A DNA stretch of 64,000 bases, taken from assembly GCA_017404065.1 (NCBI GenBank), contig JAFRDB010000128.1:63-64062 (forward strand), in the 5' to 3' direction. Origin of the DNA: Clostridia bacterium (GTDB lineage: Bacteria > Bacillota > Clostridia > UBA1381). The position numbers and the translations under genes were made by a program. Of this stretch, positions 1-64,000 are shown one piece after another (position 1 is the first letter of the stretch; the number at the start of each line of letters is the position of its first letter). The notes under the pieces were generated by a model. The model ran no database searches. It was not told where the DNA came from and saw nothing but the letters and a program-made list of their open reading frames with translations.

Positions 1-2051
1 ACAGGCTGTTGAACAGGACGTTGGACGGGCTGCTGAACAGGCGGGGTATATTGCTGCTGTCCGAACGGTTTCTGTGCGCTGACGCCGACAGGGGCGTTGC
101 TGCGCGCGGGTTCCTCTCGATGGACAAACGATTTTTCCGGCTGAACTTCCGGCTCTTCGGGCTTCTTTTCAATAAGCGCTCTTATTGAAAGACTGATCTT
201 TTTCTCTTCCCAGTTGGCATCGGTTACCTTAACCTCTACCTCCTGTCCGATCGTAAGCACGTCCTCCGGCTTGCCAATACGATGGTCTGCTATTTGCGAG
301 ATATGGATAAGACCGTCAACCGACGGAAGTATCTCTGCAAACGCGCCAAACGGCAGCATTCTGACTATCTTAACGGTAATAACATCGCCTACATGTATCT
401 TGTTCTCAGCGATAACCCATGGGTTGTCCTCGATCTTCTTAAATCCGAGCGAAACCTTCTTTGTCTCCGGGTTGATGTCTTTGATATAAACATCCATAAC
501 ATCGCCCACAGCGCAAACCTCTGACGGATGCTTTATCTTGTTCCACGAAAGCTCACTGATGTGAACAAGACCGTCTATACCGCCGATATCAACGAAAGCG
601 CCGAATGATGTGAGGGACTTAACTGTACCGCTGTAGTGCTTACCTACCTCAGCTGCTGCCCAGAATGCATCCTCCTTCGCCTTGCGCTCCTCATCCAAAA
701 GTACACGCGCTGAACCCAATACTCTCTTTCTTCTCTCGTCAAGCTCAATAAGCTTTAACTTCAAGACCGTTCCTACAAGACTCTGAAGATCTGACACGTA
801 TCTGTCCGATGCCTGCCTTGCCGGTACAAAAACCTGTGCGCCGTCGACAGTTGCAATAACGCCGCCCTTAACGGCTCTTATTACCTTGCCTTCAACCACT
901 TCACCCGATTCGTAAGCCGCTTTGATTTTGTTCCAGCTCTCTATAGCTACCAATTTCTTTCTTGATAAAACTACCTTTCCTTCAGCATCGTTTACGCCTA
1001 CAACGTAAACCCTGATCGCGTCGCCTTCCTTTACAACATCAGACGGCTCAAGTGACGGGTCATCCGTTATCTGATCCGCGGCAAGCTGACCGTTATACTT
1101 AAAACCGCCAAGATCAACGATTACTTCATTCTTGCGGACCTCCACAACCTGTCCGTCCACAATGTCCCCATTGTTGAGAGCCTTCTGCTCGTAATTTTCG
1201 AACAGCTCAGCAAAGCTCTCTTCATTTTTTAAATTTTCACTCATAGCCTTTACTACCTCCTGGATAATACGCGCGGGTGTTGAGGCGCCCGCCGTAATAC
1301 CTATTTTATTATATTGTTTTTGCGGAATTTCCCCCGCTGTTTCAACATGATAGGTTTCCCCGCACAGCTTTTTTGATATCTCAAACAGCTTTTTAGTGTT
1401 TGAGCTATTACGCCCTCCGATAACGATCATACACTCGGAACGCGCAGCAAGTTCAGCCGCTTCAGTCTGCCTATCCTTAGTTGCACTACATATTGTATCA
1501 AATTCTATACTGCTTTTGCAAGTCTTTTTTAAAATTTGTACTATTTGCACAAAATTATTTTTTTTAATTGTCGTTTGTGCAACAATGCACAGGGGATTAT
1601 TTCCAATTTCTTCGTTGATTTCGCTGCTTTCGCTGTCAATGATGATCGCGCTGTGGTCACACCATCCGTTTATCCCCTTGACCTCAGGGTGATCACGGTC
1701 ACCGACAATTACGATTTGATACCCTTCATTATGATATTTCTCAACTATTCTATGGATCTTTGCAACGTATGGACAGGTAAGGTCGATATACGGTCTATTC
1801 CCTATCCTCTCATAAATGTCCTTTCCCACACCGTGAGCACGTATAACTATGGTGTTTTCTTCCGGAACCTCCTCCGGACTGTCGTATGCTTTAACCCCGC
1901 GAGACAGAAGATCATCCGTTACTTGACGATTATGAATGATCGCGCCGAGTGTTGCGATCTTCTCTCCGCGCTCAATAGCATTATATACTCCGTCTACCGC
2001 GCGCTTCACTCCGAAACAAAAGCCCGCTGTTTTTGCTACCGTTATTCCCAT
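1..2051 (-). CDS. ispH: Bifunctional IspH/LytB (4-hydroxy-3-methylbut-2-enyl diphosphate reductase) fused in frame to ribosomal protein S1. The 3' end runs off the window.
   Basis: My own translation from ATG 2051 gives MGITVAKTAGFCFGVKRAVD...TICSATKDRQ...GITAGASTPARIIQEVVKA. It continues with no stop into MSENLKNEESFAELFENYEQ..., followed by repeated S1/OB modules (GTVKSLTSFGAFVDIGGIDGLVHISELSW; VKIVRMLPFGAFAEILPSVDGLIHISQIA). It is absent from the ORF track because no stop lies inside the window. The plsC TGA (2053-2055) lies 1 nt upstream of this ATG. This fusion is a known architecture in Clostridia. Confidence 0.85.
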   Translation of the reverse strand, partial: MGITVAKTAGFCFGVKRAVDGVYNAIERGEKIATLGAIIHNRQVTDDLLSRGVKAYDSPEEVPEENTIVIRAHGVGKDIYERIGNRPYIDLTCPYVAKIHRIVEKYHNEGYQIVIVGDRDHPEVKGINGWCDHSAIIIDSESSEINEEIGNNPLCIVAQTTIKKNNFVQIVQILKKTCKSSIEFDTICSATKDRQTEAAELAARSECMIVIGGRNSSNTKKLFEISKKLCGETYHVETAGEIPQKQYNKIGITAGASTPARIIQEVVKAMSENLKNEESFAELFENYEQKALNNGDIVDGQVVEVRKNEVIVDLGGFKYNGQLAADQITDDPSLEPSDVVKEGDAIRVYVVGVNDAEGKVVLSRKKLVAIESWNKIKAAYESGEVVEGKVIRAVKGGVIATVDGAQVFVPARQASDRYVSDLQSLVGTVLKLKLIELDERRKRVLGSARVLLDEERKAKEDAFWAAAEVGKHYSGTVKSLTSFGAFVDIGGIDGLVHISELSWNKIKHPSEVCAVGDVMDVYIKDINPETKKVSLGFKKIEDNPWVIAENKIHVGDVITVKIVRMLPFGAFAEILPSVDGLIHISQIADHRIGKPEDVLTIGQEVEVKVTDANWEEKKISLSIRALIEKKPEEPEVQPEKSFVHREEPARSNAPVGVSAQKPFGQQQYTPPVQQPVQRPVQQP

Positions 2052-2052
2052 A

Positions 2053-2625
2053 TCACAAAGCATATATATTCTCAAGCACGCTATCTGCAAGCGCCTGAGT
2101 TTCTTCCTGTGTAAGCTTTTTGCCATAGTATTCGGTCAGCTCCATCGGCTTGCCGTATACCACAGTCACTGTACGCATCCATCTGTAGCCGTTCTTTATA
2201 TGTACCGGTATGACCGGCACCCTCCCGCGGGTAGCAAGCATTGCAACACCCGGCTTCGCGCTCCGCGTCTGCCCCTCTTTTACTCTGCCGCCCTCCGGGA
2301 ATATAAGCATAGCTCCTCCGGATTTAAAAATACCCAACGCTGTTTTAAATGCACCGATATCTCCTGTGCCGCGGTTGATCGGGAATGCGCCGAGCCGCTT
2401 AATAAGACCGCCGAAAAGCTTATTCTTAAACAGCTCAGCCTTTGCCATGAACGTGAGCTGGCGCGGACAGGTTATCCCCGCCATGACCGGGTCAAGGTTA
2501 CTCGTGTGATTGTACGCAATTATGACCGCGCCGTCCTTTGGAACATTCTCCGTCCCCTCCGCCTTCAGCGGAAACAGAAAAAATGTTATTATTCTTACTA
2601 CAAGTATTGCGATCTTATACAGCAC
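2053..2625 (-). CDS. plsC: 1-acyl-sn-glycerol-3-phosphate acyltransferase
   Basis: 190-aa ORF with a GTG start at 2625 preceded by GGAGGA. Acyltransferase H(X)4D block NHTSNLDP and FPEGGR block are present. It overlaps the upstream cmk stop by 11 nt. Confidence 0.85.
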   Translation of the reverse strand: MLYKIAILVVRIITFFLFPLKAEGTENVPKDGAVIIAYNHTSNLDPVMAGITCPRQLTFMAKAELFKNKLFGGLIKRLGAFPINRGTGDIGAFKTALGIFKSGGAMLIFPEGGRVKEGQTRSAKPGVAMLATRGRVPVIPVHIKNGYRWMRTVTVVYGKPMELTEYYGKKLTQEETQALADSVLENIYAL

Positions 2626-3655
2626 TATATTCCTCCGCCTTTCTTATAAACTCCTCTACCGCAGCTACGGCCTCTTCAAAATTCATTTCACTTGTATCAA
2701 GCAGTACCGCATCCTCAGTCTGAACAAGCGGAGATTCCGCCCTTGTCATATCGTTCTTATCTCTCGCCTCGACCTCTTGCCTTAGACTTTCAAAGTCGCA
2801 TTCCATATTCTTTTCTATATACTCCCGATAGCGCCGCATAGCGCGCTCATAAACAGATGCGGTAAGATATATTTTAAGCTCCGCATCCGGAAGGACTACC
2901 GAGCCGATGTCGCGACCGTCCATAACCACACCGCCCTTTTTTGCCATTTCGCGCTGCAGCTCCACCAGTCTCGCGCGCACCTCGCGCACTGTTGCTACAG
3001 CGGACGCCGCCATTGATGCATCCTGCTCACGGATGCGCTCAGAGACATCCGCCCCGTTCAGATACATTTTTTGCATTCCGCCCTCATAGCTTATATCTAT
3101 CCTTATCCTATCAAGCTCGGACACAATATCCTCAGGCTTATTTATTACATCTATATCATTTATAAGTCCGTATACTCCCACAGTACGATACATTGCTCCG
3201 GTATCGATATATACATATCCCATATCCTTTGCCGCGCGTTTTGCTACTGAGCTCTTGCCGGCTCCGGCAGGTCCGTCTATAGCCACAGATATTTTTTTCG
3301 CAAGATCCGGTCTCAAGCTCCTCGCCCCCTTCAAATATATATGCCGTAACTGATCGTTACCAAACTCCGTATTGATGTGTATCATCACGCGTATGCACAT
3401 TTTGAGCGCACCGTCAACGTCCGGCGCTGCCATATCAAGAAGCGGCACATCAGTAATGCCCATGCCGCGCACTGCCGCCGCCGGAAAAACCGCCGTAATA
3501 TCGGGCGTAGCTGTAAATATAATATCTGCTATATCCGCCGTATCAAGGCTGTTTGCATCCATTATCCGCGCCATAAGCTCCTGTACTGCCGAGAATATGC
3601 TTTCTCTTGTGTTTTCATCCGCGGTCGTCGCGCCGCGTATCGCTCTGATCATCAT
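2615..3655 (-). CDS. cmk: Fusion protein: AroH-class chorismate mutase (N-terminal ~120 aa) + cytidylate kinase
   Basis: The N-terminus MMIRAIRGATT...FTATPDITAVFPAAAVR...CIRVMIHINTEF..QLRHIYLKGARSLRPDL matches the B. subtilis AroH pattern. The remainder, ISVAIDGPAGAGKSSVAKRAAKDMGYVYIDTGAMYR..., is a complete Cmk with a P-loop. It is a single ORF with an AAGGAG RBS. Confidence 0.8.
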   Translation of the reverse strand: MMIRAIRGATTADENTRESIFSAVQELMARIMDANSLDTADIADIIFTATPDITAVFPAAAVRGMGITDVPLLDMAAPDVDGALKMCIRVMIHINTEFGNDQLRHIYLKGARSLRPDLAKKISVAIDGPAGAGKSSVAKRAAKDMGYVYIDTGAMYRTVGVYGLINDIDVINKPEDIVSELDRIRIDISYEGGMQKMYLNGADVSERIREQDASMAASAVATVREVRARLVELQREMAKKGGVVMDGRDIGSVVLPDAELKIYLTASVYERAMRRYREYIEKNMECDFESLRQEVEARDKNDMTRAESPLVQTEDAVLLDTSEMNFEEAVAAVEEFIRKAEEYSAV

Positions 3656-3701
3656 TATACTCCTTCCAAATTTGTGATCATTAAATCCTTCACAAAACCT
3701 A

Positions 3702-4020
3702 AGTTTGAGAGAAAATCGCTCCTGTCAGCAGTTTTGCTATGCAAAACCGGGCTACGCCCGCCCGACATCTTTCGGGTGCTAATTGTGCGTCTAACCGAAC
3801 GAGTCTGTATGTTTATACGCGAGTGAGGGCAGACGTGCGAGATGGTGAGCAACACGCTTGCGTGTTGCAGGCGTTCAGTAGACTTGCTACGCAAGTCCGG
3901 GGCTATGCCCCGCCTGACTTCTTTCAGGTACCTGTTGCGTAGCAACCAGGATGCCAGGTCGTGCAGGTCGCAGAGCGACCGACCAGACAAACGCCGTAGC
4001 TAAACGATTTTATCCAAACT
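3702..4020. mobile_element. MITE-like element copy D (variant termini), flanked by TA/TA
   Basis: Termini are AGTTTGAGAGAAAATCG (3702-) and CGATTTTATCCAAACT (-4020), which are inverted repeats. TA lies at 3700-3701 and 4021-4022. The interior is GC-rich and packed with hairpins (GCAACACGC-TT-GCGTGTTGC 3849-3868; CGGGGC-TAT-GCCCCG; GGTCG-CAGAG-CGACC). It shares the blocks ACACGCTTGCGTGT and ACAAACGCCGTAGCTAAA with copies A and B. Confidence 0.55.
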
Positions 4021-4433
4021 TATACGACCCGGTGACCCAAGCCTATTACTACATCGTTCAGGTTCAAAAGTCCTACCGTAAAGAAAAGACCGACGGAAAT
4101 ATGCTCTCTGCCGCGGGCAATGCCTATTTTGCCGCCGAGGTTGAGCCCGATGCTTTTACCGATGACCTGCTGTATCGCCTCGTGCGCCGCTCCTGCGACC
4201 GCGCCCTCCTCAGCATGGCTGCCGTTGATAACACCCTCGCGCCGCGCCGCGACTACAGCACGTTCAAGTATTTTGGGGATCGCGTTCGAAAAATCGCTGC
4301 CGAAATCCACAGCTGCCGCGCGTATATTCGACGCATCAAGCCTGTCCTTTATATCATTTTCTTCATCTCGCGTGCTGCTCATTGCCATACTGAGCGCCGC
4401 CTTGCAAACCACCTTGCTGCTTATCTCTTCCAT
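4020..4433 (-). CDS. HutP-family protein (putative RNA-binding regulator)
   Basis: 137 aa. The segments ARREGVINGSHAEEGAVAGAAHEAI..., IGIARGREHISVGLFFTVGLL and IGLGHRVV align by eye with B. subtilis HutP (KKSGVIQSEGYRESHALYHATMEAL, LRFAVLRG, WIAVSLYGTIG, FGVGINHI). There are no hut genes nearby. Confidence 0.5.
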   Translation of the reverse strand: MEEISSKVVCKAALSMAMSSTRDEENDIKDRLDASNIRAAAVDFGSDFSNAIPKILERAVVAARREGVINGSHAEEGAVAGAAHEAIQQVIGKSIGLNLGGKIGIARGREHISVGLFFTVGLLNLNDVVIGLGHRVV

Positions 4434-4683
4434 GCTTATGACCGTTCAATCCTTTCAAAAACCGTTTTATGATCTACATTGCTTCACTATCGATTATTCT
4501 GTTGTTTTATAACATCCAATCATATTGAATATACAAATTCTTTATTGACAACAGTGTATCAAATTTTTATTCGTTTGTCAAGTCAACAGAGCCGTCCGAA
4601 ACCACCGGAAACCTCAAAAGCAGACAGCGACTGTCCGCCTGTCCGAAGACAGTATCTTTTTCTGAGATCTGAATATAATATTT

Positions 4684-4722
4684 ATGTACACTATTGACAC
4701 AGTGTACATAATGTGATATAAT
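4684..4722 (+). promoter_or_regulatory. Sigma-A-type promoter with overlapping palindromic operator for the toxin-antitoxin operon
   Basis: TTGACA (4694-4699), 17 nt, TATAAT (4717-4722). A 9-bp inverted repeat ATGTACACT (4684-4692) / AGTGTACAT (4701-4709) brackets the -35 and contains two TGTACA cores. Confidence 0.6.
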
Positions 4723-4746
4723 GGGAGACGTAAGGAGTTGATAGAT

Positions 4747-5172
4747 ATGTTGACCATGAACGCAACAGACGTCAGAAAAAACTGGAGCGAGGTCTCGGAA
4801 AGCGCTATAAGAGAAAAGCCTCAATTTATCAAGAAAATCCGTGATTATATGATGCTTTCAAGCATAGAATTTGTAAATGTCCTGCTTTCCGACTATGTGT
4901 TTTCTGCAAAGAAATATACAGAAGCCGACGGCAGCATTACATTATCGCTTAACGAATTGGATCTCATTGAAAATGCGGCCACGGAAAAGGAAGCCGTTTC
5001 GGCTTTGTCGGAAGCAATACTCGAATATGCCGTTGATTTCTATAAAGATTTTAATTTTTGGTCTTCGGCGCCAAACAGAAAAAAAGAGATACCGTATGTA
5101 TTTAAAGCTCTCGTCCTTGATGATGAAAAAAAAATAGGAGAATGCATAAAATGCCAAGCTGGAAAGATCTGA
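4747..5172 (+). CDS. Antitoxin: Phd/YefM-like N-terminal domain + HicB-like domain
   Basis: The ORF track starts at TTG 4738. ATG 4747 has AAGGAG 9 nt upstream. The N-terminus NATDVRKNWSEVSESAIREKPQFIKK...MLSSIEFVNVL fits the Phd/YefM pattern. The central DGSITLSLNELDLIENAATEKEAVSALSEAILEYAVDF fits the HicB N-terminal fold pattern. Confidence 0.55.
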   Translation: MLTMNATDVRKNWSEVSESAIREKPQFIKKIRDYMMLSSIEFVNVLLSDYVFSAKKYTEADGSITLSLNELDLIENAATEKEAVSALSEAILEYAVDFYKDFNFWSSAPNRKKEIPYVFKALVLDDEKKIGECIKCQAGKI

Positions 5173-5369
5173 AACGGTTTTGCGAGCGCGACGGCTGGGA
5201 GCTTTATAAAATCACAGACCACTATTTTTACAGAAAAACAGATAAAAACGGAGATTTGAGGTTTACTAAGGTATCACGCGGAACGGGAGAGATAAAAGGA
5301 TTCCTTTGGAAGGAAATTCTGAAAAAACAGCTTTGTGTTACAGAAGAATATTTTAACAGCATGATCTGA
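5142..5369 (+). CDS. HicA-like (YcfA family) mRNA interferase toxin
   Basis: 75 aa. KDLKRFCERDGWELYKITDHYFYRK...GEIKGFLWKEILKKQL fits the HicA pattern (K.L...L...GW......SH......G.L..I.KQ). It overlaps the antitoxin 3' end by 31 nt. An alternative ATG lies at 5151. Confidence 0.55.
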   Translation: MHKMPSWKDLKRFCERDGWELYKITDHYFYRKTDKNGDLRFTKVSRGTGEIKGFLWKEILKKQLCVTEEYFNSMI

Positions 5370-5459
5370 GCAGACAAGGGGACGGAGAGACCGCTTTTTC
5401 AGTAGTTTCTCTACGTCCGGCATCACTTACAGAAACAACACAGCCCATATATATTGTTA

Positions 5460-6101
5460 TCAATAATTGATCGTATAATTGATCCCGGTGATTCCGGCAA
5501 CGGCGCCGTTCTTTATTGCCTTTTCATTATCGATATGAGCAATAAGCCACTTATTTTTTGCAGTTATTCTTTTGTCCGAAACCGATTCTTCAAGCTCTGT
5601 ATTCGTGCCCTGCGGCAATGCGACTACCCAACGGAAACCGTCATCCGATACCTGGCAGGGAGAATAATGCAGAGTAGTGGCAAACACCTCTATCGCCGTT
5701 CCCTTAGGCACATAAAAGCCTTTGAATTTTGAAGAATCTATCTTGTCATCTTTAATATCCCAACGGTGCCCTATAATAATAACAAGATCTGTCGCCGCAA
5801 TGTTCACTTCACTTGATGTATGCCATTCGGTCGCATTAAGCGCCGTGCTGTGCCCATAGCAGTATCCTATTTGGGTCGGAAGCGCGCCAAATAGCTCCTT
5901 TTCTATTGTTTCGGCTATCGGTAACGCCTCAAATTCGGGTGTTGAGGGCACATAGACCGAGCCCTGCGGCATTTCGAATTTTTCCGCCGTCTTGATTATC
6001 TCCTCCGTATCCAGGTCTAAAACTCTGCCGTAGGAATCAAACTCAGGATCAAAGACACTTATGATCTCAATTTCATTTTTCTTTTTTAGTTCTTCTAACA
6101 T
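5460..6101 (-). CDS. Conserved hypothetical protein, DUF4867-like / ureidoglycolate-lyase-like cupin (tentative)
   Basis: 213-aa ORF with a good RBS context and no TM segments. The family name is recalled from the overall pattern only. Confidence 0.35.
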   Translation of the reverse strand: MLEELKKKNEIEIISVFDPEFDSYGRVLDLDTEEIIKTAEKFEMPQGSVYVPSTPEFEALPIAETIEKELFGALPTQIGYCYGHSTALNATEWHTSSEVNIAATDLVIIIGHRWDIKDDKIDSSKFKGFYVPKGTAIEVFATTLHYSPCQVSDDGFRWVVALPQGTNTELEESVSDKRITAKNKWLIAHIDNEKAIKNGAVAGITGINYTINY

Positions 6102-6167
6102 AAAATCACCTTTCTTTCTTTTAACTTAACAGACGAGGGATCTGTCCTCTGCCTGCTATATTCTTCT

Positions 6168-7391
6168 TTATTTCATAGCGGCACTGACACCTGCAAGATG
6201 ACCGGTTGACCACGCCGCCTGCAGATTATATCCGCCGGTATATCCGTCAATATCTATGATCTCGCCCGCAAAGTATAGGCCGCTCACTATCTTTGATCCC
6301 ATTGTATGCGGGTCTATCTCCTTCACGTTTACTCCGCCGGACGTGATTATAGCCTCGTCTATCGGTCTGAAACCCGTGATATGAAGAGTAAGTCCCTTTA
6401 TCACAGTCTCCAGCGCAATACGCTCCTGACGGGTCACAACATTAACACTCTTGTGCAGATCGATACCGGCAAGCTCTATCGCCACAGGTATAAGCGCCTT
6501 TGGCAGAAGCGCGTCGAGCGCGTTTATTATATGCTTATTCTGTCTGTCCGCAAAATCACGAAGCAAACGCGCGTCAAGCTGCTCCGGAGCGAGCGCCGGC
6601 TTCATATCTATCTTTATCACACATCCCGCCGCCCTCCGCCGCATGTGCGAGGATGCCGAAAGAATGAGCGGTCCGGACACACCGAAGTGTGTGAAAAGCA
6701 GCTCGCCGAGTCCCGAATAGATCTTTTTTCCTTTTTGATCAAATACCGTTACACCCACATTCCTCAGCGACAGACCCATAAGAGCGCGGCACCATTTTTC
6801 TTCTGCCTCAAGCGGCACAAGGGACGGGACTATATCCGTTATCGTATGTCCCGCGCTTTTTGCAAGTGTGTAGCCGTATCCGTCTGAGCCTGTGTTCTTA
6901 TATGAAGCTCCGCCGGTCGCAAGTATGACAGCATCGCCTTTTATTATTCCCTGCCTTGTCTTAACTCCGACTGCTCTGCCATTTTCAATAAGAAGCTCTT
7001 TTACCTCGCCCCGAATAAGCTTTACATCGCCGTCGAGCGCATATCTCTTCATCGCCTTGACAACATCCACGGCATTGTCGCTTACCGGGAATACCCTGCC
7101 GCCGCGCTCAACCTTTGTTTTCACGCCATACTCCTCAAGCAGAGAAAGCATATCTTGGTTTGTAAAGCTATATAGCGCCGAGTATAGAAATCTTCCGCCT
7201 GTCGGGAACATGCCTATCATATCTTCGGTATCGCAGGCGTTTGTTATGTTGCATCTACCCTTTCCGGTTATCCTGAGCTTTCTTCCTGGCTCCCCGTTCT
7301 TTTCGATGAGCACCACCTTGCATCCTTGCTTCGCCGCCGTACCGGCAGCCATCAATCCCGCAGCTCCCGCGCCGCATACTATAACTGTCAT
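6168..7391 (-). CDS. HI0933/BaiN-family NAD(P)/FAD-dependent oxidoreductase
   Basis: The dinucleotide-binding motif VIVCGAGAAGLMAAG lies at the N-terminus when started at ATG 7391. The C-terminus GLYFAGEIIDIDGYTGGYNLQAAWSTG is typical of the family. ATG 7391 overlaps the upstream TGA as ATGA. The track start at 7493 would overlap the neighbouring gene by 106 nt. Confidence 0.8.
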   Translation of the reverse strand: MTVIVCGAGAAGLMAAGTAAKQGCKVVLIEKNGEPGRKLRITGKGRCNITNACDTEDMIGMFPTGGRFLYSALYSFTNQDMLSLLEEYGVKTKVERGGRVFPVSDNAVDVVKAMKRYALDGDVKLIRGEVKELLIENGRAVGVKTRQGIIKGDAVILATGGASYKNTGSDGYGYTLAKSAGHTITDIVPSLVPLEAEEKWCRALMGLSLRNVGVTVFDQKGKKIYSGLGELLFTHFGVSGPLILSASSHMRRRAAGCVIKIDMKPALAPEQLDARLLRDFADRQNKHIINALDALLPKALIPVAIELAGIDLHKSVNVVTRQERIALETVIKGLTLHITGFRPIDEAIITSGGVNVKEIDPHTMGSKIVSGLYFAGEIIDIDGYTGGYNLQAAWSTGHLAGVSAAMK

Positions 7392-8956
7392 TTGCAACTC
7401 CAATTCTGTGTAACGCGAACATACCCGCTTACCGACGGTTCTACACCATACGCGATCCTTGCGCTCGTTACAAGACTGTTTTTTAAAAAGCATATCGGCG
7501 CGTACGGCGCATCATTAAAAAGCTTTTCATGCAGCTCGCGCGTAGTGGCACATACATCATCATCAGGCATCTGTACCGACAACCGAGCGATAAGCGCATC
7601 AGTTTCCGGCGATGAATAACCAAAGCTGTTGATGCCCGAAGCAGCAAGAACCGAAATATCGCTGTTAGTCTTAAGATCCGTTTCGCCTATAAACAAATCG
7701 TAATTGCCGGCTGTTACTCTCGCTGCAAACGCTTCTGATGCACATTTATCTATCGTTACGAGCATTCCGGCGTTTTTCATCTTATCCGCTATCTTTTCCG
7801 CTATCTTAACACGCTCCGGACTGTCACTGTTTACAAGCAGCTTTACCGAAAAGGTCACAAGACTCTTTCCGCCGGTACGTGCATATATTCCGTTTCTGCC
7901 CAGTGTCCAGCCTCCGCCGATAAGCTGCTCATGAGCCCCCGTAGGATCGGATATATGCTTTTTATTGGCATCAAATGCCGTCCATGACGACGGATTTACA
8001 GCATAGTATACCGCCTCCGCGCGCGTATAATACACGTTGCTCACTATATCATCTCTGTCAATAAGATACGATACAGCGCGTCTCGCCGCAGGATCAGCAA
8101 ACACGGCGCGGCGTTCGTTGAACCCGACAAAAATAAGATCGTTGGATATAAAATCCCATACGTTTGCATTGCTTCTCGGCATGTAGCTCGACATATTCAA
8201 ATTTTCAGATGTCGCAATTTCTATAGCACTTGCATCAAACATACTTAGAAATTTATTATTATCGGGAATATTACTTATATTGATCCTGTCAATGCCCGCC
8301 CTGCCGTTATAGTATACCTCGCTCGCAACGAGGCTGCCGGAAGCGTCAAAGAAAAAGGGACCTGTTCCAACCGGATCAAATGACGCATAGTTAGCTGAAC
8401 CGTTTTTTATTATGGGGAATGTAAACAGCAGTGCCGGATCCGGTACAGGTCTTGAAAAGTATGCCGCAAATACATTATTGGAAAGAGCCTGCACGCTTGA
8501 TATCGCATCCAGATATCCGTCATAGTAAGTGCCGCCGCGTTTTATACAGTTTACGGTGTAAACCACATCAGCTGCCGTAAAAGGTGAACCGTCATGCCAG
8601 AACACATCCGAACGCAGCTGTACCGTGAGCATCCGCCCATCCTCGGATACCGAATAATCCGAAGCAAGAACATTATAGCGGCGCAAAGCAGGGTCAAGCT
8701 CAAATAGCGGCTCAAAAATAAATCCGCAAACGCTCCGCACCGTATACGATGCCGTAGTAAGCGGATCAAAGGTATCAAACCCGGTTATCCCGACAGTTAT
8801 CTCACGCGAAGACGGCGCCTCCGCTATTTCGGAAGCGCCCTCCACCTGTTCCTCTGTCGCCGATCCGCCACCGGAGTCTGTTATAAACTCGATGTCGCAC
8901 GAGCACAGCATAGCTACTGCCATAACAGCAGCTATAAAGCTCATCAACCTTTTCAT
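7388..8956 (-). CDS. ABC transporter substrate-binding lipoprotein, family 5 (peptide/nickel, OppA/DppA-like). Orphan: no permease or ATPase adjacent.
   Basis: 522 aa. Signal peptide with Cys (MKRLMSFIAAVMAVAMLCSC). The length and motifs (FWHDGSPFTAADVVYT) are typical of SBP_bac_5. Confidence 0.75.
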   Translation of the reverse strand: MKRLMSFIAAVMAVAMLCSCDIEFITDSGGGSATEEQVEGASEIAEAPSSREITVGITGFDTFDPLTTASYTVRSVCGFIFEPLFELDPALRRYNVLASDYSVSEDGRMLTVQLRSDVFWHDGSPFTAADVVYTVNCIKRGGTYYDGYLDAISSVQALSNNVFAAYFSRPVPDPALLFTFPIIKNGSANYASFDPVGTGPFFFDASGSLVASEVYYNGRAGIDRINISNIPDNNKFLSMFDASAIEIATSENLNMSSYMPRSNANVWDFISNDLIFVGFNERRAVFADPAARRAVSYLIDRDDIVSNVYYTRAEAVYYAVNPSSWTAFDANKKHISDPTGAHEQLIGGGWTLGRNGIYARTGGKSLVTFSVKLLVNSDSPERVKIAEKIADKMKNAGMLVTIDKCASEAFAARVTAGNYDLFIGETDLKTNSDISVLAASGINSFGYSSPETDALIARLSVQMPDDDVCATTRELHEKLFNDAPYAPICFLKNSLVTSARIAYGVEPSVSGYVRVTQNWSCK

Positions 8957-8985
8957 CCGGCATTAACTCCTTCCAAACGTTATAC

Positions 8986-9813
8986 TTATTTAAGCTCGAT
9001 CACCGCGCCGAAATTACCGCGCCTGCCGTTTGTGCGGCGATGCGAGAAAAAAGTCTCCCACATATCGTATGTGCATATCCTGCAGTCGTCTATATTCTCA
9101 CTTCGCACTCCGGCAGACTCAAGCTGCATAGCTATAGCGCGCTGCATACTGACATGGTATCTCACGCCATATCTTTTTACAGTCTCTTCACCAAAGTTCT
9201 CTATGAACTCCGCGGCGACCTCGTCACCCACTTCATAATTATCTATTCGTATCGACGGACCTATCGCGCACAGAACATCTCCCGGATCAGAGCCGTATTC
9301 CTTCTCCATAAGAGCTACCGTCTTTGCGCCTATCCTTTTTACTGTTCCGCGCCAGCCAGAATGTATTGATGCAACAACACGCTTTACCGGATCCAGAAAC
9401 AAAAGCGGAACGCAATCGGCATAAAGAGTTACAAGAGCTATACCCGGCTCGCATGTTATCAAACCGTCCGCGCTGTCAAACTCATTGGGTACAAAGATGC
9501 CGTTCCCGCGCTGCTTATAGCTTATCCTCTTTATAACATCTTCATGCACCTGCTTAGACAGCACAAGGTCATGCGGATCAGCACCTACGGCTCGGGCAAA
9601 ACGGGCATAGTTTTCTTTGACATTTTCCGAATTGTCCTCACAATTCCAACGCAGATTCAAGCTGCTGTAACAGCCGCAGCTTACGCCGCCCTTCCTGGTC
9701 GAGATACCGTGACGCACAAGTCCGGTTTTCTCAAGCATCTGTGAGGTATAGTATACCACACCGTCTTTATTATTTATATTAAACATCTGTCTGGCTTCCT
9801 CTGAAATAATCAT
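8986..9813 (-). CDS. pgeF: Peptidoglycan editing factor PgeF / YfiH (DUF152) family
   Basis: Motifs RHGISTRKGGVS, LYADCVPL, HSGWRGT and CTY...FFSHRR. The alternative ATG at 9786 reduces the overlap with uvrC to 8 nt. Confidence 0.8.
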   Translation of the reverse strand: MIISEEARQMFNINNKDGVVYYTSQMLEKTGLVRHGISTRKGGVSCGCYSSLNLRWNCEDNSENVKENYARFARAVGADPHDLVLSKQVHEDVIKRISYKQRGNGIFVPNEFDSADGLITCEPGIALVTLYADCVPLLFLDPVKRVVASIHSGWRGTVKRIGAKTVALMEKEYGSDPGDVLCAIGPSIRIDNYEVGDEVAAEFIENFGEETVKRYGVRYHVSMQRAIAMQLESAGVRSENIDDCRICTYDMWETFFSHRRTNGRRGNFGAVIELK

Positions 9814-11650
9814 ATACCGCTTCGGCAGATTTAATATCCATTGACTCGGTGTCGGCGAGGTCTGCTACCTCTGCCTCTTTTATTTTATCAATATTTCCGT
9901 ACTTAGTCAAGAGTGCAGTACATCTTTTTTTGCCGATACCCGGTATTTTTTCAAGCTCTGATTCTATCGTCTCATGCAGCTTATGGAAATATGAGATCGC
10001 AGCATCATGCACCTCGTCCTGGATATGCGTTATAAGCTTGAATACCGCGCTTGTCGGCGCAAGCTCAACCTCGCCCTTTCCTCCAACAAGCCCGCGTGTG
10101 CGGTGCCGGTCATTTTTAACCATACCGAACAAAGGCGTATCATTATCCATCATTTCCATAAGCTCGGAGATAACGCCAAGATGACCTTTGCCTCCGTCTA
10201 ATAGTATAAGATCCGGATATGGAAGAAATTTTGCGTCACGCAAATTCAGGGCTCCGTCCGCTATTTTCTGCTCCTCTTCAAGTCCGTGTCTGAATCTGCG
10301 ATATATGACCTCTCGCATTGACGCATAATCATCCGCGCCTTCAACTGTCTTTACCCTGAACCGTCTGTATTTACGTTTCGCCGGTCTGCCGTATTCAAAA
10401 ACAGCCATTGCCGCCACATTATCGGTGCCCTGTATGTTGGATATATCATACGCCTCTATGCGATTTGGTATATGCGGCAAAGCAAGAAGCCTTTGCAATT
10501 CCTCGAGCACACCGCTCTTTTCCTTTTCTTTGAGCAGCTTAAGCTTATGATTGGAAAGCGCCTTTTCCGCGTTCATGCGAACCATTGACACAAGCTTTAC
10601 CTTTTCGCCGCACTGCGGGCAGGTGAGTGTAACCTTTTTCCCCTTTGCCGCGCGCAGCATATCCGCTATCGCCTCTGCATCCTCCGGCGGCGCTTCGGTT
10701 ATTATTTCGGACGGGATAAAATCACAGTCCGGATAGAATTGCTTTATAAAATCCGTTATCATCTCGCTCTTATCCGCATAGCGCACATTTTCTATCCGGT
10801 AATGCTCACGGCCAAGCACAATGCCGCCGCGAATAAAAAACACTTCGATATACGCAAGCTCATCCGACTTTGCGGCAGCGATAACGTCCGCATCATCGTG
10901 ACGTGATGTGTTTACTATCTTCTGCCTGTCCATAACCTCACGGATCGAGCGTATCTTATCTCGCAGCGCCGCGGCGCGTTCATATTGCATAGAAGCGGAT
11001 GCCTCGCGCATTTCCGCTGTGAGCTCCTCTATAAGCTTATCATGCTTACCGTCAAGAAAACGGCATATCTCAAAGAAAACCTTACGGTATTCCTCCTTTG
11101 TGACATTGCCAGTGCACGGCGCAAAGCATTTATTAATATGATAGTTAAGACACGGTCTGCCTTTTCTTATATCCTGCGGAAATTTTCTGCGGCAGGTAGG
11201 GGGCTTGAACAGCTTTTGTATTATCTCAAGCGTATTTTTTATTGTACCCTTTCCCATATACGGACCGTAGTATTTTGCTCCGTCACTTCCCATGCGATGA
11301 ACCATATATACTCTCGGATACGGCTCGTTTATAGAGACCTTTATATACGGATACTGCTTATCATCCTTTAGGAGAATGTTATATTTGGGCTTGTGTTTTT
11401 TTATGAGATTGTTCTCAAGCGCAAGCGCTTCACGCTCGGAATCTGTAATAATATACTCAAAATACGCCACCTGTGACACCATTGCCAACACCTTTGGCGT
11501 ATGCTGCGAATTTTTGCGAAAATATTGTCTTACACGGTTCTTTAATATCTTGGCCTTTCCGACATATATCACCGTATCATCGGAGCCGTGCATGAGATAT
11601 ACACCGGGCTGCTCCGGCAGGTTTTTTATTTCTTCTTCAAAATCAAACAT
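9779..11650 (-). CDS. uvrC: Excinuclease ABC subunit C
   Basis: 623 aa. GIY-YIG N-terminus (PGVYLMHGSDDTVIYVGKAKILKNRV), UVR domain, and C-terminal HhH (IPGIGKKRCTALL). Confidence 0.95.
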   Translation of the reverse strand: MFDFEEEIKNLPEQPGVYLMHGSDDTVIYVGKAKILKNRVRQYFRKNSQHTPKVLAMVSQVAYFEYIITDSEREALALENNLIKKHKPKYNILLKDDKQYPYIKVSINEPYPRVYMVHRMGSDGAKYYGPYMGKGTIKNTLEIIQKLFKPPTCRRKFPQDIRKGRPCLNYHINKCFAPCTGNVTKEEYRKVFFEICRFLDGKHDKLIEELTAEMREASASMQYERAAALRDKIRSIREVMDRQKIVNTSRHDDADVIAAAKSDELAYIEVFFIRGGIVLGREHYRIENVRYADKSEMITDFIKQFYPDCDFIPSEIITEAPPEDAEAIADMLRAAKGKKVTLTCPQCGEKVKLVSMVRMNAEKALSNHKLKLLKEKEKSGVLEELQRLLALPHIPNRIEAYDISNIQGTDNVAAMAVFEYGRPAKRKYRRFRVKTVEGADDYASMREVIYRRFRHGLEEEQKIADGALNLRDAKFLPYPDLILLDGGKGHLGVISELMEMMDNDTPLFGMVKNDRHRTRGLVGGKGEVELAPTSAVFKLITHIQDEVHDAAISYFHKLHETIESELEKIPGIGKKRCTALLTKYGNIDKIKEAEVADLADTESMDIKSAEAVYDYFRGSQTDV

Positions 11651-11802
11651 GGCAGGCAGCCTCCAATAAATCTTTGCGAATGCTTTTTTATGATCATGCT
11701 AATGCCCGACGGCATACCCGTTCCCTCTGCCTACCTTCAATATTGAGGAGCAGGGCTTGTCACGGAACTGCCTAAGCAAAAGCTGATTTCTTGTAAAACA
11801 AG

Positions 11803-11834
11803 AAAAAATACGACGTTATACAATAACGCCGTAT
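11803..11834 (-). terminator. Rho-independent terminator after ptsH
   Basis: The minus strand reads AUACGGCGUUAU-UGU-AUAACGUCGUAU (12-bp stem), followed by U6. Confidence 0.65.
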
Positions 11835-11852
11835 CATTGTCTTTAATTATTG

Positions 11853-12119
11853 TTAGTTCTCGATAAAATTAGACTCTATAACAGATACAAGCGTCTTGAC
11901 AGCTTCATCTTCATCTGCGCCGTCTGCAACTATCGTTATATCTGTGCCCTTTACTATGCCGAGAGACAAAACACCAAGCAGGCTCTTTGCATTAACACGC
12001 CTGTCATCCTTTTCCACCCAGATGCTTGACTTGAACGAATTTGCTCTCTGAATAAAAAATGTTGCCGGTCTTGCATGAAGTCCAACTGCGTTGTTAACTC
12101 TTACCTCACCTGAAACCAT
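11853..12119 (-). CDS. ptsH: Phosphocarrier protein HPr
   Basis: 88 aa. His-15 motif GLHARPA and Ser-46 motif NAKSLLGVLSLG. GGAGG RBS. Confidence 0.9.
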   Translation of the reverse strand: MVSGEVRVNNAVGLHARPATFFIQRANSFKSSIWVEKDDRRVNAKSLLGVLSLGIVKGTDITIVADGADEDEAVKTLVSVIESNFIEN

Positions 12120-12200
12120 CGATAAGCCTCCTAAAGCTAATTTTTTTATTTCTTACACCAATAGAATACTCTAAATCACGCTAAACGTCAATAGCTTTAT

Positions 12201-13307
12201 TTAAAATTCATCTGTTTCTACAAATTTTTCCGATTCGGTTTCCGGTTTTTCGTTCAATTCAACCACGGGCCTATTTTGTGCCGGAGCGAGCTTTTCACGC
12301 ACCATATTTTCGATCATTTCTGCAAATTCAGGATTCTCCGTAAGGTATTTTTTCGTGTTATCTCTGCCCTGTCCTATCTTCTGTCCGTCATAGCTGAACC
12401 ATGCGCCGCTCTTCTTGATTATATCAAGCTCAACTGCCATGTCAAGTATATTTCCTTCTTTCGATATACCCTTACCATACATTATATCAAATTCCGCTTC
12501 CTTGAACGGCGGAGCAACCTTATTTTTAACCACCTTAACGCGGGTATGGTTGCCTATTACCTCCGATCCGTTCTTGAGCTGCTCCTGGCGGCGGACATCA
12601 AGGCGCACGGACGAGAAGAATTTCAGAGCGCGTCCGCCCGGCGTTGTCTCAGGATTGCCGTACATTACGCCGACCTTTTCACGTATCTGATTTATAAATA
12701 TTACTGCCGTGCCGGACTTTGCCGTTATTGCAGTGAGCTTTCTGAGCGCCTGTGACATGAGTCTTGCAAGGAGACCTACATGAGTGTCGCCCATCTCACC
12801 CTCTATCTCAGCCTTTGGTACAAGCGCCGCAACCGAGTCAACAATTATAACATCGAGCGCACCTGAACGCACAAGCGCCTCACATATATCAAGCGCCTGT
12901 TCTCCCGTATCGGGCTGAGCAACAATAAGATTATCTATGTCAACACCAAGATTTTTTGCATAAACAGGATCAAGCGCGTGCTCCGCGTCTATAAATGCCG
13001 CCTCACCGCCCGCCTTCTGCGCCTCAGCAACAACGTGCAGCGCAACAGTAGTCTTTCCCGATGATTCCGGACCATATATTTCGATTATCCTGCCGCGAGG
13101 TATACCGCCTATGCCAAGAGCAAGATCAAGCATCAGCGAACCTGTCGGAATAGCGTCCACACTTGCAACGTGCGTATCGCCAAGCTTCATTATCGAGCCC
13201 GAACCGTATTCCTTCTCTATAACCTTAAAAACTGCGTCAAGCGCCTTTCTTTTTTCTTCACTTTCCTTGCGCTCCACCTGCGGTTTTGTCGTATCCTTTT
13301 TAGCCAT
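12201..13307 (-). CDS. recA: Recombinase RecA
   Basis: Walker [10 protein letters not shown] and an unmistakable RecA core. ATG 13307 (MAKKD...) has GAAAGGAAAC 8 nt upstream. The track start at 13340 lacks an RBS. Confidence 0.95.
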
Positions 13308-13333
13308 TTTATTGTTTCCTTTCAGGTAATATC

Positions 13334-13347
13334 CGAACATTTGTTCG
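13334..13347. promoter_or_regulatory. LexA (Cheo / SOS) box upstream of recA
   Basis: CGAACATTTGTTCG is a perfect GAAC-N4-GTTC palindrome matching the Gram-positive consensus CGAACRNRYGTTYG. It lies between the recA -10 and the RBS. Confidence 0.75.
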
Positions 13348-13357
13348 TTATAGATGT

Positions 13358-13386
13358 ATTATACAGTATTTTATCTGTTTTGTCAA
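13358..13386 (-). promoter_or_regulatory. recA promoter
   Basis: Minus strand: TTGACA (13381-13386), 17 nt, TATAAT (13358-13363). Confidence 0.65.
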
Positions 13387-13412
13387 GTGTTTTTCGTAAA
13401 AAAAATAAATAC

Positions 13413-13441
13413 TTGCATTATATAAGTAAATGTGGTATAAT
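13413..13441 (+). promoter_or_regulatory. Promoter of the ilvA-HD-recX-rimO transcription unit
   Basis: TTGCAT, 17 nt, TATAAT with an extended -10 TG (TGGTATAAT). Confidence 0.55.
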
Positions 13442-13474
13442 TGTGTTCATATATTGTAAGCGAAAGGAACTGAC

Positions 13475-14686
13475 ATGATGGATCTACCATTAAAGGATAT
13501 CGAGCTTGCGGAACAGAGGCTCGCGACTACAGTACATAAGACTAAGCTTGAAAGATCGACCACCTTTTCAGAAATGACCGGCGGCGAGATATATCTTAAA
13601 TATGAAAATCAGCAAAAAACCGGATCGTTCAAGATCCGCGGCGCGTCCAACAAGATCGCGGCGCTTGTAGAGCGCGGCGAGATAAAGGCGGCGGTCGCCT
13701 CCTCGGCAGGCAACCACGCTCAGGGCACAGCATACGCCTCGAAGGTACACGGCATACCGGCTATAATCTGTATGCCGAAATCCACCCCTATAGCAAAGGT
13801 AGAGGCAACAAAGGGCTATGGCGCAAAGGTAGTGCTTTATGGTGACTGCTACGATGACGCTTATGAAAAAGCATTGGAAATAGTTGAAAAGGAAGGCGCG
13901 AGCTTTATACATCCCTACGATGATCCGGAGGTAATGGCAGGACAGGGCACGATAGGAATAGAAATACTAAAGGATCTCCCCACAGTAGATATGATACTTG
14001 TACCGGCGGGCGGCGGCGGATTGCTTGCAGGAATAGCCGCATGCATTAAGCAGATAAACCCGCGCGTAAAGGTCATTGGCGTACAGGCAGAGGGTGCGCC
14101 CGCTATAGCAAGATCATTTAAAGAAAAGAGGTTTTGCGAAACAGACAGCTCTCTTACGATAGCAGACGGCATATCCGTTAAATGTCCCGGTAAAATGACG
14201 GTCGAGATCATAAACCGCTTTGCCGATGATGTGGTCACGGTAACGGACTCGGAGATATCAGAAGCGATTTTGCTTCTGATGGAACGCACAAAACAGGTCG
14301 TAGAGCCGGCCGGAGCAACAACTCTCGCGGCAGTCCTATCCGGCAAGGTAGACTGCAAGGACAAAAAGACGGTCTGCGTGCTGTCCGGCGGTAATATAGA
14401 CGTTTCATTCATAGCCCGCATAATAGAGCTGGGACTGTCCTCGCGCGGCCGCAAGATCAAATTCCGCACAACTCTTTTGGATATACCCGGCAGCCTTGAG
14501 CATCTTTCAAAGGTCCTCTCGGACGCTGAAGCAAATATCGTAATGGTACAGCACGACAGAATGAGCGCCGAGCTTGACCCGAACGAGGCGATAATCCATA
14601 TCGCGTGCGAGGTCGGCGGCACAGACCACGGCAAAAAAGTAGCGGAAGCGCTTACAAAGGCAGGCTATAAAATAACCTTAGAATAA
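13475..14686 (+). CDS. ilvA: Threonine ammonia-lyase (threonine dehydratase) with C-terminal ACT-like domain
   Basis: PLP lysine motif QKTGSFKIRGA, glycine loop VPAGGGGLLAG, 403 aa. Confidence 0.85.
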   Translation: MMDLPLKDIELAEQRLATTVHKTKLERSTTFSEMTGGEIYLKYENQQKTGSFKIRGASNKIAALVERGEIKAAVASSAGNHAQGTAYASKVHGIPAIICMPKSTPIAKVEATKGYGAKVVLYGDCYDDAYEKALEIVEKEGASFIHPYDDPEVMAGQGTIGIEILKDLPTVDMILVPAGGGGLLAGIAACIKQINPRVKVIGVQAEGAPAIARSFKEKRFCETDSSLTIADGISVKCPGKMTVEIINRFADDVVTVTDSEISEAILLLMERTKQVVEPAGATTLAAVLSGKVDCKDKKTVCVLSGGNIDVSFIARIIELGLSSRGRKIKFRTTLLDIPGSLEHLSKVLSDAEANIVMVQHDRMSAELDPNEAIIHIACEVGGTDHGKKVAEALTKAGYKITLE

Positions 14687-14713
14687 TAATATCAAAAAGG
14701 ACGGTTATGCTGC

Positions 14714-15907
14714 ATGATCAAAAAATCACTGATAAACCTTATTTATGAAACCGCATCCATACAACGATGGAACGATCATATCCGCCCATACGTCGGGTTC
14801 ACCGAGCTTGACAAGCAGGCACATAAGATGTTCTATGCCTATGTTCTTGCCAGATGTGAGGGCACAGACCACGTTGATATGCAAAAGCTTATTGAAGGAG
14901 GTCTCTCTGAGTTCTTTCATCGCAGTATCCTCACCGATATCAAACCGCCTATCTACCATAAGCTAATGGCTGAGAAGGGTTCGCAGATAGACGAATGGGT
15001 CATAGAGCAGCTCATGCCGAAGATGAACGGAATATGCGGCGGCTTTTTCGACAGACTATGCCGCTACTTGCGCGAGCCGGAATATGCCGCACTTGAAAAA
15101 AAGATCCTCAAAGCCGCGCATTACTATGCAAGCAGCTGGGAGTTCAAAATAATCTATCCGATGAATATACAAACATACGGGATAGAGCAGGTAAAAGCAG
15201 GAGTACAGCACGATCTGAAAATGTGCGATACCTTTGACGGCTTTACCCGCTTTGAGCGTGACGCGTTTTTGCAGGATTTCTGTAACCTTATCGGTAAGCT
15301 GCGTTATCAGCTGCGCTGGGCAAAGGCGGTGAGACTGCCGCAGACCTTCGTTATGGGACACATGCTTGTGGTCGCGATACTTTCATACTTCATGACACTT
15401 GAGCTTGACAAGCCGTGTAAAACAAGGCTTGTAAATAACTTTTTTGCCGGTCTGTTCCACGATGTGCCGGAAGCACTCACGCGCGACATCGTATCACCGA
15501 TAAAGAAATCGGTCGAGGGGCTTGACGCGATTCTCTCAGAGATAGAACACGAGCAGATGCGATCGGTCGTTTACCCAATGCTTCCGGATGAATGGCACAA
15601 TGAAATAGAATACTTCACCACAAACGAGTTTGCTTCAAAAATAATGCTTGGCGGCAAGGTCAGGATATCAAGCTCGGATGAAATAAACGAAAAATACAAC
15701 GATGATAAATATAACCCTATCGACGGGCAGATAATACGCGGCTGCGACCACCTCTCGGCATTGATAGAAGCATTCATGTCTCTATCCTACGGAGTTCGCT
15801 CCGAGCAGATGGTCGGCGGATACAGCGAGCTGCGCGACAGCTATAAGAGCAAGATAATAGGCGGGATCGATTTCAGCATCCCGTTCGGATATTATGATGC
15901 GGTATGA
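14714..15907 (+). CDS. HD-domain phosphohydrolase-family protein
   Basis: 397 aa. The metal-binding pattern ...MGHMLVV...GLFHDVPEALTRD... carries the HD signature. The specific function is unknown. Confidence 0.6.
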   Translation: MIKKSLINLIYETASIQRWNDHIRPYVGFTELDKQAHKMFYAYVLARCEGTDHVDMQKLIEGGLSEFFHRSILTDIKPPIYHKLMAEKGSQIDEWVIEQLMPKMNGICGGFFDRLCRYLREPEYAALEKKILKAAHYYASSWEFKIIYPMNIQTYGIEQVKAGVQHDLKMCDTFDGFTRFERDAFLQDFCNLIGKLRYQLRWAKAVRLPQTFVMGHMLVVAILSYFMTLELDKPCKTRLVNNFFAGLFHDVPEALTRDIVSPIKKSVEGLDAILSEIEHEQMRSVVYPMLPDEWHNEIEYFTTNEFASKIMLGGKVRISSSDEINEKYNDDKYNPIDGQIIRGCDHLSALIEAFMSLSYGVRSEQMVGGYSELRDSYKSKIIGGIDFSIPFGYYDAV

Positions 15908-16368
15908 GAAGAAAAGAGACACTCAATACTTATGAGGCGGTAAAGGAAAAGGCACTGCGGCTTTTAGAATTCCGCTCGCACTCTGAGCATGAGCTATCCC
16001 AAAAGCTGCGCCTATTGGGAGCCAAACAGGAGCATATAGAAGCGGTGCTTGATTTTTGCCGCGAATACGGCTTTGTAGATGATAAGGCATACGCCTCTCG
16101 CAAAGCAGCGGATCTGTTCCGGCTCAAAAAATTCGGCAGACGCCGGATAGAAAACGAGCTGCGCTCGCTCGGCATTCCGGATGAATATATCATTCTTGAC
16201 GAGCTTGATCCGGACGAGGAGAGAGATAACCTCAGGGCTCTTGCCGAAAAAAAACTCGGCGGCGACTATTCTCAGAAAAGCCGTGACAGATGCATTCGTT
16301 TTCTTGCCTACCGCGGCTATGACTACTATGACATAAAGGATGTAATGGAGGAATTTCATGACGTATAA
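15904..16368 (+). CDS. recX: RecA regulator RecX
   Basis: 154 aa with three-helix repeats (ALRLLEFRSHSEHELSQKL; IRFLAYRGYDYYDI). ATGA overlap with the upstream gene. Confidence 0.8.
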   Translation: MRRKETLNTYEAVKEKALRLLEFRSHSEHELSQKLRLLGAKQEHIEAVLDFCREYGFVDDKAYASRKAADLFRLKKFGRRRIENELRSLGIPDEYIILDELDPDEERDNLRALAEKKLGGDYSQKSRDRCIRFLAYRGYDYYDIKDVMEEFHDV

Positions 16369-17683
16369 AATAGGGCTGGTCTCGCTTGGCTGTGCTAAAA
16401 ACCAAACAGATGCCGAGACTATGCTTTCACTTCTTCTTGACGACGGCTGCGAGACTGTTGCAGATCCGGCGGAGGCGGAGATAATAATAGTAAACACCTG
16501 CGGATTTATAGACAGCGCAAAACAGGAATCGATTAACGCTATACTTGAAATGGCAGAGTACAAGGAGACCGGCGTATGCCGGAAGCTTATAGTTACCGGT
16601 TGCCTTGCTGAGCGATACGCAGAGGATATACTGCGCGAGCTGCCGGAGGTGGACGCGGTTCTCGGCACCGGTGACTATGACCGCATTGCTGAGATCATAG
16701 AAAGGTCGCTCACCGAGGACGAGATACCGATGATACACGGCAACATAGATCGCACACCGGAATGCACGCTTCCGCGTGTGCTGCTGACACCGCCGTACAC
16801 GGCTTATCTCAAGATCGCCGACGGCTGCTCAAACAACTGCACCTATTGCGCTATACCCAAAATACGCGGACATTTCCGAAGCCGCGATAAGAACGATATA
16901 CTCAACGAGGCGCGAGAGCTTGCCGGACGCGGAGTTCGGGAGCTCATACTTATAGCGCAGGACACTACCCGTTACGGCACAGACATCGGCACAAGCCTCT
17001 CCGAGCTGTTAGAGGAGCTTGTTAAGATAGATGGGATAGACTGGATACGCGCACATTATTTTTATAGCGAAGCCATAACAAAAGAGCTTATAGACACCAT
17101 GTCGCGGCATGATAAGATCTGCAGCTACATAGACATACCGATCCAACACGCAAGCGATCGCATTCTCCGCCGCATGGCAAGGCGCACGACCCGCGCTGAG
17201 ATGGAGAAAAAGCTTGATTATATCCGCAAAACGCTGCCCGGATGCTTTATACGCACCTCGATAATAGTAGGGTTCCCGGGCGAGACAGACGATGATTTTA
17301 ATGAGCTGTACGATTTTGTAAAGCGGATGCGGTTCGACCGCATGGGCGTTTTTACCTATTCCCGCGAAGAAGGCACACCGGCAGCGGAGTTTCCCGATCA
17401 GGTGGATGAGGATGTAAAAACAGCTCGGCTCGATAAGCTGATGCGTTTGCAGCAGGGCATCTCGCTTGAGCTGAACCGCGCTCGGATAGGAAGCGTGCTT
17501 GAGGTCATTGCAGAAGGCTATGACGAGGATAATTACCTGTTCTACGGTCGTGGACGGGGTGACAGCATTGATGTTGACGGAAAAATTTATTTCGGTACAG
17601 AAGACGAGATAGAGGCAGGCGATATTATTTCCGTAAGAATAGTCGATGCCTCGGAATACGATCTGACCGGAGAAAAAATTTAA
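16358..17683 (+). CDS. rimO: Ribosomal protein S12 methylthiotransferase RimO
   Basis: N-terminal LGCAKNQTDAE, radical-SAM CSNNCTYC, and a C-terminal TRAM domain. 441 aa. Confidence 0.9.
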   Translation: MTYKIGLVSLGCAKNQTDAETMLSLLLDDGCETVADPAEAEIIIVNTCGFIDSAKQESINAILEMAEYKETGVCRKLIVTGCLAERYAEDILRELPEVDAVLGTGDYDRIAEIIERSLTEDEIPMIHGNIDRTPECTLPRVLLTPPYTAYLKIADGCSNNCTYCAIPKIRGHFRSRDKNDILNEARELAGRGVRELILIAQDTTRYGTDIGTSLSELLEELVKIDGIDWIRAHYFYSEAITKELIDTMSRHDKICSYIDIPIQHASDRILRRMARRTTRAEMEKKLDYIRKTLPGCFIRTSIIVGFPGETDDDFNELYDFVKRMRFDRMGVFTYSREEGTPAAEFPDQVDEDVKTARLDKLMRLQQGISLELNRARIGSVLEVIAEGYDEDNYLFYGRGRGDSIDVDGKIYFGTEDEIEAGDIISVRIVDASEYDLTGEKI

Positions 17684-17806
17684 GAAGACGGTTCGGATAG
17701 AATGCTTATTGCATATCTCACCCCTCACCCGCTTGCATAAGGCAACTAAAGACTTGCGGCGTGAAAAAAAACGATCTGCACTGAGCGGCTCTCTCAAACC
17801 GGTTTT

Positions 17807-18379
17807 ATGAAAGGAGTTATGATCATAACTATGAATTTACCAAACAAGCTTACAATGCTAAGAGTCATACTCGTACCTGTATTTTTGGTATTTATGACGA
17901 TCGATACGCTTTGGGCAAAGATAGCGGGACTGATTGTTTTCTCGGCGGCATCTCTTACAGATATGCTGGACGGAAAAATAGCGCGGTCACAAAATCTTGT
18001 GACCACCTTCGGCAAATTTGCCGATCCGCTTGCGGATAAAATGCTCACGACTGCTGCCTTTCTTGTATTCATGGAAAAGGATATTATAGGCGCATGGCCT
18101 GTATTTATAATTCTTGCGCGCGAGTTTGCGGTATCGGGCATACGTCTCGTTGCCGCGGCAGACGGCGAGGTCATAGCGGCATCGTTCTGGGGAAAGTTCA
18201 AAACAGTTACGCAAATGATAGCGATAATTGCCGGACTTCTCCTGATGTGTATTGCTATCATACCTGAAAATGTTGCAAATACAATAACGGCATTGCTGGT
18301 ATGGCTGTCGGTGCTGTTTACGATAATTTCAGGCGTTGAATACATAGCGAAAAACAAAAATCTTTTAACGTTTAAGTAA
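17807..18379 (+). CDS. pgsA: CDP-diacylglycerol--glycerol-3-phosphate 3-phosphatidyltransferase
   Basis: CDP-alcohol phosphotransferase motif DMLDGKIAR....T.FGKFADPLADK. The start is uncertain (17807, 17819 or 17831). Confidence 0.85.
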   Translation: MKGVMIITMNLPNKLTMLRVILVPVFLVFMTIDTLWAKIAGLIVFSAASLTDMLDGKIARSQNLVTTFGKFADPLADKMLTTAAFLVFMEKDIIGAWPVFIILAREFAVSGIRLVAAADGEVIAASFWGKFKTVTQMIAIIAGLLLMCIAIIPENVANTITALLVWLSVLFTIISGVEYIAKNKNLLTFK

Positions 18380-18391
18380 GAGGGATACATT

Positions 18392-19024
18392 ATGGAAAAC
18401 TTTATAAATGAGCTGAAATTTGACGATAAAGGGCTCATCCCCGCAGTCGTCCAGGATGAAAACACAAAAGAAGTGCTGATGGTAGCATATATGACCGCGG
18501 AAACTCTTAAGATGACGCTTGAAACAAAAAAAGCCACATTTTTCTCGCGCTCGCGCGGCGAAATATGGATAAAGGGCGAAACAAGCGGGAATTATATGAA
18601 TGTGTCTGAGGTACGCGTTGACTGTGACGGTGACTGTCTTGTAGTGCTTGCCCGTCCGGACGGTCCGGCATGCCATACCGGTAATCGCAGCTGCTTCTAC
18701 CGCGTGATAGACGGCAATGCGCTCATAGATGATAAGAGCGGCGGCTCCGGTGACGCGCTCATGCGCGAATTTGCGACCATAGCCGGCAGAAAGGCTCATC
18801 CGGAGGAGGGCTCATACACGAACTACCTCTTTGATAAGGGCGAGGATAAGATACTTAAAAAGGTCGGCGAAGAGGCGGCAGAGGTCGTAATTGCCGGCAA
18901 AAACCGCGACAAAGCAGAAATACGCTATGAAACAGCCGATCTTCTCTACCACATTGCCGTTATGCTTGCTGATAACGACATGAGCTGGAATGATATCTTT
19001 GAAGAGATAGATAAGCGTGCATAA
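18392..19024 (+). CDS. hisIE: Bifunctional phosphoribosyl-AMP cyclohydrolase / phosphoribosyl-ATP pyrophosphatase
   Basis: HisI core (LIPAVVQD...VLMVAYM...SRSRGE.W.KGETSGN...DCDGD) followed by a HisE helix bundle (EEAAEVVIA...ETADLLYH). No other his genes lie nearby. Confidence 0.9.
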   Translation: MENFINELKFDDKGLIPAVVQDENTKEVLMVAYMTAETLKMTLETKKATFFSRSRGEIWIKGETSGNYMNVSEVRVDCDGDCLVVLARPDGPACHTGNRSCFYRVIDGNALIDDKSGGSGDALMREFATIAGRKAHPEEGSYTNYLFDKGEDKILKKVGEEAAEVVIAGKNRDKAEIRYETADLLYHIAVMLADNDMSWNDIFEEIDKRA

Positions 19025-19090
19025 GTAAATTTTAACCGAAAATGAGCGAACAAATTGTTAATGAATTAAAGCTTTGTCGATAAGGATGTA

Positions 19091-19299
19091 AATTTCAGTT
19101 TAACTCCCTCAGTCTCACTCCGTTCGACAGCTCCCTCATAGAGGGAGCCAAGTGTTTCGGGCTTACCACACATTCTTGCCTCCCTCTTGAGGTAAACGAA
19201 ACGCTTGCGTTTCGTAGGCGTGTTGCATAGCAACAAACGCCGTAGCTAAAAGGTGGCAGCCCGTAAGGGCTGACGGAGGGAGTCCGATAAACTCAAACT
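19091..19299. mobile_element. MITE-like element copy A (right terminus degenerate)
   Basis: The left end TA|AATTTCAGTTTAACTCCCTCAGTC is identical to copy B. The interior is collinear with copy B (48052-48261) apart from scattered substitutions. The right end ...GACGGAGGGAGTCCGATAAACTCAAACT has diverged. It sits in the 3' UTR of hisIE, upstream of the terminator at 19399. Confidence 0.6.
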
Positions 19300-19398
19300 C
19301 ATATAATTGGTCACAAAAAACTCGTTCAAAAATCGTGTAAATTTTTATACACATATTGATTCTTCAAAAAAGCGCAACGTAATAACCGATAACACAAC

Positions 19399-19438
19399 GC
19401 GCCATGCGACCGAGAGGCCACATGGCGCATTTTTTTTT
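19399..19438 (+). terminator. Rho-independent terminator (end of the rimO-pgsA-hisIE unit)
   Basis: GCGCCATG ... CATGGCGC stem followed by T9. Confidence 0.6.
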
Positions 19439-19500
19439 GATTACTGGGGCTGTTGCATCTTGCTACAACCTCTTGCTCTTATGACTTTACTATCTTTCTC

Positions 19501-19524
19501 GGACGGTGCCGCATGGCACCGTCC
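19501..19524 (-). terminator. GC-rich hairpin 8 nt after the micropeptide stop (terminator-like, no clear U-tract)
   Basis: GGACGGTGCC-GCAT-GGCACCGTCC, a 10-bp perfect stem. Confidence 0.35.
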
Positions 19525-19532
19525 TTCGCTGT

Positions 19533-19664
19533 TTAGCAGCAGCAATTATTGTCGTTCGCACCGCCGACACCGCCGCAGCCGTTATCTGCGCAGCACGCGA
19601 TAAGGATAATAATAATTATAATCCAGATCCACTCAGAATTATTTCTGTTGTTACCGAAGAACAT
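19533..19664 (-). CDS. 43-aa hydrophobic, Cys/Gly/Asn-rich micropeptide
   Basis: ATG 19664 is preceded by AAGGAGG at 9-nt spacing. The product is MFFGNNRNNSEWIWIIIIIILIACCADNGCGGVGGANDNNCCC, with one TM-like Ile run and 6 Cys. The longer track ORF (start 19718) has no RBS. Confidence 0.5.
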   Translation of the reverse strand: MFFGNNRNNSEWIWIIIIIILIACCADNGCGGVGGANDNNCCC

Positions 19665-19724
19665 ACCTTGCAACCTCCTTTTCGCTGAATTGTAATATAT
19701 ACTATTCAGCATCCTCATCGAGTG

Positions 19725-20021
19725 TTACAGCGTGTGTTTTGATTCGGTAAATACATACGTTCCGTCTTCGCTTTTTGAAAAATAGAGGTAGCATACGGGT
19801 ATGCCCATGCGCCGCACGCATGACGACCAGCCTCTGCCGTGAATGCTTATTGGTGAATATGTGCAGCCGGGATAGTTGTTTTCCATATATTTCCCGAGCG
19901 CTTCATGCTGCTCACGGAACCGCGGCTTGTTAAAGAATCCCTTGCCGGTAACTGCACTATATACCGCTGCTGCCGCCGCTGCTGTAATAAGCGCGCGGCT
20001 TTTAAGCTGTCTTATATTCAT
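19725..20021 (-). CDS. Hypothetical small protein with N-terminal TM/signal segment
   Basis: 98 aa. The ATG overlaps the rsmI TGA as ATGA (20018-20021). No family was recognised. Confidence 0.45.
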   Translation of the reverse strand: MNIRQLKSRALITAAAAAAVYSAVTGKGFFNKPRFREQHEALGKYMENNYPGCTYSPISIHGRGWSSCVRRMGIPVCYLYFSKSEDGTYVFTESKHTL

Positions 20022-20875
20022 ATCCCGACCTCCTTATGATAATCATTATATATATCACGCTTTGGCACTCCTCTGTCAAGTGCCGCCGCCTTTATAGCAT
20101 CGTTCTTTTTCATCCCGTCTGCTATATATTTATCCACATGCTCTGTAACGCTCATATCAGTCCAAAAGCGCTCATCCGTAACGGTATCTTCTGCCGCGCC
20201 CTCCACAACGATAACATACTCGCCGCGCGGCGCCGATTCGGCATAAAGCTCTGCCGCGCCGTCAAGCGTGGTTCTGATGATCTCCTCATGCAGCTTTGTT
20301 AGCTCCCGCGCAAGCGCTACCCGTCTGCCGCCGCCAAATGCGGCACGCATATCCTCTATCGTTGCTTTTAGCTTGTGCGGCGCCTCATAAAATATGAGCG
20401 TGTGTGTATCGTTTTTGACGCTCTGTAAATGCTCGCGTCTGTGACGCTTGTTCACCGACAGGAAACCTTCAAACGCGTAACGTTTTGCCGGCAAGCCTGA
20501 AAGTATCAGCGCATTTATAGCCGCCACAGGCCCCGGTACGGAGGTCACTGTGATCCCGTTATCTATACACAGCCGCACGAGATCCTCGCCCGGATCAGAT
20601 ATCGCTGGAGTTCCCGCGTCTGATACCTGCGCTATGCTTTTGCCCTCAATAAGAAGCTTTACTATATATTCGCCCTTTGCGCGCTTGTTATGCTCGTGGT
20701 AGCTCGTGAGCGGCTTCGCTATACCGAAATGGTTGAGAAGCTGCAGCGTGCGTCTCGTATCCTCCGCTGCTATCATATCGACTGATCTCAATATTTCCAG
20801 ACACCTTGCTGAAACGTCACCAAGGTTCCCTATGGGTGTCGCGCAAAGATACAGTGTCCCCTTTTCATCTGCCAT
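20018..20875 (-). CDS. rsmI: 16S rRNA (cytidine1402-2'-O)-methyltransferase
   Basis: N-terminal LYLCATPIGNLGDVS, tetrapyrrole-methylase fold, C-terminal extension. 285 aa. Confidence 0.9.
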   Translation of the reverse strand: MADEKGTLYLCATPIGNLGDVSARCLEILRSVDMIAAEDTRRTLQLLNHFGIAKPLTSYHEHNKRAKGEYIVKLLIEGKSIAQVSDAGTPAISDPGEDLVRLCIDNGITVTSVPGPVAAINALILSGLPAKRYAFEGFLSVNKRHRREHLQSVKNDTHTLIFYEAPHKLKATIEDMRAAFGGGRRVALARELTKLHEEIIRTTLDGAAELYAESAPRGEYVIVVEGAAEDTVTDERFWTDMSVTEHVDKYIADGMKKNDAIKAAALDRGVPKRDIYNDYHKEVGI

Positions 20876-21590
20876 AGATCGTATCTATCTCCTTTGTATA
20901 TGCGCCGTTTTTCTCATATACATACAGTGTCGGCATGAGTCTTAGCTCACTGCCCGCATTCTTGATGCCCTCAATAAGAACAAGGTTTGCCGCCTTACCC
21001 TCCATCGGCGCAACAAGCCGCATCCGCTTTGGCTCTATTTTGTACACGCGCATTAAATATATCAGATCCGCAAGCCTCTGTGGACGGTGTACCATGAACA
21101 GTCTGCCGCGCGTTTTTAAGAGGTCCGCCGATACACGCATAACATCCTCAAGCATGCAGCATACCTCGTGGCGGGATATAAGCTTTATATCAGCGTCATT
21201 GACAAGTCCCGCGCCGCTTTTCATGTATGGCGGGTTAACGGTAACAGCATCAAAAACACTCTTACCGTATATATCCGGCGCATCCTTAAGATCAGCGCAT
21301 CTAATGCGCACACGCTCTTCAAGCTTATTGTACCTAACGCTGCGTGCCGCCATATCAGCTATTTCTTTCTGTATCTCCACAGCGTCTATATGCGGTATTT
21401 CCGTTTTTGCAGCCAGGAGCACAGCGACTATGCCTGTGCCTGTGCAAAGATCTATCAGTCTGCCGACATTGCATTTTGCAAAATCCGAGAGCAGTACCGC
21501 GTCTATTCCGAATCGGAATCCGTCGCGCCGTTGCAAAAGACTGTAGCCGTTTTCGAGATCGTCAAGCGTCTCGTTTTCATTCAGCTCCAT
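20865..21590 (-). CDS. tRNA1(Val) (adenine37-N6)-methyltransferase-like SAM-dependent methyltransferase (YfiC/TrmN6 family)
   Basis: SAM motif DLCTGTGIV and catalytic NPPY (VTVNPPYMK). 241 aa. Confidence 0.7.
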
Positions 21591-22026
21591 TGTTTTCTAT
21601 AACCGCAAAGCTGATCTCGCCCTTTGCCGCCGTCTTCCCGTCTACCGTGGCTTCAACATTAGCCTTGCCCATACCGTGACGATAAGTCAGCAGCTCCGCC
21701 TTAAGTAAAAGCGTATCGCCAGGCACAACCTGCTTGCGGAACTTGAAGTTGTTTATACCGGTGAAAACACCGAGCTTGCCCTTGTTCTCCTCCATACCAA
21801 GAAGTAATACCGCGCCGACCTGCGCAAGCGCCTCACATATAAGCACGCCCGGCATTATCGGATTTCTCGGAAAATGTCCCTGGAAAAACGGTTCGTTTAT
21901 TGTGACATTTTTAATGCCCTTGATAGACTTACCCTCCTCCATCTCAAGTATCTTATCCACCAACAGAAACGGATACCTGTGCGGGAGTATTTTCTGTATA
22001 TCGATATTGTTCATCAGCTCTGCCAT
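21577..22026 (-). CDS. fabZ: 3-hydroxyacyl-ACP dehydratase FabZ
   Basis: [13 protein letters not shown]...FFQGHFP..PIMPGVL..EALAQ. ATG 22026 has AAGGAGG 7 nt upstream. The longer track ORF would overlap mreB. Confidence 0.85.
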
Positions 22027-22039
22027 TTCTATATCCTCC

Positions 22040-23068
22040 TTACTCATGAATATATGCTTTCTTGTGGAATACATGTGTCGGATCCTTAACGCGGTCGATC
22101 CAGTCGAGCGCGATTCCGGAACCGCGAACCACACATTCTGTTATATTTTCGGCAAGCACAACGCGCACACCGATCTCGTTCTCAATACGCTTATCAAGTC
22201 CATATATAAGCGCGCCGCCACCTGTCATAACTATGCCGTCATCAATGATATCGGCGTGAATATCCGGCGGGACCTCTTCAAGCACCTCTCGCGCGCGCTC
22301 GGTTATATTATACACTAACTCATCAAATATTGTATATACATCATGCGATGATACCATGACCTTTTTTGGTATGCCGGTTATGGAGCTTATTCCCTTCGCC
22401 TCGCATATAACCTCCTTGTCACGCATCGTAACACATCCGACCGTACATTTAAGATCTTCCGCGGTGCGCGGACCGATATGCAAATTCATATCCCGCCTTA
22501 GGAATCTGACTATTTCCTCGGTAAATTCATCGCCGGCTATCTTTATGGAACGGCTGCTGAGAACTCCGCCCAGCGCCATCACCGCTATATCGGTAGTTCC
22601 GCCGCCTATATCTATTACCATAGTGCCGCGCGGCTTAGAAATATCCCTACCGCAGCCGAGCGCAGCGGCTACAGGCTCCTCAATTACATAAACATCCCTT
22701 GCGCCGACCTCACGAGCGGATTCTATTACTGCTCTCTGCTCTACATCGGTTATGCCGGACGGAACACACATCATTATCCTCGGTCTGCCGCCGGGAACAC
22801 GCCGCAAAACCTTTTTTATAAGTCCGCGTATCATCTCCTGCGTGAGCGTGAAGTTTGATATTACACCATCACGCAACGGACGAACCGCCTGTATATACGG
22901 AGGTGTGCGTCCGAGCATTTCAAGCGCCTCCTTGCCGACACTCATGACCTCATCAGTCTTAGTATTAACGGCAATAACCGTTGGTTCATTTAAAATAATA
23001 CCCCTGCCCTTTATATAAACAAGCATGGTAGAGGTACCAAGATCTATACTTATATCGCTGCCGAACAT
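22040..23068 (-). CDS. mreB: Rod-shape-determining actin homologue MreB/Mbl
   Basis: [21 protein letters not shown] and the actin-fold phosphate motifs. 342 aa. Confidence 0.9.
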
Positions 23069-23109
23069 TAACGTTGTTCTCCTTTATTCGTTTACAATTC
23101 TCCATTTTA

Positions 23110-23138
23110 ATTATAATGCAATATGAAGGATTTGTCAA
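23110..23138 (-). promoter_or_regulatory. mreB promoter
   Basis: Minus strand: TTGACA (23133-23138), 17 nt, TATAAT (23110-23115). Confidence 0.55.
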
Positions 23139-23230
23139 GAATATGTTTAGACTTGGTTTTTGAATGAGTGTATTTCAGTTTATCGGGTTGTCAACTCCCC
23201 CGCCCCGCTTAGCTCATTCTTTTATTATGC

Positions 23231-23265
23231 AAAAAAATCTGCGGAAGAGATCCCGCAGATTTTTT
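23231..23265. terminator. Bidirectional Rho-independent terminator
   Basis: A7-ATCTGCGG...CCGCAGAT-T5. Confidence 0.6.
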
Positions 23266-23273
23266 ATAAAGAT

Positions 23274-23633
23274 CTATCTTCCTGCCGCACGCAGCGAGCG
23301 CTTTTTGAGCGCGTTTGCGGTCAGAACCATTCCGACCCAAACTACAGTTACCACCGCCGCCATCGCCGTACCCGATGTAGCCATCTCATGCAGCATCTCC
23401 GCAGCGTCTGCTGGATTTGCCGCCGCTGTCAGAAACGGAGCCCACGGCGTTACCTCACCATGCCATACATGCTCAAATGCCAGAAGCGCAGAGCCACCCC
23501 ACAGCATATTATTGAGCCATCCGAGCTTGCTCAGAAATATATGCTTATCTAAATCAACCTTCTTATCCGCAACTGCCTTCTTTACGACCGTTGTAACGAC
23601 TGCCTCTGTCGCCGGAACTATAAAACATGCCAT
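23274..23633 (-). CDS. Hypothetical membrane protein
   Basis: 119-aa ORF with two hydrophobic segments, followed by the terminator at 23231-23265. No family was recognised. Confidence 0.4.
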   Translation of the reverse strand: MACFIVPATEAVVTTVVKKAVADKKVDLDKHIFLSKLGWLNNMLWGGSALLAFEHVWHGEVTPWAPFLTAAANPADAAEMLHEMATSGTAMAAVVTVVWVGMVLTANALKKRSLRAAGR

Positions 23634-23701
23634 ATTTAACCCCTCCTAACATAAAACTGTAGCTATTATATCACACTTTTTTATTATTTGCAAGTGCTTT
23701 T

Positions 23702-23776
23702 CTTTAGTATTTGCTCATTATTTCCTCTTTAGTATTTGCTCATTATTTCCTCTTTAGTATTTGCTCATTATTTCCT
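23702..23776. repeat. Perfect 25-bp tandem repeat x3 spanning the stop codon of the DHHW/SGNH gene
   Basis: The unit CTTTAGTATTTGCTCATTATTTCCT starts at 23702, 23727 and 23752. Confidence 0.9.
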
Positions 23777-25955
23777 CAGCCTTCGCGTTATCGTCTGAAA
23801 TGCACATCATCGCTATGTTTCCGCTTACTTTAATTACCGGATCATTCAGCTTTGGCATTTCCTCCGGCTTATATGTTTCAAAGTTGGGCTTCTTTTCCTC
23901 TACACGCTCACGAAGCTTTTCGCCAAGTATTTTTGCCTCATCCGGATTTGCCGCCTCAAATATTGCAAATTCCTCTGCGGTAGATCCTCCGCCGGCATAT
24001 ACCTTGTCCGCCACAACGGAATCGGCATCAAGGTGGAACATTCTCGCTGTTACGTTATCAGCTGCTTCACTCATTGTATCCTTGAATTCTATTGATGAGA
24101 GTATCTCCGATACAAAGCCATCAATATCAGCAGTACCGCCGCCGGTGTAAAGGCTGAACGCCTGTGCCTCCTTGATCGTTCCCAGATTAACAGCATGCGT
24201 TAATAAATATGTATCCCACTTTTCATGCTCGGCTTTGGCAAAGTGGACTCCGTCGGCAGCCGCGCCGTCACGCAGATAACCGTCAGCATCCGCTATCGCG
24301 CTGTAAACATCAAGGTAGTAGCATCCCAGCTCCTCTGCAAGCTTGCAAAGTCCCGCATTACATTCGACTATGGTCGATTTGTATATTTTCCTGTTTTCCT
24401 GACTTCGCTCGACAGGTAATATGGACTGAATATATATAATTGCATCCGGGTTTGTAGCCTTGATCTTGTTGATCATATTACGATAACGCTCTATGTATGT
24501 GTCAAGAGGCGTATATGAAACCTCGTTTATTCCGAACATAACATAGTATTTGCCTATATTTTCCTGAGCGAGCAGCTCATCTATCATCGTTCTCCCGCTC
24601 GACATTGTTTCTGTGTAGATCGTGCGCGTATTGGTAGCCGATTTTGCTATGAACTTTGCCGGAAATACCGAATATGCGCTATGTCCGAGCGTGATAGAAT
24701 CGCCAAAGAATACCGCATCGGCGAAATAGTCCGATGTTACCTCCGGCTGCTCCTCCACTAAGCCAAACGGCGGAAGCTTTACGTATGATGTCGTTTCTGC
24801 AAGCTCACCAAGCCCGCCGAGGCTTTTATCGGTATTAAAGGTCTCGGCATCGTAAAGCACAAGTACATCGTTTATGCCGTTATCAGCAAGATATTGTATA
24901 ATGTCATCATTATAATATCTCAAATCTATGAGAAAAATATTATCAAATTTTGTGGCAAGAAACGGAGCTATACTATGCGCATAAGAATCCTTTAGTATTG
25001 CTATACTTCTGCCCGAAGTACCTACAGCGTTACGGATCACCGTAAGACCGTGGTTTCCACCGATATAAACTGTATACTTGTCCTTCTTTTGAAGATCATT
25101 CATAGCATACAGTCCCATCATCTTGCTGTCCTCAAGCGGATATTCCACCGTATAGCTCATCGCAAAGCCATTCAGTGTATATCTGTCTATCGTATCGGGT
25201 TTAACGAAGCTTATACTTGCCTTTGACCATGTTGTACCGTAAAATTTATTTGTAAGCTGTTCAACCCCAAAGCTTTCTATCGGTTCCGCCTCATAGCCCA
25301 GATATGCGCCGAGCGCAGCATATATATAATAGCTGCCGAGCGCGGTTTGGTGGTGGTCTGTTCTGTAATATATGTATTCGTCCTTGTGCTCGGAAAGCAC
25401 TGCGCTTGTGTCGCACACCGGCACATTCGCATTCATAAACTGCGTTGCTACCTCATTCTCTATCTGAGGTATAGTGTCGGTATACGTAAAAGCCGGCAGC
25501 TTGTCGCGGAGAATCTCATACGCGGTCGGAACAGCTGCGACTGTCATATTATATTCGCCCTTCTCTTTAAACTTCAAAAGCGATGCAATATTTGTGTCGA
25601 TATTAGTCTTGTCAAATTCGTCCGGACGGCTGATAAGATATCCGTCATCCGCAAAATATACTCCGTTATTTTCAGGGCGTCCTGTCAGATACGCAACATC
25701 CGCTTTAAGCGATACTGCCCCGTCACGAAATGCGAACTGATCTGTGGAATATGTCTCAAATTCGCTCATAAAGCTGCCGTCTGTCAATGCTTTTGCGTTG
25801 ACCTCGGGAAACACCGCAAGCTGTCGGTTTTCCTTCTCGGATATCAGCTTTGGTTTATGCGCCGTGGATATCAGCGCTGTAAGGAGAAGCGTAAATATAA
25901 TTATACCGCCTATGAACGCATCGTGATGAGCTTTTATCAGACGTATTATCTTCAT
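23754..25955 (-). CDS. Membrane-anchored triple-domain protein: DHHW (AlgX/AlgJ-like) domain + SGNH/GDSL hydrolase domain + DUF4358-like C-terminus. Putative glycan O-acyltransferase partner.
   Basis: ATG 25955 (MKIIRLIK...) has AGGGGGTG 7 nt upstream. One N-terminal TM. YYRTDHHQT is the DHHW-family signature. FFGDSITLGH (block I) and DGVHF (block V) mark an SGNH fold. The tail GGGSTAEEFAIFEAANPDEAK...PVIKVSGNIAMMCISDD resembles DUF4358. Confidence 0.65.
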   Translation of the reverse strand: MKIIRLIKAHHDAFIGGIIIFTLLLTALISTAHKPKLISEKENRQLAVFPEVNAKALTDGSFMSEFETYSTDQFAFRDGAVSLKADVAYLTGRPENNGVYFADDGYLISRPDEFDKTNIDTNIASLLKFKEKGEYNMTVAAVPTAYEILRDKLPAFTYTDTIPQIENEVATQFMNANVPVCDTSAVLSEHKDEYIYYRTDHHQTALGSYYIYAALGAYLGYEAEPIESFGVEQLTNKFYGTTWSKASISFVKPDTIDRYTLNGFAMSYTVEYPLEDSKMMGLYAMNDLQKKDKYTVYIGGNHGLTVIRNAVGTSGRSIAILKDSYAHSIAPFLATKFDNIFLIDLRYYNDDIIQYLADNGINDVLVLYDAETFNTDKSLGGLGELAETTSYVKLPPFGLVEEQPEVTSDYFADAVFFGDSITLGHSAYSVFPAKFIAKSATNTRTIYTETMSSGRTMIDELLAQENIGKYYVMFGINEVSYTPLDTYIERYRNMINKIKATNPDAIIYIQSILPVERSQENRKIYKSTIVECNAGLCKLAEELGCYYLDVYSAIADADGYLRDGAAADGVHFAKAEHEKWDTYLLTHAVNLGTIKEAQAFSLYTGGGTADIDGFVSEILSSIEFKDTMSEAADNVTARMFHLDADSVVADKVYAGGGSTAEEFAIFEAANPDEAKILGEKLRERVEEKKPNFETYKPEEMPKLNDPVIKVSGNIAMMCISDDNAKAEEIMSKY

Positions 25956-25968
25956 ATTTAGACACCCC

Positions 25969-27333
25969 CTAAAATCTGAAATAAAGGAACGGATTGAATG
26001 TGTCGTCAACAAGGTATGCAACACAAACAATAAATCCGATACATGCAAGTATATACTTTACCCAATACAGCTTCTGCGGAACATATTTGTCATAAAGCTT
26101 TTTCACTATGCCTATTGCCGCAATTATCGCGATGATCGCAAGCACACCATAGGACTTTATATTGTACAGAAACTCACGGCTCGTAATACCAAGATTTGTT
26201 ACGTTAAACAATGAACCAAAGTAGCTGAATATATTTCTTGCACCGCTTACGGCAAACAGCACCCAACTGAACGATACGAAGATGGTAGAATAAATAAATG
26301 CGATAACCTTATTTTTTTCTAACAGCTTGCGCAAAAACTGTTTTTCGAGTATGAGCATAATACCGAAATACAGACCCCACATCACAAAATTCCATGCCGC
26401 TCCATGCCATAGTCCCGTAAGTATCCATACGATCAGAACGTTCAAATTCGAACGAAAACGCCCTTTGCGATTTCCGCCAAGCGGTATGTATATATACTCG
26501 CGAAACCATGTACCGAGACTCATGTGCCAGCGCCGCCAGAATTCAGTAAGGCTTTTTGACACAAACGGATAGTTAAAGTTTTCAAGAAAATCAAAACCGA
26601 ACATCTTTCCCAACCCGATTGCCATATCAGAATAGCCGGAAAAATCAAAATACAGCTGCATTCCGAATGCAAATACACCCAGCCATGCCATCGCAAGAGA
26701 CAGACTTCCGGGATCGGAAGCGCTTATAAGGTTCCACAGCTTTCCAATACTATTTGCAAGCAACACCTTTTTGCAAAGACCCGCGCAAAAGCGCGAAAAG
26801 CCAAGCATAAAGCGTTTTCCTGTAACAGTTCTGTTGTCAAGCTGCTTTGCCACATCATCATATCTTACTATCGGGCCGGCTATAAGCTGCGGGAACAGCG
26901 AAAGATAGAGACCGAAGGATATGTAATTTTTTTGCACAGAGGTTTCCTTGCGGTATACATCGATAGTGTATGAAAGCGCTTGGAAGGTATAGAAGGATAT
27001 ACCTATCGGCAAGGCTATATTAAACCCTCCGTATCCGAACCACGAGCATATAAAATTGGTATACTTAAAGAATACGAGAATACCGATGTTTACTATAATA
27101 TTGACTGTAAGTGCAGCTTTCTTTGCTCGGGTCTTGTCTATGACCAGTCCCGAAAAATAATTGAATACAGATGAAAAAAGCATGATAACAACATACTTCG
27201 GCTCGCCCCATGCATAAAAAACGAGACTGGCTATGAACAGAACAATATTTTTAAGCTTCTTGGGAACAATGAAATAAACCACAGTAACTATCGGCAAAAA
27301 GTAAAATAAAAAAACCATGCTTGAAAAAACCAT
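25969..27333 (-). CDS. MBOAT-family membrane O-acyltransferase (AlgI/DltB/PatA-like)
   Basis: 454 aa and multi-TM. The N-terminus MVFSSMVFLFYFLP is typical. The conserved RWH (FWRRWHMSL) and GLWHGA histidine motifs are present. Confidence 0.85.
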   Translation of the reverse strand: MVFSSMVFLFYFLPIVTVVYFIVPKKLKNIVLFIASLVFYAWGEPKYVVIMLFSSVFNYFSGLVIDKTRAKKAALTVNIIVNIGILVFFKYTNFICSWFGYGGFNIALPIGISFYTFQALSYTIDVYRKETSVQKNYISFGLYLSLFPQLIAGPIVRYDDVAKQLDNRTVTGKRFMLGFSRFCAGLCKKVLLANSIGKLWNLISASDPGSLSLAMAWLGVFAFGMQLYFDFSGYSDMAIGLGKMFGFDFLENFNYPFVSKSLTEFWRRWHMSLGTWFREYIYIPLGGNRKGRFRSNLNVLIVWILTGLWHGAAWNFVMWGLYFGIMLILEKQFLRKLLEKNKVIAFIYSTIFVSFSWVLFAVSGARNIFSYFGSLFNVTNLGITSREFLYNIKSYGVLAIIAIIAAIGIVKKLYDKYVPQKLYWVKYILACIGFIVCVAYLVDDTFNPFLYFRF

Positions 27334-27371
27334 TTTCAGCTGTCCCCCTATTGATCTGCATTATATTACAA

Positions 27372-27400
27372 ATTATAACACAGTAATACCTATTTGTCAA
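27372..27400 (-). promoter_or_regulatory. Promoter of the MBOAT-DHHW operon
   Basis: Minus strand: TTGACA (27395-27400), 17 nt, TATAAT (27372-27377). Confidence 0.55.
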
Positions 27401-27650
27401 TATATTCTCATAATTAGGCAAGATTAGTCATAATACATACAATATATTGGTAAATGATCACTTTAGGGTTTGGCACCCGCTTTATGAATTGATGCGGTTA
27501 ATTACCTCAGCACCTAATGCTCTACATATTATTTACAATATAATACCCGCCGTTTAATGCGATTCTTCCCATATTATCGGGATAGAACGCATAATACCGA
27601 CGGGTATTTTTAATGTCATGCATTATACTGTATATATTGCCGAAGCTGCA

Positions 27651-28832
27651 TTATTGACTGTATACAGCGCCGTCCGGCATCTCCGCATCCTCCGTTGTGG
27701 AATCGGTCGCTATATCATCAGAATCGATCGTCTGAACTATTCCGCGAATAATACACAGCTCATCATTTGTAACATCCGTTGCTTTATACAGCGAAAGCAT
27801 TGACGGATCGGTTGTGCGGACATATCCGCCTACTGTCAGATATCCGCCATAGCCAAGCGTCGGATACCGGTTCTCCGGATCGGCATACCACATATCGCTG
27901 CCGTCCGTGCCGAACATCTCCTTCACCTTAAGCTGGAGCTTTGCCATATTCGGCACAAGCACTGATCCGTTCGCCGAATCATACGTCGCGTCCGCCGCTA
28001 CAGTTTCTGTATTAATGCCGGCAGATGTAAAGCTTGAAAGATATTTGGAGTATTTTATAACATCCTTCACAGACAGGTTTGTCTTAATATCTGACATTAT
28101 ATCCGTGTATATTGCCGGTATCTTCTGTATAAGCGAAAGATTTAGCTTCTGATCGGTAAGCGTTTTTAAAAATTCCTGCTGAACGGCAATTCTGTCCTCA
28201 TCTCCGCGCAGATATCCTTTGCCATAGTTATTCTTCCTGTATCTCAGAAGATGCACAACCTGCTCACCGTTCAGATCATAGTTACCCGGCGGGAGATTGA
28301 TATGCAGGTTTTGATATGGGTCGTCATACACCATACCCTCACCATCGCCGTAAATATCGGGTATTGTGAAGTTCACCGGGCCAAGCTCGTCTATTATCTT
28401 CGCAATAGCCGCAAACGAGAAATCCACATAATAGTTTATCGTAACGCCCGTAAGCCTTGTTACCGCCTCGCAAGCCGCTATCGGGCCGCCCATCTCGCCG
28501 TTGGTATAGAACGCATGGGCCGCGTTTATCTTCTGATAACGGTTGCCTATATACATTCTGAGATCTCGCGGCAAAGACAGCATATTAACAACATTGCTTT
28601 CCGTATCATAACAGACAAGCACCATTGAGTCTGTCCTCAGTCCGTCCTCATCCGTACACATCAGCAGCGCGTTTATCTTGCCCGCGTTCGCCGGATTTTC
28701 TATAAAACTATTCTCTGCCTGACGCGCCGCGCCACCTGTGACATCAAAACCCATCACTACAAAAAACGCAAGCAGTATCGCTCCCAGCGATGCTCCGAGA
28801 ACCTGAAAATATTTCTTTACACTGAACTTCAT
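27651..28832 (-). CDS. LytR-CpsA-Psr (LCP) family cell-wall glycopolymer ligase
   Basis: N-terminal TM. LCP core (NALLMCTDEDGLRTDSMVLV....MLSLPRDL...KINAA). 393 aa. Confidence 0.85.
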   Translation of the reverse strand: MKFSVKKYFQVLGASLGAILLAFFVVMGFDVTGGAARQAENSFIENPANAGKINALLMCTDEDGLRTDSMVLVCYDTESNVVNMLSLPRDLRMYIGNRYQKINAAHAFYTNGEMGGPIAACEAVTRLTGVTINYYVDFSFAAIAKIIDELGPVNFTIPDIYGDGEGMVYDDPYQNLHINLPPGNYDLNGEQVVHLLRYRKNNYGKGYLRGDEDRIAVQQEFLKTLTDQKLNLSLIQKIPAIYTDIMSDIKTNLSVKDVIKYSKYLSSFTSAGINTETVAADATYDSANGSVLVPNMAKLQLKVKEMFGTDGSDMWYADPENRYPTLGYGGYLTVGGYVRTTDPSMLSLYKATDVTNDELCIIRGIVQTIDSDDIATDSTTEDAEMPDGAVYSQ

Positions 28833-30115
28833 CCGGCTATCCCCCTTTTCAGAATGTTATCCACCGCGGCAATGATACCGACCTTGCCCGAGGCGTACGT
28901 CAGTCCGCCCTGCATATATGCTGTATACGGCTCGCGCATCGGTCCGTCCGCCGAAAGCTCAATTGATGCGCCCTGAACAAATGCGCCTGCCGCCATTATT
29001 ACCTGATCCTGATATCCCGGCATATCCCATGGCTCAGGAGTAACGAAGCTGTCTACCGGAGCGCCCTTCTGTATGCCCTGTATAAACGCCTTCATCATAT
29101 CCGCATCATAAAATGTCACCGCCTGGATAATATCATGCCTGTCCTCCTCCGGCGCCGGAGATGTGTCAAATCCAAGCCTTGCAAGCGCCGCCGAACATAA
29201 CGCCGCTGTTTTCATAGCCTGCAGCACTATATGCGGCGCCATGAAAAAGCCCTGATATGCCTTATGATTAAATCCCATAGTCGCGCCGCATTCTCTGCCT
29301 ATACCCACGCAGGTCATACGATACGCGCAAAGCTCTACAAGCTCCCGTTTGCCGGCGATATATCCGCCCGTCGGCGCAAGCCCGCCGCCGGGATTTTTTA
29401 TGAGCGAGCCTGCCATCAGATCCGCGCCATAGTCGGTCGGCTCCTTCAGATCCGCAAACTCGCCGTAACAGTTATCAACAATACAGATCGTTCCAGGTGA
29501 TAGCCTCTTAACAAAGGCAACTATCCCACCTATCTTTTCCGCGCTGTAGGTCGGTCTGTCGCCATAACCCTTTGAGCGCTGGATAAATACCGCGCGCACC
29601 CTTGCAGCGCGAAGCGCCGCTTCTATCGCCTCATAGTCGGGCTCACCGTTTATCAGCTCTGTCTGAATATATTTTATCCCGAAATCTTTAAGCGATCCGT
29701 TCCCGTCCTTGCCGGCAATGCCGATCACCTCTTCAAGAGTATCATACGGCTTTCCCGTTATGGAGAGCAACGTATCACCTGGTCTTAATACTGCGTATAG
29801 CATGGTTGAGAGCGTATGCGATCCGTTTACCCAGTTGTGCCGTACAAGCGCGTCCTCCGCGCCGAATACCTGCGCGTATATCCTGTCGAGCGTATCCCGT
29901 CCGTCATCGTCATAGCCATAGCCTGTGGTCGGTATAAAATGGCGCTCCGAAACACGGTTATCCGAAAACGCCTTCATGACCTTCAGCTGGTTCAGCTCAG
30001 CGATCTCCTCCATTCGCGCAAACACGTGCTCTATATCCTTCTCGGCTGCCTCGACAAGCTCCACAGCCTCACGCGACACACCTAAGCTGTTTATTATATA
30101 ATCTGTTTTGTTCAT
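28829..30115 (-). CDS. PLP-dependent methionine gamma-lyase-family / aluminium-resistance protein (YnbB-like)
   Basis: 428 aa. The N-terminal region ...NQLKVMKAFSDNRVSERHFIPTTGYGYDDDGRDTLDRIYAQVFGAEDALVR is characteristic of this family. Confidence 0.75.
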   Translation of the reverse strand: MNKTDYIINSLGVSREAVELVEAAEKDIEHVFARMEEIAELNQLKVMKAFSDNRVSERHFIPTTGYGYDDDGRDTLDRIYAQVFGAEDALVRHNWVNGSHTLSTMLYAVLRPGDTLLSITGKPYDTLEEVIGIAGKDGNGSLKDFGIKYIQTELINGEPDYEAIEAALRAARVRAVFIQRSKGYGDRPTYSAEKIGGIVAFVKRLSPGTICIVDNCYGEFADLKEPTDYGADLMAGSLIKNPGGGLAPTGGYIAGKRELVELCAYRMTCVGIGRECGATMGFNHKAYQGFFMAPHIVLQAMKTAALCSAALARLGFDTSPAPEEDRHDIIQAVTFYDADMMKAFIQGIQKGAPVDSFVTPEPWDMPGYQDQVIMAAGAFVQGASIELSADGPMREPYTAYMQGGLTYASGKVGIIAAVDNILKRGIAG

Positions 30116-30139
30116 TTCTCATTCCCTTTTCAGTAGCTA

Positions 30140-30389
30140 AATTTCAGTTTGTCGGGAGAGATTAGCGGGCGGCGCAGCCTGTCCTTGCCCTGGGGCAAGG
30201 TGGGCTTTTCAAGCTTCGCTTGAAAAGGTCGGATTGGAGTTCACGGCACTAAAAAATGAGATAAATTAGCGGCTTTAGATAAAATCTATCTCTGCCGTAG
30301 CCCCCAACCCGCCTCGCAAGCTCGGCACCCTGCCCCAAGGCAGGGACAGCAGAGCTACACCGCAAACATCAGTCCGACAAACTGAAATT
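30140..30389. mobile_element. MITE-like element copy C (same termini as A/B, different palindromic core), flanked by TA/TA
   Basis: 16-bp perfect terminal inverted repeat AATTTCAGTTTGTCGG (30140-) / CCGACAAACTGAAATT (-30389). TA lies at 30138-39 and 30390-91. The interior forms long complementary arms (CTGTCCTTGCCCTGGGGCAAGGTG ... CACCCTGCCCCAAGGCAGGGACAG). Confidence 0.6.
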
Positions 30390-30462
30390 TATATCATCCA
30401 TTATATCATAGCAATGCGGCTTTGTCAATCATTAAAAAAGAGAGGTGTGTCCTCTCTTAGCT

Positions 30463-31230
30463 CTATTGATTATTTATTATTCCCAGCATCGCATTATGTA
30501 TGCGTCCATTTGAGACTACTATATCCGACGGTCTGTCATATTTCGGCTCATTTCCTTCCATATCCGTGACAATGCCGCCCGCTTCTCGGACTATCACTAT
30601 GCCGGCGGTGTAGTCCCATGGCTTGAGATCGCGCTCAAAAAAACCGTCCGTTCGTCCCGCGGCAATATAGCACAGATCCAAAGCCGCGCTGCCGCCGCGG
30701 CGTATATCCTCACTCGCAAGATAAAATCGCTTTATCAGGTCAAAATTCACATCCGCCAGATCTTTACGGTACGGCGATGTCCCTACGCTTATAAGCGATG
30801 CTGTAAGCTCGTCCGCATCTGTAACGCTGATCGGAGTCCCGTTTAAAAACGCTCCCTGACCAGAACCCGCATAAAACATTTCCTCCGTGAACGGATTATA
30901 AACTATACCGAGCACCGGCTTGCCGTTATCAAGAAGTCCGAGCGACACGGCGCTCATTTTATAGTCATGGATAAGATTTGCTGTTCCGTCTATAGGATCA
31001 AGCACCCACACTTTGCCGCCGAAGTCTATATCCGCATTATCCTTTTCCTCACTCATGAACTGTATGTCCGGATAAAGCTCGCCAAGCCGCGTCCGCATAA
31101 ACTCCTGTATTCTCATATCGACCTTTGTCACGAAATCAGCAAGTCCCTTTACCTCTATATCACGCGCCGAGCCGCGATCTGTCGCGATCACCTTTGTCTG
31201 CTTTATTAATTCGATCAGTGTATTTATCAT
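30463..31230 (-). CDS. suhB: Inositol monophosphatase family protein
   Basis: Motifs VLDPIDGT and GSAALDLCYIAAGR. 255 aa. Confidence 0.8.
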   Translation of the reverse strand: MINTLIELIKQTKVIATDRGSARDIEVKGLADFVTKVDMRIQEFMRTRLGELYPDIQFMSEEKDNADIDFGGKVWVLDPIDGTANLIHDYKMSAVSLGLLDNGKPVLGIVYNPFTEEMFYAGSGQGAFLNGTPISVTDADELTASLISVGTSPYRKDLADVNFDLIKRFYLASEDIRRGGSAALDLCYIAAGRTDGFFERDLKPWDYTAGIVIVREAGGIVTDMEGNEPKYDRPSDIVVSNGRIHNAMLGIINNQ

Positions 31231-31253
31231 TTTAAACCCCTTATGACTAATTA

Positions 31254-31748
31254 TTATTCCGGATAAGTAAATTTATATGTTTCTCTCATATCAAGGTAGC
31301 CCATAAACTCCTTACGGACATTGCCGTCTATAGTAAAACGCGCATAGCTTATCCCTTTTATGGAGGTCAGCGTGTCTACCAGCTGATAAACAAAAAGCCG
31401 CTCAATATCACGGCTGCGAGGAAGCTGATCCGCGATATTACGGTCAAGATCAATATACGCCACGTTTTCTTTTACTGTTACCGCTATTTTGCCACTACCG
31501 CGCGGTATAAGCTGCCTTATCTTTTCATTATCCGGCCGGCCGTTTCTGAGCTTTTTTATCGCCGTCTGCGCCTTATGCTCACTGTCGGCATCCGGCAGAA
31601 CATCCTCGTATGGCAGGAGCCTGTTAAGCTCCGCGTCAACAAAATACAGTCTTGCCGACACAGACGGAACAACCCTTGAACGTGCGCATGCAGCGGCAAT
31701 ACATATACCGCTGCATACGATTATAACAGTAAATATCAGTTTTTTCAT
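31254..31748 (-). CDS. GerMN-domain lipoprotein (sporulation/germination-associated)
   Basis: ATG 31748 (MKKLIFTVIIVCSGICIAAACA) has AGGGAGGA upstream. There is a signal peptide with Cys. The GerMN-like body reads ...LYFVDAELNRLLPYE...YIDLDRN... Confidence 0.6.
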   Translation of the reverse strand: MKKLIFTVIIVCSGICIAAACARSRVVPSVSARLYFVDAELNRLLPYEDVLPDADSEHKAQTAIKKLRNGRPDNEKIRQLIPRGSGKIAVTVKENVAYIDLDRNIADQLPRSRDIERLFVYQLVDTLTSIKGISYARFTIDGNVRKEFMGYLDMRETYKFTYPE

Positions 31749-31820
31749 AGCATGTCCTCCCTTTAAAGGCATTTTTGGCGCCTTTTATATTATATGAAGA
31801 ACATACTGTTTTTAGAATGC

Positions 31821-32075
31821 TTAGCTTTCCTGCTCCATTGCCATCTTAACGGCTTTTGCAAGCTGATCCGGACAAGATGTGCCGCGTCCGCTGCAATTTA
31901 TGCCCTCAAGACGCTTTACCACCTCGTCAGCTCTCATCCCCTCGCAAAGTGCGCCGACACCCTGAGTATTGCCGTTGCAGCCGCGGGTAAACTGTACATT
32001 CTTTATTATACCATCATCAATTTCAAAATCTATCTGTGCCGAGCATACCCCGCGCGGCGTGAATGAATATTTCAT
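31821..32075 (-). CDS. TIGR03905-family TSCPD-domain small protein
   Basis: 84 aa. It has ...FTRGCNGNTQG...INCSGRGTSCPDQLA..., the 4-Cys signature of this family. Confidence 0.7.
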   Translation of the reverse strand: MKYSFTPRGVCSAQIDFEIDDGIIKNVQFTRGCNGNTQGVGALCEGMRADEVVKRLEGINCSGRGTSCPDQLAKAVKMAMEQES

Positions 32076-32098
32076 AAGTTTCTCCTTATTTATCCTAC

Positions 32099-33103
32099 TT
32101 ATTCGCCTATAGTGATAGGAGCATCTATAACAAGGTTCTTACCCTCATATATCGTGTCTACGACATTCTCCCCTGATTTTGTTGTAAACATGAGGTAAGA
32201 ACCATGTCCTCTGGTCGATTCATATGTTTTGCCTATCTCTATGCTTCCGGCTTCTCCATTGATAGACTTGAATGTCGCCTTAAACACGTGTCCTGAGCTT
32301 GTAGCAGCATTTGTTTCATCGATCGTTGCAAAAATGACCTTCGTACCGCCTTCACGTCCTGTATTCTCCGCGAATACTGCTGCATTAACTTCATCACCAT
32401 TATCGTTAAGCAAGGTTCCGCTACCTTCAACATATTCAAATTTGCTCTTATCAAATTCAAATGTAGCAACTACACCACTACAGAACGAATCAGCCGGAAT
32501 GTTGTCTGCATCCACATACACCGTAAATTCTTCTCCTGCTTCAAGCTTGCCTGTCTTGTCTGTGAAAAGTGACATAGATACAAGCGTTTCCTCGTCAGGG
32601 GCTTTATATGTATAGCCATCAAGAAGAATAGGATCGCCTGTGGTTATATCTACCTTATAGTTTTCACTGTCCCATTCAACATTACAATCAAAAGCCTCGG
32701 AAACAGCTCTTAACGGGATCATTGTTCTGTCATTCATGATCTGAGCCGGAACATCAAGCGTAACCTCATCCTCCGTTCTTTCCAAAAGAGATTTGTATTT
32801 TAATATCTTCATTTTATCGCTGTCGATCGTAATAACGACAGACTGTACACCTGTTGAAGATTTAACGGTGACTTCTCTTGTATCGCCATCCCATTTCACC
32901 TTGCAGTCCATAGCCTCAAATACACCTCTTGCGGGAACAAGCGTTCTGCCGTCAACTATCGTTGCATTCTGATCCGAAAATACAATTCTGTTCCCATCAA
33001 CATAAACATCCGGCTCACCCTTCTCCTTATCTGCCGCAGCAGCACATAGAGAGCATGATGCCGCAAGTGATAACACTGTTAATAAGCTTAATATTTTTTT
33101 CAT
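32099..33103 (-). CDS. Secreted protein: two copper-amine-oxidase-N-terminal-like (stalk) domains + C-terminal cohesin-like domain
   Basis: Signal peptide MKKILSLLTVLSLAASCSLCAAAA. There are two copies of the pattern V.VDG..I.F....I.DGRTLVP.R..FEA.....W. The C-terminal 150 aa (GEEFTVYVDADNIPADSFCSGVVATFEFDKSKFEYVEGSG...KVIFATIDETNAATSSGHVFKATFKSINGEAGS) fits the cohesin beta-sandwich pattern. Confidence 0.6.
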   Translation of the reverse strand: MKKILSLLTVLSLAASCSLCAAAADKEKGEPDVYVDGNRIVFSDQNATIVDGRTLVPARGVFEAMDCKVKWDGDTREVTVKSSTGVQSVVITIDSDKMKILKYKSLLERTEDEVTLDVPAQIMNDRTMIPLRAVSEAFDCNVEWDSENYKVDITTGDPILLDGYTYKAPDEETLVSMSLFTDKTGKLEAGEEFTVYVDADNIPADSFCSGVVATFEFDKSKFEYVEGSGTLLNDNGDEVNAAVFAENTGREGGTKVIFATIDETNAATSSGHVFKATFKSINGEAGSIEIGKTYESTRGHGSYLMFTTKSGENVVDTIYEGKNLVIDAPITIGE

Positions 33104-33136
33104 AAGAATTTTCCTTTCATGTGTTTTGGTTATAAT

Positions 33137-33165
33137 ATTGTATCACATATCATCATGAATTGCAA
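33137..33165 (-). promoter_or_regulatory. Promoter of the cohesin/stalk protein gene
   Basis: Minus strand: TTGCAA (33160-33165), 17 nt, TACAAT (33137-33142). Confidence 0.5.
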
Positions 33166-33173
33166 GATGTATT

Positions 33174-33213
33174 TTTTTCAATGATATCCGCCATATTTTT
33201 CAATGATATCCGC
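33174..33213. promoter_or_regulatory. Two 18-bp direct repeats immediately upstream of the -35 (candidate activator site)
   Basis: TTTTTCAATGATATCCGC occurs at 33174-33191 and 33196-33213 (22-bp period, about two helical turns). Confidence 0.45.
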
Positions 33214-33250
33214 AAAAACAGGGAACCCGTTCAAAAGAACGGGTTCCCTG
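33214..33250 (-). terminator. Rho-independent terminator after the SLH protein gene
   Basis: Minus strand: CAGGGAACCCGTTC-TTTT-GAACGGGTTCCCTG, followed by T5. Confidence 0.75.
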
Positions 33251-33288
33251 TATCTGACTGAATACCTGTTCAGTTTTCCCCAACGAAA

Positions 33289-35403
33289 TTAGTTCGTATA
33301 TGAGAGGAAGTACTGGTAGATGATACATGCAGCCTGAGCTCTTGTTGCAGTCTCCTGCGGAGCAAATCTGCCATCATCCATACCGTTGATTACGCTTGCA
33401 GCGCTGAGAACATTAACAGCCTCTACAGCATAACCACTGATCGTATAAGCATCTGTGAACGATGCCGGAGCGCTTGATGTCTTAAGCGTGATGTTCTTAA
33501 TAGTTATAGCTCTGTACATCATCGCTGCCATCTGCTCGCGCGTTATAAGTGCATTCGGATCAAATTCCGTATCCGATACACCCATTACTATACCTGTTGC
33601 CGCTGCTGCCTCTACGTAGCCATAGAACCAATCTGTCGGAGCAACATCAGTAAATGTCGGTGCTGCAGGGTTCTTCTCACCTATACCAAATGTAATACAT
33701 ACCATCTTAGCAAACTGAGCTCTTGTTACCGGTGCAAGCGGCTCAAATGTTGTATCTGATGTGCCGTTTACTATACCGTTGCCTGCAAGAGTGTTTATAG
33801 CAGGTAATGCCCACGGAACACTGTCAAGGTCTGTGAAGTTTGCAGCCGGTGTAGTTACTTGTGATCCTGCCACACCTGAAGTTGAGCTGCCGCTTGCGAT
33901 TGTTGAACCGCCGTGGCTGCCGCCGCCACCGCCGCCTGAAGGTCTTGATGTCGGTCTTGCTGTCGGTGTTGCTGTCGGTCTTGCTGTCGGTGCAACTGTC
34001 GGTGCAGCTGTCGGTGCAACAAAGTCTACCGAAGTAACATCCTCAGGCTGAAGCTGGTTATCGCCTGTCATATATGCAGCACCCATCGATACTTTTGTTC
34101 CGTTCATACCCTTGATAACGAGCTTATTGATGATATCGTTTACAACGTCATCCACATAAGCTGTTCCATCAGGTTTGAGACCACTCTGTATATTCTCGAA
34201 CTCTTCTTCTGTGAGCTCCTTGCCGTCAAGGAATGCTGCATAATCTTCACCATACTTAGCATCTGCACCATTCTTTGTAACCTTTACATATACACCCGCC
34301 GGTGTCTTGCCTGAAGGTACACTGACGATATCTGATACCGCCACCTCGTTGTCACCGGTGAATGCCGGTACCTCTGTCGGAGCCTGTGTCGGAGCTTCTG
34401 TTGCAGTTGCCCATGCAGGGATCATTACCCAACCAAGATCTGCTGTACTCTTTGTGCTTGATATCGACTTGAAGTTTCCGTCCGTGATCTGAACCTTTGT
34501 CTGTTCGATCTTGAACGCACCTGTACCAGCCGGTACTGTGATCTTATATGTAGCAAGCAGCTTATCCTCTGTTGTTGAACCTGATGTGTTCGAGAAGTTG
34601 AAGTTTACAACACCTTCTGAAAGCTTATCAGTATTTATCGTCGGACTTGACTGTATAGCTACATCTACCTCTGCCGCTGTTGCAGTTGTAATGCCCATCT
34701 GCAGATTTACTGCTGCGCCAGAAACAGAATCAACGCCTACATAGTAAGCCTTTACTACCTTCTCAGTCTCTGTACTGTTGTCAGCATCATATACAAGCTG
34801 TACACCTGCGTTTACAACTGAAGGTGTAGCTGTCGGCTCAGGAGCCTCTGTTGCATTCGGATCTGTCCACTTCGGAACTGTCAGAGTCATAAGCTGAGCC
34901 GTGCTCTTTGTGCTTGATATCGACTTGAAGTTTCCATCTGTGATCTGAACCTTTGTCTGCTCTACTGTGAACTCATCCGTACCAGCCGGTACTGTGATCT
35001 TATATGTAGCAAGCAGCTTATCCTCTGTTGTTGAACCTGATGTGTTCGAGAAGTTGAAGTTTACAACACCTTCTGAAAGCTTATCAGTATTTACCGTCGG
35101 ACTTGACTTTATGGCTACATCCACCTCTGCCGCTGTTGCAGTTGTGATGCTCATCTGCAGATTTACTGCTGCGCCCGAAACCGAATCAACGCCTACATAG
35201 TAAGCCTTGATTACCTTCTCCGTGTCTGTACTGTTATCCTCATCGTATACCAGTTTAACACCTGACGTGACTTCTTCTACAGTCTCAGCGGTTACAAGCA
35301 ATTCTTCGTTATCGGCATTGGCAAATACGCCTGTCATGCCGGTACCGATCGATGCCGCAACCGATAAGGCTGCAATAAAAGCAACTATCTTATTTCTTTT
35401 CAT
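33289..35403 (-). CDS. Cell-wall-anchored surface protein: signal peptide, two tandem cohesin-like modules, middle domain, Pro/Thr + Gly-rich linker, three C-terminal SLH domains
   Basis: ATG 35403 (MKRNKIVAFIAALSVAASIG) has an AAAGGAAGGA RBS. The SLH triplet is FTDLDSVPWALPAINTLAGNGIVNG, FTDVAPTDWFYGYVEAAAATGIVMG and FTDAYTISGYAVEAVNVLSAASVING. The repeat modules contain GAAVNLQM...VVNFNFSNTSGSTTEDKLLATYKITVPAGT, which is cohesin-like (tentative). Confidence 0.7.
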   Translation of the reverse strand: MKRNKIVAFIAALSVAASIGTGMTGVFANADNEELLVTAETVEEVTSGVKLVYDEDNSTDTEKVIKAYYVGVDSVSGAAVNLQMSITTATAAEVDVAIKSSPTVNTDKLSEGVVNFNFSNTSGSTTEDKLLATYKITVPAGTDEFTVEQTKVQITDGNFKSISSTKSTAQLMTLTVPKWTDPNATEAPEPTATPSVVNAGVQLVYDADNSTETEKVVKAYYVGVDSVSGAAVNLQMGITTATAAEVDVAIQSSPTINTDKLSEGVVNFNFSNTSGSTTEDKLLATYKITVPAGTGAFKIEQTKVQITDGNFKSISSTKSTADLGWVMIPAWATATEAPTQAPTEVPAFTGDNEVAVSDIVSVPSGKTPAGVYVKVTKNGADAKYGEDYAAFLDGKELTEEEFENIQSGLKPDGTAYVDDVVNDIINKLVIKGMNGTKVSMGAAYMTGDNQLQPEDVTSVDFVAPTAAPTVAPTARPTATPTARPTSRPSGGGGGGSHGGSTIASGSSTSGVAGSQVTTPAANFTDLDSVPWALPAINTLAGNGIVNGTSDTTFEPLAPVTRAQFAKMVCITFGIGEKNPAAPTFTDVAPTDWFYGYVEAAAATGIVMGVSDTEFDPNALITREQMAAMMYRAITIKNITLKTSSAPASFTDAYTISGYAVEAVNVLSAASVINGMDDGRFAPQETATRAQAACIIYQYFLSYTN
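34350..35259. repeat. 2 x 456-bp near-identical tandem duplication inside the SLH protein gene
   Basis: The antisense track ORFs 34511-34744 and 34967-35200 are almost the same 77-aa string. The protein repeats are VKLVYDEDNSTDTEKVIKAYYVGVDSVSGAAVNLQM... and VQLVYDADNSTETEKVVKAYYVGVDSVSGAAVNLQM... Confidence 0.85.
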
Positions 35404-35450
35404 TTTGCATTTATCCTTCCTTTGATTTTTTTGGAAAAATCCCATAACTT

Positions 35451-35488
35451 CAATTGAATGGTAACAGCATCACTGTTACCATTCAATT
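35451..35488 (-). other. 16-bp perfect hairpin between the dockerin-protein gene and the SLH-protein gene (no U-tract)
   Basis: CAATTGAATGGTAACAG-CATCA-CTGTTACCATTCAATT. It may be a processing or stability element, or a weak terminator. Confidence 0.4.
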
Positions 35489-35506
35489 TAATTACCATTA
35501 ATAAAA

Positions 35507-36166
35507 TTATTCAACAACTATATCAATTGTAGAACCTGTGTTACCGATATTCTCTTCGAATTCAGCTATATATCTTGCAATGAAAACGCCATCCGATACG
35601 CCAACTTCCTGGTCATCATCAACGTCACCATAGACGAAATCAGCATCATCAGCTGTCTTAGCCTCTGCACCCGCATTACCGATATTCTCTTCAAATTCAG
35701 CTATATATCTTGCAACAAATACACCGTCCGATACACCGATCTCATCGTCATCATCAACGTCACCGATGTAAACAGTCTTTGTGTCCTTCTCGACCGGCTC
35801 GCCGCCTATAGTAAATGAAGCTGTCTTAACTGTGCCGTCGCCGCCGACACGGATATAATATGTACCGTCAACTATCTTGGATGCATCAAGCTTGATCTCG
35901 CTAAAGCCTTGGCTCTCATCATCCTGATCGATCTGGAAAATGTTAGCTTCTGCAACTGTGCCGTCTGTATCTACAACAAGCAGAGTCGTTGAATTCTCGG
36001 TTGACTTTACAGCACTATCAAGAGTGATAACACCGGTATCTGTGTCATACTTACCTGCAAAATCGCCGGAAACAGAAACCTCAGCTGCCATAGCGGAGAT
36101 AGCCATTGCTGCCGAAACAGCTGTTATAGCCGCTGTTGACAGCATGATTTTTGTGAATTTCTTCAT
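35507..36166 (-). CDS. Small secreted protein with C-terminal atypical (poly-Asp loop) dockerin
   Basis: ATG 36166 (MKKFTKIMLSTAAITAVSAAMAISAMA). The C-terminus holds two 24-residue segments, GDVDDDDEIGVSDGVFVARYIAEF and GDVDDDQEVGVSDGVFIARYIAEF, 46 aa apart. This matches the duplicated F-hand layout of dockerins (GD.N.DG.....D......Y). Confidence 0.6.
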   Translation of the reverse strand: MKKFTKIMLSTAAITAVSAAMAISAMAAEVSVSGDFAGKYDTDTGVITLDSAVKSTENSTTLLVVDTDGTVAEANIFQIDQDDESQGFSEIKLDASKIVDGTYYIRVGGDGTVKTASFTIGGEPVEKDTKTVYIGDVDDDDEIGVSDGVFVARYIAEFEENIGNAGAEAKTADDADFVYGDVDDDQEVGVSDGVFIARYIAEFEENIGNTGSTIDIVVE

Positions 36167-36265
36167 TGTTTTACCCCTTTTCTTTTTAGACTTGATTATG
36201 ATCTGCGAATATGCCAAAATTGCGGACCGTGGCACACTACGCAAATACTATATCCATATACCCGT

Positions 36266-36294
36266 ATTATAAACTATTCTCTTAAGAATTTCAA
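36266..36294 (-). promoter_or_regulatory. Promoter of the dockerin-protein gene
   Basis: Minus strand: TTGAAA (36289-36294), 17 nt, TATAAT (36266-36271). Confidence 0.5.
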
Positions 36295-36370
36295 TATATT
36301 TTTAATATTTATTTTTATTTTAGCATTTTGCACAAAAAATCACCGACAATTTTATATAAGATTATTATAC

Positions 36371-36396
36371 AAAAACCGGGCGGTTTTACCGCCCGG
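36371..36396 (-). terminator. Rho-independent terminator after the 956-aa protein gene
   Basis: Minus strand: CCGGGCGG-TAAAA-CCGCCCGG, followed by T5. Confidence 0.75.
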
Positions 36397-36419
36397 AAAT
36401 TTGGTTATATTATCTCAAT

Positions 36420-39290
36420 TCAGTCGTTTTTATACGGTGTCTGATCCTGATCCCACAGATACTCATTATCGCCAATGGTTTCAGCCGACGGGTCTGCTAC
36501 AGTTGTCACTGTAACGCTCGTAAGAACGCCGTTCTCATCCTTCGTGAAGGAGTACTTATACCATGTTGTAGTAGTATCCGTCGAATTCGGGTTGATGTAT
36601 ACAACGCCGTTATCGATATACGGTGTCCCCTCTGCTGTGACATCGACACTTGTAATTCCTCTGTCATTGAGGTTTCTTGCCTCAATACCCTTTGCCTTTG
36701 CAGCTACCTCAAGCGTCTTTGACGGGTCTGACGGATCTATTCTGTAAACGGTGTAAACCGACTTGCCGCAGTGACCGTCGCTTGATACCGGTGTTTCTAT
36801 AACAACTCTGTACCATGTGCCGCAAACAAGGCTGCCCGAAAGCGTGCCGCCCTTATTGCCGCCTTTGTCTATGTAAGATGCGGTAGCTGTTCCGTTTTCA
36901 TTACCTGTGAGCACAAATGTCGCGCCTAATTTGTCACCATTAGTATTCTTTTCCGCTAATGAGAGCTTATCGCCCGCATTTACAAGAACATCATACACCA
37001 CGTATGTCGAATTGCCCTTCTGCTTCTCGTGATATGCGTTGATAGTGCCCGCAACAGCCGGCTTAGCCTCGCTGTGGTTGAGCTTGGTTTCCGGTGTGCC
37101 GTTTACTTCCGCAAACGCGTCTGTAACAGCTCTGCCGTCCTTTGCAACAAGGTCAATGTTTGAGCCTTCAACCTCTGATGCCGGCTCCGGTGTTGCGGCC
37201 GGCTCCGGTGTTACAACTGTCTCGATAAGGCTGTACTCCTTGGATGTTACAAATGATGCCATGTTATCAATATAAACATCACCTGTTACACTTGTTCCAA
37301 AGCTTGTAACACCCTTTTTATCAAGGCCTCTCGGTGAAAGACCTGTGAGCTGTGCTGCTACACCGGCTGCCTTTGACGGGTCAGCGGAGTCAATTCTGTA
37401 TACAGTATATGTAAGGTTGCCTGTTGTCGTTGTTGTAGCATCGCCGCCCTGCGGTACCTCAACAAGAACTCTGTACCATGTGCCATGGACAAGCTTCTCA
37501 GCCGCTGACGGCTGGCTGCCTGAGCTGCTTACAACCGCCGATACCGTAACAGCACCCGTAGCATCTGCTGATAGCGTCATTGTAGCCGCCTGTGAGTCGC
37601 CTTTATTACCATACGGTGTTATTGATATCTTTGAATCCGGTGTAAGATTTACATCGTATGCCGCATATATCGAGTTGCCTCTTGCTTTATCCGAATATGC
37701 GCCGATAGCCGTGTTGGCTGTTGACTTAGCCTTCTTAGCTTCGCTGTGGTTAAGTATCTCAGCCGTAGCCTCTATAGCTTCTGTCCAGTCCTCATCAAGG
37801 GATGTGCCCTTAGCAAGTGTCCATGCCGGATCTGCCTTCGTGCCTGTACCCTCAACGCTTGATGCCGCCTCCGGTGTTAATGTAGGAACCGGTGAAGGTG
37901 TAACCACCTCTACCTCGCCGCCGGTACCGATTGCTATGTTATCGACATACGATGTGTTCGGATCCCATGAAACAAGGCTCATCGTTGTGAGCGCTTTAAT
38001 ATCCGTTGTGATCTTACCTCTGCCTACTACAGTCTCTTCAGCACCTGTTACCGAATATGTACCTGTGCCCGACGCAAGATCAACATCGACCGTTGTGTGT
38101 ACCCATGCGCCTGTCTTACAGTTAACTCCGGCTTCTTCTCCGCGTTTTGTGATACCCTGCGTGAACAGACTGCCGAGATTATCCGAATTACTGCCGCTCA
38201 ACGCGCCGTCCGCGAATATGACCTTCAAGCGTCCGTTTGAGCCTACATAGATGTCATAGTCGATAACAATATGTGACTTACCGCTTGTCAAAGCCGAGAA
38301 ATCAAATGTCGCATAGCCGTATGCGGTGTTTTTACTTGAGGTCTGATCAACCTTATATACTATTGAAGTGTTGTCGCCTACTCCGCCTTCTACCGCAGCA
38401 GCCTCAACGGTTGTATAAGCATCGTTCTTTGCAACGGTTACGCCTGCCGCCTCAAAATCAGTCGTATCAAAGTCTATCATTACGGTGTCTGTTATCTCTG
38501 CCGCCGCCGGCGCATCTGTTTCTTCAGGCTCGGGGTCAAATGAATGATCCTCTGCCGCAGGTATGGTTGCTTCTGCCCCGTCTGCCGACGAAAGGATAAC
38601 AAGCTCATCTATGCATACTGTTGCATATACTCCATTGTCGCACTTTGTGTCCGCGTCAAACGGGAGCGGTCTTATGATCGACGGCACGGCAGAAACCACT
38701 TCTCCAACTTGTGTTCCGTCAACATATATCGTTGTAGAACTATCAGCTACTACAAGCTTGACCGTTTTCCACTCATCTGTTCCGAGTGTATCTGATGTGA
38801 TCGTGCCAACAGCACCCAAATCAAGCGCTGCCGTGCTTTTCTCTCCCTCCGTAACCTTCGCACTAAAGCTTATTACAAGAGATTCTCCTTCATCTGCAGC
38901 ATATTGATCCAAGCCCGTTATCTGCGGTTTGCATCTGCTTTGGAAACGATTCTGAGGCATTATAAGATATTTATCCGTTTCGTCTTTCTCATTGATCGTA
39001 ATTGCTGCGGTATCATCGCCTCTGTCGCCATCAAATCCAACAGTCAGATTATCAAGTGTGCGGCTCGCAGGGCTATTGAATATCCACTGCCAGTCCGGAT
39101 TGCCCTCTACCGAGGTATAGTCCGAGCCTGACTGAACCGCAAAAACAGTACCTTCCTCGGTTTTTGCCGAAGTCGGATAACCGTTAAAGCTATTTGAATA
39201 CAGCACAGTATCGCCTTCAGCCATCGCGACAGAAGGCACCAATGACGCTGCCATAGCCGCCGCACTTAGTAATGAAATAATTTTTCTCAT
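36420..39290 (-). CDS. 956-aa secreted protein with four LamG/concanavalin-like lectin-type modules separated by Pro/Glu/Thr linkers. No recognisable anchor.
   Basis: Signal peptide MRKIISLLSAAAMAASLVPSVAMA. Each module ends with a similar strand (VCIDELVILS, SYVDNIAIG, VYIDNMASF, PYIDNGVVY). Modules 3 and 4 are clear paralogues (LNHSEAK...GNS.Y..YDV.....K.S......G...GAT..L......G....S.......G.......LV.GTWYRV..E.P......YTVYRID.SDPSK). WKTVKLVVADSSTTIYVDGTQVGEV is LamG-like. Confidence 0.55.
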   Translation of the reverse strand: MRKIISLLSAAAMAASLVPSVAMAEGDTVLYSNSFNGYPTSAKTEEGTVFAVQSGSDYTSVEGNPDWQWIFNSPASRTLDNLTVGFDGDRGDDTAAITINEKDETDKYLIMPQNRFQSRCKPQITGLDQYAADEGESLVISFSAKVTEGEKSTAALDLGAVGTITSDTLGTDEWKTVKLVVADSSTTIYVDGTQVGEVVSAVPSIIRPLPFDADTKCDNGVYATVCIDELVILSSADGAEATIPAAEDHSFDPEPEETDAPAAAEITDTVMIDFDTTDFEAAGVTVAKNDAYTTVEAAAVEGGVGDNTSIVYKVDQTSSKNTAYGYATFDFSALTSGKSHIVIDYDIYVGSNGRLKVIFADGALSGSNSDNLGSLFTQGITKRGEEAGVNCKTGAWVHTTVDVDLASGTGTYSVTGAEETVVGRGKITTDIKALTTMSLVSWDPNTSYVDNIAIGTGGEVEVVTPSPVPTLTPEAASSVEGTGTKADPAWTLAKGTSLDEDWTEAIEATAEILNHSEAKKAKSTANTAIGAYSDKARGNSIYAAYDVNLTPDSKISITPYGNKGDSQAATMTLSADATGAVTVSAVVSSSGSQPSAAEKLVHGTWYRVLVEVPQGGDATTTTTGNLTYTVYRIDSADPSKAAGVAAQLTGLSPRGLDKKGVTSFGTSVTGDVYIDNMASFVTSKEYSLIETVVTPEPAATPEPASEVEGSNIDLVAKDGRAVTDAFAEVNGTPETKLNHSEAKPAVAGTINAYHEKQKGNSTYVVYDVLVNAGDKLSLAEKNTNGDKLGATFVLTGNENGTATASYIDKGGNKGGTLSGSLVCGTWYRVVIETPVSSDGHCGKSVYTVYRIDPSDPSKTLEVAAKAKGIEARNLNDRGITSVDVTAEGTPYIDNGVVYINPNSTDTTTTWYKYSFTKDENGVLTSVTVTTVADPSAETIGDNEYLWDQDQTPYKND

Positions 39291-39394
39291 TTTTAATCTC
39301 TCCCTTCATAATTACATGCATTGAAAAAGCAATATCTTATAAAGAGGTCCGCTAATCTTTTTGGATATTTCTATTCCAATGTATCATTGTTTTC

Positions 39395-39423
39395 ATTATA
39401 ACACATTTATTATTTAATCTCAA
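39395..39423 (-). promoter_or_regulatory. Promoter of the 956-aa protein gene
   Basis: Minus strand: TTGAGA (39418-39423), 17 nt, TATAAT (39395-39400) with an upstream TG. Confidence 0.5.
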
Positions 39424-39482
39424 CCCTTTTATTTTTTTCCACAGTTTTAACAATATCCTAAACTGATTTTTGTATAAAACGC

Positions 39483-39508
39483 AAAAAGAAGCCGCTTATC
39501 GCAGCTTC
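39483..39508 (-). terminator. Rho-independent terminator after putP
   Basis: Minus strand: GAAGCUGC-GAUAA-GCGGCUUC, followed by U5. Confidence 0.65.
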
Positions 39509-39518
39509 TTTCAGACTA

Positions 39519-41054
39519 TCAATCCTTCATCATCTTTACAGCCTCAAAGTCGTCTATTATCTCCTTTTCCGGCTCGGGTGTAACAAGGCTCACTATCACT
39601 ATCGCGATACAGCCGAAAATAAATGCCGGAAGCAGCTCATATATAGCAAGCACGCCGCCCATGGTTGCTATTACGTACTTCCATACAAATACCATTACGC
39701 CGCCGACTACCATACCGGCAAACGCGCCCCACTTTGTTGTTCTCTTCCAGAACAGAGAAAACAGCATTACCGGACCGAACGCCGCGCCGAAGCCTGCCCA
39801 CGCAAACGATACGATCTTAAATACGTTGCTTTCCGGATTTCTCGCAAGGAATACCGCAATTATAGCTATAGCTACAAGAGTAAGTCTTGCGATAAACATC
39901 GTTGTCTTTTCCTCCATGTTCGGGAACAGCTTTTCCTTTACTATGTTCTGTGATACGGACGAGGATGCAGCAAGCAGCTGCGAATCCGCCGTTGACATGG
40001 TCGCGGCAAGGATACCGGCAAGGATAACGCCGGCAACAAGCGCTGCAAGCACGCCATGTCGGCTGATCAGCTTGGATATCTCCACTATAACTGTCTCAGC
40101 AGATGCTGCTGTTTTGAAGCCGTCCATAACCCCCGCGTGTATCATACCATTTCCTACTACTCCGATCAGAACCGCAACGCCGAGTGATATAACTACCCAT
40201 ATCGACGCAACACGTCTTGAAAGTGTAAGCTTTCTTGTATCCTCTATAGCCATAAATCTTAAAAGGATATGCGGCATACCGAAGTAACCGAGTCCCCACG
40301 CAAGAGTTGAGCATATAGCAAACGAGCTGAACTGTGAGGACGAATTTGTTTCAGCAATATATATATTGTTAAGTGTGAGATAGCCCGGAAGTGACTTTGC
40401 ATTCTCTATTACAGCATTCCACCCTCCGGCATGAGTTATACCGTAGAACAGGACTACTACGAGTGCCACTGTCATTACTATACTCTGCACAAAGTCTGTT
40501 GTACTTGCTGCAAGGAAGCCGCCGAGCATTGTATAAAGGATTATTATAGCCGCGCAGATTATCATTGCCATCATGTAGTCAACACCGAAAAGGGAATTAA
40601 AAAGCTTTCCGCACGCTGCAAAGCCCGATGCGGTATACGGTATAAAGAATATGATTATGACTACTGCTGCAATTACGCTGAGCGCTCTGGACTTGTCCTT
40701 ATAACGCTCCGAAAAGAACGCAGGTATCGTATTTGCACCTATGCGCTCGGAATATCTTCTGAGCTTTTTTGCTACTATGAGCCAGTTGAGATATGTACCT
40801 ATTGATAGACCTATCGCTGTCCACGATGCCTCGGCTATTCCAGCAAAAAGCGCCAGACCCGGCACACCCATCAGGAGATAGCTCGACATATCCGAAGCCT
40901 CCGCGCTCATTGCGGTAACGAAAGGACCAAGCTTTCTTCCGCCGAGATAGAAGTCATCTGTCGTTTTGTTCTTGTTTGAGAACCATACGCCTATACCCAG
41001 CACTAAAAGCAGGTACGCGCATATAGAGATCATAATACACACATTGGTTGACAT
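39519..41054 (-). CDS. putP: Sodium:proline symporter (SSS family)
   Basis: About 13 TM segments. The N-terminal ...DDFYLGGRKLGPFVTAMSAEASDMSSYLLMGVPG is typical of PutP. ATG 41054 has TGGAGGA upstream. Confidence 0.85.
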   Translation of the reverse strand: MSTNVCIMISICAYLLLVLGIGVWFSNKNKTTDDFYLGGRKLGPFVTAMSAEASDMSSYLLMGVPGLALFAGIAEASWTAIGLSIGTYLNWLIVAKKLRRYSERIGANTIPAFFSERYKDKSRALSVIAAVVIIIFFIPYTASGFAACGKLFNSLFGVDYMMAMIICAAIIILYTMLGGFLAASTTDFVQSIVMTVALVVVLFYGITHAGGWNAVIENAKSLPGYLTLNNIYIAETNSSSQFSSFAICSTLAWGLGYFGMPHILLRFMAIEDTRKLTLSRRVASIWVVISLGVAVLIGVVGNGMIHAGVMDGFKTAASAETVIVEISKLISRHGVLAALVAGVILAGILAATMSTADSQLLAASSSVSQNIVKEKLFPNMEEKTTMFIARLTLVAIAIIAVFLARNPESNVFKIVSFAWAGFGAAFGPVMLFSLFWKRTTKWGAFAGMVVGGVMVFVWKYVIATMGGVLAIYELLPAFIFGCIAIVIVSLVTPEPEKEIIDDFEAVKMMKD

Positions 41055-41145
41055 TTGTATTCCTCCAGTTTTTCTAAAATCCAAAGTATTATATAATACT
41101 TTTTTGTCTGTGTCAACATAAATTTCATACTTTGAGGAAAAATGC

Positions 41146-41174
41146 TTGACTTTATGCTACTGTATGATTATAAT
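41146..41174 (+). promoter_or_regulatory. tal promoter
   Basis: TTGACT (41146-41151), 17 nt, TATAAT (41169-41174). Confidence 0.55.
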
Positions 41175-41225
41175 ATTAACAAAGGAGCGTAAGCTTCAAA
41201 ACAAATCTTTCAGGAGGACAGATCA

Positions 41226-41873
41226 ATGAAATTATTTATCGATACAGCCATTGTTGACGAGATAAGAGAAGTCAATGATATGGGCGTTATCTGCGGAGTG
41301 ACAACAAACCCGTCGCTTATCGCGAAATCAGGCAGAAAATTTGAGGATGTTGTAAAGGAGATCACAACAATAGTTGACGGTCCGATCAGCGCAGAGGTAA
41401 CAGCAAAGGATCCGGATGAGATGGTAGAGCAGGCTAAGCCGCTCGCAGCTCTGCACAAGAACATTATCATAAAGATACCGTTCAACAAGGAAGGTCTTAT
41501 CGCTTGCAAGAAGATGACCGCGCTCGGCATCAAAACAAACGTAACGCTTATATTCTCAGCGGCACAGGCGCTCCTTGCTGCAAAGGCGGGCGCTACATAC
41601 GTAAGCCCGTTCCTCGGCAGACTTGATGATATCGGCACTGACGGAATGAATCTCATTGAGGAGATCGTGGACGTGTTTGACGCAGATCCGGCTATAAACA
41701 CGGAGATAATCGCGGCATCGGTAAGAAATCCGATCCACGTTATTGAGGCGGCAAGGCTCGGCTGCGATATAGCGACCGTTCCATACAAGGTAATTATGCA
41801 GATGCTTAATCATCCGCTTACAGACAAGGGTATAGCACAGTTCGATAAAGACTGGGCAACGGTACCGAGATAA
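41226..41873 (+). CDS. tal: Transaldolase / fructose-6-phosphate aldolase (short TalC/Fsa type)
   Basis: MKLFIDTA...GVTTNPSLI...KIP (Schiff-base Lys region). 215 aa. Confidence 0.85.
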
Positions 41874-41889
41874 ATTTAGATTTAAAACA

Positions 41890-41930
41890 CCCCCGAGATC
41901 AGCTCTACACTGATTTCGGGGGCGTTTTTT
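41890..41930 (+). terminator. Rho-independent terminator after tal
   Basis: CCCCCGAGATCAG-loop-CTGATTTCGGGGG, followed by T6. Confidence 0.75.
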
Positions 41931-41934
41931 GTAT

Positions 41935-42158
41935 ACAGCTTGTAGACTTGCCCTCTATTATCTATGTTTTCAATATTTATCAAGCGTATATCCTCGTCTA
42001 TAGCATATATTACTCTGTAATTGCGTACCTTTCAGTTTTTTAATATCTCCATTCGGGATCGTGTAAATGGCTTTATAAAGTCTTAATCGTTGCTGCCTAT
42101 TTTGTTTATCAAGAAACTTTTGGGCTTTCTTCTCAAATCTGATCTTGTAAGACAGTAT
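41935..42158 (-). pseudogene. Decayed RelE/ParE-family toxin gene (start codon lost, frameshifted, no antitoxin)
   Basis: Minus-strand translation gives (I)LSYKIRFEKKAQKFLDKQNRQQRLRLYKAIYTIPNGDIKKLKGT in one frame, then IYAIDEDIRLINIENIDNRGQVYKLY in another. Together these match the RelE/ParE pattern (..F.K.L.KL......RI...I..L....GD.K.L.G....YR.RVGDYRIIY.I.....I.I..I..RG..Y). The first codon is ATA, not ATG. Confidence 0.6.
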
Positions 42159-42342
42159 GCAAAAACCAACCCAAATTTAAAAACCGCAAGGTGTTTTATC
42201 TTACGGTGATATTACCAAAACCGATATCGCCCCAATAACCCTTTTCGCCTCTTAACACCTTAATCTTATATTACTACAACATTCAAACAATGTCTATGAT
42301 ATGTTCTAACAAGCTTGAGCTGTTTATATAAGATCAATTTAT

Positions 42343-42372
42343 AAAAAGCTCCCGCAAGCGCGAGAGCTTTTT
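42343..42372. terminator. Bidirectional terminator-like hairpin downstream of rpmF
   Basis: A5-GCTCCCGC...GCGAGAGC-T5 (one mismatch). Confidence 0.45.
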
Positions 42373-42515
42373 ATCTTTTATAATATTAAGCCGGAAATTA
42401 TTAGTTATAAGTCCACGTCAAAGCAAAACTCCAACCTACTTCGCGCTAAATAATTATAATTATTCTCAACGCGCCGCACTAAGCGCAGCTGTTTGCGCAA
42501 GACCGGAACATATAA

Positions 42516-42695
42516 TTAATCCTCAACCTTGATAACTTCCTTACCCTTGTACTGTCCGCAGTTCGGACAAACTCTGTGAGGCAGCTTAAGAGCCTTGCAC
42601 TGGGGGCACTCTACAAGATTAGGTGCTTCAAGCTTCCAGTTGGCACGTCTCTTATCTCTTCTGGCTTTTGAAACTTTATTCTTAGGTACTGCCAT
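42516..42695 (-). CDS. rpmF: 50S ribosomal protein L32
   Basis: My own translation gives [59 protein letters not shown]. At 59 aa it is below the track cutoff. GGAGGTG RBS. Confidence 0.9.
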
Positions 42696-42732
42696 TAATT
42701 ACACCTCCAATTAAAATAACTCAGGCTCATAC

Positions 42733-43251
42733 TTAGTTCTCGTCATCACGACGATCCATTATATCCTTCAGTCCAAGCCAGCGCGGATCGATATATTCCC
42801 TGTCACAGCCGCAGTCGACCTCGTTAAGGTTGCTGCCGCACACAGGACAGAGCCCCATGCAACCATCACTGCACAGATATTTACCTGATGTATTCATCAG
42901 AAAATTATCCGCCACGATCTCATCAAGCTCGACCTCATGTCCGTCAAAAAGGATAATATCCTCATCCTCTGACGCGCCGTCCTCCACTCTTGAAAGCAGC
43001 TCGTGGATCTCTATATCCACATCCGCCACTACCGGAGAGAGACACCGCGCACACTCGGTTTCCACCTTGCCCGTTACGCGGGCATTGAGCGTTAGCGACT
43101 GACCGTTATTGTATATATCGCCCTTTATTCTGAGCGGCTCGGAAAATCTGTAGCTTTCACCAAGAAACTCAGCGCCATGGAGCCCGATATTATCATCAAG
43201 CTCTATCTTTGCGCCCTGTATCTTTAGTATAGATGAAACATCCAACAGCAT
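42733..43251 (-). CDS. yceD: YceD/DUF177 family protein (large-subunit rRNA accumulation protein)
   Basis: Cys clusters CARCL...CSDGCMGLCPVCGSNLN...CGC, and the conserved position directly upstream of rpmF. ATG 43251 has a GGAGGAAG RBS. Confidence 0.8.
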   Translation of the reverse strand: MLLDVSSILKIQGAKIELDDNIGLHGAEFLGESYRFSEPLRIKGDIYNNGQSLTLNARVTGKVETECARCLSPVVADVDIEIHELLSRVEDGASEDEDIILFDGHEVELDEIVADNFLMNTSGKYLCSDGCMGLCPVCGSNLNEVDCGCDREYIDPRWLGLKDIMDRRDDEN

Positions 43252-43308
43252 TTTTCTTCCTCCGCCCATATCATACGCCGACAAGTTGGTTTATAAATAT
43301 GAGTATGA

Positions 43309-43680
43309 TTACTTCAATTCGATCTTAGCGCCGGCTTCCTCAAGCTCTGCCTTCATCTTCTGAGCTTCCTCTGCCGGAACAGCTTCCTTGATCGTGCCCG
43401 GTGCGCCGTCTACAACAGCCTTTGCTTCCTTAAGGCCAAGACCTGTAAGGTTCTTAACGATCTTTATAACGTTCATCTTTGACGGACCAACCTCTGCGAG
43501 AACTACGTCAAACTCTGACTTCTCCTCAGCTGCTGCTGCGCCGTCACCTGCTGCGCCTGCTACCATTACCGGAGCTGCTGCGCTTACGCCGAACTCCTCT
43601 TCCATCATCTTTACGAGCTCTGCTACTTCAAGTAACTTAAGTTCCTTGATCGAATCAAGAATTGCATTTAAATCTGCCAT
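43309..43680 (-). CDS. rplL: 50S ribosomal protein L7/L12
   Basis: 123 aa. Ala-rich hinge and a C-terminal domain [41 protein letters not shown]. Confidence 0.95.
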
Positions 43681-43724
43681 TTTATTTTCCTCCTGTTAAA
43701 TGTTGATTTCTTTTTTTATTTTAA

Positions 43725-44309
43725 TTATTCTGCAGCCGGTGCTGCTTCTTCTGCCGGAGCCGCTTCCTCTGCAGGAGCTGCCTCAGCTGCCTTCTTTGCT
43801 ACGAGATCGGCTATCTCTACGCCGCCGTCAGCTATAGTACCAAGTAATCTTACTAAGCCGCCGATCGGTGACTGCAAGCTGCCCATCATCTTAGCTATGA
43901 GCGTCTCGAAGTTCGGTGTAGCCGCAAGCTTCTTGACTTCGTCAAGACTCATTACAGCGCCATCCATGAAACCGCCCTTCAACTCAAGCTTCTCATTGCT
44001 TTTAGCAAAATCAGCTATTACCTTTGCCGGTGCGACTGCATCCTCAGATGATACCGCAAGAGCTGTAGGACCGTGAAGTACCTCATCAAGTCCATTCATG
44101 CCAAGCTCATCAACAGCGCGCTTTAATATCTTGTTCTTAATAACAAAATACTTAACGTTCGCTTCACGAAGCTTGTTACGAAGATCTGTATCCTCTGCTA
44201 CATTAAGACCTCTGTAGTCAACGAGAACACCGGTCTGAGCCGACTTGATCATCTCAACTGTCTCGGCAACAAGTGCCTGCTTCTCTGCTAAAACCTTTGC
44301 GTTTGGCAT
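43725..44309 (-). CDS. rplJ: 50S ribosomal protein L10, with C-terminal AAPAEE repeat tail
   Basis: 194 aa. VLVDYRGLNVAEDTDLRNKLREANVKYFVIKN. The tail is AAPAEEAAPAEEAAPAAE. Confidence 0.9.
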   Translation of the reverse strand: MPNAKVLAEKQALVAETVEMIKSAQTGVLVDYRGLNVAEDTDLRNKLREANVKYFVIKNKILKRAVDELGMNGLDEVLHGPTALAVSSEDAVAPAKVIADFAKSNEKLELKGGFMDGAVMSLDEVKKLAATPNFETLIAKMMGSLQSPIGGLVRLLGTIADGGVEIADLVAKKAAEAAPAEEAAPAEEAAPAAE

Positions 44310-44466
44310 AATTTTTTCACCTCCTGATGTGATTGATTATGACCGTATAAAAGACCCCGTATATGCAGACATACGGGGTCGTAAAATTCTTTTTGAATTT
44401 ATACCTCGGTGGGACTTACGGATCGCTCCTGCCGACTGTCTACGGTCTGTTTATTTCAACCTCAAT
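44310..44466 (-). ncRNA. rplJL 5' leader (probable L10-leader-type autoregulatory attenuator)
   Basis: A 157-nt leader lies between the promoter (44467-44495) and the rplJ ATG. It contains an intrinsic terminator, GACCCCGUAU-loop-AUACGGGGUC + UUUUAU (44347-44380), about 40 nt before the RBS. The L10 leader is an established cis-regulator in Firmicutes, but I have not matched the consensus structure. Confidence 0.45.
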
Positions 44467-44495
44467 ATGATAACACATATTGAATGGGTTGTCAA
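44467..44495 (-). promoter_or_regulatory. rplJL promoter
   Basis: Minus strand: TTGACA (44490-44495), 17 nt, TATCAT (44467-44472). Confidence 0.55.
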
Positions 44496-44607
44496 GTATT
44501 ATTTTTATGCTTGTGACAAATTTTGCGTCCCACGCGGTAATGCAGACAAATTATACTTTTGTACATTTGCATACGAAACCGTGCGTACTGCGTAATATCA
44601 GCCAGGC

Positions 44608-45303
44608 TTAGTTACCGAGCTTTGCCTGGTTTACCCTGATTCCGGGGCCCATCGTTGAAGCTACAACCACGCTTCTGAGGTACTGTCCCTTTGCAGCCGA
44701 CGGCTTAGCCTTTACAACTGCGCCGATGAGTGCGTTAAAGTTCTCAGCAAGCTTCTCAGGACCAAATGATACCTTACCTATCGGGCAGTGGATGATGTTT
44801 GTCTTGTCAAGTCTGTACTCAACCTTACCTGCCTTGATCTCGTTAACGGCTCTTGTAACATCCGGTGTAACAGTGCCTGCCTTCGGTGACGGCATAAGAC
44901 CCTTAGGTCCGAGCACACGACCCAAACGACCAACAACACCCATCATGTCCGGTGTTGCAACAACCACATCAAAATCGAACCAGTTCTCATTCTGGATCTT
45001 CTCTACAAGATCCATCTCGCCTACATACTCTGCGCCGGCAGCCTTTGCAGCCTCTGCATTGGCGCCCTTTGCGAATACGAGCACTCTTACGCTCTTACCC
45101 GTACCGTTCGGAAGAACGATCGCGCCTCTTACCTGCTGGTCTGCGTGTCTTGAGTCAACGCCCAGCTTGATGTGAGCCTCAACTGTTTCGTCAAACTTCG
45201 CCTTAGCTGTCTGCGTGACAAGCTTCATCGCCTCGTCTGTCTCATAAAACTTTGATCTGTCGATCAGCTTTGCGCTTTCCTTATACTTTTTACCTCTGAA
45301 CAT
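44608..45303 (-). CDS. rplA: 50S ribosomal protein L1
   Basis: ATG 45303 ([18 protein letters not shown]...) has AAGGAGG upstream. [23 protein letters not shown] is typical of L1. Confidence 0.95.
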
Positions 45304-45323
45304 TTCTTGATCCTCCTTCGTGC

Positions 45324-45749
45324 TTAGTCGCCTACAACTACGCCCATGCTGCGGCATGTACCCGCGATCATGCTCATAGCTGCCTCAAGTGAAGCTGCGT
45401 TAAGATCAGGCATCTTTGTCTTTGCTATCTGCTCAACATCTGCCTTTGAGATCGTTGCGACCTTTGTCTTGTTAGGAACACCCGAACCGCTCTCGATCTT
45501 ACATGCCTTCTTGATCAATACCGCTGCCGGAGGAGTCTTTGTGATGAATGAGAACGAACGGTCGGCATAAACCGTGATTACAACCGGGATTATAAGGCCG
45601 GCATCACCCTTCGTCTTTTCATTGAATTCCTTCGTGAACTGCATAATGTTTACACCATGCTGACCCAATGCGGGGCCAACCGGCGGTGCCGGTGTAGCTT
45701 TTCCGGCGGGAATTTGTAATTTGATATAACCTGCTACCTTTTGTGCCAT
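45324..45749 (-). CDS. rplK: 50S ribosomal protein L11
   Basis: ATG 45749 starts [38 protein letters not shown]... (141 aa). AAGGAGGTG RBS. The track start at 45944 is an artefact. Confidence 0.95.
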
Positions 45750-45955
45750 TACGGCCACCTCCTTGATTTTCACAGCGTCATGCGCTGCATGTGGTTTTGA
45801 CGGGTTTTCACCCTCCCACTCCGTTTCCGGAGGGAAAACTATCCGACCGCTTAGCGGTCTGTGATAACAGAGAACAGATAATAAGGAAGATATTTCTTTA
45901 TTATAGCTGATTCTCTTATATCTGAATTGCGGTGTTATCCGCAATTACTGACTGA

Positions 45956-46480
45956 TTAGTCGGCATTCTGCACCTGTGTGTAGTTTATCTCCACAGATGT
46001 CTCTCTGCCAAACATGGAAACATTGACCCAAAGTGTGCCTGTTTCCTCGTCAAGCCTGTCGATGTTGCCCGAAAAGCCCTCCATGGGGCCTGACATTATC
46101 TCTACAAGGTCTCCGACCTTGTACGGTATCTCTGCCCTTCTTGCCTCATCCACACCCATCATCTTTACCTCTGCGTCCGACAGCGGTACGGGCTTGGAAC
46201 CGGGGCCGACAAATCCGGTAACGCCGCGCGTATTACGCACAACGTACCAGCTCTCATCCGTCATTATCATCTTAATGACAACATAGCCCGGAAAAAGCTT
46301 TTTCTGAACGACCCTTTCTTCATTACCGCGCTTTTCGATCACCTCTTCAATGGGCACCTTCGCCTCCATGATAAGATTCTGAAGTCCGCGATTTTCAACG
46401 GTCTTTTCTATACTTTCCTTGACCTTGTTCTCATAGCCGGAATAAGTATGGGCAACATACCATTTTGCTTCCTCTGCCAT
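45956..46480 (-). CDS. nusG: Transcription termination/antitermination factor NusG
   Basis: WYVAHTYSGYENKV (NGN domain) and a C-terminal KOW (GDLVEIMSGPMEGFSG). Confidence 0.95.
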   Translation of the reverse strand: MAEEAKWYVAHTYSGYENKVKESIEKTVENRGLQNLIMEAKVPIEEVIEKRGNEERVVQKKLFPGYVVIKMIMTDESWYVVRNTRGVTGFVGPGSKPVPLSDAEVKMMGVDEARRAEIPYKVGDLVEIMSGPMEGFSGNIDRLDEETGTLWVNVSMFGRETSVEINYTQVQNAD

Positions 46481-46523
46481 TATGATCGCTCCTTTCTACG
46501 CTTTTTGGAAACGTATGATCCGA

Positions 46524-46748
46524 TCAAAGTGACGGTAAGAAGCTTGTAAGCTTTGCAAATCCCAGATCAAATACGAAAAGGAACAAACCGATCATAATGA
46601 TAAATGCAATTATAACGGCTGTATTCTGCTTAAGCTGATCCTTGCTCGGCCATGTTACCTTTTTCAGCTCTGACTTTGTTTCCTTTAAATACTTCTTAAG
46701 CCTTGCGAAGAAGGGCTTCTTTTTACTATTAACTACTGCGTCAGCCAT
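46524..46748 (-). CDS. secE: Preprotein translocase subunit SecE
   Basis: 74 aa with a single C-terminal TM. ELKKVTWPSKDQL motif. Located between rpmG and nusG. Confidence 0.9.
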   Translation of the reverse strand: MADAVVNSKKKPFFARLKKYLKETKSELKKVTWPSKDQLKQNTAVIIAFIIMIGLFLFVFDLGFAKLTSFLPSL

Positions 46749-46773
46749 ACTACTCTAACTCCTTCTTATATGA

Positions 46774-46923
46774 TTACTTTGTTTCCTTATGTGTAGTGTG
46801 CTTTCTGCAGAAACGGCAATACTTGTTCATTTCAAGTCTGTCCGGATCGTTCTTTTTGTTCTTCATTGTATTGTAGTTTCTCTGCTTACACTCCTGACAA
46901 GCCAATGTTATCTTAACTCTCAT
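46774..46923 (-). CDS. rpmG: 50S ribosomal protein L33
   Basis: My own translation gives [49 protein letters not shown] (49 aa, below the track cutoff). Confidence 0.9.
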
Positions 46924-47007
46924 TGCTCTAACCTCCGTTTTATTTAATAGGGTTCTTCAGATAAAATTGCATAGCAAAAAAAAAGAACCTTTTTCCTTGT
47001 CCATGTA

Positions 47008-47036
47008 ATTCTAACATATACGGGGGTGATTGTCAA
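47008..47036 (-). promoter_or_regulatory. Promoter of rpmG-secE-nusG-rplKA
   Basis: Minus strand: TTGACA (47031-47036), 17 nt, TAGAAT (47008-47013). Confidence 0.6.
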
Positions 47037-47158
47037 GAACTTTTTTTAAAATATTTATTTTTGTTTATAAAAAGTTTAAAACTTTCTTATATAATGTTTA
47101 TCAGATAAGGATATTATGGTAATGTAACGTTACAATATATATGAAAGGACAGATATTT

Positions 47159-48052
47159 ATGAAGAACAAAAAGCTTATTCCCGTAATATGCTTCGCTTTG
47201 GGGACATGCATGCTCGCAGCAGGCGCAGCGGCGGGATATAAGACTGCGAACGGATATGACGCGCTGAAAAAATCTATGCTTGCAACGCGCGAGCTTACAA
47301 ACTGCACATTTAACATGGATACAAAAATAAGCTTCGACGGGAAAGAGATAGTGAACGGTCAAACGATTTGGGAGGGTGATCTTGATAATAAAATGCTCCA
47401 CTCAAAAAACACCTACGATTACAACGGTGTAAGCTCTTGTGACGAATACTATCACTACAACGACACGATGTATCGTTTGGAACAGAATGATGTATATATC
47501 AAACAAAATGATTATACATGGTATTACGAAAATCCATGGGGCATCAGCGAGGATGACGCGCCCACCGTTGATAAGGTCTTGACTTTTTTGGAGCTCGCCG
47601 CAGATACGGTCGTGGGCGACCTGCGCAACAACTTCACCTGCACAGCGGACGAGGATGACTATACCTCATACCGCGTATCGCTTGACAGTGTTCAGATACC
47701 GGAGATAATAAACGCAGGCTTGGGTGTTATTTTTGCCATTTCAAACGACACCGTCAATTATGCGTCCGTCACAGACGAAAACGGCAACGAATACGATATT
47801 TCCGAAGACGAGGATAACATGAATTACTATACCGCGCGGATGGGTAACGATCCGGTAGTAGACAGTGTAGCTCTTGACTACACACTTGGTAAGGACGGCT
47901 CATTCCGTGACGGAACGGCTGTTGTGATATTTAAGGGCGAGGGACACGAGATAAGATTCGATATTTCCGCAAGCCTTGACAGCATCGGCACGACGCATAT
48001 TACGACACTCGAGGATCAGGGCGCAGAGATAAAGGAATATCAAAAACCGTAA
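47159..48052 (+). CDS. Hypothetical secreted/lipoprotein, first gene of the ABC/two-component module. The stop codon is created at the MITE junction.
   Basis: ATG 47159 (MKNKKLIPVICFALGTCMLAAG) has AAAGGA 9 nt upstream. There is a signal peptide with Cys. No family was recognised. Confidence 0.55.
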   Translation: MKNKKLIPVICFALGTCMLAAGAAAGYKTANGYDALKKSMLATRELTNCTFNMDTKISFDGKEIVNGQTIWEGDLDNKMLHSKNTYDYNGVSSCDEYYHYNDTMYRLEQNDVYIKQNDYTWYYENPWGISEDDAPTVDKVLTFLELAADTVVGDLRNNFTCTADEDDYTSYRVSLDSVQIPEIINAGLGVIFAISNDTVNYASVTDENGNEYDISEDEDNMNYYTARMGNDPVVDSVALDYTLGKDGSFRDGTAVVIFKGEGHEIRFDISASLDSIGTTHITTLEDQGAEIKEYQKP

Positions 48053-48261
48053 ATTTCAGTTTAACTCCCTCAGTCACGCCTGTCGGCGCGACAGCTCCCT
48101 CATAGAGGGAGCCAAGTGTTTCGGGCTACCACAATTCTTGCCTCCCTCTTGAGGTGAGCGACACGCTTGCGTGTCGTAGGCGTGTTGCACAGCAACAAAC
48201 GCCGTAGCTAAAGGGTGGCAGCCCGTAAGGGCTGACGGAGGGAGTCCACTAAACTGAAATT
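48052..48261. mobile_element. MITE-like element copy B, flanked by TA/TA
   Basis: Terminal inverted repeats are AATTTCAGTTTAACTCCCTCAGTC (48052-) and GACGGAGGGAGTCCACTAAACTGAAATT (-48261). TA lies at 48050-51 and 48262-63. The internal hairpins are CTCCCTC-ATA-GAGGGAG, CGACACGC-TT-GCGTGTCG, GTTGC-ACA-GCAAC and CAGCCC-GTAA-GGGCTG. Confidence 0.7.
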
Positions 48262-48284
48262 TACTCTCAAAGGAGAAATATACA

Positions 48285-48998
48285 ATGATAGAGATCAAAT
48301 CACTCACCAAGCTATACAAGAACAAACGCGGTATCCGCGGCATCTCGCTTGATATCCGGGACGGAGAAATCCTCGGTCTGCTCGGGCCGAACGGATCGGG
48401 CAAAACAACGCTTATGAAGGCGTTGCTTTCGCTCGTGCCCGACTACAGCGGAGATATAATCGTTGACGGGAACGATCTGCGCGACGATCTTGAGAATGTC
48501 CTTGCGCGTACAGGCGCGCTCATTGAAGCTCCGTCCGTATACAAGCGGCTCACGGCATATCAAAATCTGTGTCTTGCCGCACGGCGGCAGGAGGATACGG
48601 AGGATATTGACCGTGTGCTGGATATTGTGGGGCTCTCCCAATATAAGAATGAGAGAGCCGGACATTTTTCACTCGGCATGAAGCAACGGTTAGGCATAGC
48701 CGCTGCTGTCCTCGGCACGCCCGATATTATTGTGCTTGATGAGCCTACAAACGGGCTTGATATCGAGTCTGTCGTGGAGCTTAGAGAATACATACACAAG
48801 CTTAACCGCGAGAACGGCACGACCTTTATCATCTCAGGTCATATAGCGTCCGAGATAGAAAAGCTCTGTACACGCGCCGCCGTTATTTACGAGGGTGAGA
48901 TAATAGCTAATGAGAGCATCGAAAAGATATTATCGCTCTACCCGTCAATGGAGGAGTTCTTTTTAAACAAGGTGCGCGAGAGGAGGGGCAGTATATGA
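48285..48998 (+). CDS. ABC transporter ATP-binding protein (ABC-2/antimicrobial-peptide-export type)
   Basis: Walker A GPNGSGKTT, signature FSLGMKQRL, Walker B IIVLDEPTNGLD. Confidence 0.9.
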   Translation: MIEIKSLTKLYKNKRGIRGISLDIRDGEILGLLGPNGSGKTTLMKALLSLVPDYSGDIIVDGNDLRDDLENVLARTGALIEAPSVYKRLTAYQNLCLAARRQEDTEDIDRVLDIVGLSQYKNERAGHFSLGMKQRLGIAAAVLGTPDIIVLDEPTNGLDIESVVELREYIHKLNRENGTTFIISGHIASEIEKLCTRAAVIYEGEIIANESIEKILSLYPSMEEFFLNKVRERRGSI

Positions 48999-49738
48999 GC
49001 CGGTTCACGTTCGCATATAAAAAGGAATGCTTTAAGCTTCTGCACAGAAAAAAATATATTGTACTTGTCATTCTCGGCATCTTGGTAAGCATTGTTCGGT
49101 ACGGCGGAACGGCGCTCTTGGCGCGTTTATCCGAGGACACCATTAAGCTTACATCAAGACTGTCTCTTGAAATGCTGCCGTTTGCCGTTGAGATATTGGC
49201 GCCGACTGTGATCCTGTTTGCCGTTTGTGATCTGTTCGCTACAGAGCTGTCGAATGACACCATGAAGGTCTCTTTGCTGCAGCCCGTGTCGCGGTTCAAG
49301 CTGCTGACGGCAAAGGCGGCGGCAGCGCTTACCGCGGGCGCGGCATCGCTGATCGTAATGTTTGTTGTCAATCTTATAATACAGATTGTTGCCGGTAACG
49401 GATTTTCGGGTATGGGCGCAGCTTTTGCGGCATATCTGATAGATATAGTTCCGCTTGTCGGTATCGTTTTTTTGGGGATAACGGTGAATCTTTTGATAGG
49501 CGCACCCGCGGGGGCGGCTATATGCTCGATCGCCGTATACGCAGCAATGAAATATCTGGGGCTTTACACCTCCGCCGCGAACACGCTCCTGTTCACAGCC
49601 GCGGCAAAGCTGCACCAAATGCTGCTCGGACACACGCTGCCCTTTGGCGCGTTGATGTGCCGTCTGGGTATTTTATTTGGAAGCATCTTGATTTTATATT
49701 CGGTTTCGTATATAATATTCGATAAGAAAAACATTTAG
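48995..49738 (+). CDS. ABC-2-type transporter permease
   Basis: 247 aa with about 6 TM segments. ATGA overlap with the ATPase gene. Confidence 0.7.
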   Translation: MSRFTFAYKKECFKLLHRKKYIVLVILGILVSIVRYGGTALLARLSEDTIKLTSRLSLEMLPFAVEILAPTVILFAVCDLFATELSNDTMKVSLLQPVSRFKLLTAKAAAALTAGAASLIVMFVVNLIIQIVAGNGFSGMGAAFAAYLIDIVPLVGIVFLGITVNLLIGAPAGAAICSIAVYAAMKYLGLYTSAANTLLFTAAAKLHQMLLGHTLPFGALMCRLGILFGSILILYSVSYIIFDKKNI

Positions 49739-49750
49739 GAGCGATAACAC

Positions 49751-50917
49751 ATGAGGATACGCCAAAAATTTCAGCGATACAATCTGATACTGCTTATTGC
49801 CTCGATAGGGCTTATAGGGGTCATCTCCGTATTGTTTTTGGTTATCTTCATCTTGAAATTCCCTGTTGAACAGCTTTATATTACCCGCGTGGAGCTCATT
49901 AACCCAATAATACTCTCACGGGCAGTCAGCACGTTTTTCAACAACAACCCGGAGGCGATACTCTATCTTGTCATGTACATACTGGTATGCATCATCGTGT
50001 CCGCCGCCGTGTGTACCGCGCTGACCTATTCCCTTTCAAGGAGCCTGGAGCTGCCTATAAGCGAGCTGCGCGGTGATGTCGATAAGATCCGCGGCGGCAA
50101 GCTTAGCTTTGAGGTGATGGGCAGCGACTATGAGGAGCTGGATAATCTCGCAGAAGGCGTTGACGAGATGCGCCGCGCTCTTTTGCTCTCGCGCGAGCGC
50201 GAGGAGCAGCTGAGACGTGAGCGTAATATGCTTGTAGCTAACGTCGCGCATGACCTGAGAACACCGATAACCTCTATAAAGGGCTATATTGACGGCATAC
50301 GCGACGGCATAGCCGATACCCCCGAGATGCGCGAACGCTACCTGAACACCATAAAGCTCAAGGCGGATATGATAGACGACCTCGTATCAAATCTTTCTCT
50401 TTATTCGATGCTTGAGATCTCCGGTATAACGCTTAATAAAACGCGCGGTGATCTGCGCGAGCTTATACATGGCATACTGGACGGGTTCAGGCTTGATATG
50501 GAACAGAACAGCATAACACTTACGACAGATATTTCGACTGATCCGCTTACAGTCGATATCGATGGAGACAAAATGCGGCGCGTGTATGTTAATCTTATAG
50601 ACAATTCAATAAAATACCGCCAGGACAGCAATTGCCATATAGACATAAAGGTGTTTGCCGAGGACAGCTATGCCTACGTTGTTATAGCCGATAACGGACA
50701 CGGAATAGCACAAAACGAGCTTGCACATGTTTTTGACAGCTTCTATCGAGCAGACAAATCGCGTAGCTCTGAGGTCAAGGGCAACGGTCTCGGGCTTGGT
50801 ATTGCAAAGCAGCTTACGGAAAAGCACGGCGGAAGGCTGTGGCTGAGAAGTGACGGTATAAACAAGGGAACGACCGCTACAGTCGCGCTGCCGCTGGCAA
50901 AGGAGCAAAACGAATGA
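49751..50917 (+). CDS. Sensor histidine kinase with a short (~30 aa) extracellular loop
   Basis: Two N-terminal TMs, a HAMP-like linker, H-box VANVAHDLRTPITSIKGY, and G1/G2 boxes DNGHGI / GNGLGLGIA. Confidence 0.9.
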   Translation: MRIRQKFQRYNLILLIASIGLIGVISVLFLVIFILKFPVEQLYITRVELINPIILSRAVSTFFNNNPEAILYLVMYILVCIIVSAAVCTALTYSLSRSLELPISELRGDVDKIRGGKLSFEVMGSDYEELDNLAEGVDEMRRALLLSREREEQLRRERNMLVANVAHDLRTPITSIKGYIDGIRDGIADTPEMRERYLNTIKLKADMIDDLVSNLSLYSMLEISGITLNKTRGDLRELIHGILDGFRLDMEQNSITLTTDISTDPLTVDIDGDKMRRVYVNLIDNSIKYRQDSNCHIDIKVFAEDSYAYVVIADNGHGIAQNELAHVFDSFYRADKSRSSEVKGNGLGLGIAKQLTEKHGGRLWLRSDGINKGTTATVALPLAKEQNE

Positions 50918-51585
50918 AAAAGATACTTATAATCGAGGATGACCGCGAGATCGCGGCGCTGGAGCGTGACTATCTTGAAGCAAACGGCTTTGAGGTCGAG
51001 ATCGACACATGGGGCACGACCGGTCTTGACCGCGCACTGAACGGTGATCACTCACTTTTTATTGTTGATATTATGCTTCCCGGCATGGACGGGTTCGAGA
51101 TAGTGCGCCGTATACGCGAGAAAAAGCAGACACCCGTTATTATTTTATCGGCAAAAGGCGATGATATAGACATGATACGCGGGCTTGGGCTTGGCGCGGA
51201 CGACTACATGACAAAGCCGTTCTCTCCTGCGGAGCTTGTGGCACGTGTAAAGGCAAGGCTTTCGCGATTCGACGCGCTGACCTCGCCACCGGAGAAAACA
51301 ATAAATATACGTTCGCTTTCCATAAGTCCGGAGTCAAGAACAGCAAAAATAAACGGCTCGGAGATAATGCTGACGGCAAAGGAGTTTGACCTTTTGCTGT
51401 TTTTGGCATCATATCCGAACCGCACCTTTTCAAAAGAGCAGCTTTTTGACCACGTATGGGGGCTTGACGCGCTCGGTGATGTTTCGACCGTAGCGGTACA
51501 CATCCAACGCATACGCGAAAAGCTGTCGATAAGCGGCGATACCTTTATCCACACAGTTTGGAGCGTAGGTTATAAGCTTGCTTGA
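50914..51585 (+). CDS. OmpR/PhoB-family response regulator
   Basis: Receiver domain (ILIIEDD...FIVDIMLPGMDG...KP) and a winged-helix C-terminus (LTAKEFDLLLFLASYPNRTFSKEQL...VWSVGYKL). Confidence 0.9.
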   Translation: MKKILIIEDDREIAALERDYLEANGFEVEIDTWGTTGLDRALNGDHSLFIVDIMLPGMDGFEIVRRIREKKQTPVIILSAKGDDIDMIRGLGLGADDYMTKPFSPAELVARVKARLSRFDALTSPPEKTINIRSLSISPESRTAKINGSEIMLTAKEFDLLLFLASYPNRTFSKEQLFDHVWGLDALGDVSTVAVHIQRIREKLSISGDTFIHTVWSVGYKLA

Positions 51586-51603
51586 TAAAATTTAAAATAT
51601 TAC

Positions 51604-51653
51604 TTGACAACTATCTTCATATAGCATATAATATAAGTACAAGAAACTGTACT
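51604..51653 (+). promoter_or_regulatory. yefM-yoeB promoter and palindromic operator
   Basis: TTGACA (51604-09), 17 nt, TATAAT (51627-32). The inverted repeat AGTACA-N6-TGTACT (51636-51653) lies just downstream of the -10. Confidence 0.6.
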
Positions 51654-51671
51654 GAATTGGAGGGAATGGAC

Positions 51672-51935
51672 ATGATTGCAGTAAACTATAGCGGACTACG
51701 CGAAAATATGAAGGCTTGTTTTGACAAGGTTTATGATGATTATGAAACTCTTGTCGTCACAAGAAAAAAGAACAGGAATGTAGTGATCATTTCAGAAGAG
51801 GTATATAACAATCTGATGGAAAATGCGTATCTGCATGCAGACAGCGCAAATTTTGAATGGCTGATTGAATCCAAAGCACAGCTTGAATCCGGAAAATATT
51901 CGAAGCATGAGCTTTTGGAGGACACTGATGAATAA
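51672..51935 (+). CDS. yefM: Phd/YefM-family antitoxin
   Basis: MIAVNYSGLRENMKACFDKVYDDYETLVVTRKKNRNVVIISEEVYNNLMEN. GGAGGG RBS 8 nt upstream of ATG 51672. Confidence 0.85.
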   Translation: MIAVNYSGLRENMKACFDKVYDDYETLVVTRKKNRNVVIISEEVYNNLMENAYLHADSANFEWLIESKAQLESGKYSKHELLEDTDE

Positions 51936-52188
51936 GATCTTTACCGACAACGGATGGGCTGATTATTTATATTGGCAGGGCGAGGATAAAAAAACACTTA
52001 AGAAAATAAATGACCTTTTAAAGGATATAGAACGAAACGGAAATACCGGCAAGGGCAAGCCCGAGCCTCTCACCGGCGATCTTTCCGGATTTTGGAGCAG
52101 ACGCATCAACGAAAAAGACAGACTGGTCTATAGGGTCACAAACGACACCATAAGTATACTTTCATGCAGATATCACTACAGCAAATAG
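51928..52188 (+). CDS. yoeB: YoeB/Txe-family toxin (ribosome-dependent mRNA interferase)
   Basis: MNKIFTDNGWADYLYWQGEDKKTLKKINDLLKDIERN...GKPEPL...LSGFWSRRINEKDRLVYRV....I.ILSCRYHY. It overlaps the yefM stop by 8 nt. Confidence 0.85.
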   Translation: MNKIFTDNGWADYLYWQGEDKKTLKKINDLLKDIERNGNTGKGKPEPLTGDLSGFWSRRINEKDRLVYRVTNDTISILSCRYHYSK

Positions 52189-52243
52189 TATCAACTGCAT
52201 TTTATGCTATAAAGTGGAGTGTTTGAAATGGCAACTAAGATGA

Positions 52244-53488
52244 TCAACGACCGCACATTTGTGCTGCCTCGTTAATTATTCGTCTTGCCTCACCCGCAAG
52301 ATACAGTGAACCGCATACGCAGACAAGTCCGTGTTTGCCAGCCACACCGACAGCGGTCTTTATCGCTTTTTTGATATCAGGCTCGGCAACACACTCCGTT
52401 TCAGTATTATCCGCAACGCGTTTTATTTCCGCCGCCGTAAGGGCGCGATCCATCTTAAGCTCTGTTGCAATAATACAGCTTGCTGCCGAGGCTATGGTGT
52501 GTATACATATATCATAGCTCTTGTCGCGCATCATGGCAAGCACAAGAACAATATCCCTTTCCTCTGTGGCAAGGGATGTTTTTAATTCGCGCATAGCGTC
52601 AAGGTTATGCGCGCCGTCTATTATGATATTGTCCGCAACACGCTCGTACCGCGCCGGATGCTTCACATTCCTGAAGCCCTCGTCAAGCGCTGTTCCGGAT
52701 ATTTCCCATCCCCTGCGCCGGAGCGCGTTCACCGTTTCAATAACAGCTGCGCCGTTTTCCGCCTGGTATGTGCCGCCTAACGCTATATGGTAGGTCCATG
52801 TTTTGTATCCGAACTTTCCCTTCATCGGCACCGGCTTATCACAGAAGGTCAATCTGCCGCCGCCGTTTCTTTCAAATTCAGTTACGATAACCGATCTCAC
52901 GCGCTCATTCGGAACGCTGACGATCTCACACCCGCGCTTTATTATCCCGCACTTTTCCGCGGCTATCTCCTCTATTGTGTTGCCCAGATACTGTGTATGA
53001 TCCATACCTATACGAGTAAGAACAGCCACCTCCGGCGCGTCAATTACGTTAGTCGCGTCAAGCCGTCCGCCCATACCCGTTTCAAGCACCACTATGTCGC
53101 AGTGCTCATCGGCAAAATATTTCATCGCAACCGCGGTTATGAACGCAAACTCCGATACGATATCCTTCCCCATCAGCTCCGCCGCTTCTGTCACATATTC
53201 AGCCAACGCTTTATCGGGGATAAGCTCGTTGTTTATCTGTATCCGCTCATTGAACACCTCTATAAACGGGGATGTGAACAGTCCCGTTTTATATCCGGCA
53301 CGCCGGAGCGTTTCGGCAAGCATGGCGCACACCGAACCCTTGCCGTTAGTCCCTGCAACATGGACGAATTTCAGCTCCTTCTGCGGATCGCCGAGCCTTT
53401 CGAGCAGCTTCGCAAGCTTTTCATTACCCAAAGGCCGAACAAATCTCGGTATTGCATGGATAAATTCTATGGCTTCGTTATAATTCAT
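52244..53488 (-). CDS. folC: Folylpolyglutamate synthase / dihydrofolate synthase
   Basis: HVAGTNGKGS P-loop and Mur-ligase family layout. 414 aa. Confidence 0.85.
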   Translation of the reverse strand: MNYNEAIEFIHAIPRFVRPLGNEKLAKLLERLGDPQKELKFVHVAGTNGKGSVCAMLAETLRRAGYKTGLFTSPFIEVFNERIQINNELIPDKALAEYVTEAAELMGKDIVSEFAFITAVAMKYFADEHCDIVVLETGMGGRLDATNVIDAPEVAVLTRIGMDHTQYLGNTIEEIAAEKCGIIKRGCEIVSVPNERVRSVIVTEFERNGGGRLTFCDKPVPMKGKFGYKTWTYHIALGGTYQAENGAAVIETVNALRRRGWEISGTALDEGFRNVKHPARYERVADNIIIDGAHNLDAMRELKTSLATEERDIVLVLAMMRDKSYDICIHTIASAASCIIATELKMDRALTAAEIKRVADNTETECVAEPDIKKAIKTAVGVAGKHGLVCVCGSLYLAGEARRIINEAAQMCGR

Positions 53489-54372
53489 ACATCTATTCCA
53501 TAGCTGCGCATAGCAGCCTTTAATCTTTCAAGGTTTTGCGGCGTCATGCCGACAAGCGGCAGCCTTACATCGCCCGCACTCATGCCCATGAGGTTCATCG
53601 CCTCCTTGACAGGGATCGGGTTCACCTCAATAAAGAGCGCATTTATAAGCTCCAGCATTTTAAGCTGCATATCCCTGCCCTTTATATAATCACCGTTAAG
53701 ACAGCTCTCGCACAGCTCATGCGTCTCCTTTGGCAGTATGTTTGCAACAACGCTTATAACACCCTTTGCTCCTATGCTCATAAGCGGAACTATCATATTG
53801 TCATTGCCTGAATACATGTAAAGCTCCGGCACCTCCGCCGCGACGCGCGCAGCATAGCTGATGTTGCCGCTTGCTTCCTTTACCGCGACAATATTTTCTG
53901 TCTCCGCAAGTCTTTTAAGTGTTTCCACCGCTATATTCACACCGGTTCTTGACGGTATATTATAGAGTATTACCGGTATTGATATTGATCGCGCAATCGC
54001 ATTGTAATGCTCATAAAGCCCCTTTTGAGTGGTCTTATTGTAGTATGGCGTAACGCACAGCACCCCGTCCGCGCCATACTCCTCCGCCTCCTTGGAAAAC
54101 CATATAGCATGAGAGGTATCGTTGCTGCCTGTACCCGCGATTATGGGGATTCTGCCTGCCGCCTTCTCTACGGTGTATTTTAATATATCGAGATGGTCAC
54201 GGTCGCCGAGTGCCGGCGCCTCGCCGGTGGTTCCGCATATAATGATAGCGTCTGTATTCTCAGCAATATGCATTTCTATAAGCTGACCGAGACTTTCAAA
54301 ATTTATCTTATCGCCGTCAAACGGAGTAACGAGCGCAACGCCCGAACCGATGAAGGGTAATCTTTTTGCCAT
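53485..54372 (-). CDS. dapA: 4-hydroxy-tetrahydrodipicolinate synthase
   Basis: ATG 54372 (MAKRLPFIGSGVALVTPF...) has a GGAGG RBS. Motifs GTTGE, YYNK and the active-site Lys region (VAVKEASG). Confidence 0.9.
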   Translation of the reverse strand: MAKRLPFIGSGVALVTPFDGDKINFESLGQLIEMHIAENTDAIIICGTTGEAPALGDRDHLDILKYTVEKAAGRIPIIAGTGSNDTSHAIWFSKEAEEYGADGVLCVTPYYNKTTQKGLYEHYNAIARSISIPVILYNIPSRTGVNIAVETLKRLAETENIVAVKEASGNISYAARVAAEVPELYMYSGNDNMIVPLMSIGAKGVISVVANILPKETHELCESCLNGDYIKGRDMQLKMLELINALFIEVNPIPVKEAMNLMGMSAGDVRLPLVGMTPQNLERLKAAMRSYGIDV

Positions 54373-54510
54373 GATAACTACCTCCTGTTTACTGATATTA
54401 TATATCATTCTATGCGCCTTGTCAATATTTGATTAACATAAAAGCCAACGGCTTTGCTGTTTCCTTCGGGGAAAATGCCTTAAACACAATGACATTTCAT
54501 GTAAATGCGT

Positions 54511-54813
54511 TTATTTCATATTGTCTATTACATCTGTTATAAGCTTTTTCTGTTCTTGGTTTAATTTGTTATATTTAGTCAAAAATGTTTTTTGTTCCGA
54601 TGATAGGCAGTCATCCTCGGTATAATCAAAAAATTCGGCCATACTTATCCCAAAGCCGCGGCAGATCATTTCAAGCGTAGGTATCGTAGGCAAATTATTT
54701 CTTGCAAACATATTTGCAAGCGTGGACTGTGGCAGCCCGGATTTAACGGATAGCTTGTAGACGCTCCAATCATACTGCTCCAAAAGCTCTCTTATTCTTT
54801 GTAAAGCATCCAT
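54511..54813 (-). CDS. XRE-family helix-turn-helix transcriptional regulator, divergent from the cohesin operon
   Basis: ATG 54813 (MDALQRIRELLEQYDWSVYKLSVKSGLPQSTLANMFARNN...) has a GAGGAGGTG RBS. About 100 aa. Confidence 0.75.
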   Translation of the reverse strand: MDALQRIRELLEQYDWSVYKLSVKSGLPQSTLANMFARNNLPTIPTLEMICRGFGISMAEFFDYTEDDCLSSEQKTFLTKYNKLNQEQKKLITDVIDNMK

Positions 54814-54880
54814 CTTTGTCACCTCCTCGTATAATAGTATTTTACTATACAAACGAGAATTATGATATTCTACAAAAGGG

Positions 54881-54909
54881 TTGACAATAAATCGCAAATG
54901 TGATATAGT
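54881..54909 (+). promoter_or_regulatory. Candidate promoter of the cohesin/dockerin operon
   Basis: TTGACA (54881-86), 17 nt, TATAGT (54904-09), about 135 nt upstream of ATG 55043. Confidence 0.5.
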
Positions 54910-55042
54910 TATTGCACAAATCAAATATATTGATGAGGTAAACGAAAATAAAAAATAGGTGTAATTTTTTTGTTAACATAAAGCGGACCATGTTATACAA
55001 AGATCACCGTTTTTTATTAATAACAGAAAGGAAGGTAAAAAA

Positions 55043-58000
55043 ATGAACAAAAAGATTTTAGCAATACTGCTGAGCCTTGCGATGCCAGGCTCTGCGGTAA
55101 ATTTCCCTGTTTTTGCAGAGAACGATGAAACGGAAGCAGCGGAGGTAACGGTTGCATCCGAGGTGACGGACGCAACAGAGGAAACAGAGTCCGATGCCGA
55201 GGCTGAGGAAGCGTTGGCGATTGCCGGCGAGGTGACGGAGGTCGCAAGCGGCACCTGCGGCGTGGAAGAAAACAAGGATAACGTCACATGGCTCCTTGAC
55301 AGCGAGGGCACGCTGACGGTAAGCGGTACCGGTGATATGGCGAATGAGTATTATCCTTGGTTAGATTACAGAGACCAAATAACAAAGGTCATTGTCACCG
55401 ATGGAGTCACAAGAGTAGGTAGCCATGCGTTTTCTTATTACAAGTATATTAGTAGTGGTAATCAGCCTAGATATTATTACCCCAACTTAAGAACATTGAT
55501 CCTATCGGACAGTGTACAATCAATAGGAGCTGAAGCTTTTAGGGGCTCCGGACTGTTGAATGTGGAGCTGGGAAACGGACTGGTCACAATAGAAGACGGA
55601 GCATTTTGCGTCTGTTCCCTGTTGCAGAGTGTGAACCTTCCCGATACTCTCAAGACTATTAGAAATTATGTATTTGAAGACTGTTCCTCTCTAAAAGAAG
55701 TAGACATACCCGATTCCGTAACTTCGTTAGGTAATTATTTATTCCGAAGCTGTATCGCGCTTGAAAGCGTTAAGCTACCGAATAAAATAATAACAGTTCC
55801 GGAAAGCTCATTCCAAAACTGCGTCAACCTCATCAGTATCGGTATACCTGCAAATGTAAGCGTTATAGGCAATTACGCATTTTCCGGGTGCACAAAACTT
55901 GAAACCGCAAATATACCGGTATACGTCAGAGCTATAGGAAGCTATGCCTTTTCCGGCTGCTCTGCACTTACAAACATCACGATTCCGAACCATGTTAAGG
56001 CTATAGGCGACCACGCCTTTGAAAACTGCGTGTCCGCCGAAAGCATCACACTCGGAAATGACGTGAGAACCATAGAGCCGTACGCATTTGACGGAGATGT
56101 AAATGTAAAAACGCTGTATCTGCCGGAATATTTGACATCGGTAGGTGATAGAGCGTTTTACAATAACAGCAGTCTCGAAAAGATATATTTTGCCGGAAGC
56201 GCAGAGCAATGGAATAATATAAGTGTGGGCGCGAACAACATGTATTTTTCATTCTGTGAGGATATAGAATATAATTCGGATTATTACTGGGAGGATGTAA
56301 TACCGGAGGAGCCCACAGACGCTGAAATTATCGCAAGCGGCACCTGCGGCAGCGAAGGGTCAAATGTCAAGTGGTCGCTCGATGATTACGGAAAGCTGAC
56401 GATAAGCGGCAAATGGGATATGGCGGATGAATATTCCCCTTGGTTAGATTACAGAGACCAAATAACAAAGGTCATTGTCACCGATGGAGTCACAAAAGTA
56501 GGTAACCATGCGTTTTCTTACTACAAGTATATTAGTAGTGGTAATCAGCCTAGATATTATTACCCCAACTTAAGAACATTGATCCTATCGGACAGCGTAC
56601 AATCAATAGGAGCTGAAGCTTTTAGGGGCTCGGGACTGTTGAATGTGGAGCTGGGAAACGGACTGACATCAATAGAAGCAGGAGCATTTTGCGTCTGTTC
56701 CCTGTTGCAGAGTGTGAACCTTCCCGATACACTCAAGACTATTGGAAATAATGTATTTGACACCTGTTCTTCTCTAAGAGAAGCAGAGATACCCGATTCC
56801 GTAACTTCGATAGGTAATTATTTATTCTCCGGCTGTACTTCGCTTGAAAGCGTTAAGCTACCGAATAAAATAATAACAGTTCCGGAATATATCTTTTTCG
56901 GCTGTGTCAATCTCGTCAGCATAGATATACCTTCAAATGTAAGCGTCATAGGCGATTACGCATTTTCCGGGTGCTCAAAACTTGAAACCGCAAACATACC
57001 GGAATCTGTAACATCGATAGGCGGATATGCATTCAACGGCTGTTCGAAGCTTAAGTCTGTAAATATCCCCGAATCGGTAACATCAATAGGAGAATATGCC
57101 TTTAACGGCTGTTCCAAGCTCGGAAGCATCACTGTTCCCGACTATGTAACATCCATACCTGCATACGCCTTTAGCGAATGCTCGGAGCTGGAAAGAGTCA
57201 TAATCGGTGAGAATACAGCAAGCATAGGATACAGCGCGTTTTATAATGATGCAAAATTAAGCGGTCTGTATATTCCTGTTAAGGTGACAAGCATAGGTTC
57301 CAACGCGTTTTATAATGCGGAAAGCCTTGAAAAGATATATTACGGCGGAACGGAAGAACAGTGGAACGCAATAAACATAGGCAGCAACAATAATTATCTG
57401 AAGTATGCCGAAGTTATATACGGCGCATCGCCTGAGGATGTGCCGGAAGTTGTACAACCCACACCGACAGCAGAGCCCACAACGGCACCTACGGCAACGC
57501 CGACAGCGACGCCTACAACAGCTCCAACGGCAACGCCGACAGCAGTGCCTACAGAAGCTCCGACGTCAGCACCGACAACGGCTCCGACAGCGACGCCTAC
57601 GGTACCTCCCGCAACGGACGGGGCTAAGATCAAGGTGTCATCCGCCAAGGTAGCTCCGGGCAAAACAGTTTCCGTTACGGTCGAGCTTTCGGAGAACAAG
57701 GGCTTTGCAAATCTCGGCTTACAGATAGGCTTTGATGCTTCCGCCCTTACGCTTATATCGGTATCAAATAATACAAGCGTAGGCGCGACATATACGGGAG
57801 CGCAGAGTATAACGGTAAATCCGTACAATATGGGATGGGACAGCACGAGCAACAATACATACAACGGTACTCTTGCAACGCTTACCTTCGAGGTGAACGA
57901 TGACGCTCCTGACGGCACATATCCTATCAGCGTAAGCTATTACAGGGGCAAAAACGGAAATTACTCGGACGGCGAGGACGTAAACTATGACGAGGATTTC

Positions 58001-58243
58001 AAGCCACTTAACCTGAATTACACAAACGGAGCTATAACCGTTTCAAGACACATACCCGGCGATATTAACGGCGACGGGAAGGTGAACAATCAGGACGGAA
58101 CGTTCCTGCTTCGTCATCTCGCCGGATGGAATGTCAGTGTTGATGAAACGGCTCTTGATATAACCGGTGACGACAAGGTAAACAACCAGGACGGAACCAT
58201 ACTTCTACGCTATCTCGCCGGTTGGTCGGTAACCATCAACTAA
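55043..58243 (+). CDS. 1066-aa secreted adaptor-scaffoldin-like protein: two BspA-type leucine-rich-repeat blocks, Thr/Pro linker, one cohesin, C-terminal dockerin
   Basis: Signal peptide MNKKILAILLSLAMPGSAVNFPVFA. The LRR_5-like units repeat the pattern IP..V..IG..AF..C..L..... about 20 times. The linker is PTPTAEPTTAPTATPTATP... The cohesin is KVAPGKTVSVTVELSENKGFANLGLQIGFDASALTL...GTLATLTFEV (about 57620-58045). The dockerin is GDINGDGKVNNQDGTFLLRHLAGW...DITGDDKVNNQDGTILLRYLAGW (58052-58240). Confidence 0.75.
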   Translation: MNKKILAILLSLAMPGSAVNFPVFAENDETEAAEVTVASEVTDATEETESDAEAEEALAIAGEVTEVASGTCGVEENKDNVTWLLDSEGTLTVSGTGDMANEYYPWLDYRDQITKVIVTDGVTRVGSHAFSYYKYISSGNQPRYYYPNLRTLILSDSVQSIGAEAFRGSGLLNVELGNGLVTIEDGAFCVCSLLQSVNLPDTLKTIRNYVFEDCSSLKEVDIPDSVTSLGNYLFRSCIALESVKLPNKIITVPESSFQNCVNLISIGIPANVSVIGNYAFSGCTKLETANIPVYVRAIGSYAFSGCSALTNITIPNHVKAIGDHAFENCVSAESITLGNDVRTIEPYAFDGDVNVKTLYLPEYLTSVGDRAFYNNSSLEKIYFAGSAEQWNNISVGANNMYFSFCEDIEYNSDYYWEDVIPEEPTDAEIIASGTCGSEGSNVKWSLDDYGKLTISGKWDMADEYSPWLDYRDQITKVIVTDGVTKVGNHAFSYYKYISSGNQPRYYYPNLRTLILSDSVQSIGAEAFRGSGLLNVELGNGLTSIEAGAFCVCSLLQSVNLPDTLKTIGNNVFDTCSSLREAEIPDSVTSIGNYLFSGCTSLESVKLPNKIITVPEYIFFGCVNLVSIDIPSNVSVIGDYAFSGCSKLETANIPESVTSIGGYAFNGCSKLKSVNIPESVTSIGEYAFNGCSKLGSITVPDYVTSIPAYAFSECSELERVIIGENTASIGYSAFYNDAKLSGLYIPVKVTSIGSNAFYNAESLEKIYYGGTEEQWNAINIGSNNNYLKYAEVIYGASPEDVPEVVQPTPTAEPTTAPTATPTATPTTAPTATPTAVPTEAPTSAPTTAPTATPTVPPATDGAKIKVSSAKVAPGKTVSVTVELSENKGFANLGLQIGFDASALTLISVSNNTSVGATYTGAQSITVNPYNMGWDSTSNNTYNGTLATLTFEVNDDAPDGTYPISVSYYRGKNGNYSDGEDVNYDEDFKPLNLNYTNGAITVSRHIPGDINGDGKVNNQDGTFLLRHLAGWNVSVDETALDITGDDKVNNQDGTILLRYLAGWSVTIN
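55355..56748. repeat. Intragenic duplication (offset 1083 bp) with a ~310-bp almost identical tract
   Basis: 55355-55665 and 56438-56748 differ at only a handful of positions by eye (CCTTGGTTAGATTACAGAGACCAAATAACAAAGGTCATTGTCACCGATGGAGTCACAA...). The flanking parts of the two LRR blocks are much more diverged. Confidence 0.85.
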
Positions 58244-58252
58244 GGAGGTCGT

Positions 58253-59563
58253 ATGAAAAGGACGATCTCGATCGGCGTGATATGCGCCATACTGCTTTCT
58301 GTTTGCGGTTTTAGTGTGAATGCCGCAGGGATGACCGTCAGCGCAGGAAATGAATCCTGCGCCGCCGGCGGGTCGGTTTCGATACCGATAACGCTTGCGG
58401 GCAATACGGGCTTTGCAAATCTCGGCATAGAGGTAGAATATGACAGCTCGGTATTAACACTTAAAAACGTCACAGCCGGCGACACGGGCGCAACCTATAC
58501 GGCGGCGCAGAGCATAACGGCAAATCCGTATAACATGGGCTGGGACAGCACAAGCGATAACAGCTTTAACGGCACTCTTGCAACGCTTGAATTTGATGTG
58601 TCGGATACCGCTTCGGGCAATTATCCCATACAGATAAGCTATTATAAGGGACGTGACGGCAGCTACGAGGACGGCTCGGATGTCAACTATGACGAGAATT
58701 TCTCCCCGCTTGGTCTCTCGTATAAGAACGGCTCTATCACCGTCAGCGGCAGCCCGACTGCTTCACCAACCGCTTCACCGACCACTGAGCCAACAATTAT
58801 GCCAACCGCTTCACCGACCGCTGAGCCTACCACTGAGCCTACCGCCAAGCCTTCGGGAGCGATTATAAAGGCGGGTGCGGTCTCCGGCTTTGTCGGGGAC
58901 ACTGTAGCTGTTCCGATAACGCTCACAAGCAACACCGGCTTTGCCAACCTCGGAATAGAGGTCGGTTATGACAGCAGCGTTATGACATTAAAAAAAGCCG
59001 AGTCAGCACAGACCGGCGCGACTTATACGGCGGCGCAGAGCATCACGGCAAACCCGTACAACATGGGCTGGGACAGCACAAGCAATAATACATATAACGG
59101 CACTCTTGCAACGCTTGAATTCGAGATAGCGGGAGATGCAACTTCGGGAATCTACCCGATAACGGTCAGCTATTATAAGGGACGTGACGGTAATTATTCG
59201 GACGGCACTGATGTAAACTATGATGAGAACTTCGCTCCGCTTAATCTTTCATACGTTGCCGGCTATGTGACTATATCCGACACAGAAGCATCCGGAAAGA
59301 GCATTTCAATCAGCAACGTTCAAAATGACGGGATTCTTTCCTTTAATGCAACCCTGAAGTCGGATGAAAGCATTACGGGAGTCGCAATAGCGGCGGTATA
59401 TGACGCAGACGGTACGCTCATTGCCGTAAAACAATACACCGCCTCATCGGAAATAGCGTTCTCATTCTCTGATATTCAAAACGCCGCAATGGTTAAGGTG
59501 TTCTGGTGGGGCAGCATGAACGGTATGTCGTCTCAGGCGTATTCAGAGAAAATCACATTGTAA
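58253..59563 (+). CDS. 436-aa secreted scaffoldin-like protein: cohesin - Pro/Thr linker - cohesin - 92-aa C-terminal module
   Basis: Signal peptide MKRTISIGVICAILLSVCGFSVNA. Two cohesins are paralogous to the one in the upstream gene (GNTGFANLGIEVEYDSSVLTL...NPYNMGWDSTS...GTLATLEFDV; SNTGFANLGIEVGYDSSVMTL...). GGAGG RBS. Confidence 0.75.
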   Translation: MKRTISIGVICAILLSVCGFSVNAAGMTVSAGNESCAAGGSVSIPITLAGNTGFANLGIEVEYDSSVLTLKNVTAGDTGATYTAAQSITANPYNMGWDSTSDNSFNGTLATLEFDVSDTASGNYPIQISYYKGRDGSYEDGSDVNYDENFSPLGLSYKNGSITVSGSPTASPTASPTTEPTIMPTASPTAEPTTEPTAKPSGAIIKAGAVSGFVGDTVAVPITLTSNTGFANLGIEVGYDSSVMTLKKAESAQTGATYTAAQSITANPYNMGWDSTSNNTYNGTLATLEFEIAGDATSGIYPITVSYYKGRDGNYSDGTDVNYDENFAPLNLSYVAGYVTISDTEASGKSISISNVQNDGILSFNATLKSDESITGVAIAAVYDADGTLIAVKQYTASSEIAFSFSDIQNAAMVKVFWWGSMNGMSSQAYSEKITL

Positions 59564-59602
59564 ATACTGTTTTAACAATAAAATACATATGAGGGGTAAA
59601 AT

Positions 59603-62600
59603 ATGCTTAGAAAAAGAATTTCGGCCGCTTTAGCGGCTATTATAACGCTGGCATCCTGCGGAACAGCATTTGCGGTTTATGATGCGGATGTTATTCCCGT
59701 ACAAACGGAGATACAGGATGAACTTAGTATTGCGGAGTCACGACCGCAGACATCAAAATTCAGCTACAATCTTGACGGTGAGGAGCTTACTGTATCGCTC
59801 AACGGTCAGACAATAAAGAACACTACCGATGAGGACATAAACGTTTTTATTGCCGTTTATGAGGCTGATATCCTCTGTAAAGCTAAGCGCTATACTGTAA
59901 GCGCGGATTATCCGGAGGTCAACTTAAAGGATTGGAAGACCACGTATTCCGGTGACAAGGACGCGCTTAAGGTAAAGGCGTTCATCTGGACGGCGGACGG
60001 TAATTGCAAACCGATCGAGGAAGCATCCGAGCTTTCTGATATTTCGGGGACAGTTTACAAAGCGTTCGGCAGAGTGGTCGCCACGTCAACAGGCAGTAAC
60101 CTGCGACCGGGTGAGGTCATGTTCCAAATAGAACAGTCGGATGATTTTGACGGCAGGGAGATAAACAAAAGTCTCGATAATATAGAAACTATAACTGCTC
60201 AGACAGGAAGCACAAACGCAAAGGATATGCTGTTTATCTACTCCGAAGCATTTATTGCAAAGGCTGTTGACGGTACATTCGCGATAGTTTCCATAGAGAG
60301 CTGCGATCCGTCACAGACAGTCACGTTTGCGGCAAAGGATGTTGCCGATGATGACGCGATCATCGGCATAGACTACAGCGGCAACAGAAAGCTACCGGTA
60401 TACGAGAGCGATATATCATCGTCAACAATAAAATATGATCTTGCTGACGATGTTAAGCTCTATGTAAACGGCGTTGAAGATATGACATCAGCTTCTCTGA
60501 ATGAAAAGATCGCTGACTACATTCTTGCTAACCCAACAGGTGCGGTTCAGCTCATTGACCAGACAGCTGTCGGTTCAACATCAAAAGACGGTAAGTATGA
60601 CAAGATCATGGTTACATTCTATGTTGACGCTGTAGTTGACTATGTAACCGCAACATCATCAACGGCAAGAATCTATTTCAAGAACTCACAGATCAACGCC
60701 ATGAGAATGGAGTGGGATCCTGAGGATAAGGATATCGAGGTTAAGTTCACAAAGGACGGCGCTGAGATAGCTTACACAGACCTTGCTGAGTATGACGTTC
60801 TTTCGATCAAGTACAACATGGTTGAACAAGGCGTAGCAAGTGACGCTCTTACAGATTGTGACTTCTATGAGGTATTGGTTTCACGGAATGTTGTTGAGGG
60901 CAGCATAATAGGTAAGGATTTTTACGATCAAACTGTTAAGGTTAACGGTAACGACTATAACCTCATATACAATGACGGCGTATACAGCACAAAGACATGG
61001 TCAATGACAAGCACATACGATTGTGAGCTTGGCACATATTATAAGCTCTTCCTTGATGCTTTCGGTTATGTTGCACATTTCGACGAGCTTGAATTGCCGA
61101 AGGACTACGGCGTGATCGTTGCTATGTACACAAACAGCGGCGATGATTATCCGACAGTAAGACTTGTTACCGCTGACGGTGAGATCGTAAGCTATGAGTG
61201 TACGGATTCTTTGGAGGCTCACAGGTTCTATAACTATGCAGTAAACGGCAATCCTTACGGTTCGGCATCTTACACATCGTTCAACAAGAACACCCCGGCT
61301 GTAAAGGACAACATACTTGCAGGTAACACAGTCTGCACATATAAGCTCACAGATGGCAAGATCAGGTTTGATCAGGCATTTAATACCGGCTACGGCGGCG
61401 CAGACCTTGAATATAAAGCATCTTCTTCTAAAATAGGATCATATTCAATTGATGAAAACACAAGGATCATTGATATGGACGAATATATGCATAACGGTTC
61501 TGACAAAGTCTTAACGCTTTCTGCTGCCGATTTTGATGATAAGGCTGCATATACAGCATACTTGTTTGACAAGAACAGTGACGGTGTTTACAGATTCGCT
61601 ATCGTATTTCATGGAGCCGTAGAAGGTATCTATGATGTTTACGGACAGGTTACCGACAACGCGCAAACAAGCTCAGACTATAAAGAAGACGAGATAGGTT
61701 TTGAAATAACAGATGATGATGAGCTTAACGGTAAGCATACAATGAATGTTGGAAAAACCGATGCGGCGGATATAATTGGCAAGTATTGTGAAGCAACGAT
61801 CATGGTGATGAAAAACGGTCGCATTAAGATCTTATCAATATCGCCCGAAGAAACAAATTACGGCGTGATTGTATCAATGTATCAGACCAGCGGCGATGAC
61901 TATCCCACGGTAAGACTTGTTACCGCTGACGGTGAGATCGTAAGCTATGAGTGTAAGGATATGACCGAGGCTACGATGTTCTATAACTATGCAGTAAACG
62001 GCAATCCTTACGGTTCGGCATCTTACACATCGTTCAACAAGAACGTTCCTACTGTAATGGACAACATTCTTGCAGGTAACACGGTCTGCACATATAAGCT
62101 CACAAACGGCAGGATCAGGTTCGATAATTCACTTTACGACAACGGCGGCACAGATCTTGAATATAAGGCATCGACATCGGAAATAGGCGCCTTCGCCATT
62201 GATGAAAACACAAGGATCATCGATATGGACGAGTATATGCATAACGGTTCTGACAAGGTCTCAACGCTTTCGGCTGCAGATTTTGAGGATGAGGCTGCAT
62301 ACACAGCATACTTGTTCGACAAGAACACCGACGGTGTTTACAGATTCGCTATCGTATTTCATGGAGCCGTAGAAGGTATCTATGACGTTTACGGACAGGT
62401 TACCGACAACGCGCAAACAAGCTCAAATTATAAAGAAGACGAGATAGGTTTTGAAATAACAGATGATGATGAGCTTAACGGTAAGCATACAATGAACGTC
62501 GGAAATACCGATGCGGCGGATATGATTGGCAAATATTGTGAAGCAACGATCCTGGTGATGAAAAACGGTCGCATTAAGATCTTATCAATATCGCCCGAAG

Positions 62601-63847
62601 AAACAAATTACGGTGTGATCGTTGCTATGTACAAAAGCAGCGGCGATGACTATCCCACGGTAAGACTTGTTACCGCAAACGGTGAGATTGTAAGCTATGA
62701 GTGTAAGGATATGACCGAAGCTAATAGGCTCTATAACTATGCTGTAAGCGGCAATCCTTACGGTTCGGCATCTTACACATCGTTCAACAAATACACCCCG
62801 ACGGTAAAGGCCAACATTCTTGCAGGCGACACAGTCTGCACATATAAGCTCGCAGACGGCAGAATCAGGTTCGATAATGCACTTTACGGCAACGGCGGTA
62901 CGGATCTTGAATATAATGCATCGACATCGGAAATAGGCGCATTTACCATTGACGAAAACACAAGGATCATCGATATGGACGAATATATGCATAACGGTTC
63001 TGACAAAGTCCCAACGCTTTCGGCTGCTGATTTTGAGGATGAGGCAATATACGATGCGTATTTCTTTGATAAGAACAATGACAGTGTTTACAATTTTGGT
63101 ATCGTATTTGAGGGCACATCGTCCATAAGACCCGAGAGCCGGCTTGCAGTTGTTAAGAAGGTAAACGGTCAGGCAGACACAAATGGTACAACAACATGGT
63201 CATACACGGTTCTTCGCGCAGGTGAGGAGGTTGAGGTTCGTATAGACGATTCCACAGCTCTGCTTCCTGAGGGTGCTGTAATTGCTTACATAGTTAACTC
63301 AGACGGTTATGTTGACAGCGATAGGCTGTATGTTCTCTACGAACCGGCATCAACATACTATTATAACCTTGAAACGATCCTTTCAAACAATGATTTCTGC
63401 GGCAGCCAGCTTGACAATGTTAATATGGTCACTGATTGGAACAAGAATCATGGCAAGTATGAGATCGCATACAATGGCAGGACATCATATTCAAAGGACG
63501 TATTTGCCTATGTGGGTATCGTATACAAGACGAACGGCAATCACCTTGAACTCTTCACAAAGAAGACCGGCAATGTATCAAGCACATTGACAGACATTGA
63601 GGATATCTCGCTTTCAGGCGCTACAGTATATCTGTATGACTATAACTATAAGTCAGGCAAGGGCGCAAGAGTAAGCGTTGCTACAGCTACTCAGAGCGAT
63701 TCTATCTACAACGTCACGTATGATGACGCTGACAAGACTCAGGTCAACTGGTATAAGGTAATCGATAATGATGCTACGCCTTTGCTCGCTTTCGTTAAGG
63801 AGGTTGACGGCGAAGCAACAGACGTGATCCTCTTCATTGCTAAGTGA
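59603..63847 (+). CDS. 1414-aa putative lipoprotein with ~250-aa tandem repeats. No recognised catalytic, SLH, LPXTG or dockerin module.
   Basis: The signal peptide carries a lipobox (AIITLASC|G). About 2.7 copies of a 250-aa unit are present (YGVIVAMY..SGDDYPTVRLVTADGEIVSYEC...IRFD...DLEYKAS.S.IG...IDENTRIIDMDEYMHNGSDKV.TLSAADF.D.AAYTAYLFDKN.DGVYRFAIVFHG...). GAGGGG RBS. Confidence 0.6.
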   Translation: MLRKRISAALAAIITLASCGTAFAVYDADVIPVQTEIQDELSIAESRPQTSKFSYNLDGEELTVSLNGQTIKNTTDEDINVFIAVYEADILCKAKRYTVSADYPEVNLKDWKTTYSGDKDALKVKAFIWTADGNCKPIEEASELSDISGTVYKAFGRVVATSTGSNLRPGEVMFQIEQSDDFDGREINKSLDNIETITAQTGSTNAKDMLFIYSEAFIAKAVDGTFAIVSIESCDPSQTVTFAAKDVADDDAIIGIDYSGNRKLPVYESDISSSTIKYDLADDVKLYVNGVEDMTSASLNEKIADYILANPTGAVQLIDQTAVGSTSKDGKYDKIMVTFYVDAVVDYVTATSSTARIYFKNSQINAMRMEWDPEDKDIEVKFTKDGAEIAYTDLAEYDVLSIKYNMVEQGVASDALTDCDFYEVLVSRNVVEGSIIGKDFYDQTVKVNGNDYNLIYNDGVYSTKTWSMTSTYDCELGTYYKLFLDAFGYVAHFDELELPKDYGVIVAMYTNSGDDYPTVRLVTADGEIVSYECTDSLEAHRFYNYAVNGNPYGSASYTSFNKNTPAVKDNILAGNTVCTYKLTDGKIRFDQAFNTGYGGADLEYKASSSKIGSYSIDENTRIIDMDEYMHNGSDKVLTLSAADFDDKAAYTAYLFDKNSDGVYRFAIVFHGAVEGIYDVYGQVTDNAQTSSDYKEDEIGFEITDDDELNGKHTMNVGKTDAADIIGKYCEATIMVMKNGRIKILSISPEETNYGVIVSMYQTSGDDYPTVRLVTADGEIVSYECKDMTEATMFYNYAVNGNPYGSASYTSFNKNVPTVMDNILAGNTVCTYKLTNGRIRFDNSLYDNGGTDLEYKASTSEIGAFAIDENTRIIDMDEYMHNGSDKVSTLSAADFEDEAAYTAYLFDKNTDGVYRFAIVFHGAVEGIYDVYGQVTDNAQTSSNYKEDEIGFEITDDDELNGKHTMNVGNTDAADMIGKYCEATILVMKNGRIKILSISPEETNYGVIVAMYKSSGDDYPTVRLVTANGEIVSYECKDMTEANRLYNYAVSGNPYGSASYTSFNKYTPTVKANILAGDTVCTYKLADGRIRFDNALYGNGGTDLEYNASTSEIGAFTIDENTRIIDMDEYMHNGSDKVPTLSAADFEDEAIYDAYFFDKNNDSVYNFGIVFEGTSSIRPESRLAVVKKVNGQADTNGTTTWSYTVLRAGEEVEVRIDDSTALLPEGAVIAYIVNSDGYVDSDRLYVLYEPASTYYYNLETILSNNDFCGSQLDNVNMVTDWNKNHGKYEIAYNGRTSYSKDVFAYVGIVYKTNGNHLELFTKKTGNVSSTLTDIEDISLSGATVYLYDYNYKSGKGARVSVATATQSDSIYNVTYDDADKTQVNWYKVIDNDATPLLAFVKEVDGEATDVILFIAK
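61106..63120. repeat. ~750-bp tandem repeats (2 full + 1 partial) inside the 1414-aa gene
   Basis: Repeat starts (TACGG[CT]GTGAT) lie at 61106, 61859 and 62609, giving periods of 753 and 750 bp. There are long runs of identical DNA between copies. Confidence 0.9.
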
Positions 63848-64000
63848 TTCTAAACCTATATAACACAAAAGTGGAGGGATTTCCGGTAGGTTAACAAGAA
63901 CAAAGCGCCTGAGGCGCATCAACTCCCCCTGACCCCCTCAATCTTGAGACCAGATAATAAAAGTCAAGAGCTAAAATGAAAAAATATAAATTTTTTTCAT

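Follow-up and report, generated by a model that had tools for sequence, protein, structure and literature searches.

A probable TA-duplicating MITE fixed at the stop codon of an operon gene in an uncultured ruminant-gut Clostridia bacterium

Element D, an imperfect palindrome placed between two operon genes of an uncultured Clostridia bacterium from the ruminant gut, is probably a fixed copy of a non-autonomous TA-duplicating MITE that may well have entered the stop codon of the upstream gene. The observation stands and chance does not account for it; the 12-nt terminus, with at most one mismatch, occurs six times in the window (the whole stretch of DNA analysed, 64 000 nucleotides) compared with 0.43 occurrences expected from shuffled sequences, and none of 100 shuffles reached six. 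The reading of D as a MITE is well supported: the family is new, the kind is known and the element is an ordinary bacterial repeat. Re-reading of the sequence confirmed the 210-bp element reported in the first-pass annotation, with inverted termini that can be extended to ∼26 nt and a TA dinucleotide on both sides, as well as its MITE-like nature (dispersed, TA-flanked, non-coding and bearing terminal inverted repeats; TIRs). The ORF of the upstream gene ends at a TAA (48050–52) that is composed of the left-hand TA and the first A of D, and D therefore supplies the third base of the present stop codon. The features of the D site and the related elements in the window are summarized in Table 1.

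Table 1. Element D, its genomic neighbours and related elements in the window
Feature	Positions	Strand	Description
Upstream gene	47141..48052	+	303-aa protein, function unassigned, N-terminal hydrophobic segment
Left flank TA	48050..48051	+	Completed by A48052 to give the TAA stop codon of the upstream gene
Element D	48052..48261	+	210-bp non-coding imperfect palindrome, probable MITE
Left terminal inverted repeat of D	48052..48077	+	AATTTCAGTTTA + ACTCCCTCAGTCAC
Double-hairpin module M1	48065..48113	+	CTCCCTCAGTC-(hairpin)-CAGCTCCCTC-ATA-GAGGGAGCC
Hairpin module common to D, copy A and element E	48153..48183	+	Stem kept via two-sided changes
Right terminal inverted repeat of D	48232..48261	+	TGACGGAGGGAGT + CCAC (bulge) + TAAACTGAAATT
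Right flank TA	48262..48263	+	Putative second copy of the duplicated target
Ribosome-binding site AGGAG of the ABC ATPase gene	48271..48275	+	Intact, 7 nt 3' of the right-hand TA
ABC transporter ATPase gene	48285..48998	+	Heads a run of four genes
Copy A of D	19091..19299	+	TA on the left (19089–90); right terminus is the variant TAAACTCAAACT, then CA, then TA
'Copy B'	23171..23187	+	15/16 match to the left terminus of C; remnant or chance
Element C	30140..30389	.	16-nt termini as in D (AATTTCAGTTTGTCGG), TA on both sides, interior unrelated
Element E	3702..4020	.	Related termini AGTTTGAGAG... / ...CCAAACT; TA at 3700–01 and 4021–22

D starts with AATTTCAGTTTA and ends with TAAACTGAAATT, which together form a perfect 12-nt inverted repeat. 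In the right arm a 4-nt bulge (GTGG) follows, beyond which ACTCCCTC(A/C)GTCA prolongs the inverted repeat, with matches at 25 of the 26 aligned positions. The only ORF that traverses D is a 109-aa minus-strand frame overlapping the start of the ABC gene, and no promoter-like or terminator-like site was predicted within the element. No match to D was found in Rfam 15; the only hit in the window at the gathering threshold is the L10 leader, and the best hits around D in a search at E ≤ 10 have E ≥ 0.13, far below threshold. Phage and plasmid collections yielded no match covering at least 80% of the length of D.

The NCBI call of the upstream gene starts at Met7 and gives a product of 297 aa. Residues 7–303 of the protein match MBQ3427693.1, from a 'Clostridia bacterium' MAG, and identical entries are present in ruminant gut metagenomes. 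The protein had been labelled a lipoprotein, an assignment that is putative at most; it has the N-terminal hydrophobic segment but no Pfam match. The run of genes on the other side of D encodes the ABC ATPase, an ABC-2 permease, a histidine kinase and a response regulator, in an order that is identical in the relatives. Homologues of the window genes, like the source record, carry the labels Clostridia or Oscillospiraceae.

Copy A, at an unlinked locus, is a true copy of D, with 91.9% identity over 198 bp and an exactly identical left boundary; its right terminus differs from that of D at three positions and is not followed directly by TA. Both boundaries are common to A and D, and the 210-bp unit therefore moved whole. 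A sits 65 nt 3' of hisIE (+) and is followed by minus-strand ORFs; its flanks are thus convergent, and the four copies originally listed do not all lie between co-directional genes. Element C, located 24 nt 5' of the start of a PF06838 gene, has only the termini and the TA flanks in common with D. Element E, which the first-pass annotation missed, shares two internal hairpin modules with D. The related ends and TA flanks of C and E around different interiors would follow from recognition of the ends alone by a transposase. 'Copy B' (blastn-short E = 0.75) lacks a right end and has a terminator hairpin on one side and the mreB start on the other; it therefore does not qualify as a copy and does not occupy a stop codon. 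Thus, from the original set of four, A is retained as a copy of D, C as an element with the same ends and B only as a short match, and of B and D, both of which had been placed on stop codons, only D occupies one. TA is present at seven of the eight ends of D, C, E and A, the exception being the right flank of A (CA). A rule that the elements lie 23–25 nt upstream of start codons was dropped, as E is 45 nt away.

All seven available same-species contigs (L001–L003, L008–L010 and the strain variant L269) have D at the same junction or end inside it. No empty D site was found within the species among contigs obtained by exact-protein look-ups of both flanking genes, of the strain variant and of the 311-aa product discussed below, and no presence/absence polymorphism was seen among the available contigs. 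Copies A and C are filled in other same-species samples too, with no empty allele found. The metagenome assemblies of this species break inside D, as is typical of repeats. The nearest species, represented by L004/L267 (85–86.5% nucleotide identity) and L005/L266 (82–84%), do not have D at the orthologous site. The junction reads ...GAG CCG TAG catttacaaaggagatcgca ATG in L004, with a 20-nt spacer, and ...GAT TAA gcttttacattgacaggagatcaca ATG in L005, with a 25-nt spacer, and no sequence of D, A, C or E was found in ∼31 kb of the contigs of these two relatives. An empty D site, which the first-pass annotation had proposed to seek in sister strains or metagenomes, is thus observed in the two nearest species, and filled and empty sites are found between species both for D (empty in L004 and L005) and for E (empty in L271, described below). 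At the D site the empty sites of the other species are too diverged for a base-by-base count of the duplication, and TA is itself palindromic.

A parallel to the D site is found at hutP (4023–4433, minus strand), which ends ...GTC GTA TA-A, where the hyphen marks the boundary between the flank TA and the first A of the 319-bp element E. All HutP homologues examined share the final residues ...GHR[AV]V* and the length of HutP is conserved, which marks the position of the stop as native. Three related loci can be compared with the window. L271 (HutP 72% identical in amino-acid sequence to that of the window) has a true empty site, with GTA TAA followed by 14 nt and the ATG of a chorismate mutase/cytidylate kinase fusion gene. 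L270 (79%) has an element of ∼105 nt with E-like termini at the same stop codon. L268 (92%, with 83% nucleotide identity over the locus) reads GTG TG-AATTTCGGTTTG..., a terminus of the C/D type at the same stop codon, and then becomes unalignable, the contig ending inside. Excision of E and one TA in the window restores a TAG stop at the native hutP position. As far as can be read from these loci, the hutP site shows that, where two genes are closely packed, elements related to D can use the TA of a native stop codon as their target, with regeneration of the stop. The base after the right-hand TA at hutP is G in the window (excision gives TAG) and T in L270 (excision gives TAT). Since it differs between orthologous filled sites, this base is free to change after insertion, and the TAC obtained on excision of D is consequently not reliable evidence for the codon that preceded the insertion.

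The first-pass annotation had proposed another history for the D site, in which the upstream ORF ran eight codons further (YSQRRNIQ) to the TGA of an ATGA overlap, and a MITE inserted at the TAC of a Tyr codon, truncating the C-terminus and breaking the coupling between the genes. The arithmetic is correct. In silico excision of D and one TA gives ...CCG TAC TCT CAA AGG AGA AAT ATA CAA TGA, overlapping the ATG at 48285 (reconstructed junction ...CAAAAACCGTA[N]CTCTCAAAGGAG...), which is exactly the sequence that strict TA duplication would yield. A gapless codon alignment sets TAC on a Tyr codon that is conserved in both relatives (EYQKPY versus DYWNKY and DYLKKY), and the reconstructed tail has 15 residues after GA[EN], equal in length to that of P0002. 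However, the relatives have a stop followed by a spacer of 20–25 nt, and the ATGA overlap was found in neither L004 nor L005. MAFFT places CCGTAC on the CCGTAG stop of L267, and L004 has CCG TAG where the window has CCG TA-A (GAG CCG TAG versus AAA CCG TA-A). The exact 311-aa product is not in a collection of 15 billion proteins, and all cluster members end ...QKP. A frame would be open to the TGA of the ATGA by chance about once in four cases (a rough estimate that is not tool-derived), and the variable base after the right-hand TA at hutP also undermines the reconstruction. The MAFFT alignment (a native stop, with the C arising later) and the gapless codon alignment (a sense codon hit) disagree, so that alignment does not decide the ancestral state. 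The ATGA reconstruction is thus correct as a computation and, on the sequences compared, is not favoured as history; we consider the splitting of an overlapping pair to be rather unlikely. Insertion of D into a native TAG or TAA stop rather than into a sense codon is the more likely history, held with about even confidence; it needs one later substitution, as simple excision of D leaves TAC, which is not a stop.

The termini of the family to which D belongs would take the form of TA followed by A(A/G)TTT(C/G)(A/G)G..., with duplication of the TA target. D would have landed in the minimal spacer that separates two presumably co-transcribed genes, its most likely entry point being the TA of the stop codon of the upstream gene itself. 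Because D starts with A, a TAA stop would have been regenerated immediately, and because the downstream ribosome-binding site was left untouched the insertion would have been tolerated and then fixed. The TIRs, the TA flanks, the movement as a unit, the shared ends and the empty sister sites together fit a non-autonomous cut-and-paste transposon that duplicates TA. Several points count against this reading: no transposase or autonomous element with matching ends was found in the sequences searched (described below), no presence/absence polymorphism was seen within the species, simple excision of D leaves no stop codon, the right flank of A is CA, TA, being palindromic, might belong to the inverted repeat instead of being a duplication, and only two near-identical copies (A and D) were seen.

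Strict duplication of TA marks out IS630/Tc1-mariner among the bacterial IS families, and an IS630-type DDE enzyme is accordingly our leading guess for the activity that may have moved D; as no partner element was found, this family assignment is one that we infer. Neither the window, nor 1.9 Mb of fetched loci, nor scans of sequence collections yielded an autonomous partner with the same termini. In the fetched loci, paired termini 80–3000 bp apart were those of the known elements only. A scan of IMG/VR for both outer termini 180–210 nt apart gave no hits, as did a scan of the GTDB species representatives for the 20-mer AATTTCAGTTTAACTCCCTC. A scan of JGI metagenomes for termini 175–205 nt apart gave 45 hits, all of which are unrelated AT-rich chance matches and were rejected. 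In agreement with the first-pass annotation, no transposase was found in the window, where a comparison of ∼27 ORFs with Pfam gave housekeeping functions or no match; none was found among the annotated genes on the same-species contigs. A literature search by sequence words returned nothing relevant.

Folded as RNA, D forms a long multi-hairpin stem with an energy of −116.5 kcal/mol (z = −9.1). In a comparison of the two strands folding was equally good (−112.0 versus −113.5 kcal/mol), which gives no pointer to a strand-specific RNA. The stem of the hairpin module common to D, A and E is CGACACGC/GCGTGTCG in D, CGAAACGC/GCGTTTCG in A and CAACACGC/GCGTGTTG in E; these two-sided changes could reflect selection or templated repair within the palindrome. 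A selected cis-acting RNA structure, acting for example through RNase III or RNase E processing or through stability, and retained for its effect on the balance between upstream and downstream expression, would account for the very stable fold, for the stems kept through two-sided changes and for the fixation of D in all sampled strains, and the hairpin of Correia elements in Neisseria is a substrate of RNase III (PMC2229807; PMC10969869). We nevertheless regard such a primary role as highly improbable, since the strands fold equally with no G–U asymmetry, Rfam gives no match, copy A is placed between convergent genes, the operon of the relatives works without D and palindromic DNA can retain stems without selection on RNA. 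As a MITE, D is now probably a co-transcribed and strongly hairpinned passenger of the operon mRNA. By analogy with Correia elements, co-transcription together with RNase III-type processing is plausible, and through it D may affect the processing of this mRNA.

M1 (∼45 nt, with relatives for D positions ∼11–65) is the sole part of D with relatives outside the lineage. The M1 pattern matched 79 stretches in IMG/VR and at least 120 stretches in GTDB genomes; the module is widespread in Oscillospirales and also occurs in gut phage contigs. Among the matches listed, the GTDB hosts include Oscillospiraceae, Acutalibacteraceae, Ruminococcus, Faecalibacterium, Gemmiger, Intestinimonas, Flintibacter, Monoglobus and two Bifidobacterium species. 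In Klebsiella and Enterobacter plasmids, M1 also precedes rsmH within the rmtG region. Its occurrences are single or in tandem arrays, and their contexts are numerous and unrelated. The orientation of M1 relative to flanking long ORFs has a weak antisense bias (19 versus 8), a figure that cannot be relied on in GC-rich MAGs. Among the matches listed, 117 distinct sequences of the first hairpin occur, most of them with a perfect stem of at least 6–8 bp, unlike shuffled controls. The AATTTCAGTTT terminus adjoins M1 in none of the 120 GTDB stretches among the matches listed and in none of the inspected examples from the phage collection and Klebsiella. D appears from these comparisons to be a 'shell' confined to its lineage around a module of wide distribution. 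As a speculation in which we place little confidence, uncultured ruminant-gut Oscillospirales may hold an undescribed superfamily of TA-duplicating shells, with stop-regenerating ends (TA followed by A) and exchangeable hairpin modules including M1; on this view M1, which is absent from Rfam, might itself represent a novel mobile unit of structured DNA or RNA. The elements D and E and those of L268 and L270 may on this basis represent repeated colonisation of the native stop TA in packed operons.

The same modularity is what would be expected of a REP/BIME-like mosaic of hairpin modules, spread by a RAYT/IS200-like tyrosine enzyme or by recombination, in which TA...TA would be the outermost pairs of a palindrome. 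Besides the modular interior and the dispersed and arrayed occurrence of M1, such a mosaic would explain why D, A and E have modules in common despite different ends, and why the elements at the hutP site (∼105 nt, 319 nt and >380 nt) have related ends and unalignable interiors. It is nonetheless improbable: the complete 210-bp unit, identically bounded, is common to D and A, it is the ends and not the interior that are common to D, C and the L268 element, and TA flanks seven of the eight ends of the four intact elements. REPs are, moreover, units of 20–40 nt without long TIRs (PMC2817692). No RAYT gene was seen in the window.

The reading of D as a MITE has consequences beyond this locus. MITEs in Clostridia are poorly catalogued, and a 2024 review makes no mention of Clostridia or Firmicutes (PMC10969869). 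The family of D explains the assembly breaks at these sites in the metagenomes of this species, and its placement indicates that an A-initial, TA-targeting element can occupy the stop codon of an operon gene while harming neither gene. The practical consequences concern annotation (gene ends and false small ORFs) and the contiguity of MAGs. M1 is possibly the more interesting lead, and its position beside rmtG on Klebsiella plasmids hints that the resistance region came from gut Clostridia.

D can be compared with several known repeats. RUP, the pneumococcal repeat unit that is thought to be mobilised by IS630-Spn1, resembles D in being a small non-coding TIR element of a Gram-positive host that lies between genes, is inserted at TA and contains stop codons in every frame (PMC2229807). 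RUP is 107 bp in length, with contiguous 9-bp TIRs that match a known IS, whereas D is 210 bp in length and has no known partner IS; the two have no sequence similarity. The Correia/NEMIS elements of Neisseria are similar to D in their size (100–200 bp), TIRs of ∼24 bp, terminal TA, frequent co-transcription and long hairpin (PMC2229807; PMC10969869). They differ from D in host phylum and in sequence, and carry promoters and an IHF site, none of which is predicted in D. The Correia termini differ from those of D and the likeness is one of mode of action only. ERIC/IRU and YPAL of enterobacteria are likewise imperfect palindromes that lie beside gene ends, are co-transcribed with upstream genes and affect mRNA stability (PMC2229807; PMC10969869), but their sequences and hosts are unrelated to those of D and their TIRs are short (7 bp). 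REP/BIME elements share with D the mosaic of GC-rich hairpin modules, and M1 is itself REP-like in being short, very abundant and single or arrayed. REPs are without long TIRs or target duplications, whereas D moved as a whole 210-bp unit with 26-nt TIRs.

The double-hairpin module M1, which lies within the 210-bp TA-flanked element D, has the layout CTCCCTCAGTC-[variable hairpin]-CAGCTCCCTC-[loop]-GAGGGAGCC and corresponds to no family in Rfam. Among the matches listed, the pairing of its first hairpin is kept across 117 distinct sequences, and the module is common among MAGs and isolates of Oscillospirales as well as among contigs of IMG/VR; two Bifidobacterium species also carry it. M1 stands alone, lies within long open reading frames or forms the 5' portion of palindromic elements of 110-210 nt. 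Up to 15 copies are carried per 15-kb viral contig, in units of ~150-160 nt arranged in head-to-tail and inverted runs, each unit ending in ...GGGCGATTTTCATCGCCCCTACGAA; at a further locus (L093) M1 units form a ~66-nt tandem array. Coordinates of these and the other features are collected in the table below.

Three different TA-flanked elements occupy the stop codon of hutP in three related lineages, and the site is empty in a fourth. Their termini are related and their interiors measure ~105, 319 and >380 nt. Either insertions favour this position as a hot spot, or it is the seat of an old element with turnover of its interior.

Downstream of element D, the PhdYeFM/YoeB pair is missing from the corresponding place in both nearest species with the same operon order (L266 14243-14228 and L267 5966-5996), in which the response-regulator gene is followed directly by other genes. 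Elsewhere in the window, the L10 leader, located upstream of the rplJ/rplL region, is the sole Rfam match at the gathering threshold. The three very large ORFs contain dockerin-like GDxNGDGKVN repeats, Pro/Thr-rich 12-nt tandem repeats and internal duplications of 750 and 1083 nt with 86-90% identity. Shorter direct repeats are located in the gene for an S-layer-homology protein and in a neighbouring ORF that has no Pfam match.

Positions of the features (window coordinates unless a fetched locus, L, is named)
Feature	Position	Strand	Remarks
M1, ~45-nt double hairpin	48065-48113; L011, L012, L062-L066, L067-L265		
M1-type palindromic element	L011 ~2995-3165		NZ_CP004000.1, K. pneumoniae Kp13 plasmid pKP13f
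M1-rich viral contigs, 15 kb	L069/L074/L089/L102		IMGVR_UViG_3300010283_000406, IMGVR_UViG_3300010279_000474
hutP-stop elements	3700-4022; L268 4424-4807; L270 1890-2005		TA-flanked
hutP-stop empty site	L271 1905-1928		
PhdYeFM antitoxin and YoeB toxin	51582-~52200		after response-regulator gene in the window species
Ribosomal protein L10 leader	44340-44463	-	RF00557, 54.2 bits
Direct repeat, 300 nt, 92% identity	34435-35190		in S-layer-homology protein gene 33289-35445
Direct repeat, 96 nt, 84% identity	35534-35764		in 245-aa ORF 35507-36244
Three very large ORFs	55043-63847		1066, 436, 1414 aa
Internal duplications in large ORFs (examples)	61106-63186; 55280-56662; 57464-57621		

An M1-type palindromic element is also found immediately upstream of rsmH-tgt-rmtG on pKP13f and on seven further Klebsiella/Enterobacter plasmids. 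Since M1 is otherwise typical of gut Clostridia, its presence here hints that the aminoglycoside-resistance region with rmtG may stem from a donor lineage in that group.

Follow-up and report, generated by a model that had tools for sequence, protein, structure and literature searches.

A candidate non-enzymatic cohesin-dockerin cassette for surface display in gut Clostridia, with a neighbouring derivative of an S-layer-type protein

The best-known role of cohesin-dockerin pairs is to hold together the enzyme complexes by which cellulose and starch are broken down. In the window analysed here, a 64-kb stretch of DNA from a member of the Clostridia, three consecutive genes bring together cohesins, a dockerin and leucine-rich repeats, and neither Pfam nor NCBIfam finds a catalytic or carbohydrate-binding module in any of them, as a first-pass annotation had stated. 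Within the window, genes 1-3 also contain no CAZyme or CBM of the kind that an enzyme-integrating system (cellulosome or amylosome) would carry. What, then, could such a locus be for? It is proposed, with a probability of roughly 65%, that genes 1 and 2 make up a self-contained, non-enzymatic cohesin-dockerin cassette that displays an adhesin on the cell surface. Gene 3 has a different origin.

The locus and its leucine-rich repeat protein

The three genes lie on the plus strand as gene 1 (55043-58243; 1066 aa), gene 2 (58253-59563; 436 aa) and gene 3 (59603-63847; 1414 aa), with intergenic gaps of 9 and 39 nt and a plausible ribosome-binding site ahead of each. A near-consensus sigma-70-type promoter with an extended -10 element (TTGACA-17-TG-TATAGT; plus strand, 54881-54909), recognised by consensus match only, is located 134 nt upstream of gene 1; it agrees with the consensus at 11 of 12 positions and has a TG upstream of the -10. 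No terminator-like site was flagged in either the 9-nt or the 39-nt gap, and a weak plus-strand terminator-like match (59656-59675) falls within the signal-peptide coding region of gene 3. Gene 3 is probably co-transcribed with the cassette. The ORFs, gaps and promoter described earlier were thus borne out by ORF, ribosome-binding site and promoter analysis.

On the minus strand, an XRE/Cro-C1-type HTH regulator of 100 aa (54511-54813) is read from an ATG at 54813 that is preceded by GGAGGTG as its ribosome-binding site; the mechanical ORF runs from 54511 to 54924 with a TTG start. Its Cro/C1-type HTH domain is recognised by Pfam (HTH_26, 34.7 bits; HTH_3, 31.7 bits), but it has no homology to the HTH genes adjoining related loci. 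The divergent regulator is therefore real as an HTH protein, but not as a conserved partner of such loci.

The gene 1 product, annotated as 'leucine-rich repeat protein' (MBQ3427703.1), consists of a signal peptide, two LRR_5 blocks, a PT-rich linker, a cohesin and a dockerin. Its signal-peptide-like N-terminus is MNKKILAILLSLAMPGSAVNFPVFA. The Pfam scores exceed the curated cut-offs for LRR_5 (559 bits against 27.7), Cohesin (44.7 against 24.1) and Dockerin_1 (37.0 against 22.9). The BspA-type LRR_5 blocks (about aa 70-425 and 430-795; plus strand, 55250-57427) are matched by PF13306 in six stretches at E=9e-171. They are 65% identical over 365 aa and are visible as DNA repeats at a spacing of 1083 nt, including a 300-nt stretch with 90% nucleotide identity; judged from these sequences, the two blocks are a recent tandem duplication. 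The NCBIfam model for the HupY/LrrG adhesin matches gene 1 partially, at 176 bits against an equivalog cut-off of 1250.

The cohesin of gene 1 (aa 862-1000; plus strand, 57626-58042), found both by Pfam and by a home-built cohesin HMM, belongs to a head-type (H) clade and is 79% identical to the H cohesin of another locus (L012). It is followed by a type-I-like dockerin (aa 1005-1065; plus strand, 58055-58237) that is recognised by Pfam Dockerin_1 (PF00404) and by dockerins in the PDB at E=2e-7. This dockerin has two Ca-loop/helix repeats, DINGDGKVNNQDG.../DITGDDKVNNQDG..., which are identical at 19 of 23 positions. Both helices carry LLRxLAGW, and across loci LLRYLAGW is found in both. The junction between the cohesin and the dockerin is RHIPG, and such a junction of 4-5 residues is constant in length in 30 of 35 cassette sequences. 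The cohesin and dockerin assignments made from the letters alone thus pass profile searches and are matched by solved structures.

A conserved gene pair and its putative anchor

Gene 2 encodes a secreted protein of the order cohesin, PT linker, cohesin and X module. Pfam Cohesin (PF00963) matches it in two stretches with 68.6 bits (cut-off 24.1), and the two anchor-type (A) cohesins (aa 27-164 and 205-341; plus strand, 58331-59275) are separated by the PT linker at aa 165-203. In the PDB, they match the ScaB cohesin 4ums at E=4e-5, and also 6kgc. Hence the domain order proposed for genes 1 and 2, with two LRR_5 blocks, a cohesin and a dockerin in the first and two cohesins and a tail in the second, holds.

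Gene 2 is one of a family whose members have the order Coh-X or Coh-Coh-X. In all 24 dereplicated Coh(n)-X loci, which were not selected on their neighbours, a head-Coh-Doc gene lies directly upstream of the Coh(n)-X gene. The carriers are uncultured gut or rumen Clostridia, all of them MAGs. The gap between the two genes is 8-18 nt in the 20 loci where it is positive, and the four apparent overlaps arise from the ORF-start calls. Moreover, three independent proteins (P0231, P0200 and P0296) fuse the parts as ...Coh-Doc-Coh-X in a single chain. None of the other cassettes includes a gene 3-type gene, and the conserved unit is the pair of genes 1 and 2, not the three-gene functional unit that had been suggested. 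Many cassettes include one more cohesin gene, the third, which is very divergent and in some cases carries Cu_amine_oxidN1; it is absent from the 64-kb window, and the two-gene model leaves its role without explanation. No description of the cassette was found in the literature searched, and the PDB sequence matches are to generic cohesins and dockerins only, in line with the earlier view that the locus is not orthologous to a characterised sca or cip cluster.

The heads vary from cassette to cassette (LRR_5, C-type lectin, Big_2, GLUG, or ricin lectin with amidase), whereas the Coh-Doc tail is constant. Among about 12 heads that were scanned or carried annotation, LRR_5, lectins, Big_2, GLUG or unknown regions were found, one of them with Amidase_6. 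The heads would therefore seem to be interchangeable binding modules on a constant tail.

How might gene 2 be held at the cell? The first-pass annotation regarded it as lacking an anchor, and indeed no SLH, LPXTG, transmembrane or lipobox feature was seen by Pfam or on inspection of its termini, nor was LPXTG found in the C-termini of its retrieved homologues. Gene 2 and its relatives end not in the SLH or sortase signal of an anchoring scaffoldin, but in the X module (aa 341-436; plus strand, 59273-59560), which that view had missed and which behaves like a general terminal surface-attachment module. It belongs to no Pfam family, and in the AF2 model it is a seven-strand Ig/FN3-like beta-sandwich (pLDDT 91.8) with the invariant signature G...Y...KV(M/F)WW. 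X is found in 932 representative protein clusters; in 122 of 158 occurrences it lies no more than 12 aa from the C-terminus, and of 108 full-length carriers, 90 begin with a signal-peptide-like sequence. Other proteins join it directly to LRR_5, GLUG, CHAP-ricin, S8 protease or metallophosphatase passengers, all of them surface-type and of a sort associated with SLH or sortase anchoring. Because X mostly occupies the extreme C-terminus of secreted surface proteins across these clusters, we infer that it is the surface-attachment module of gene 2. As its only PDB matches are to generic Ig/FN3 folds, this putative role rests on position and domain-swap logic, and X could instead be a spacer or a protein-protein module.

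The proposed mechanism is as follows. Both proteins would be secreted via their Sec signal peptides, and gene 2 would be retained at the cell surface by its small, Ig-like X module. Each of its two cohesins is predicted to bind one gene 1 protein through the symmetric, type-I-like dockerin, so that one anchor could present up to two BspA-type LRR heads, which would bind a putative ligand on the host, a food particle or a partner cell. The predicted pairing is supported by the genomic linkage in 24 of 24 loci and by the three fusion proteins. The cohesin of gene 1, rigidly joined to the dockerin by 4-5 residues, may brace it as the X module does in XDoc dyads; alternatively, it may serve as an additional docking site through which a chain is extended, as in R. 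bromii Amy4.

This latter option leads to a reading that extends, rather than excludes, the proposed cassette. In it, the dockerin of gene 1 plugs into the cohesin of the next subunit and builds a non-covalent, pilus-like fibre with LRR heads, while gene 2 is the base that nucleates two fibres. Every displayed protein does have its own cohesin beside its dockerin. The head cohesins are 60-100% identical between loci, a conservation that implies a selected function, and that of gene 1 is 57-61% identical to the cohesins of gene 2. There is also a precedent, as R. bromii Amy4 binds its own dockerin and runs as a species of >250 kDa (PMC4611034). However, in every locus the head cohesins fall in a clade apart from the anchor cohesins, pointing to another partner or role, and the fixed Coh-Doc junction resembles a rigid structural dyad. 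The dockerin may thus pair with either of the two clades, and fibre formation is a genuine possibility, albeit one with the odds against it.

Gene 3 and the less probable readings

Homologue alignment identifies the gene 3 product as a secreted, SLH-less paralogue of an SLH-bearing, S-layer-type family. Nothing significant was found for it in Pfam or NCBIfam, and its body has no Pfam or PDB match. It had been described as lacking recognised domains; this stands, but the protein is no orphan, since it belongs to a family of SLH proteins of about 1000 aa. These relatives have an N-terminal Pfam SLH region and a body corresponding to aa 152-671 plus 1000-1414 of gene 3, with 43-70% identity, and PF00395 (SLH) is present in 33 of 39 homologue clusters among the matches listed. 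In the model of one relative (P0017; 65-70% identical to gene 3), the body is a succession of beta domains (pLDDT 85.8).

Gene 3 itself has no SLH domain by Pfam, and hence no N-terminal SLH triad; the SLH-type relatives align to it only from aa 129-152 onward. At the position of the triad sits an X-like module (aa 25-150; plus strand, 59675-60052), detected by hhalign and common to gene 3, P0016, P0018, P0032, P0040 and P0048. The proposal that genes 2 and 3 share a 92-aa module is moderately supported, as BLASTP gives only E=0.025, while hhalign gives a probability of 86.7% (E=4e-6 over 70 columns).

The 250-aa repeats reported for gene 3 were recovered as three tandem copies, R1 (aa 489-738), R2 (739-988) and R3 (989-1238), at 61067-63316 on the plus strand. 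The DNA copies (61106-61686, 61859-62436 and 62609-63186) are in register with a spacing of 750/753 nt and are 86-89% identical, the third decaying to 68%; at the protein level, R1 is 85% identical to R2 and 67% to R3. In the relatives this segment is single-copy. It appears, therefore, that in gene 3 an X-like module replaced the SLH triad and one internal segment was triplicated.

The six SLH-less relatives all stand alone, never beside cohesin genes, and two relatives are monocistronic, with leaders of about 430 nt, next to cdaA-ybbR. By sequence kinship, gene 3 is not part of the cassette by ancestry but a derivative of the lineage's S-layer-type protein. Its retention at the surface probably relies on the X-type attachment proposed for gene 2. 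Its status as a lipoprotein is doubtful: the lipobox-like L-A-S-C at aa 16-19 is followed by an AFA| signal-peptidase-I site, and it is this site that is common to gene 3, its closest relative P0016 and the SLH-type relatives, whereas the lipobox cysteine is absent in P0016.

The substitution of SLH also bears on whether the cassette is anchored at all. X could be a spacer or an oligomerisation Ig domain, with the complex of genes 1 and 2 shed to cross-link particles or cells, as cell-free cellulosomes do. The missing conventional anchors of gene 2 and the generic folds that X resembles are compatible with this, but the preference of X for the extreme C-terminus in hundreds of otherwise unrelated secreted proteins, and the X-like module in place of an SLH anchor in the gene 3 family, would fit attachment better than a spacer role. 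A released complex is thus considered unlikely.

It was also considered whether the cassette is an accessory adhesin carried on integrative or conjugative elements, where it would aid cell-cell contact during transfer. In L006/L013, the cassette is flanked by relaxase/integrase genes on one side and helicase/methylase/restriction genes on the other; the L010 copy has TnpV, integrase, ParM-like, relaxase and resolvase genes around it; and heads are swapped between otherwise similar cassettes. On the other hand, no mobile-element gene is near the cassette in the window, where it adjoins the housekeeping genes dapA and folC and the G+C content is unremarkable. L008/L009 and L043 are likewise in chromosomal housekeeping contexts, and no cassette matches were obtained in 72,556 plasmid or 50,697 phage records. 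Mobile cargo is, therefore, a decidedly improbable account of the cassette as a whole.

The architecture first envisaged, in which an SLH protein of the first surface island (33289-35445) is a cohesin-like wall anchor for the gene 1 dockerin, further dockerin proteins, the 35507-36244 product for instance, dock onto the cohesins of genes 1 and 2, and gene 3 is a lipoprotein partner, could draw on the two repeated modules of about 180 aa in that SLH protein some 20 kb away, on a weak dockerin-like duplication in its neighbour, on the LASC motif and on the X-like module common to genes 2 and 3, but it is very improbable, since the SLH protein has no cohesin at Pfam E<=1 or by a family-specific cohesin HMM and matches solved structures in its SLH region only, the dockerin of its neighbour scores 18-21 bits (below the Pfam cut-off of 22.9) and is unlike the cassette dockerins, the cassettes in 24 other loci have no such neighbours, and neither the lipobox cysteine nor a place beside cohesin genes is conserved in the gene 3 family.

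Meaning and comparison with known systems

Taken as an anchored display cassette, the gene pair seems to use the cohesin-dockerin interaction in uncultured gut and rumen Clostridia purely for showing interchangeable binding heads. If true, the role of this interaction widens from nutrient acquisition to adhesion and colonisation, X with its 932 protein clusters becomes a candidate new wall or S-layer anchor family, and protein engineers gain a natural, minimal and orthogonal surface-display pair. The 1414-aa 'hypothetical protein' is re-annotated as a derivative of an S-layer-type protein. A bolder joint reading is speculative and, on balance, improbable: X would be a new Gram-positive surface attachment domain, interchangeable with SLH, in hundreds of protein families of uncultured gut Clostridia, and the cassette a plug-and-play, sometimes mobile adhesin cartridge whose rigid Coh-Doc dyads link up non-covalently to form pilus-like fibres with LRR or lectin heads.

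For the gene 3 family, the nearest comparison is Bacillus anthracis Sap, with its SLH triad and beta-domain assembly region. The relatives of gene 3 share this plan of a signal peptide, an N-terminal SLH region, which matches that of Sap, and a beta-rich chain of about 770 aa, and two of them are each encoded by a lone gene with a long leader, amid housekeeping genes. In contrast, gene 3 itself lacks SLH, and no resemblance in sequence or fold was detected between the family body and Sap or any solved S-layer protein.

The two LRR_5 blocks of gene 1 recall BspA-like LRR_5 surface proteins, from which it differs in its predicted attachment through a cohesin-dockerin link instead of a direct anchor. 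LRR modules on a cohesin-dockerin adaptor had been called unusual; however, 28 LRR modules are reported among the dockerin proteins of R. flavefaciens FD-1 (PMC2930009), and in R. bromii an LRR-dockerin protein is bound by the wall-anchored Sca2 cohesin, while Amy4/Sca1 is a GH13-cohesin-dockerin protein (PMC4611034). Both LRR-dockerin proteins and a cohesin and dockerin in one chain are thus already known in Ruminococcus. The R. flavefaciens cellulosome (ScaA/ScaB/ScaC, ScaE) similarly has dockerin-bearing LRR proteins, adaptors with cohesin and dockerin, and a small anchoring cohesin protein. Genes 1-3 differ from it in having no CAZymes or CBMs, and the cassette, which is minimal with a one-to-one or two-to-one arrangement, has neither a sortase-anchored ScaE-type protein nor a large multi-cohesin scaffoldin.

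The R. bromii amylosome, too, is a cohesin-dockerin system of gut Clostridia that serves something other than cellulose degradation. As judged from the published description of Amy4 and Sca2, it shares with genes 1 and 2 a displayed protein with a functional head, a cohesin and a C-terminal dockerin, together with a small cohesin anchor protein. The cassette differs in that its heads are non-catalytic (LRR_5, lectins, Big_2, GLUG) and not amylases, its anchor ends in X and not in a sortase signal, the genes for head and anchor are closely spaced as a conserved pair, and its cohesin and dockerin abut through the fixed junction.

In the XDoc dyads of type II and III interactions, such as C. thermocellum CipA XDocII-SdbA and R. 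flavefaciens CttA XDoc-CohE, a beta-sandwich module is joined directly upstream of the dockerin, essentially without a linker. Gene 1 also places a beta-sandwich module there, though this module is a bona fide cohesin by profile and not an X module, and its dockerin is type-I-like and internally symmetric. By analogy, the near-linkerless dyad of gene 1 suggests mechanical or structural support for the anchoring interaction.

Gene layout and domain composition

The gene structure proposed by the first-pass annotation was reproduced, with its ORFs and gaps at the same coordinates. Gene 1 (55043-58243), gene 2 (58253-59563) and gene 3 (59603-63847) follow one another on the plus strand at intervals of 9 and 39 nt, and each ORF is provided with a plausible Shine-Dalgarno sequence. 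A near-consensus promoter, TTGACA-17 nt-TATAGT with an upstream TG, is matched at 54881-54909 (plus strand). Divergent to these genes is one for a Cro/C1-type HTH protein of the XRE kind, identified by Pfam (54511-54813) and encoding 100 aa from an RBS-supported ATG. No terminator-like site was flagged in the gene 1/2 or gene 2/3 gap; the sole plus-strand match of the region, at 59656-59675, lies within the signal-peptide coding part of gene 3. The three products (MBQ3427703-05, locus tags IJH37_) originate from a MAG of an uncultured 'Clostridia bacterium'; the first is annotated as a 'leucine-rich repeat protein' and the other two as 'hypothetical proteins', and they sit in clusters of only 2-3 members.

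On the minus strand, a perfect 12/12 sigma-70 consensus (TTGACA-17-TATAAT, 54397-54425) points away from the XRE gene and is located at, and immediately 5' of, the listed ATG of a dapA-like gene (53485-54408). Because the -10 hexamer overlaps this ATG, the true start probably lies downstream (compare the 295-aa members of its cluster). A GC-rich hairpin, GCGCCTGAGGCGC, is present 3' of gene 3 at 63905-63917; no T-run accompanies it on the plus strand. A few hundred bases past gene 3 the source contigs (64.1-64.8 kb) stop, and the view of the locus is limited to that point.

The cohesin and dockerin assignments of genes 1 and 2 were upheld by Pfam profile search. Gene 1 contains LRR_5 (559 bits, in six stretches), a cohesin (44.7 bits) and a Dockerin_1 domain (37.0 bits), and gene 2 has two cohesins (68.6 bits). 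The two LRR blocks of gene 1 are a recent duplication of each other. Its dockerin, with repeats identical at 19 of 23 residues, resembles solved type-I dockerins in the PDB (E about 1e-7). The junction between cohesin and dockerin is of 4-5 residues, a length that is fixed in 30 of 35 sequences, and this Coh-Doc tail, with LLRYLAGW in both dockerin helices, is constant across related loci while the heads preceding it differ.

A two-gene cassette in gut and rumen Clostridia

The homologues of gene 2 comprise Coh-X proteins (~250 aa), Coh-Coh-X proteins (~400-414 aa) and many [head]-Coh-Doc proteins, X being the C-terminal module of gene 2 (aa 341-436). Home-built HMMs for Coh, Doc and X were used to annotate two sets of loci, both chosen without regard to the upstream gene: the contigs encoding gene 2 homologues, and 29 loci from a Coh-X profile scan with one genome per species. 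A [head]-Coh-Doc gene was found immediately upstream, on the same strand, of every dereplicated Coh(n)-X gene (24/24). The gap was 8-18 nt in 20 of these; the other four show apparent small overlaps, an effect of the ORF caller, which set the start too far upstream. Both cassette genes are also found fused as ...Coh-Doc-Coh-X in three unrelated large proteins of 1330-3316 aa (P0231, P0200 and P0296, the latter two with two additional N-terminal cohesins), which argues that the products of genes 1 and 2 work together.

The heads include LRR_5 (in the window and in 4 of 10 heads scanned), C-type lectin, Big_2, GLUG, ricin lectin with Amidase_6, Cu_amine_oxidN1 and some of unknown type; no CAZyme was present among the cassette heads scanned or annotated. 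Every carrier is a gut or rumen MAG of uncultured Clostridia/Oscillospiraceae, and a search of 72,556 plasmid and 50,697 phage records with gene 2 gave no match. In contigs L006 (2569-5322 and 11776-21245) and L010 (3992-6669 and 12460-21215) the cassette, whose head is a C-type lectin in one and Big_2/GLUG in the other, lies amid relaxase, integrase, TnpV/TnpW, ParM-like, resolvase and restriction-modification genes, an indication that integrative or mobilisable elements may carry it. In L009 (1227-4244) the head-Coh-Doc gene is whole, at 1005 aa, and in the near-identical L008 (6972-9986) a frameshift splits it inside the cohesin into ORFs of 867 and 125 aa, so that the L008 copy is a pseudogene or else was misassembled.

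The cohesins were also compared between loci. The head-type (H) cohesins, to which that of gene 1 belongs, are 49-100% identical to the nearest H cohesin of another locus, mostly 60% or more, and only 42-64% identical to the anchor-type (A) cohesins of their own locus, the kind present in gene 2. These values suggest that the H and A cohesins are functionally differentiated. Concerted evolution within a locus, by which all its cohesins would share one specificity, is ruled out, as H and A form separate clades. In about ten loci (L010, 11231-12223; L021, L022, L023, L025, L026, L027, L034 and L038/L039) Coh-X is followed by a third cohesin gene, sometimes with a Cu_amine_oxidN1 domain as in L010. 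Its cohesin is very divergent, being 24-30% identical to the head cohesin of its own locus in most loci and 38-47% in L038/L039. Compared by sequence, the cohesins appear to form three old classes. The window lacks a third cohesin gene, and no hidden cohesin, of this type or any other, was detected in its Cu_amine_oxidN1 or SLH proteins.

The last 96 residues of gene 2 match no Pfam family, nor did scans of 35 X modules yield a consistent hit. X is predicted with high confidence to be a seven-strand beta-sandwich (pLDDT 91.8), for which Foldseek against the PDB returned only generic Ig/FN3 domains (best E=4e-3, TM about 0.5). When 1.84 billion representative proteins were searched exhaustively with its profile, X was found in 932 clusters at E<=1e-3 and in 202 at E<=1e-10. 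Among the best matches, 122 of 158 occurrences are placed no more than 12 residues from the C-terminus, 24 are close to the N-terminus and 12 are internal, and a signal-peptide-like N-terminus is present in 90 of the 108 full-length carriers. No source consulted names any of these carriers; their passengers include LRR_5 (direct fusion), GLUG, Big_7, CHAP-ricin-Big_3, S8 protease-lectin and Laminin_G-metallophosphatase. Judging from position and passengers, such a distribution would fit a module of general use for surface attachment from a protein terminus.

Gene 3 and island 1

The first-pass annotation had placed all three genes in one assembly. Gene 3, however, did not hold as a conserved third member when related cassettes and its own relatives were checked. 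Cohesin and dockerin genes are absent from the neighbourhoods of all six of its SLH-less relatives, the nearest of these relatives (P0016) has its own TTGACA/TATAAT promoter, and in L043, the nearest relative of the cassette (74% identity), a convergent metH-like gene comes next. The juxtaposition of gene 3 is, therefore, specific to this lineage. An HTH gene also stands divergently before P0018, another SLH-less relative, but the two regulators are unrelated beyond the HTH, and conserved control of gene 3 by the XRE protein was rejected.

Gene 3 gave nothing significant in Pfam or NCBIfam. Its three in-register 750-nt (250-aa) repeat copies were recovered by a separate repeat search, since Tandem Repeats Finder, with a maximum period of 500, is blind to them. 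Most homologues are ~1000 aa long with an N-terminal SLH domain, and their ~770-aa body aligns to aa 152-671 and 1000-1414 of gene 3 at 43-70% identity. Thus, gene 3 has the body of the family, in which one segment is triplicated, and its residues 1-151 stand in place of the SLH triad. This N-terminal module is common to five further SLH-less relatives (P0016, P0018, P0032, P0040 and P0048), while in a sixth, P0049, the region was aligned by BLAST only. The claim that genes 2 and 3 share a module is partly borne out, at the profile level (hhalign with X, 86.7% probability, E=4e-6), although direct BLASTP is almost uninformative (E=0.025). As for the putative lipoprotein, LASC fits a lipobox; however, the Cys is missing in P0016, with which gene 3 shares an AFA| SPase-I site that the SLH-type relatives have as well, so that this assignment is doubtful.

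A phmmer search of the PDB found no solved relative of gene 3, the family profile matching solely the SLH part of its relatives. For the relative P0017 (65-70% identical to gene 3) the body is predicted to consist of beta-rich domains in a row (pLDDT 85.8, pTM 0.49). When the whole-body model of 780 aa was compared by Foldseek with the PDB and BFVD, all matches were spurious whole-chain ones (TM about 0.1; DDB1, LEF-3). In L041 (5756-11018) and L042 (5490-11021), two distant MAGs with conserved synteny, the SLH-type relatives are single genes in housekeeping surroundings, just downstream of cdaA (diadenylate cyclase)-ybbR and behind ~430-nt non-coding leaders. This context, along with the SLH-plus-beta-domain plan, suggests that they are the S-layer-type protein of the lineage.

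Three adjacent minus-strand genes for surface proteins lie at 33289-39290. The first encodes the SLH protein of island 1 (33289-35445), which has three SLH repeats matching Sap and two N-terminal repeats of ~180 aa without a Pfam family. It had been proposed as a cohesin-like anchor, but in these repeats neither Pfam at E<=1 nor the home-built HMM detects a cohesin. The next product (35507-36244, 219-245 aa) carries a duplicated motif, GDVDDD(D/Q)E(I/V)GVSDGVF(V/I)ARYIAEFEENIGN (GDVDDD...ARYIAEF), that scores just under the Pfam dockerin cut-off; the third (36420-39290, 956 aa) has internal repeats and no Pfam domain. The SLH protein and the 35507-36244 product may be a second, divergent dockerin/receptor pair, for which no link to genes 1-3 was found. 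Elsewhere in the window, a DHHW/SGNH-DUF4358 protein (764 aa), an MBOAT O-acyltransferase (454 aa) and a LytR-CpsA-Psr ligase (393 aa) are encoded together on the minus strand (23754-28832). This looks like a cluster for O-acylation and attachment of a cell-wall polymer, and could be relevant to the polymer that surface modules bind.

A proposed display device and its relation to known systems

The observation of the first-pass annotation is confirmed and its interpretation is partly supported. Genes 1 and 2 are best read, with a probability of roughly 0.65, as a minimal cohesin-dockerin display device. We infer its binding, localisation and function from sequence, structure prediction and comparative genomics: X would hold the gene 2 product at the cell surface, its two A cohesins would bind the symmetric dockerin of gene 1, and the LRR heads would thereby be presented for adhesion. 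The H cohesin would stabilise the dockerin or permit chain extension, being possibly a brace for it or a second docking site.

Among published systems, the amylosome of Ruminococcus bromii comes closest. There, Amy4 has the head-Coh-Doc order and a cohesin that binds its own dockerin, and the cohesin of the wall-anchored Sca2 binds, among others, an LRR-dockerin protein (PMC4611034). In R. flavefaciens, 28 LRR modules occur on dockerin-bearing proteins (PMC2930009). LRR modules on a dockerin protein are, therefore, not unusual. A literature search for the cassette or X found no description, within a coverage that is incomplete and leaves room for an earlier one. As in the cellulosome and amylosome, cohesin-dockerin pairing would be used for surface assembly; the locus does not qualify as either, for it has neither a CAZyme borne on a dockerin nor an anchor of the SLH or sortase kind. 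The apparent novelty, in comparison, is a tight conserved cassette, confined to uncultured gut Clostridia, in which a rigid Coh-Doc dyad on swappable non-enzymatic heads is combined with an X-terminated anchor.
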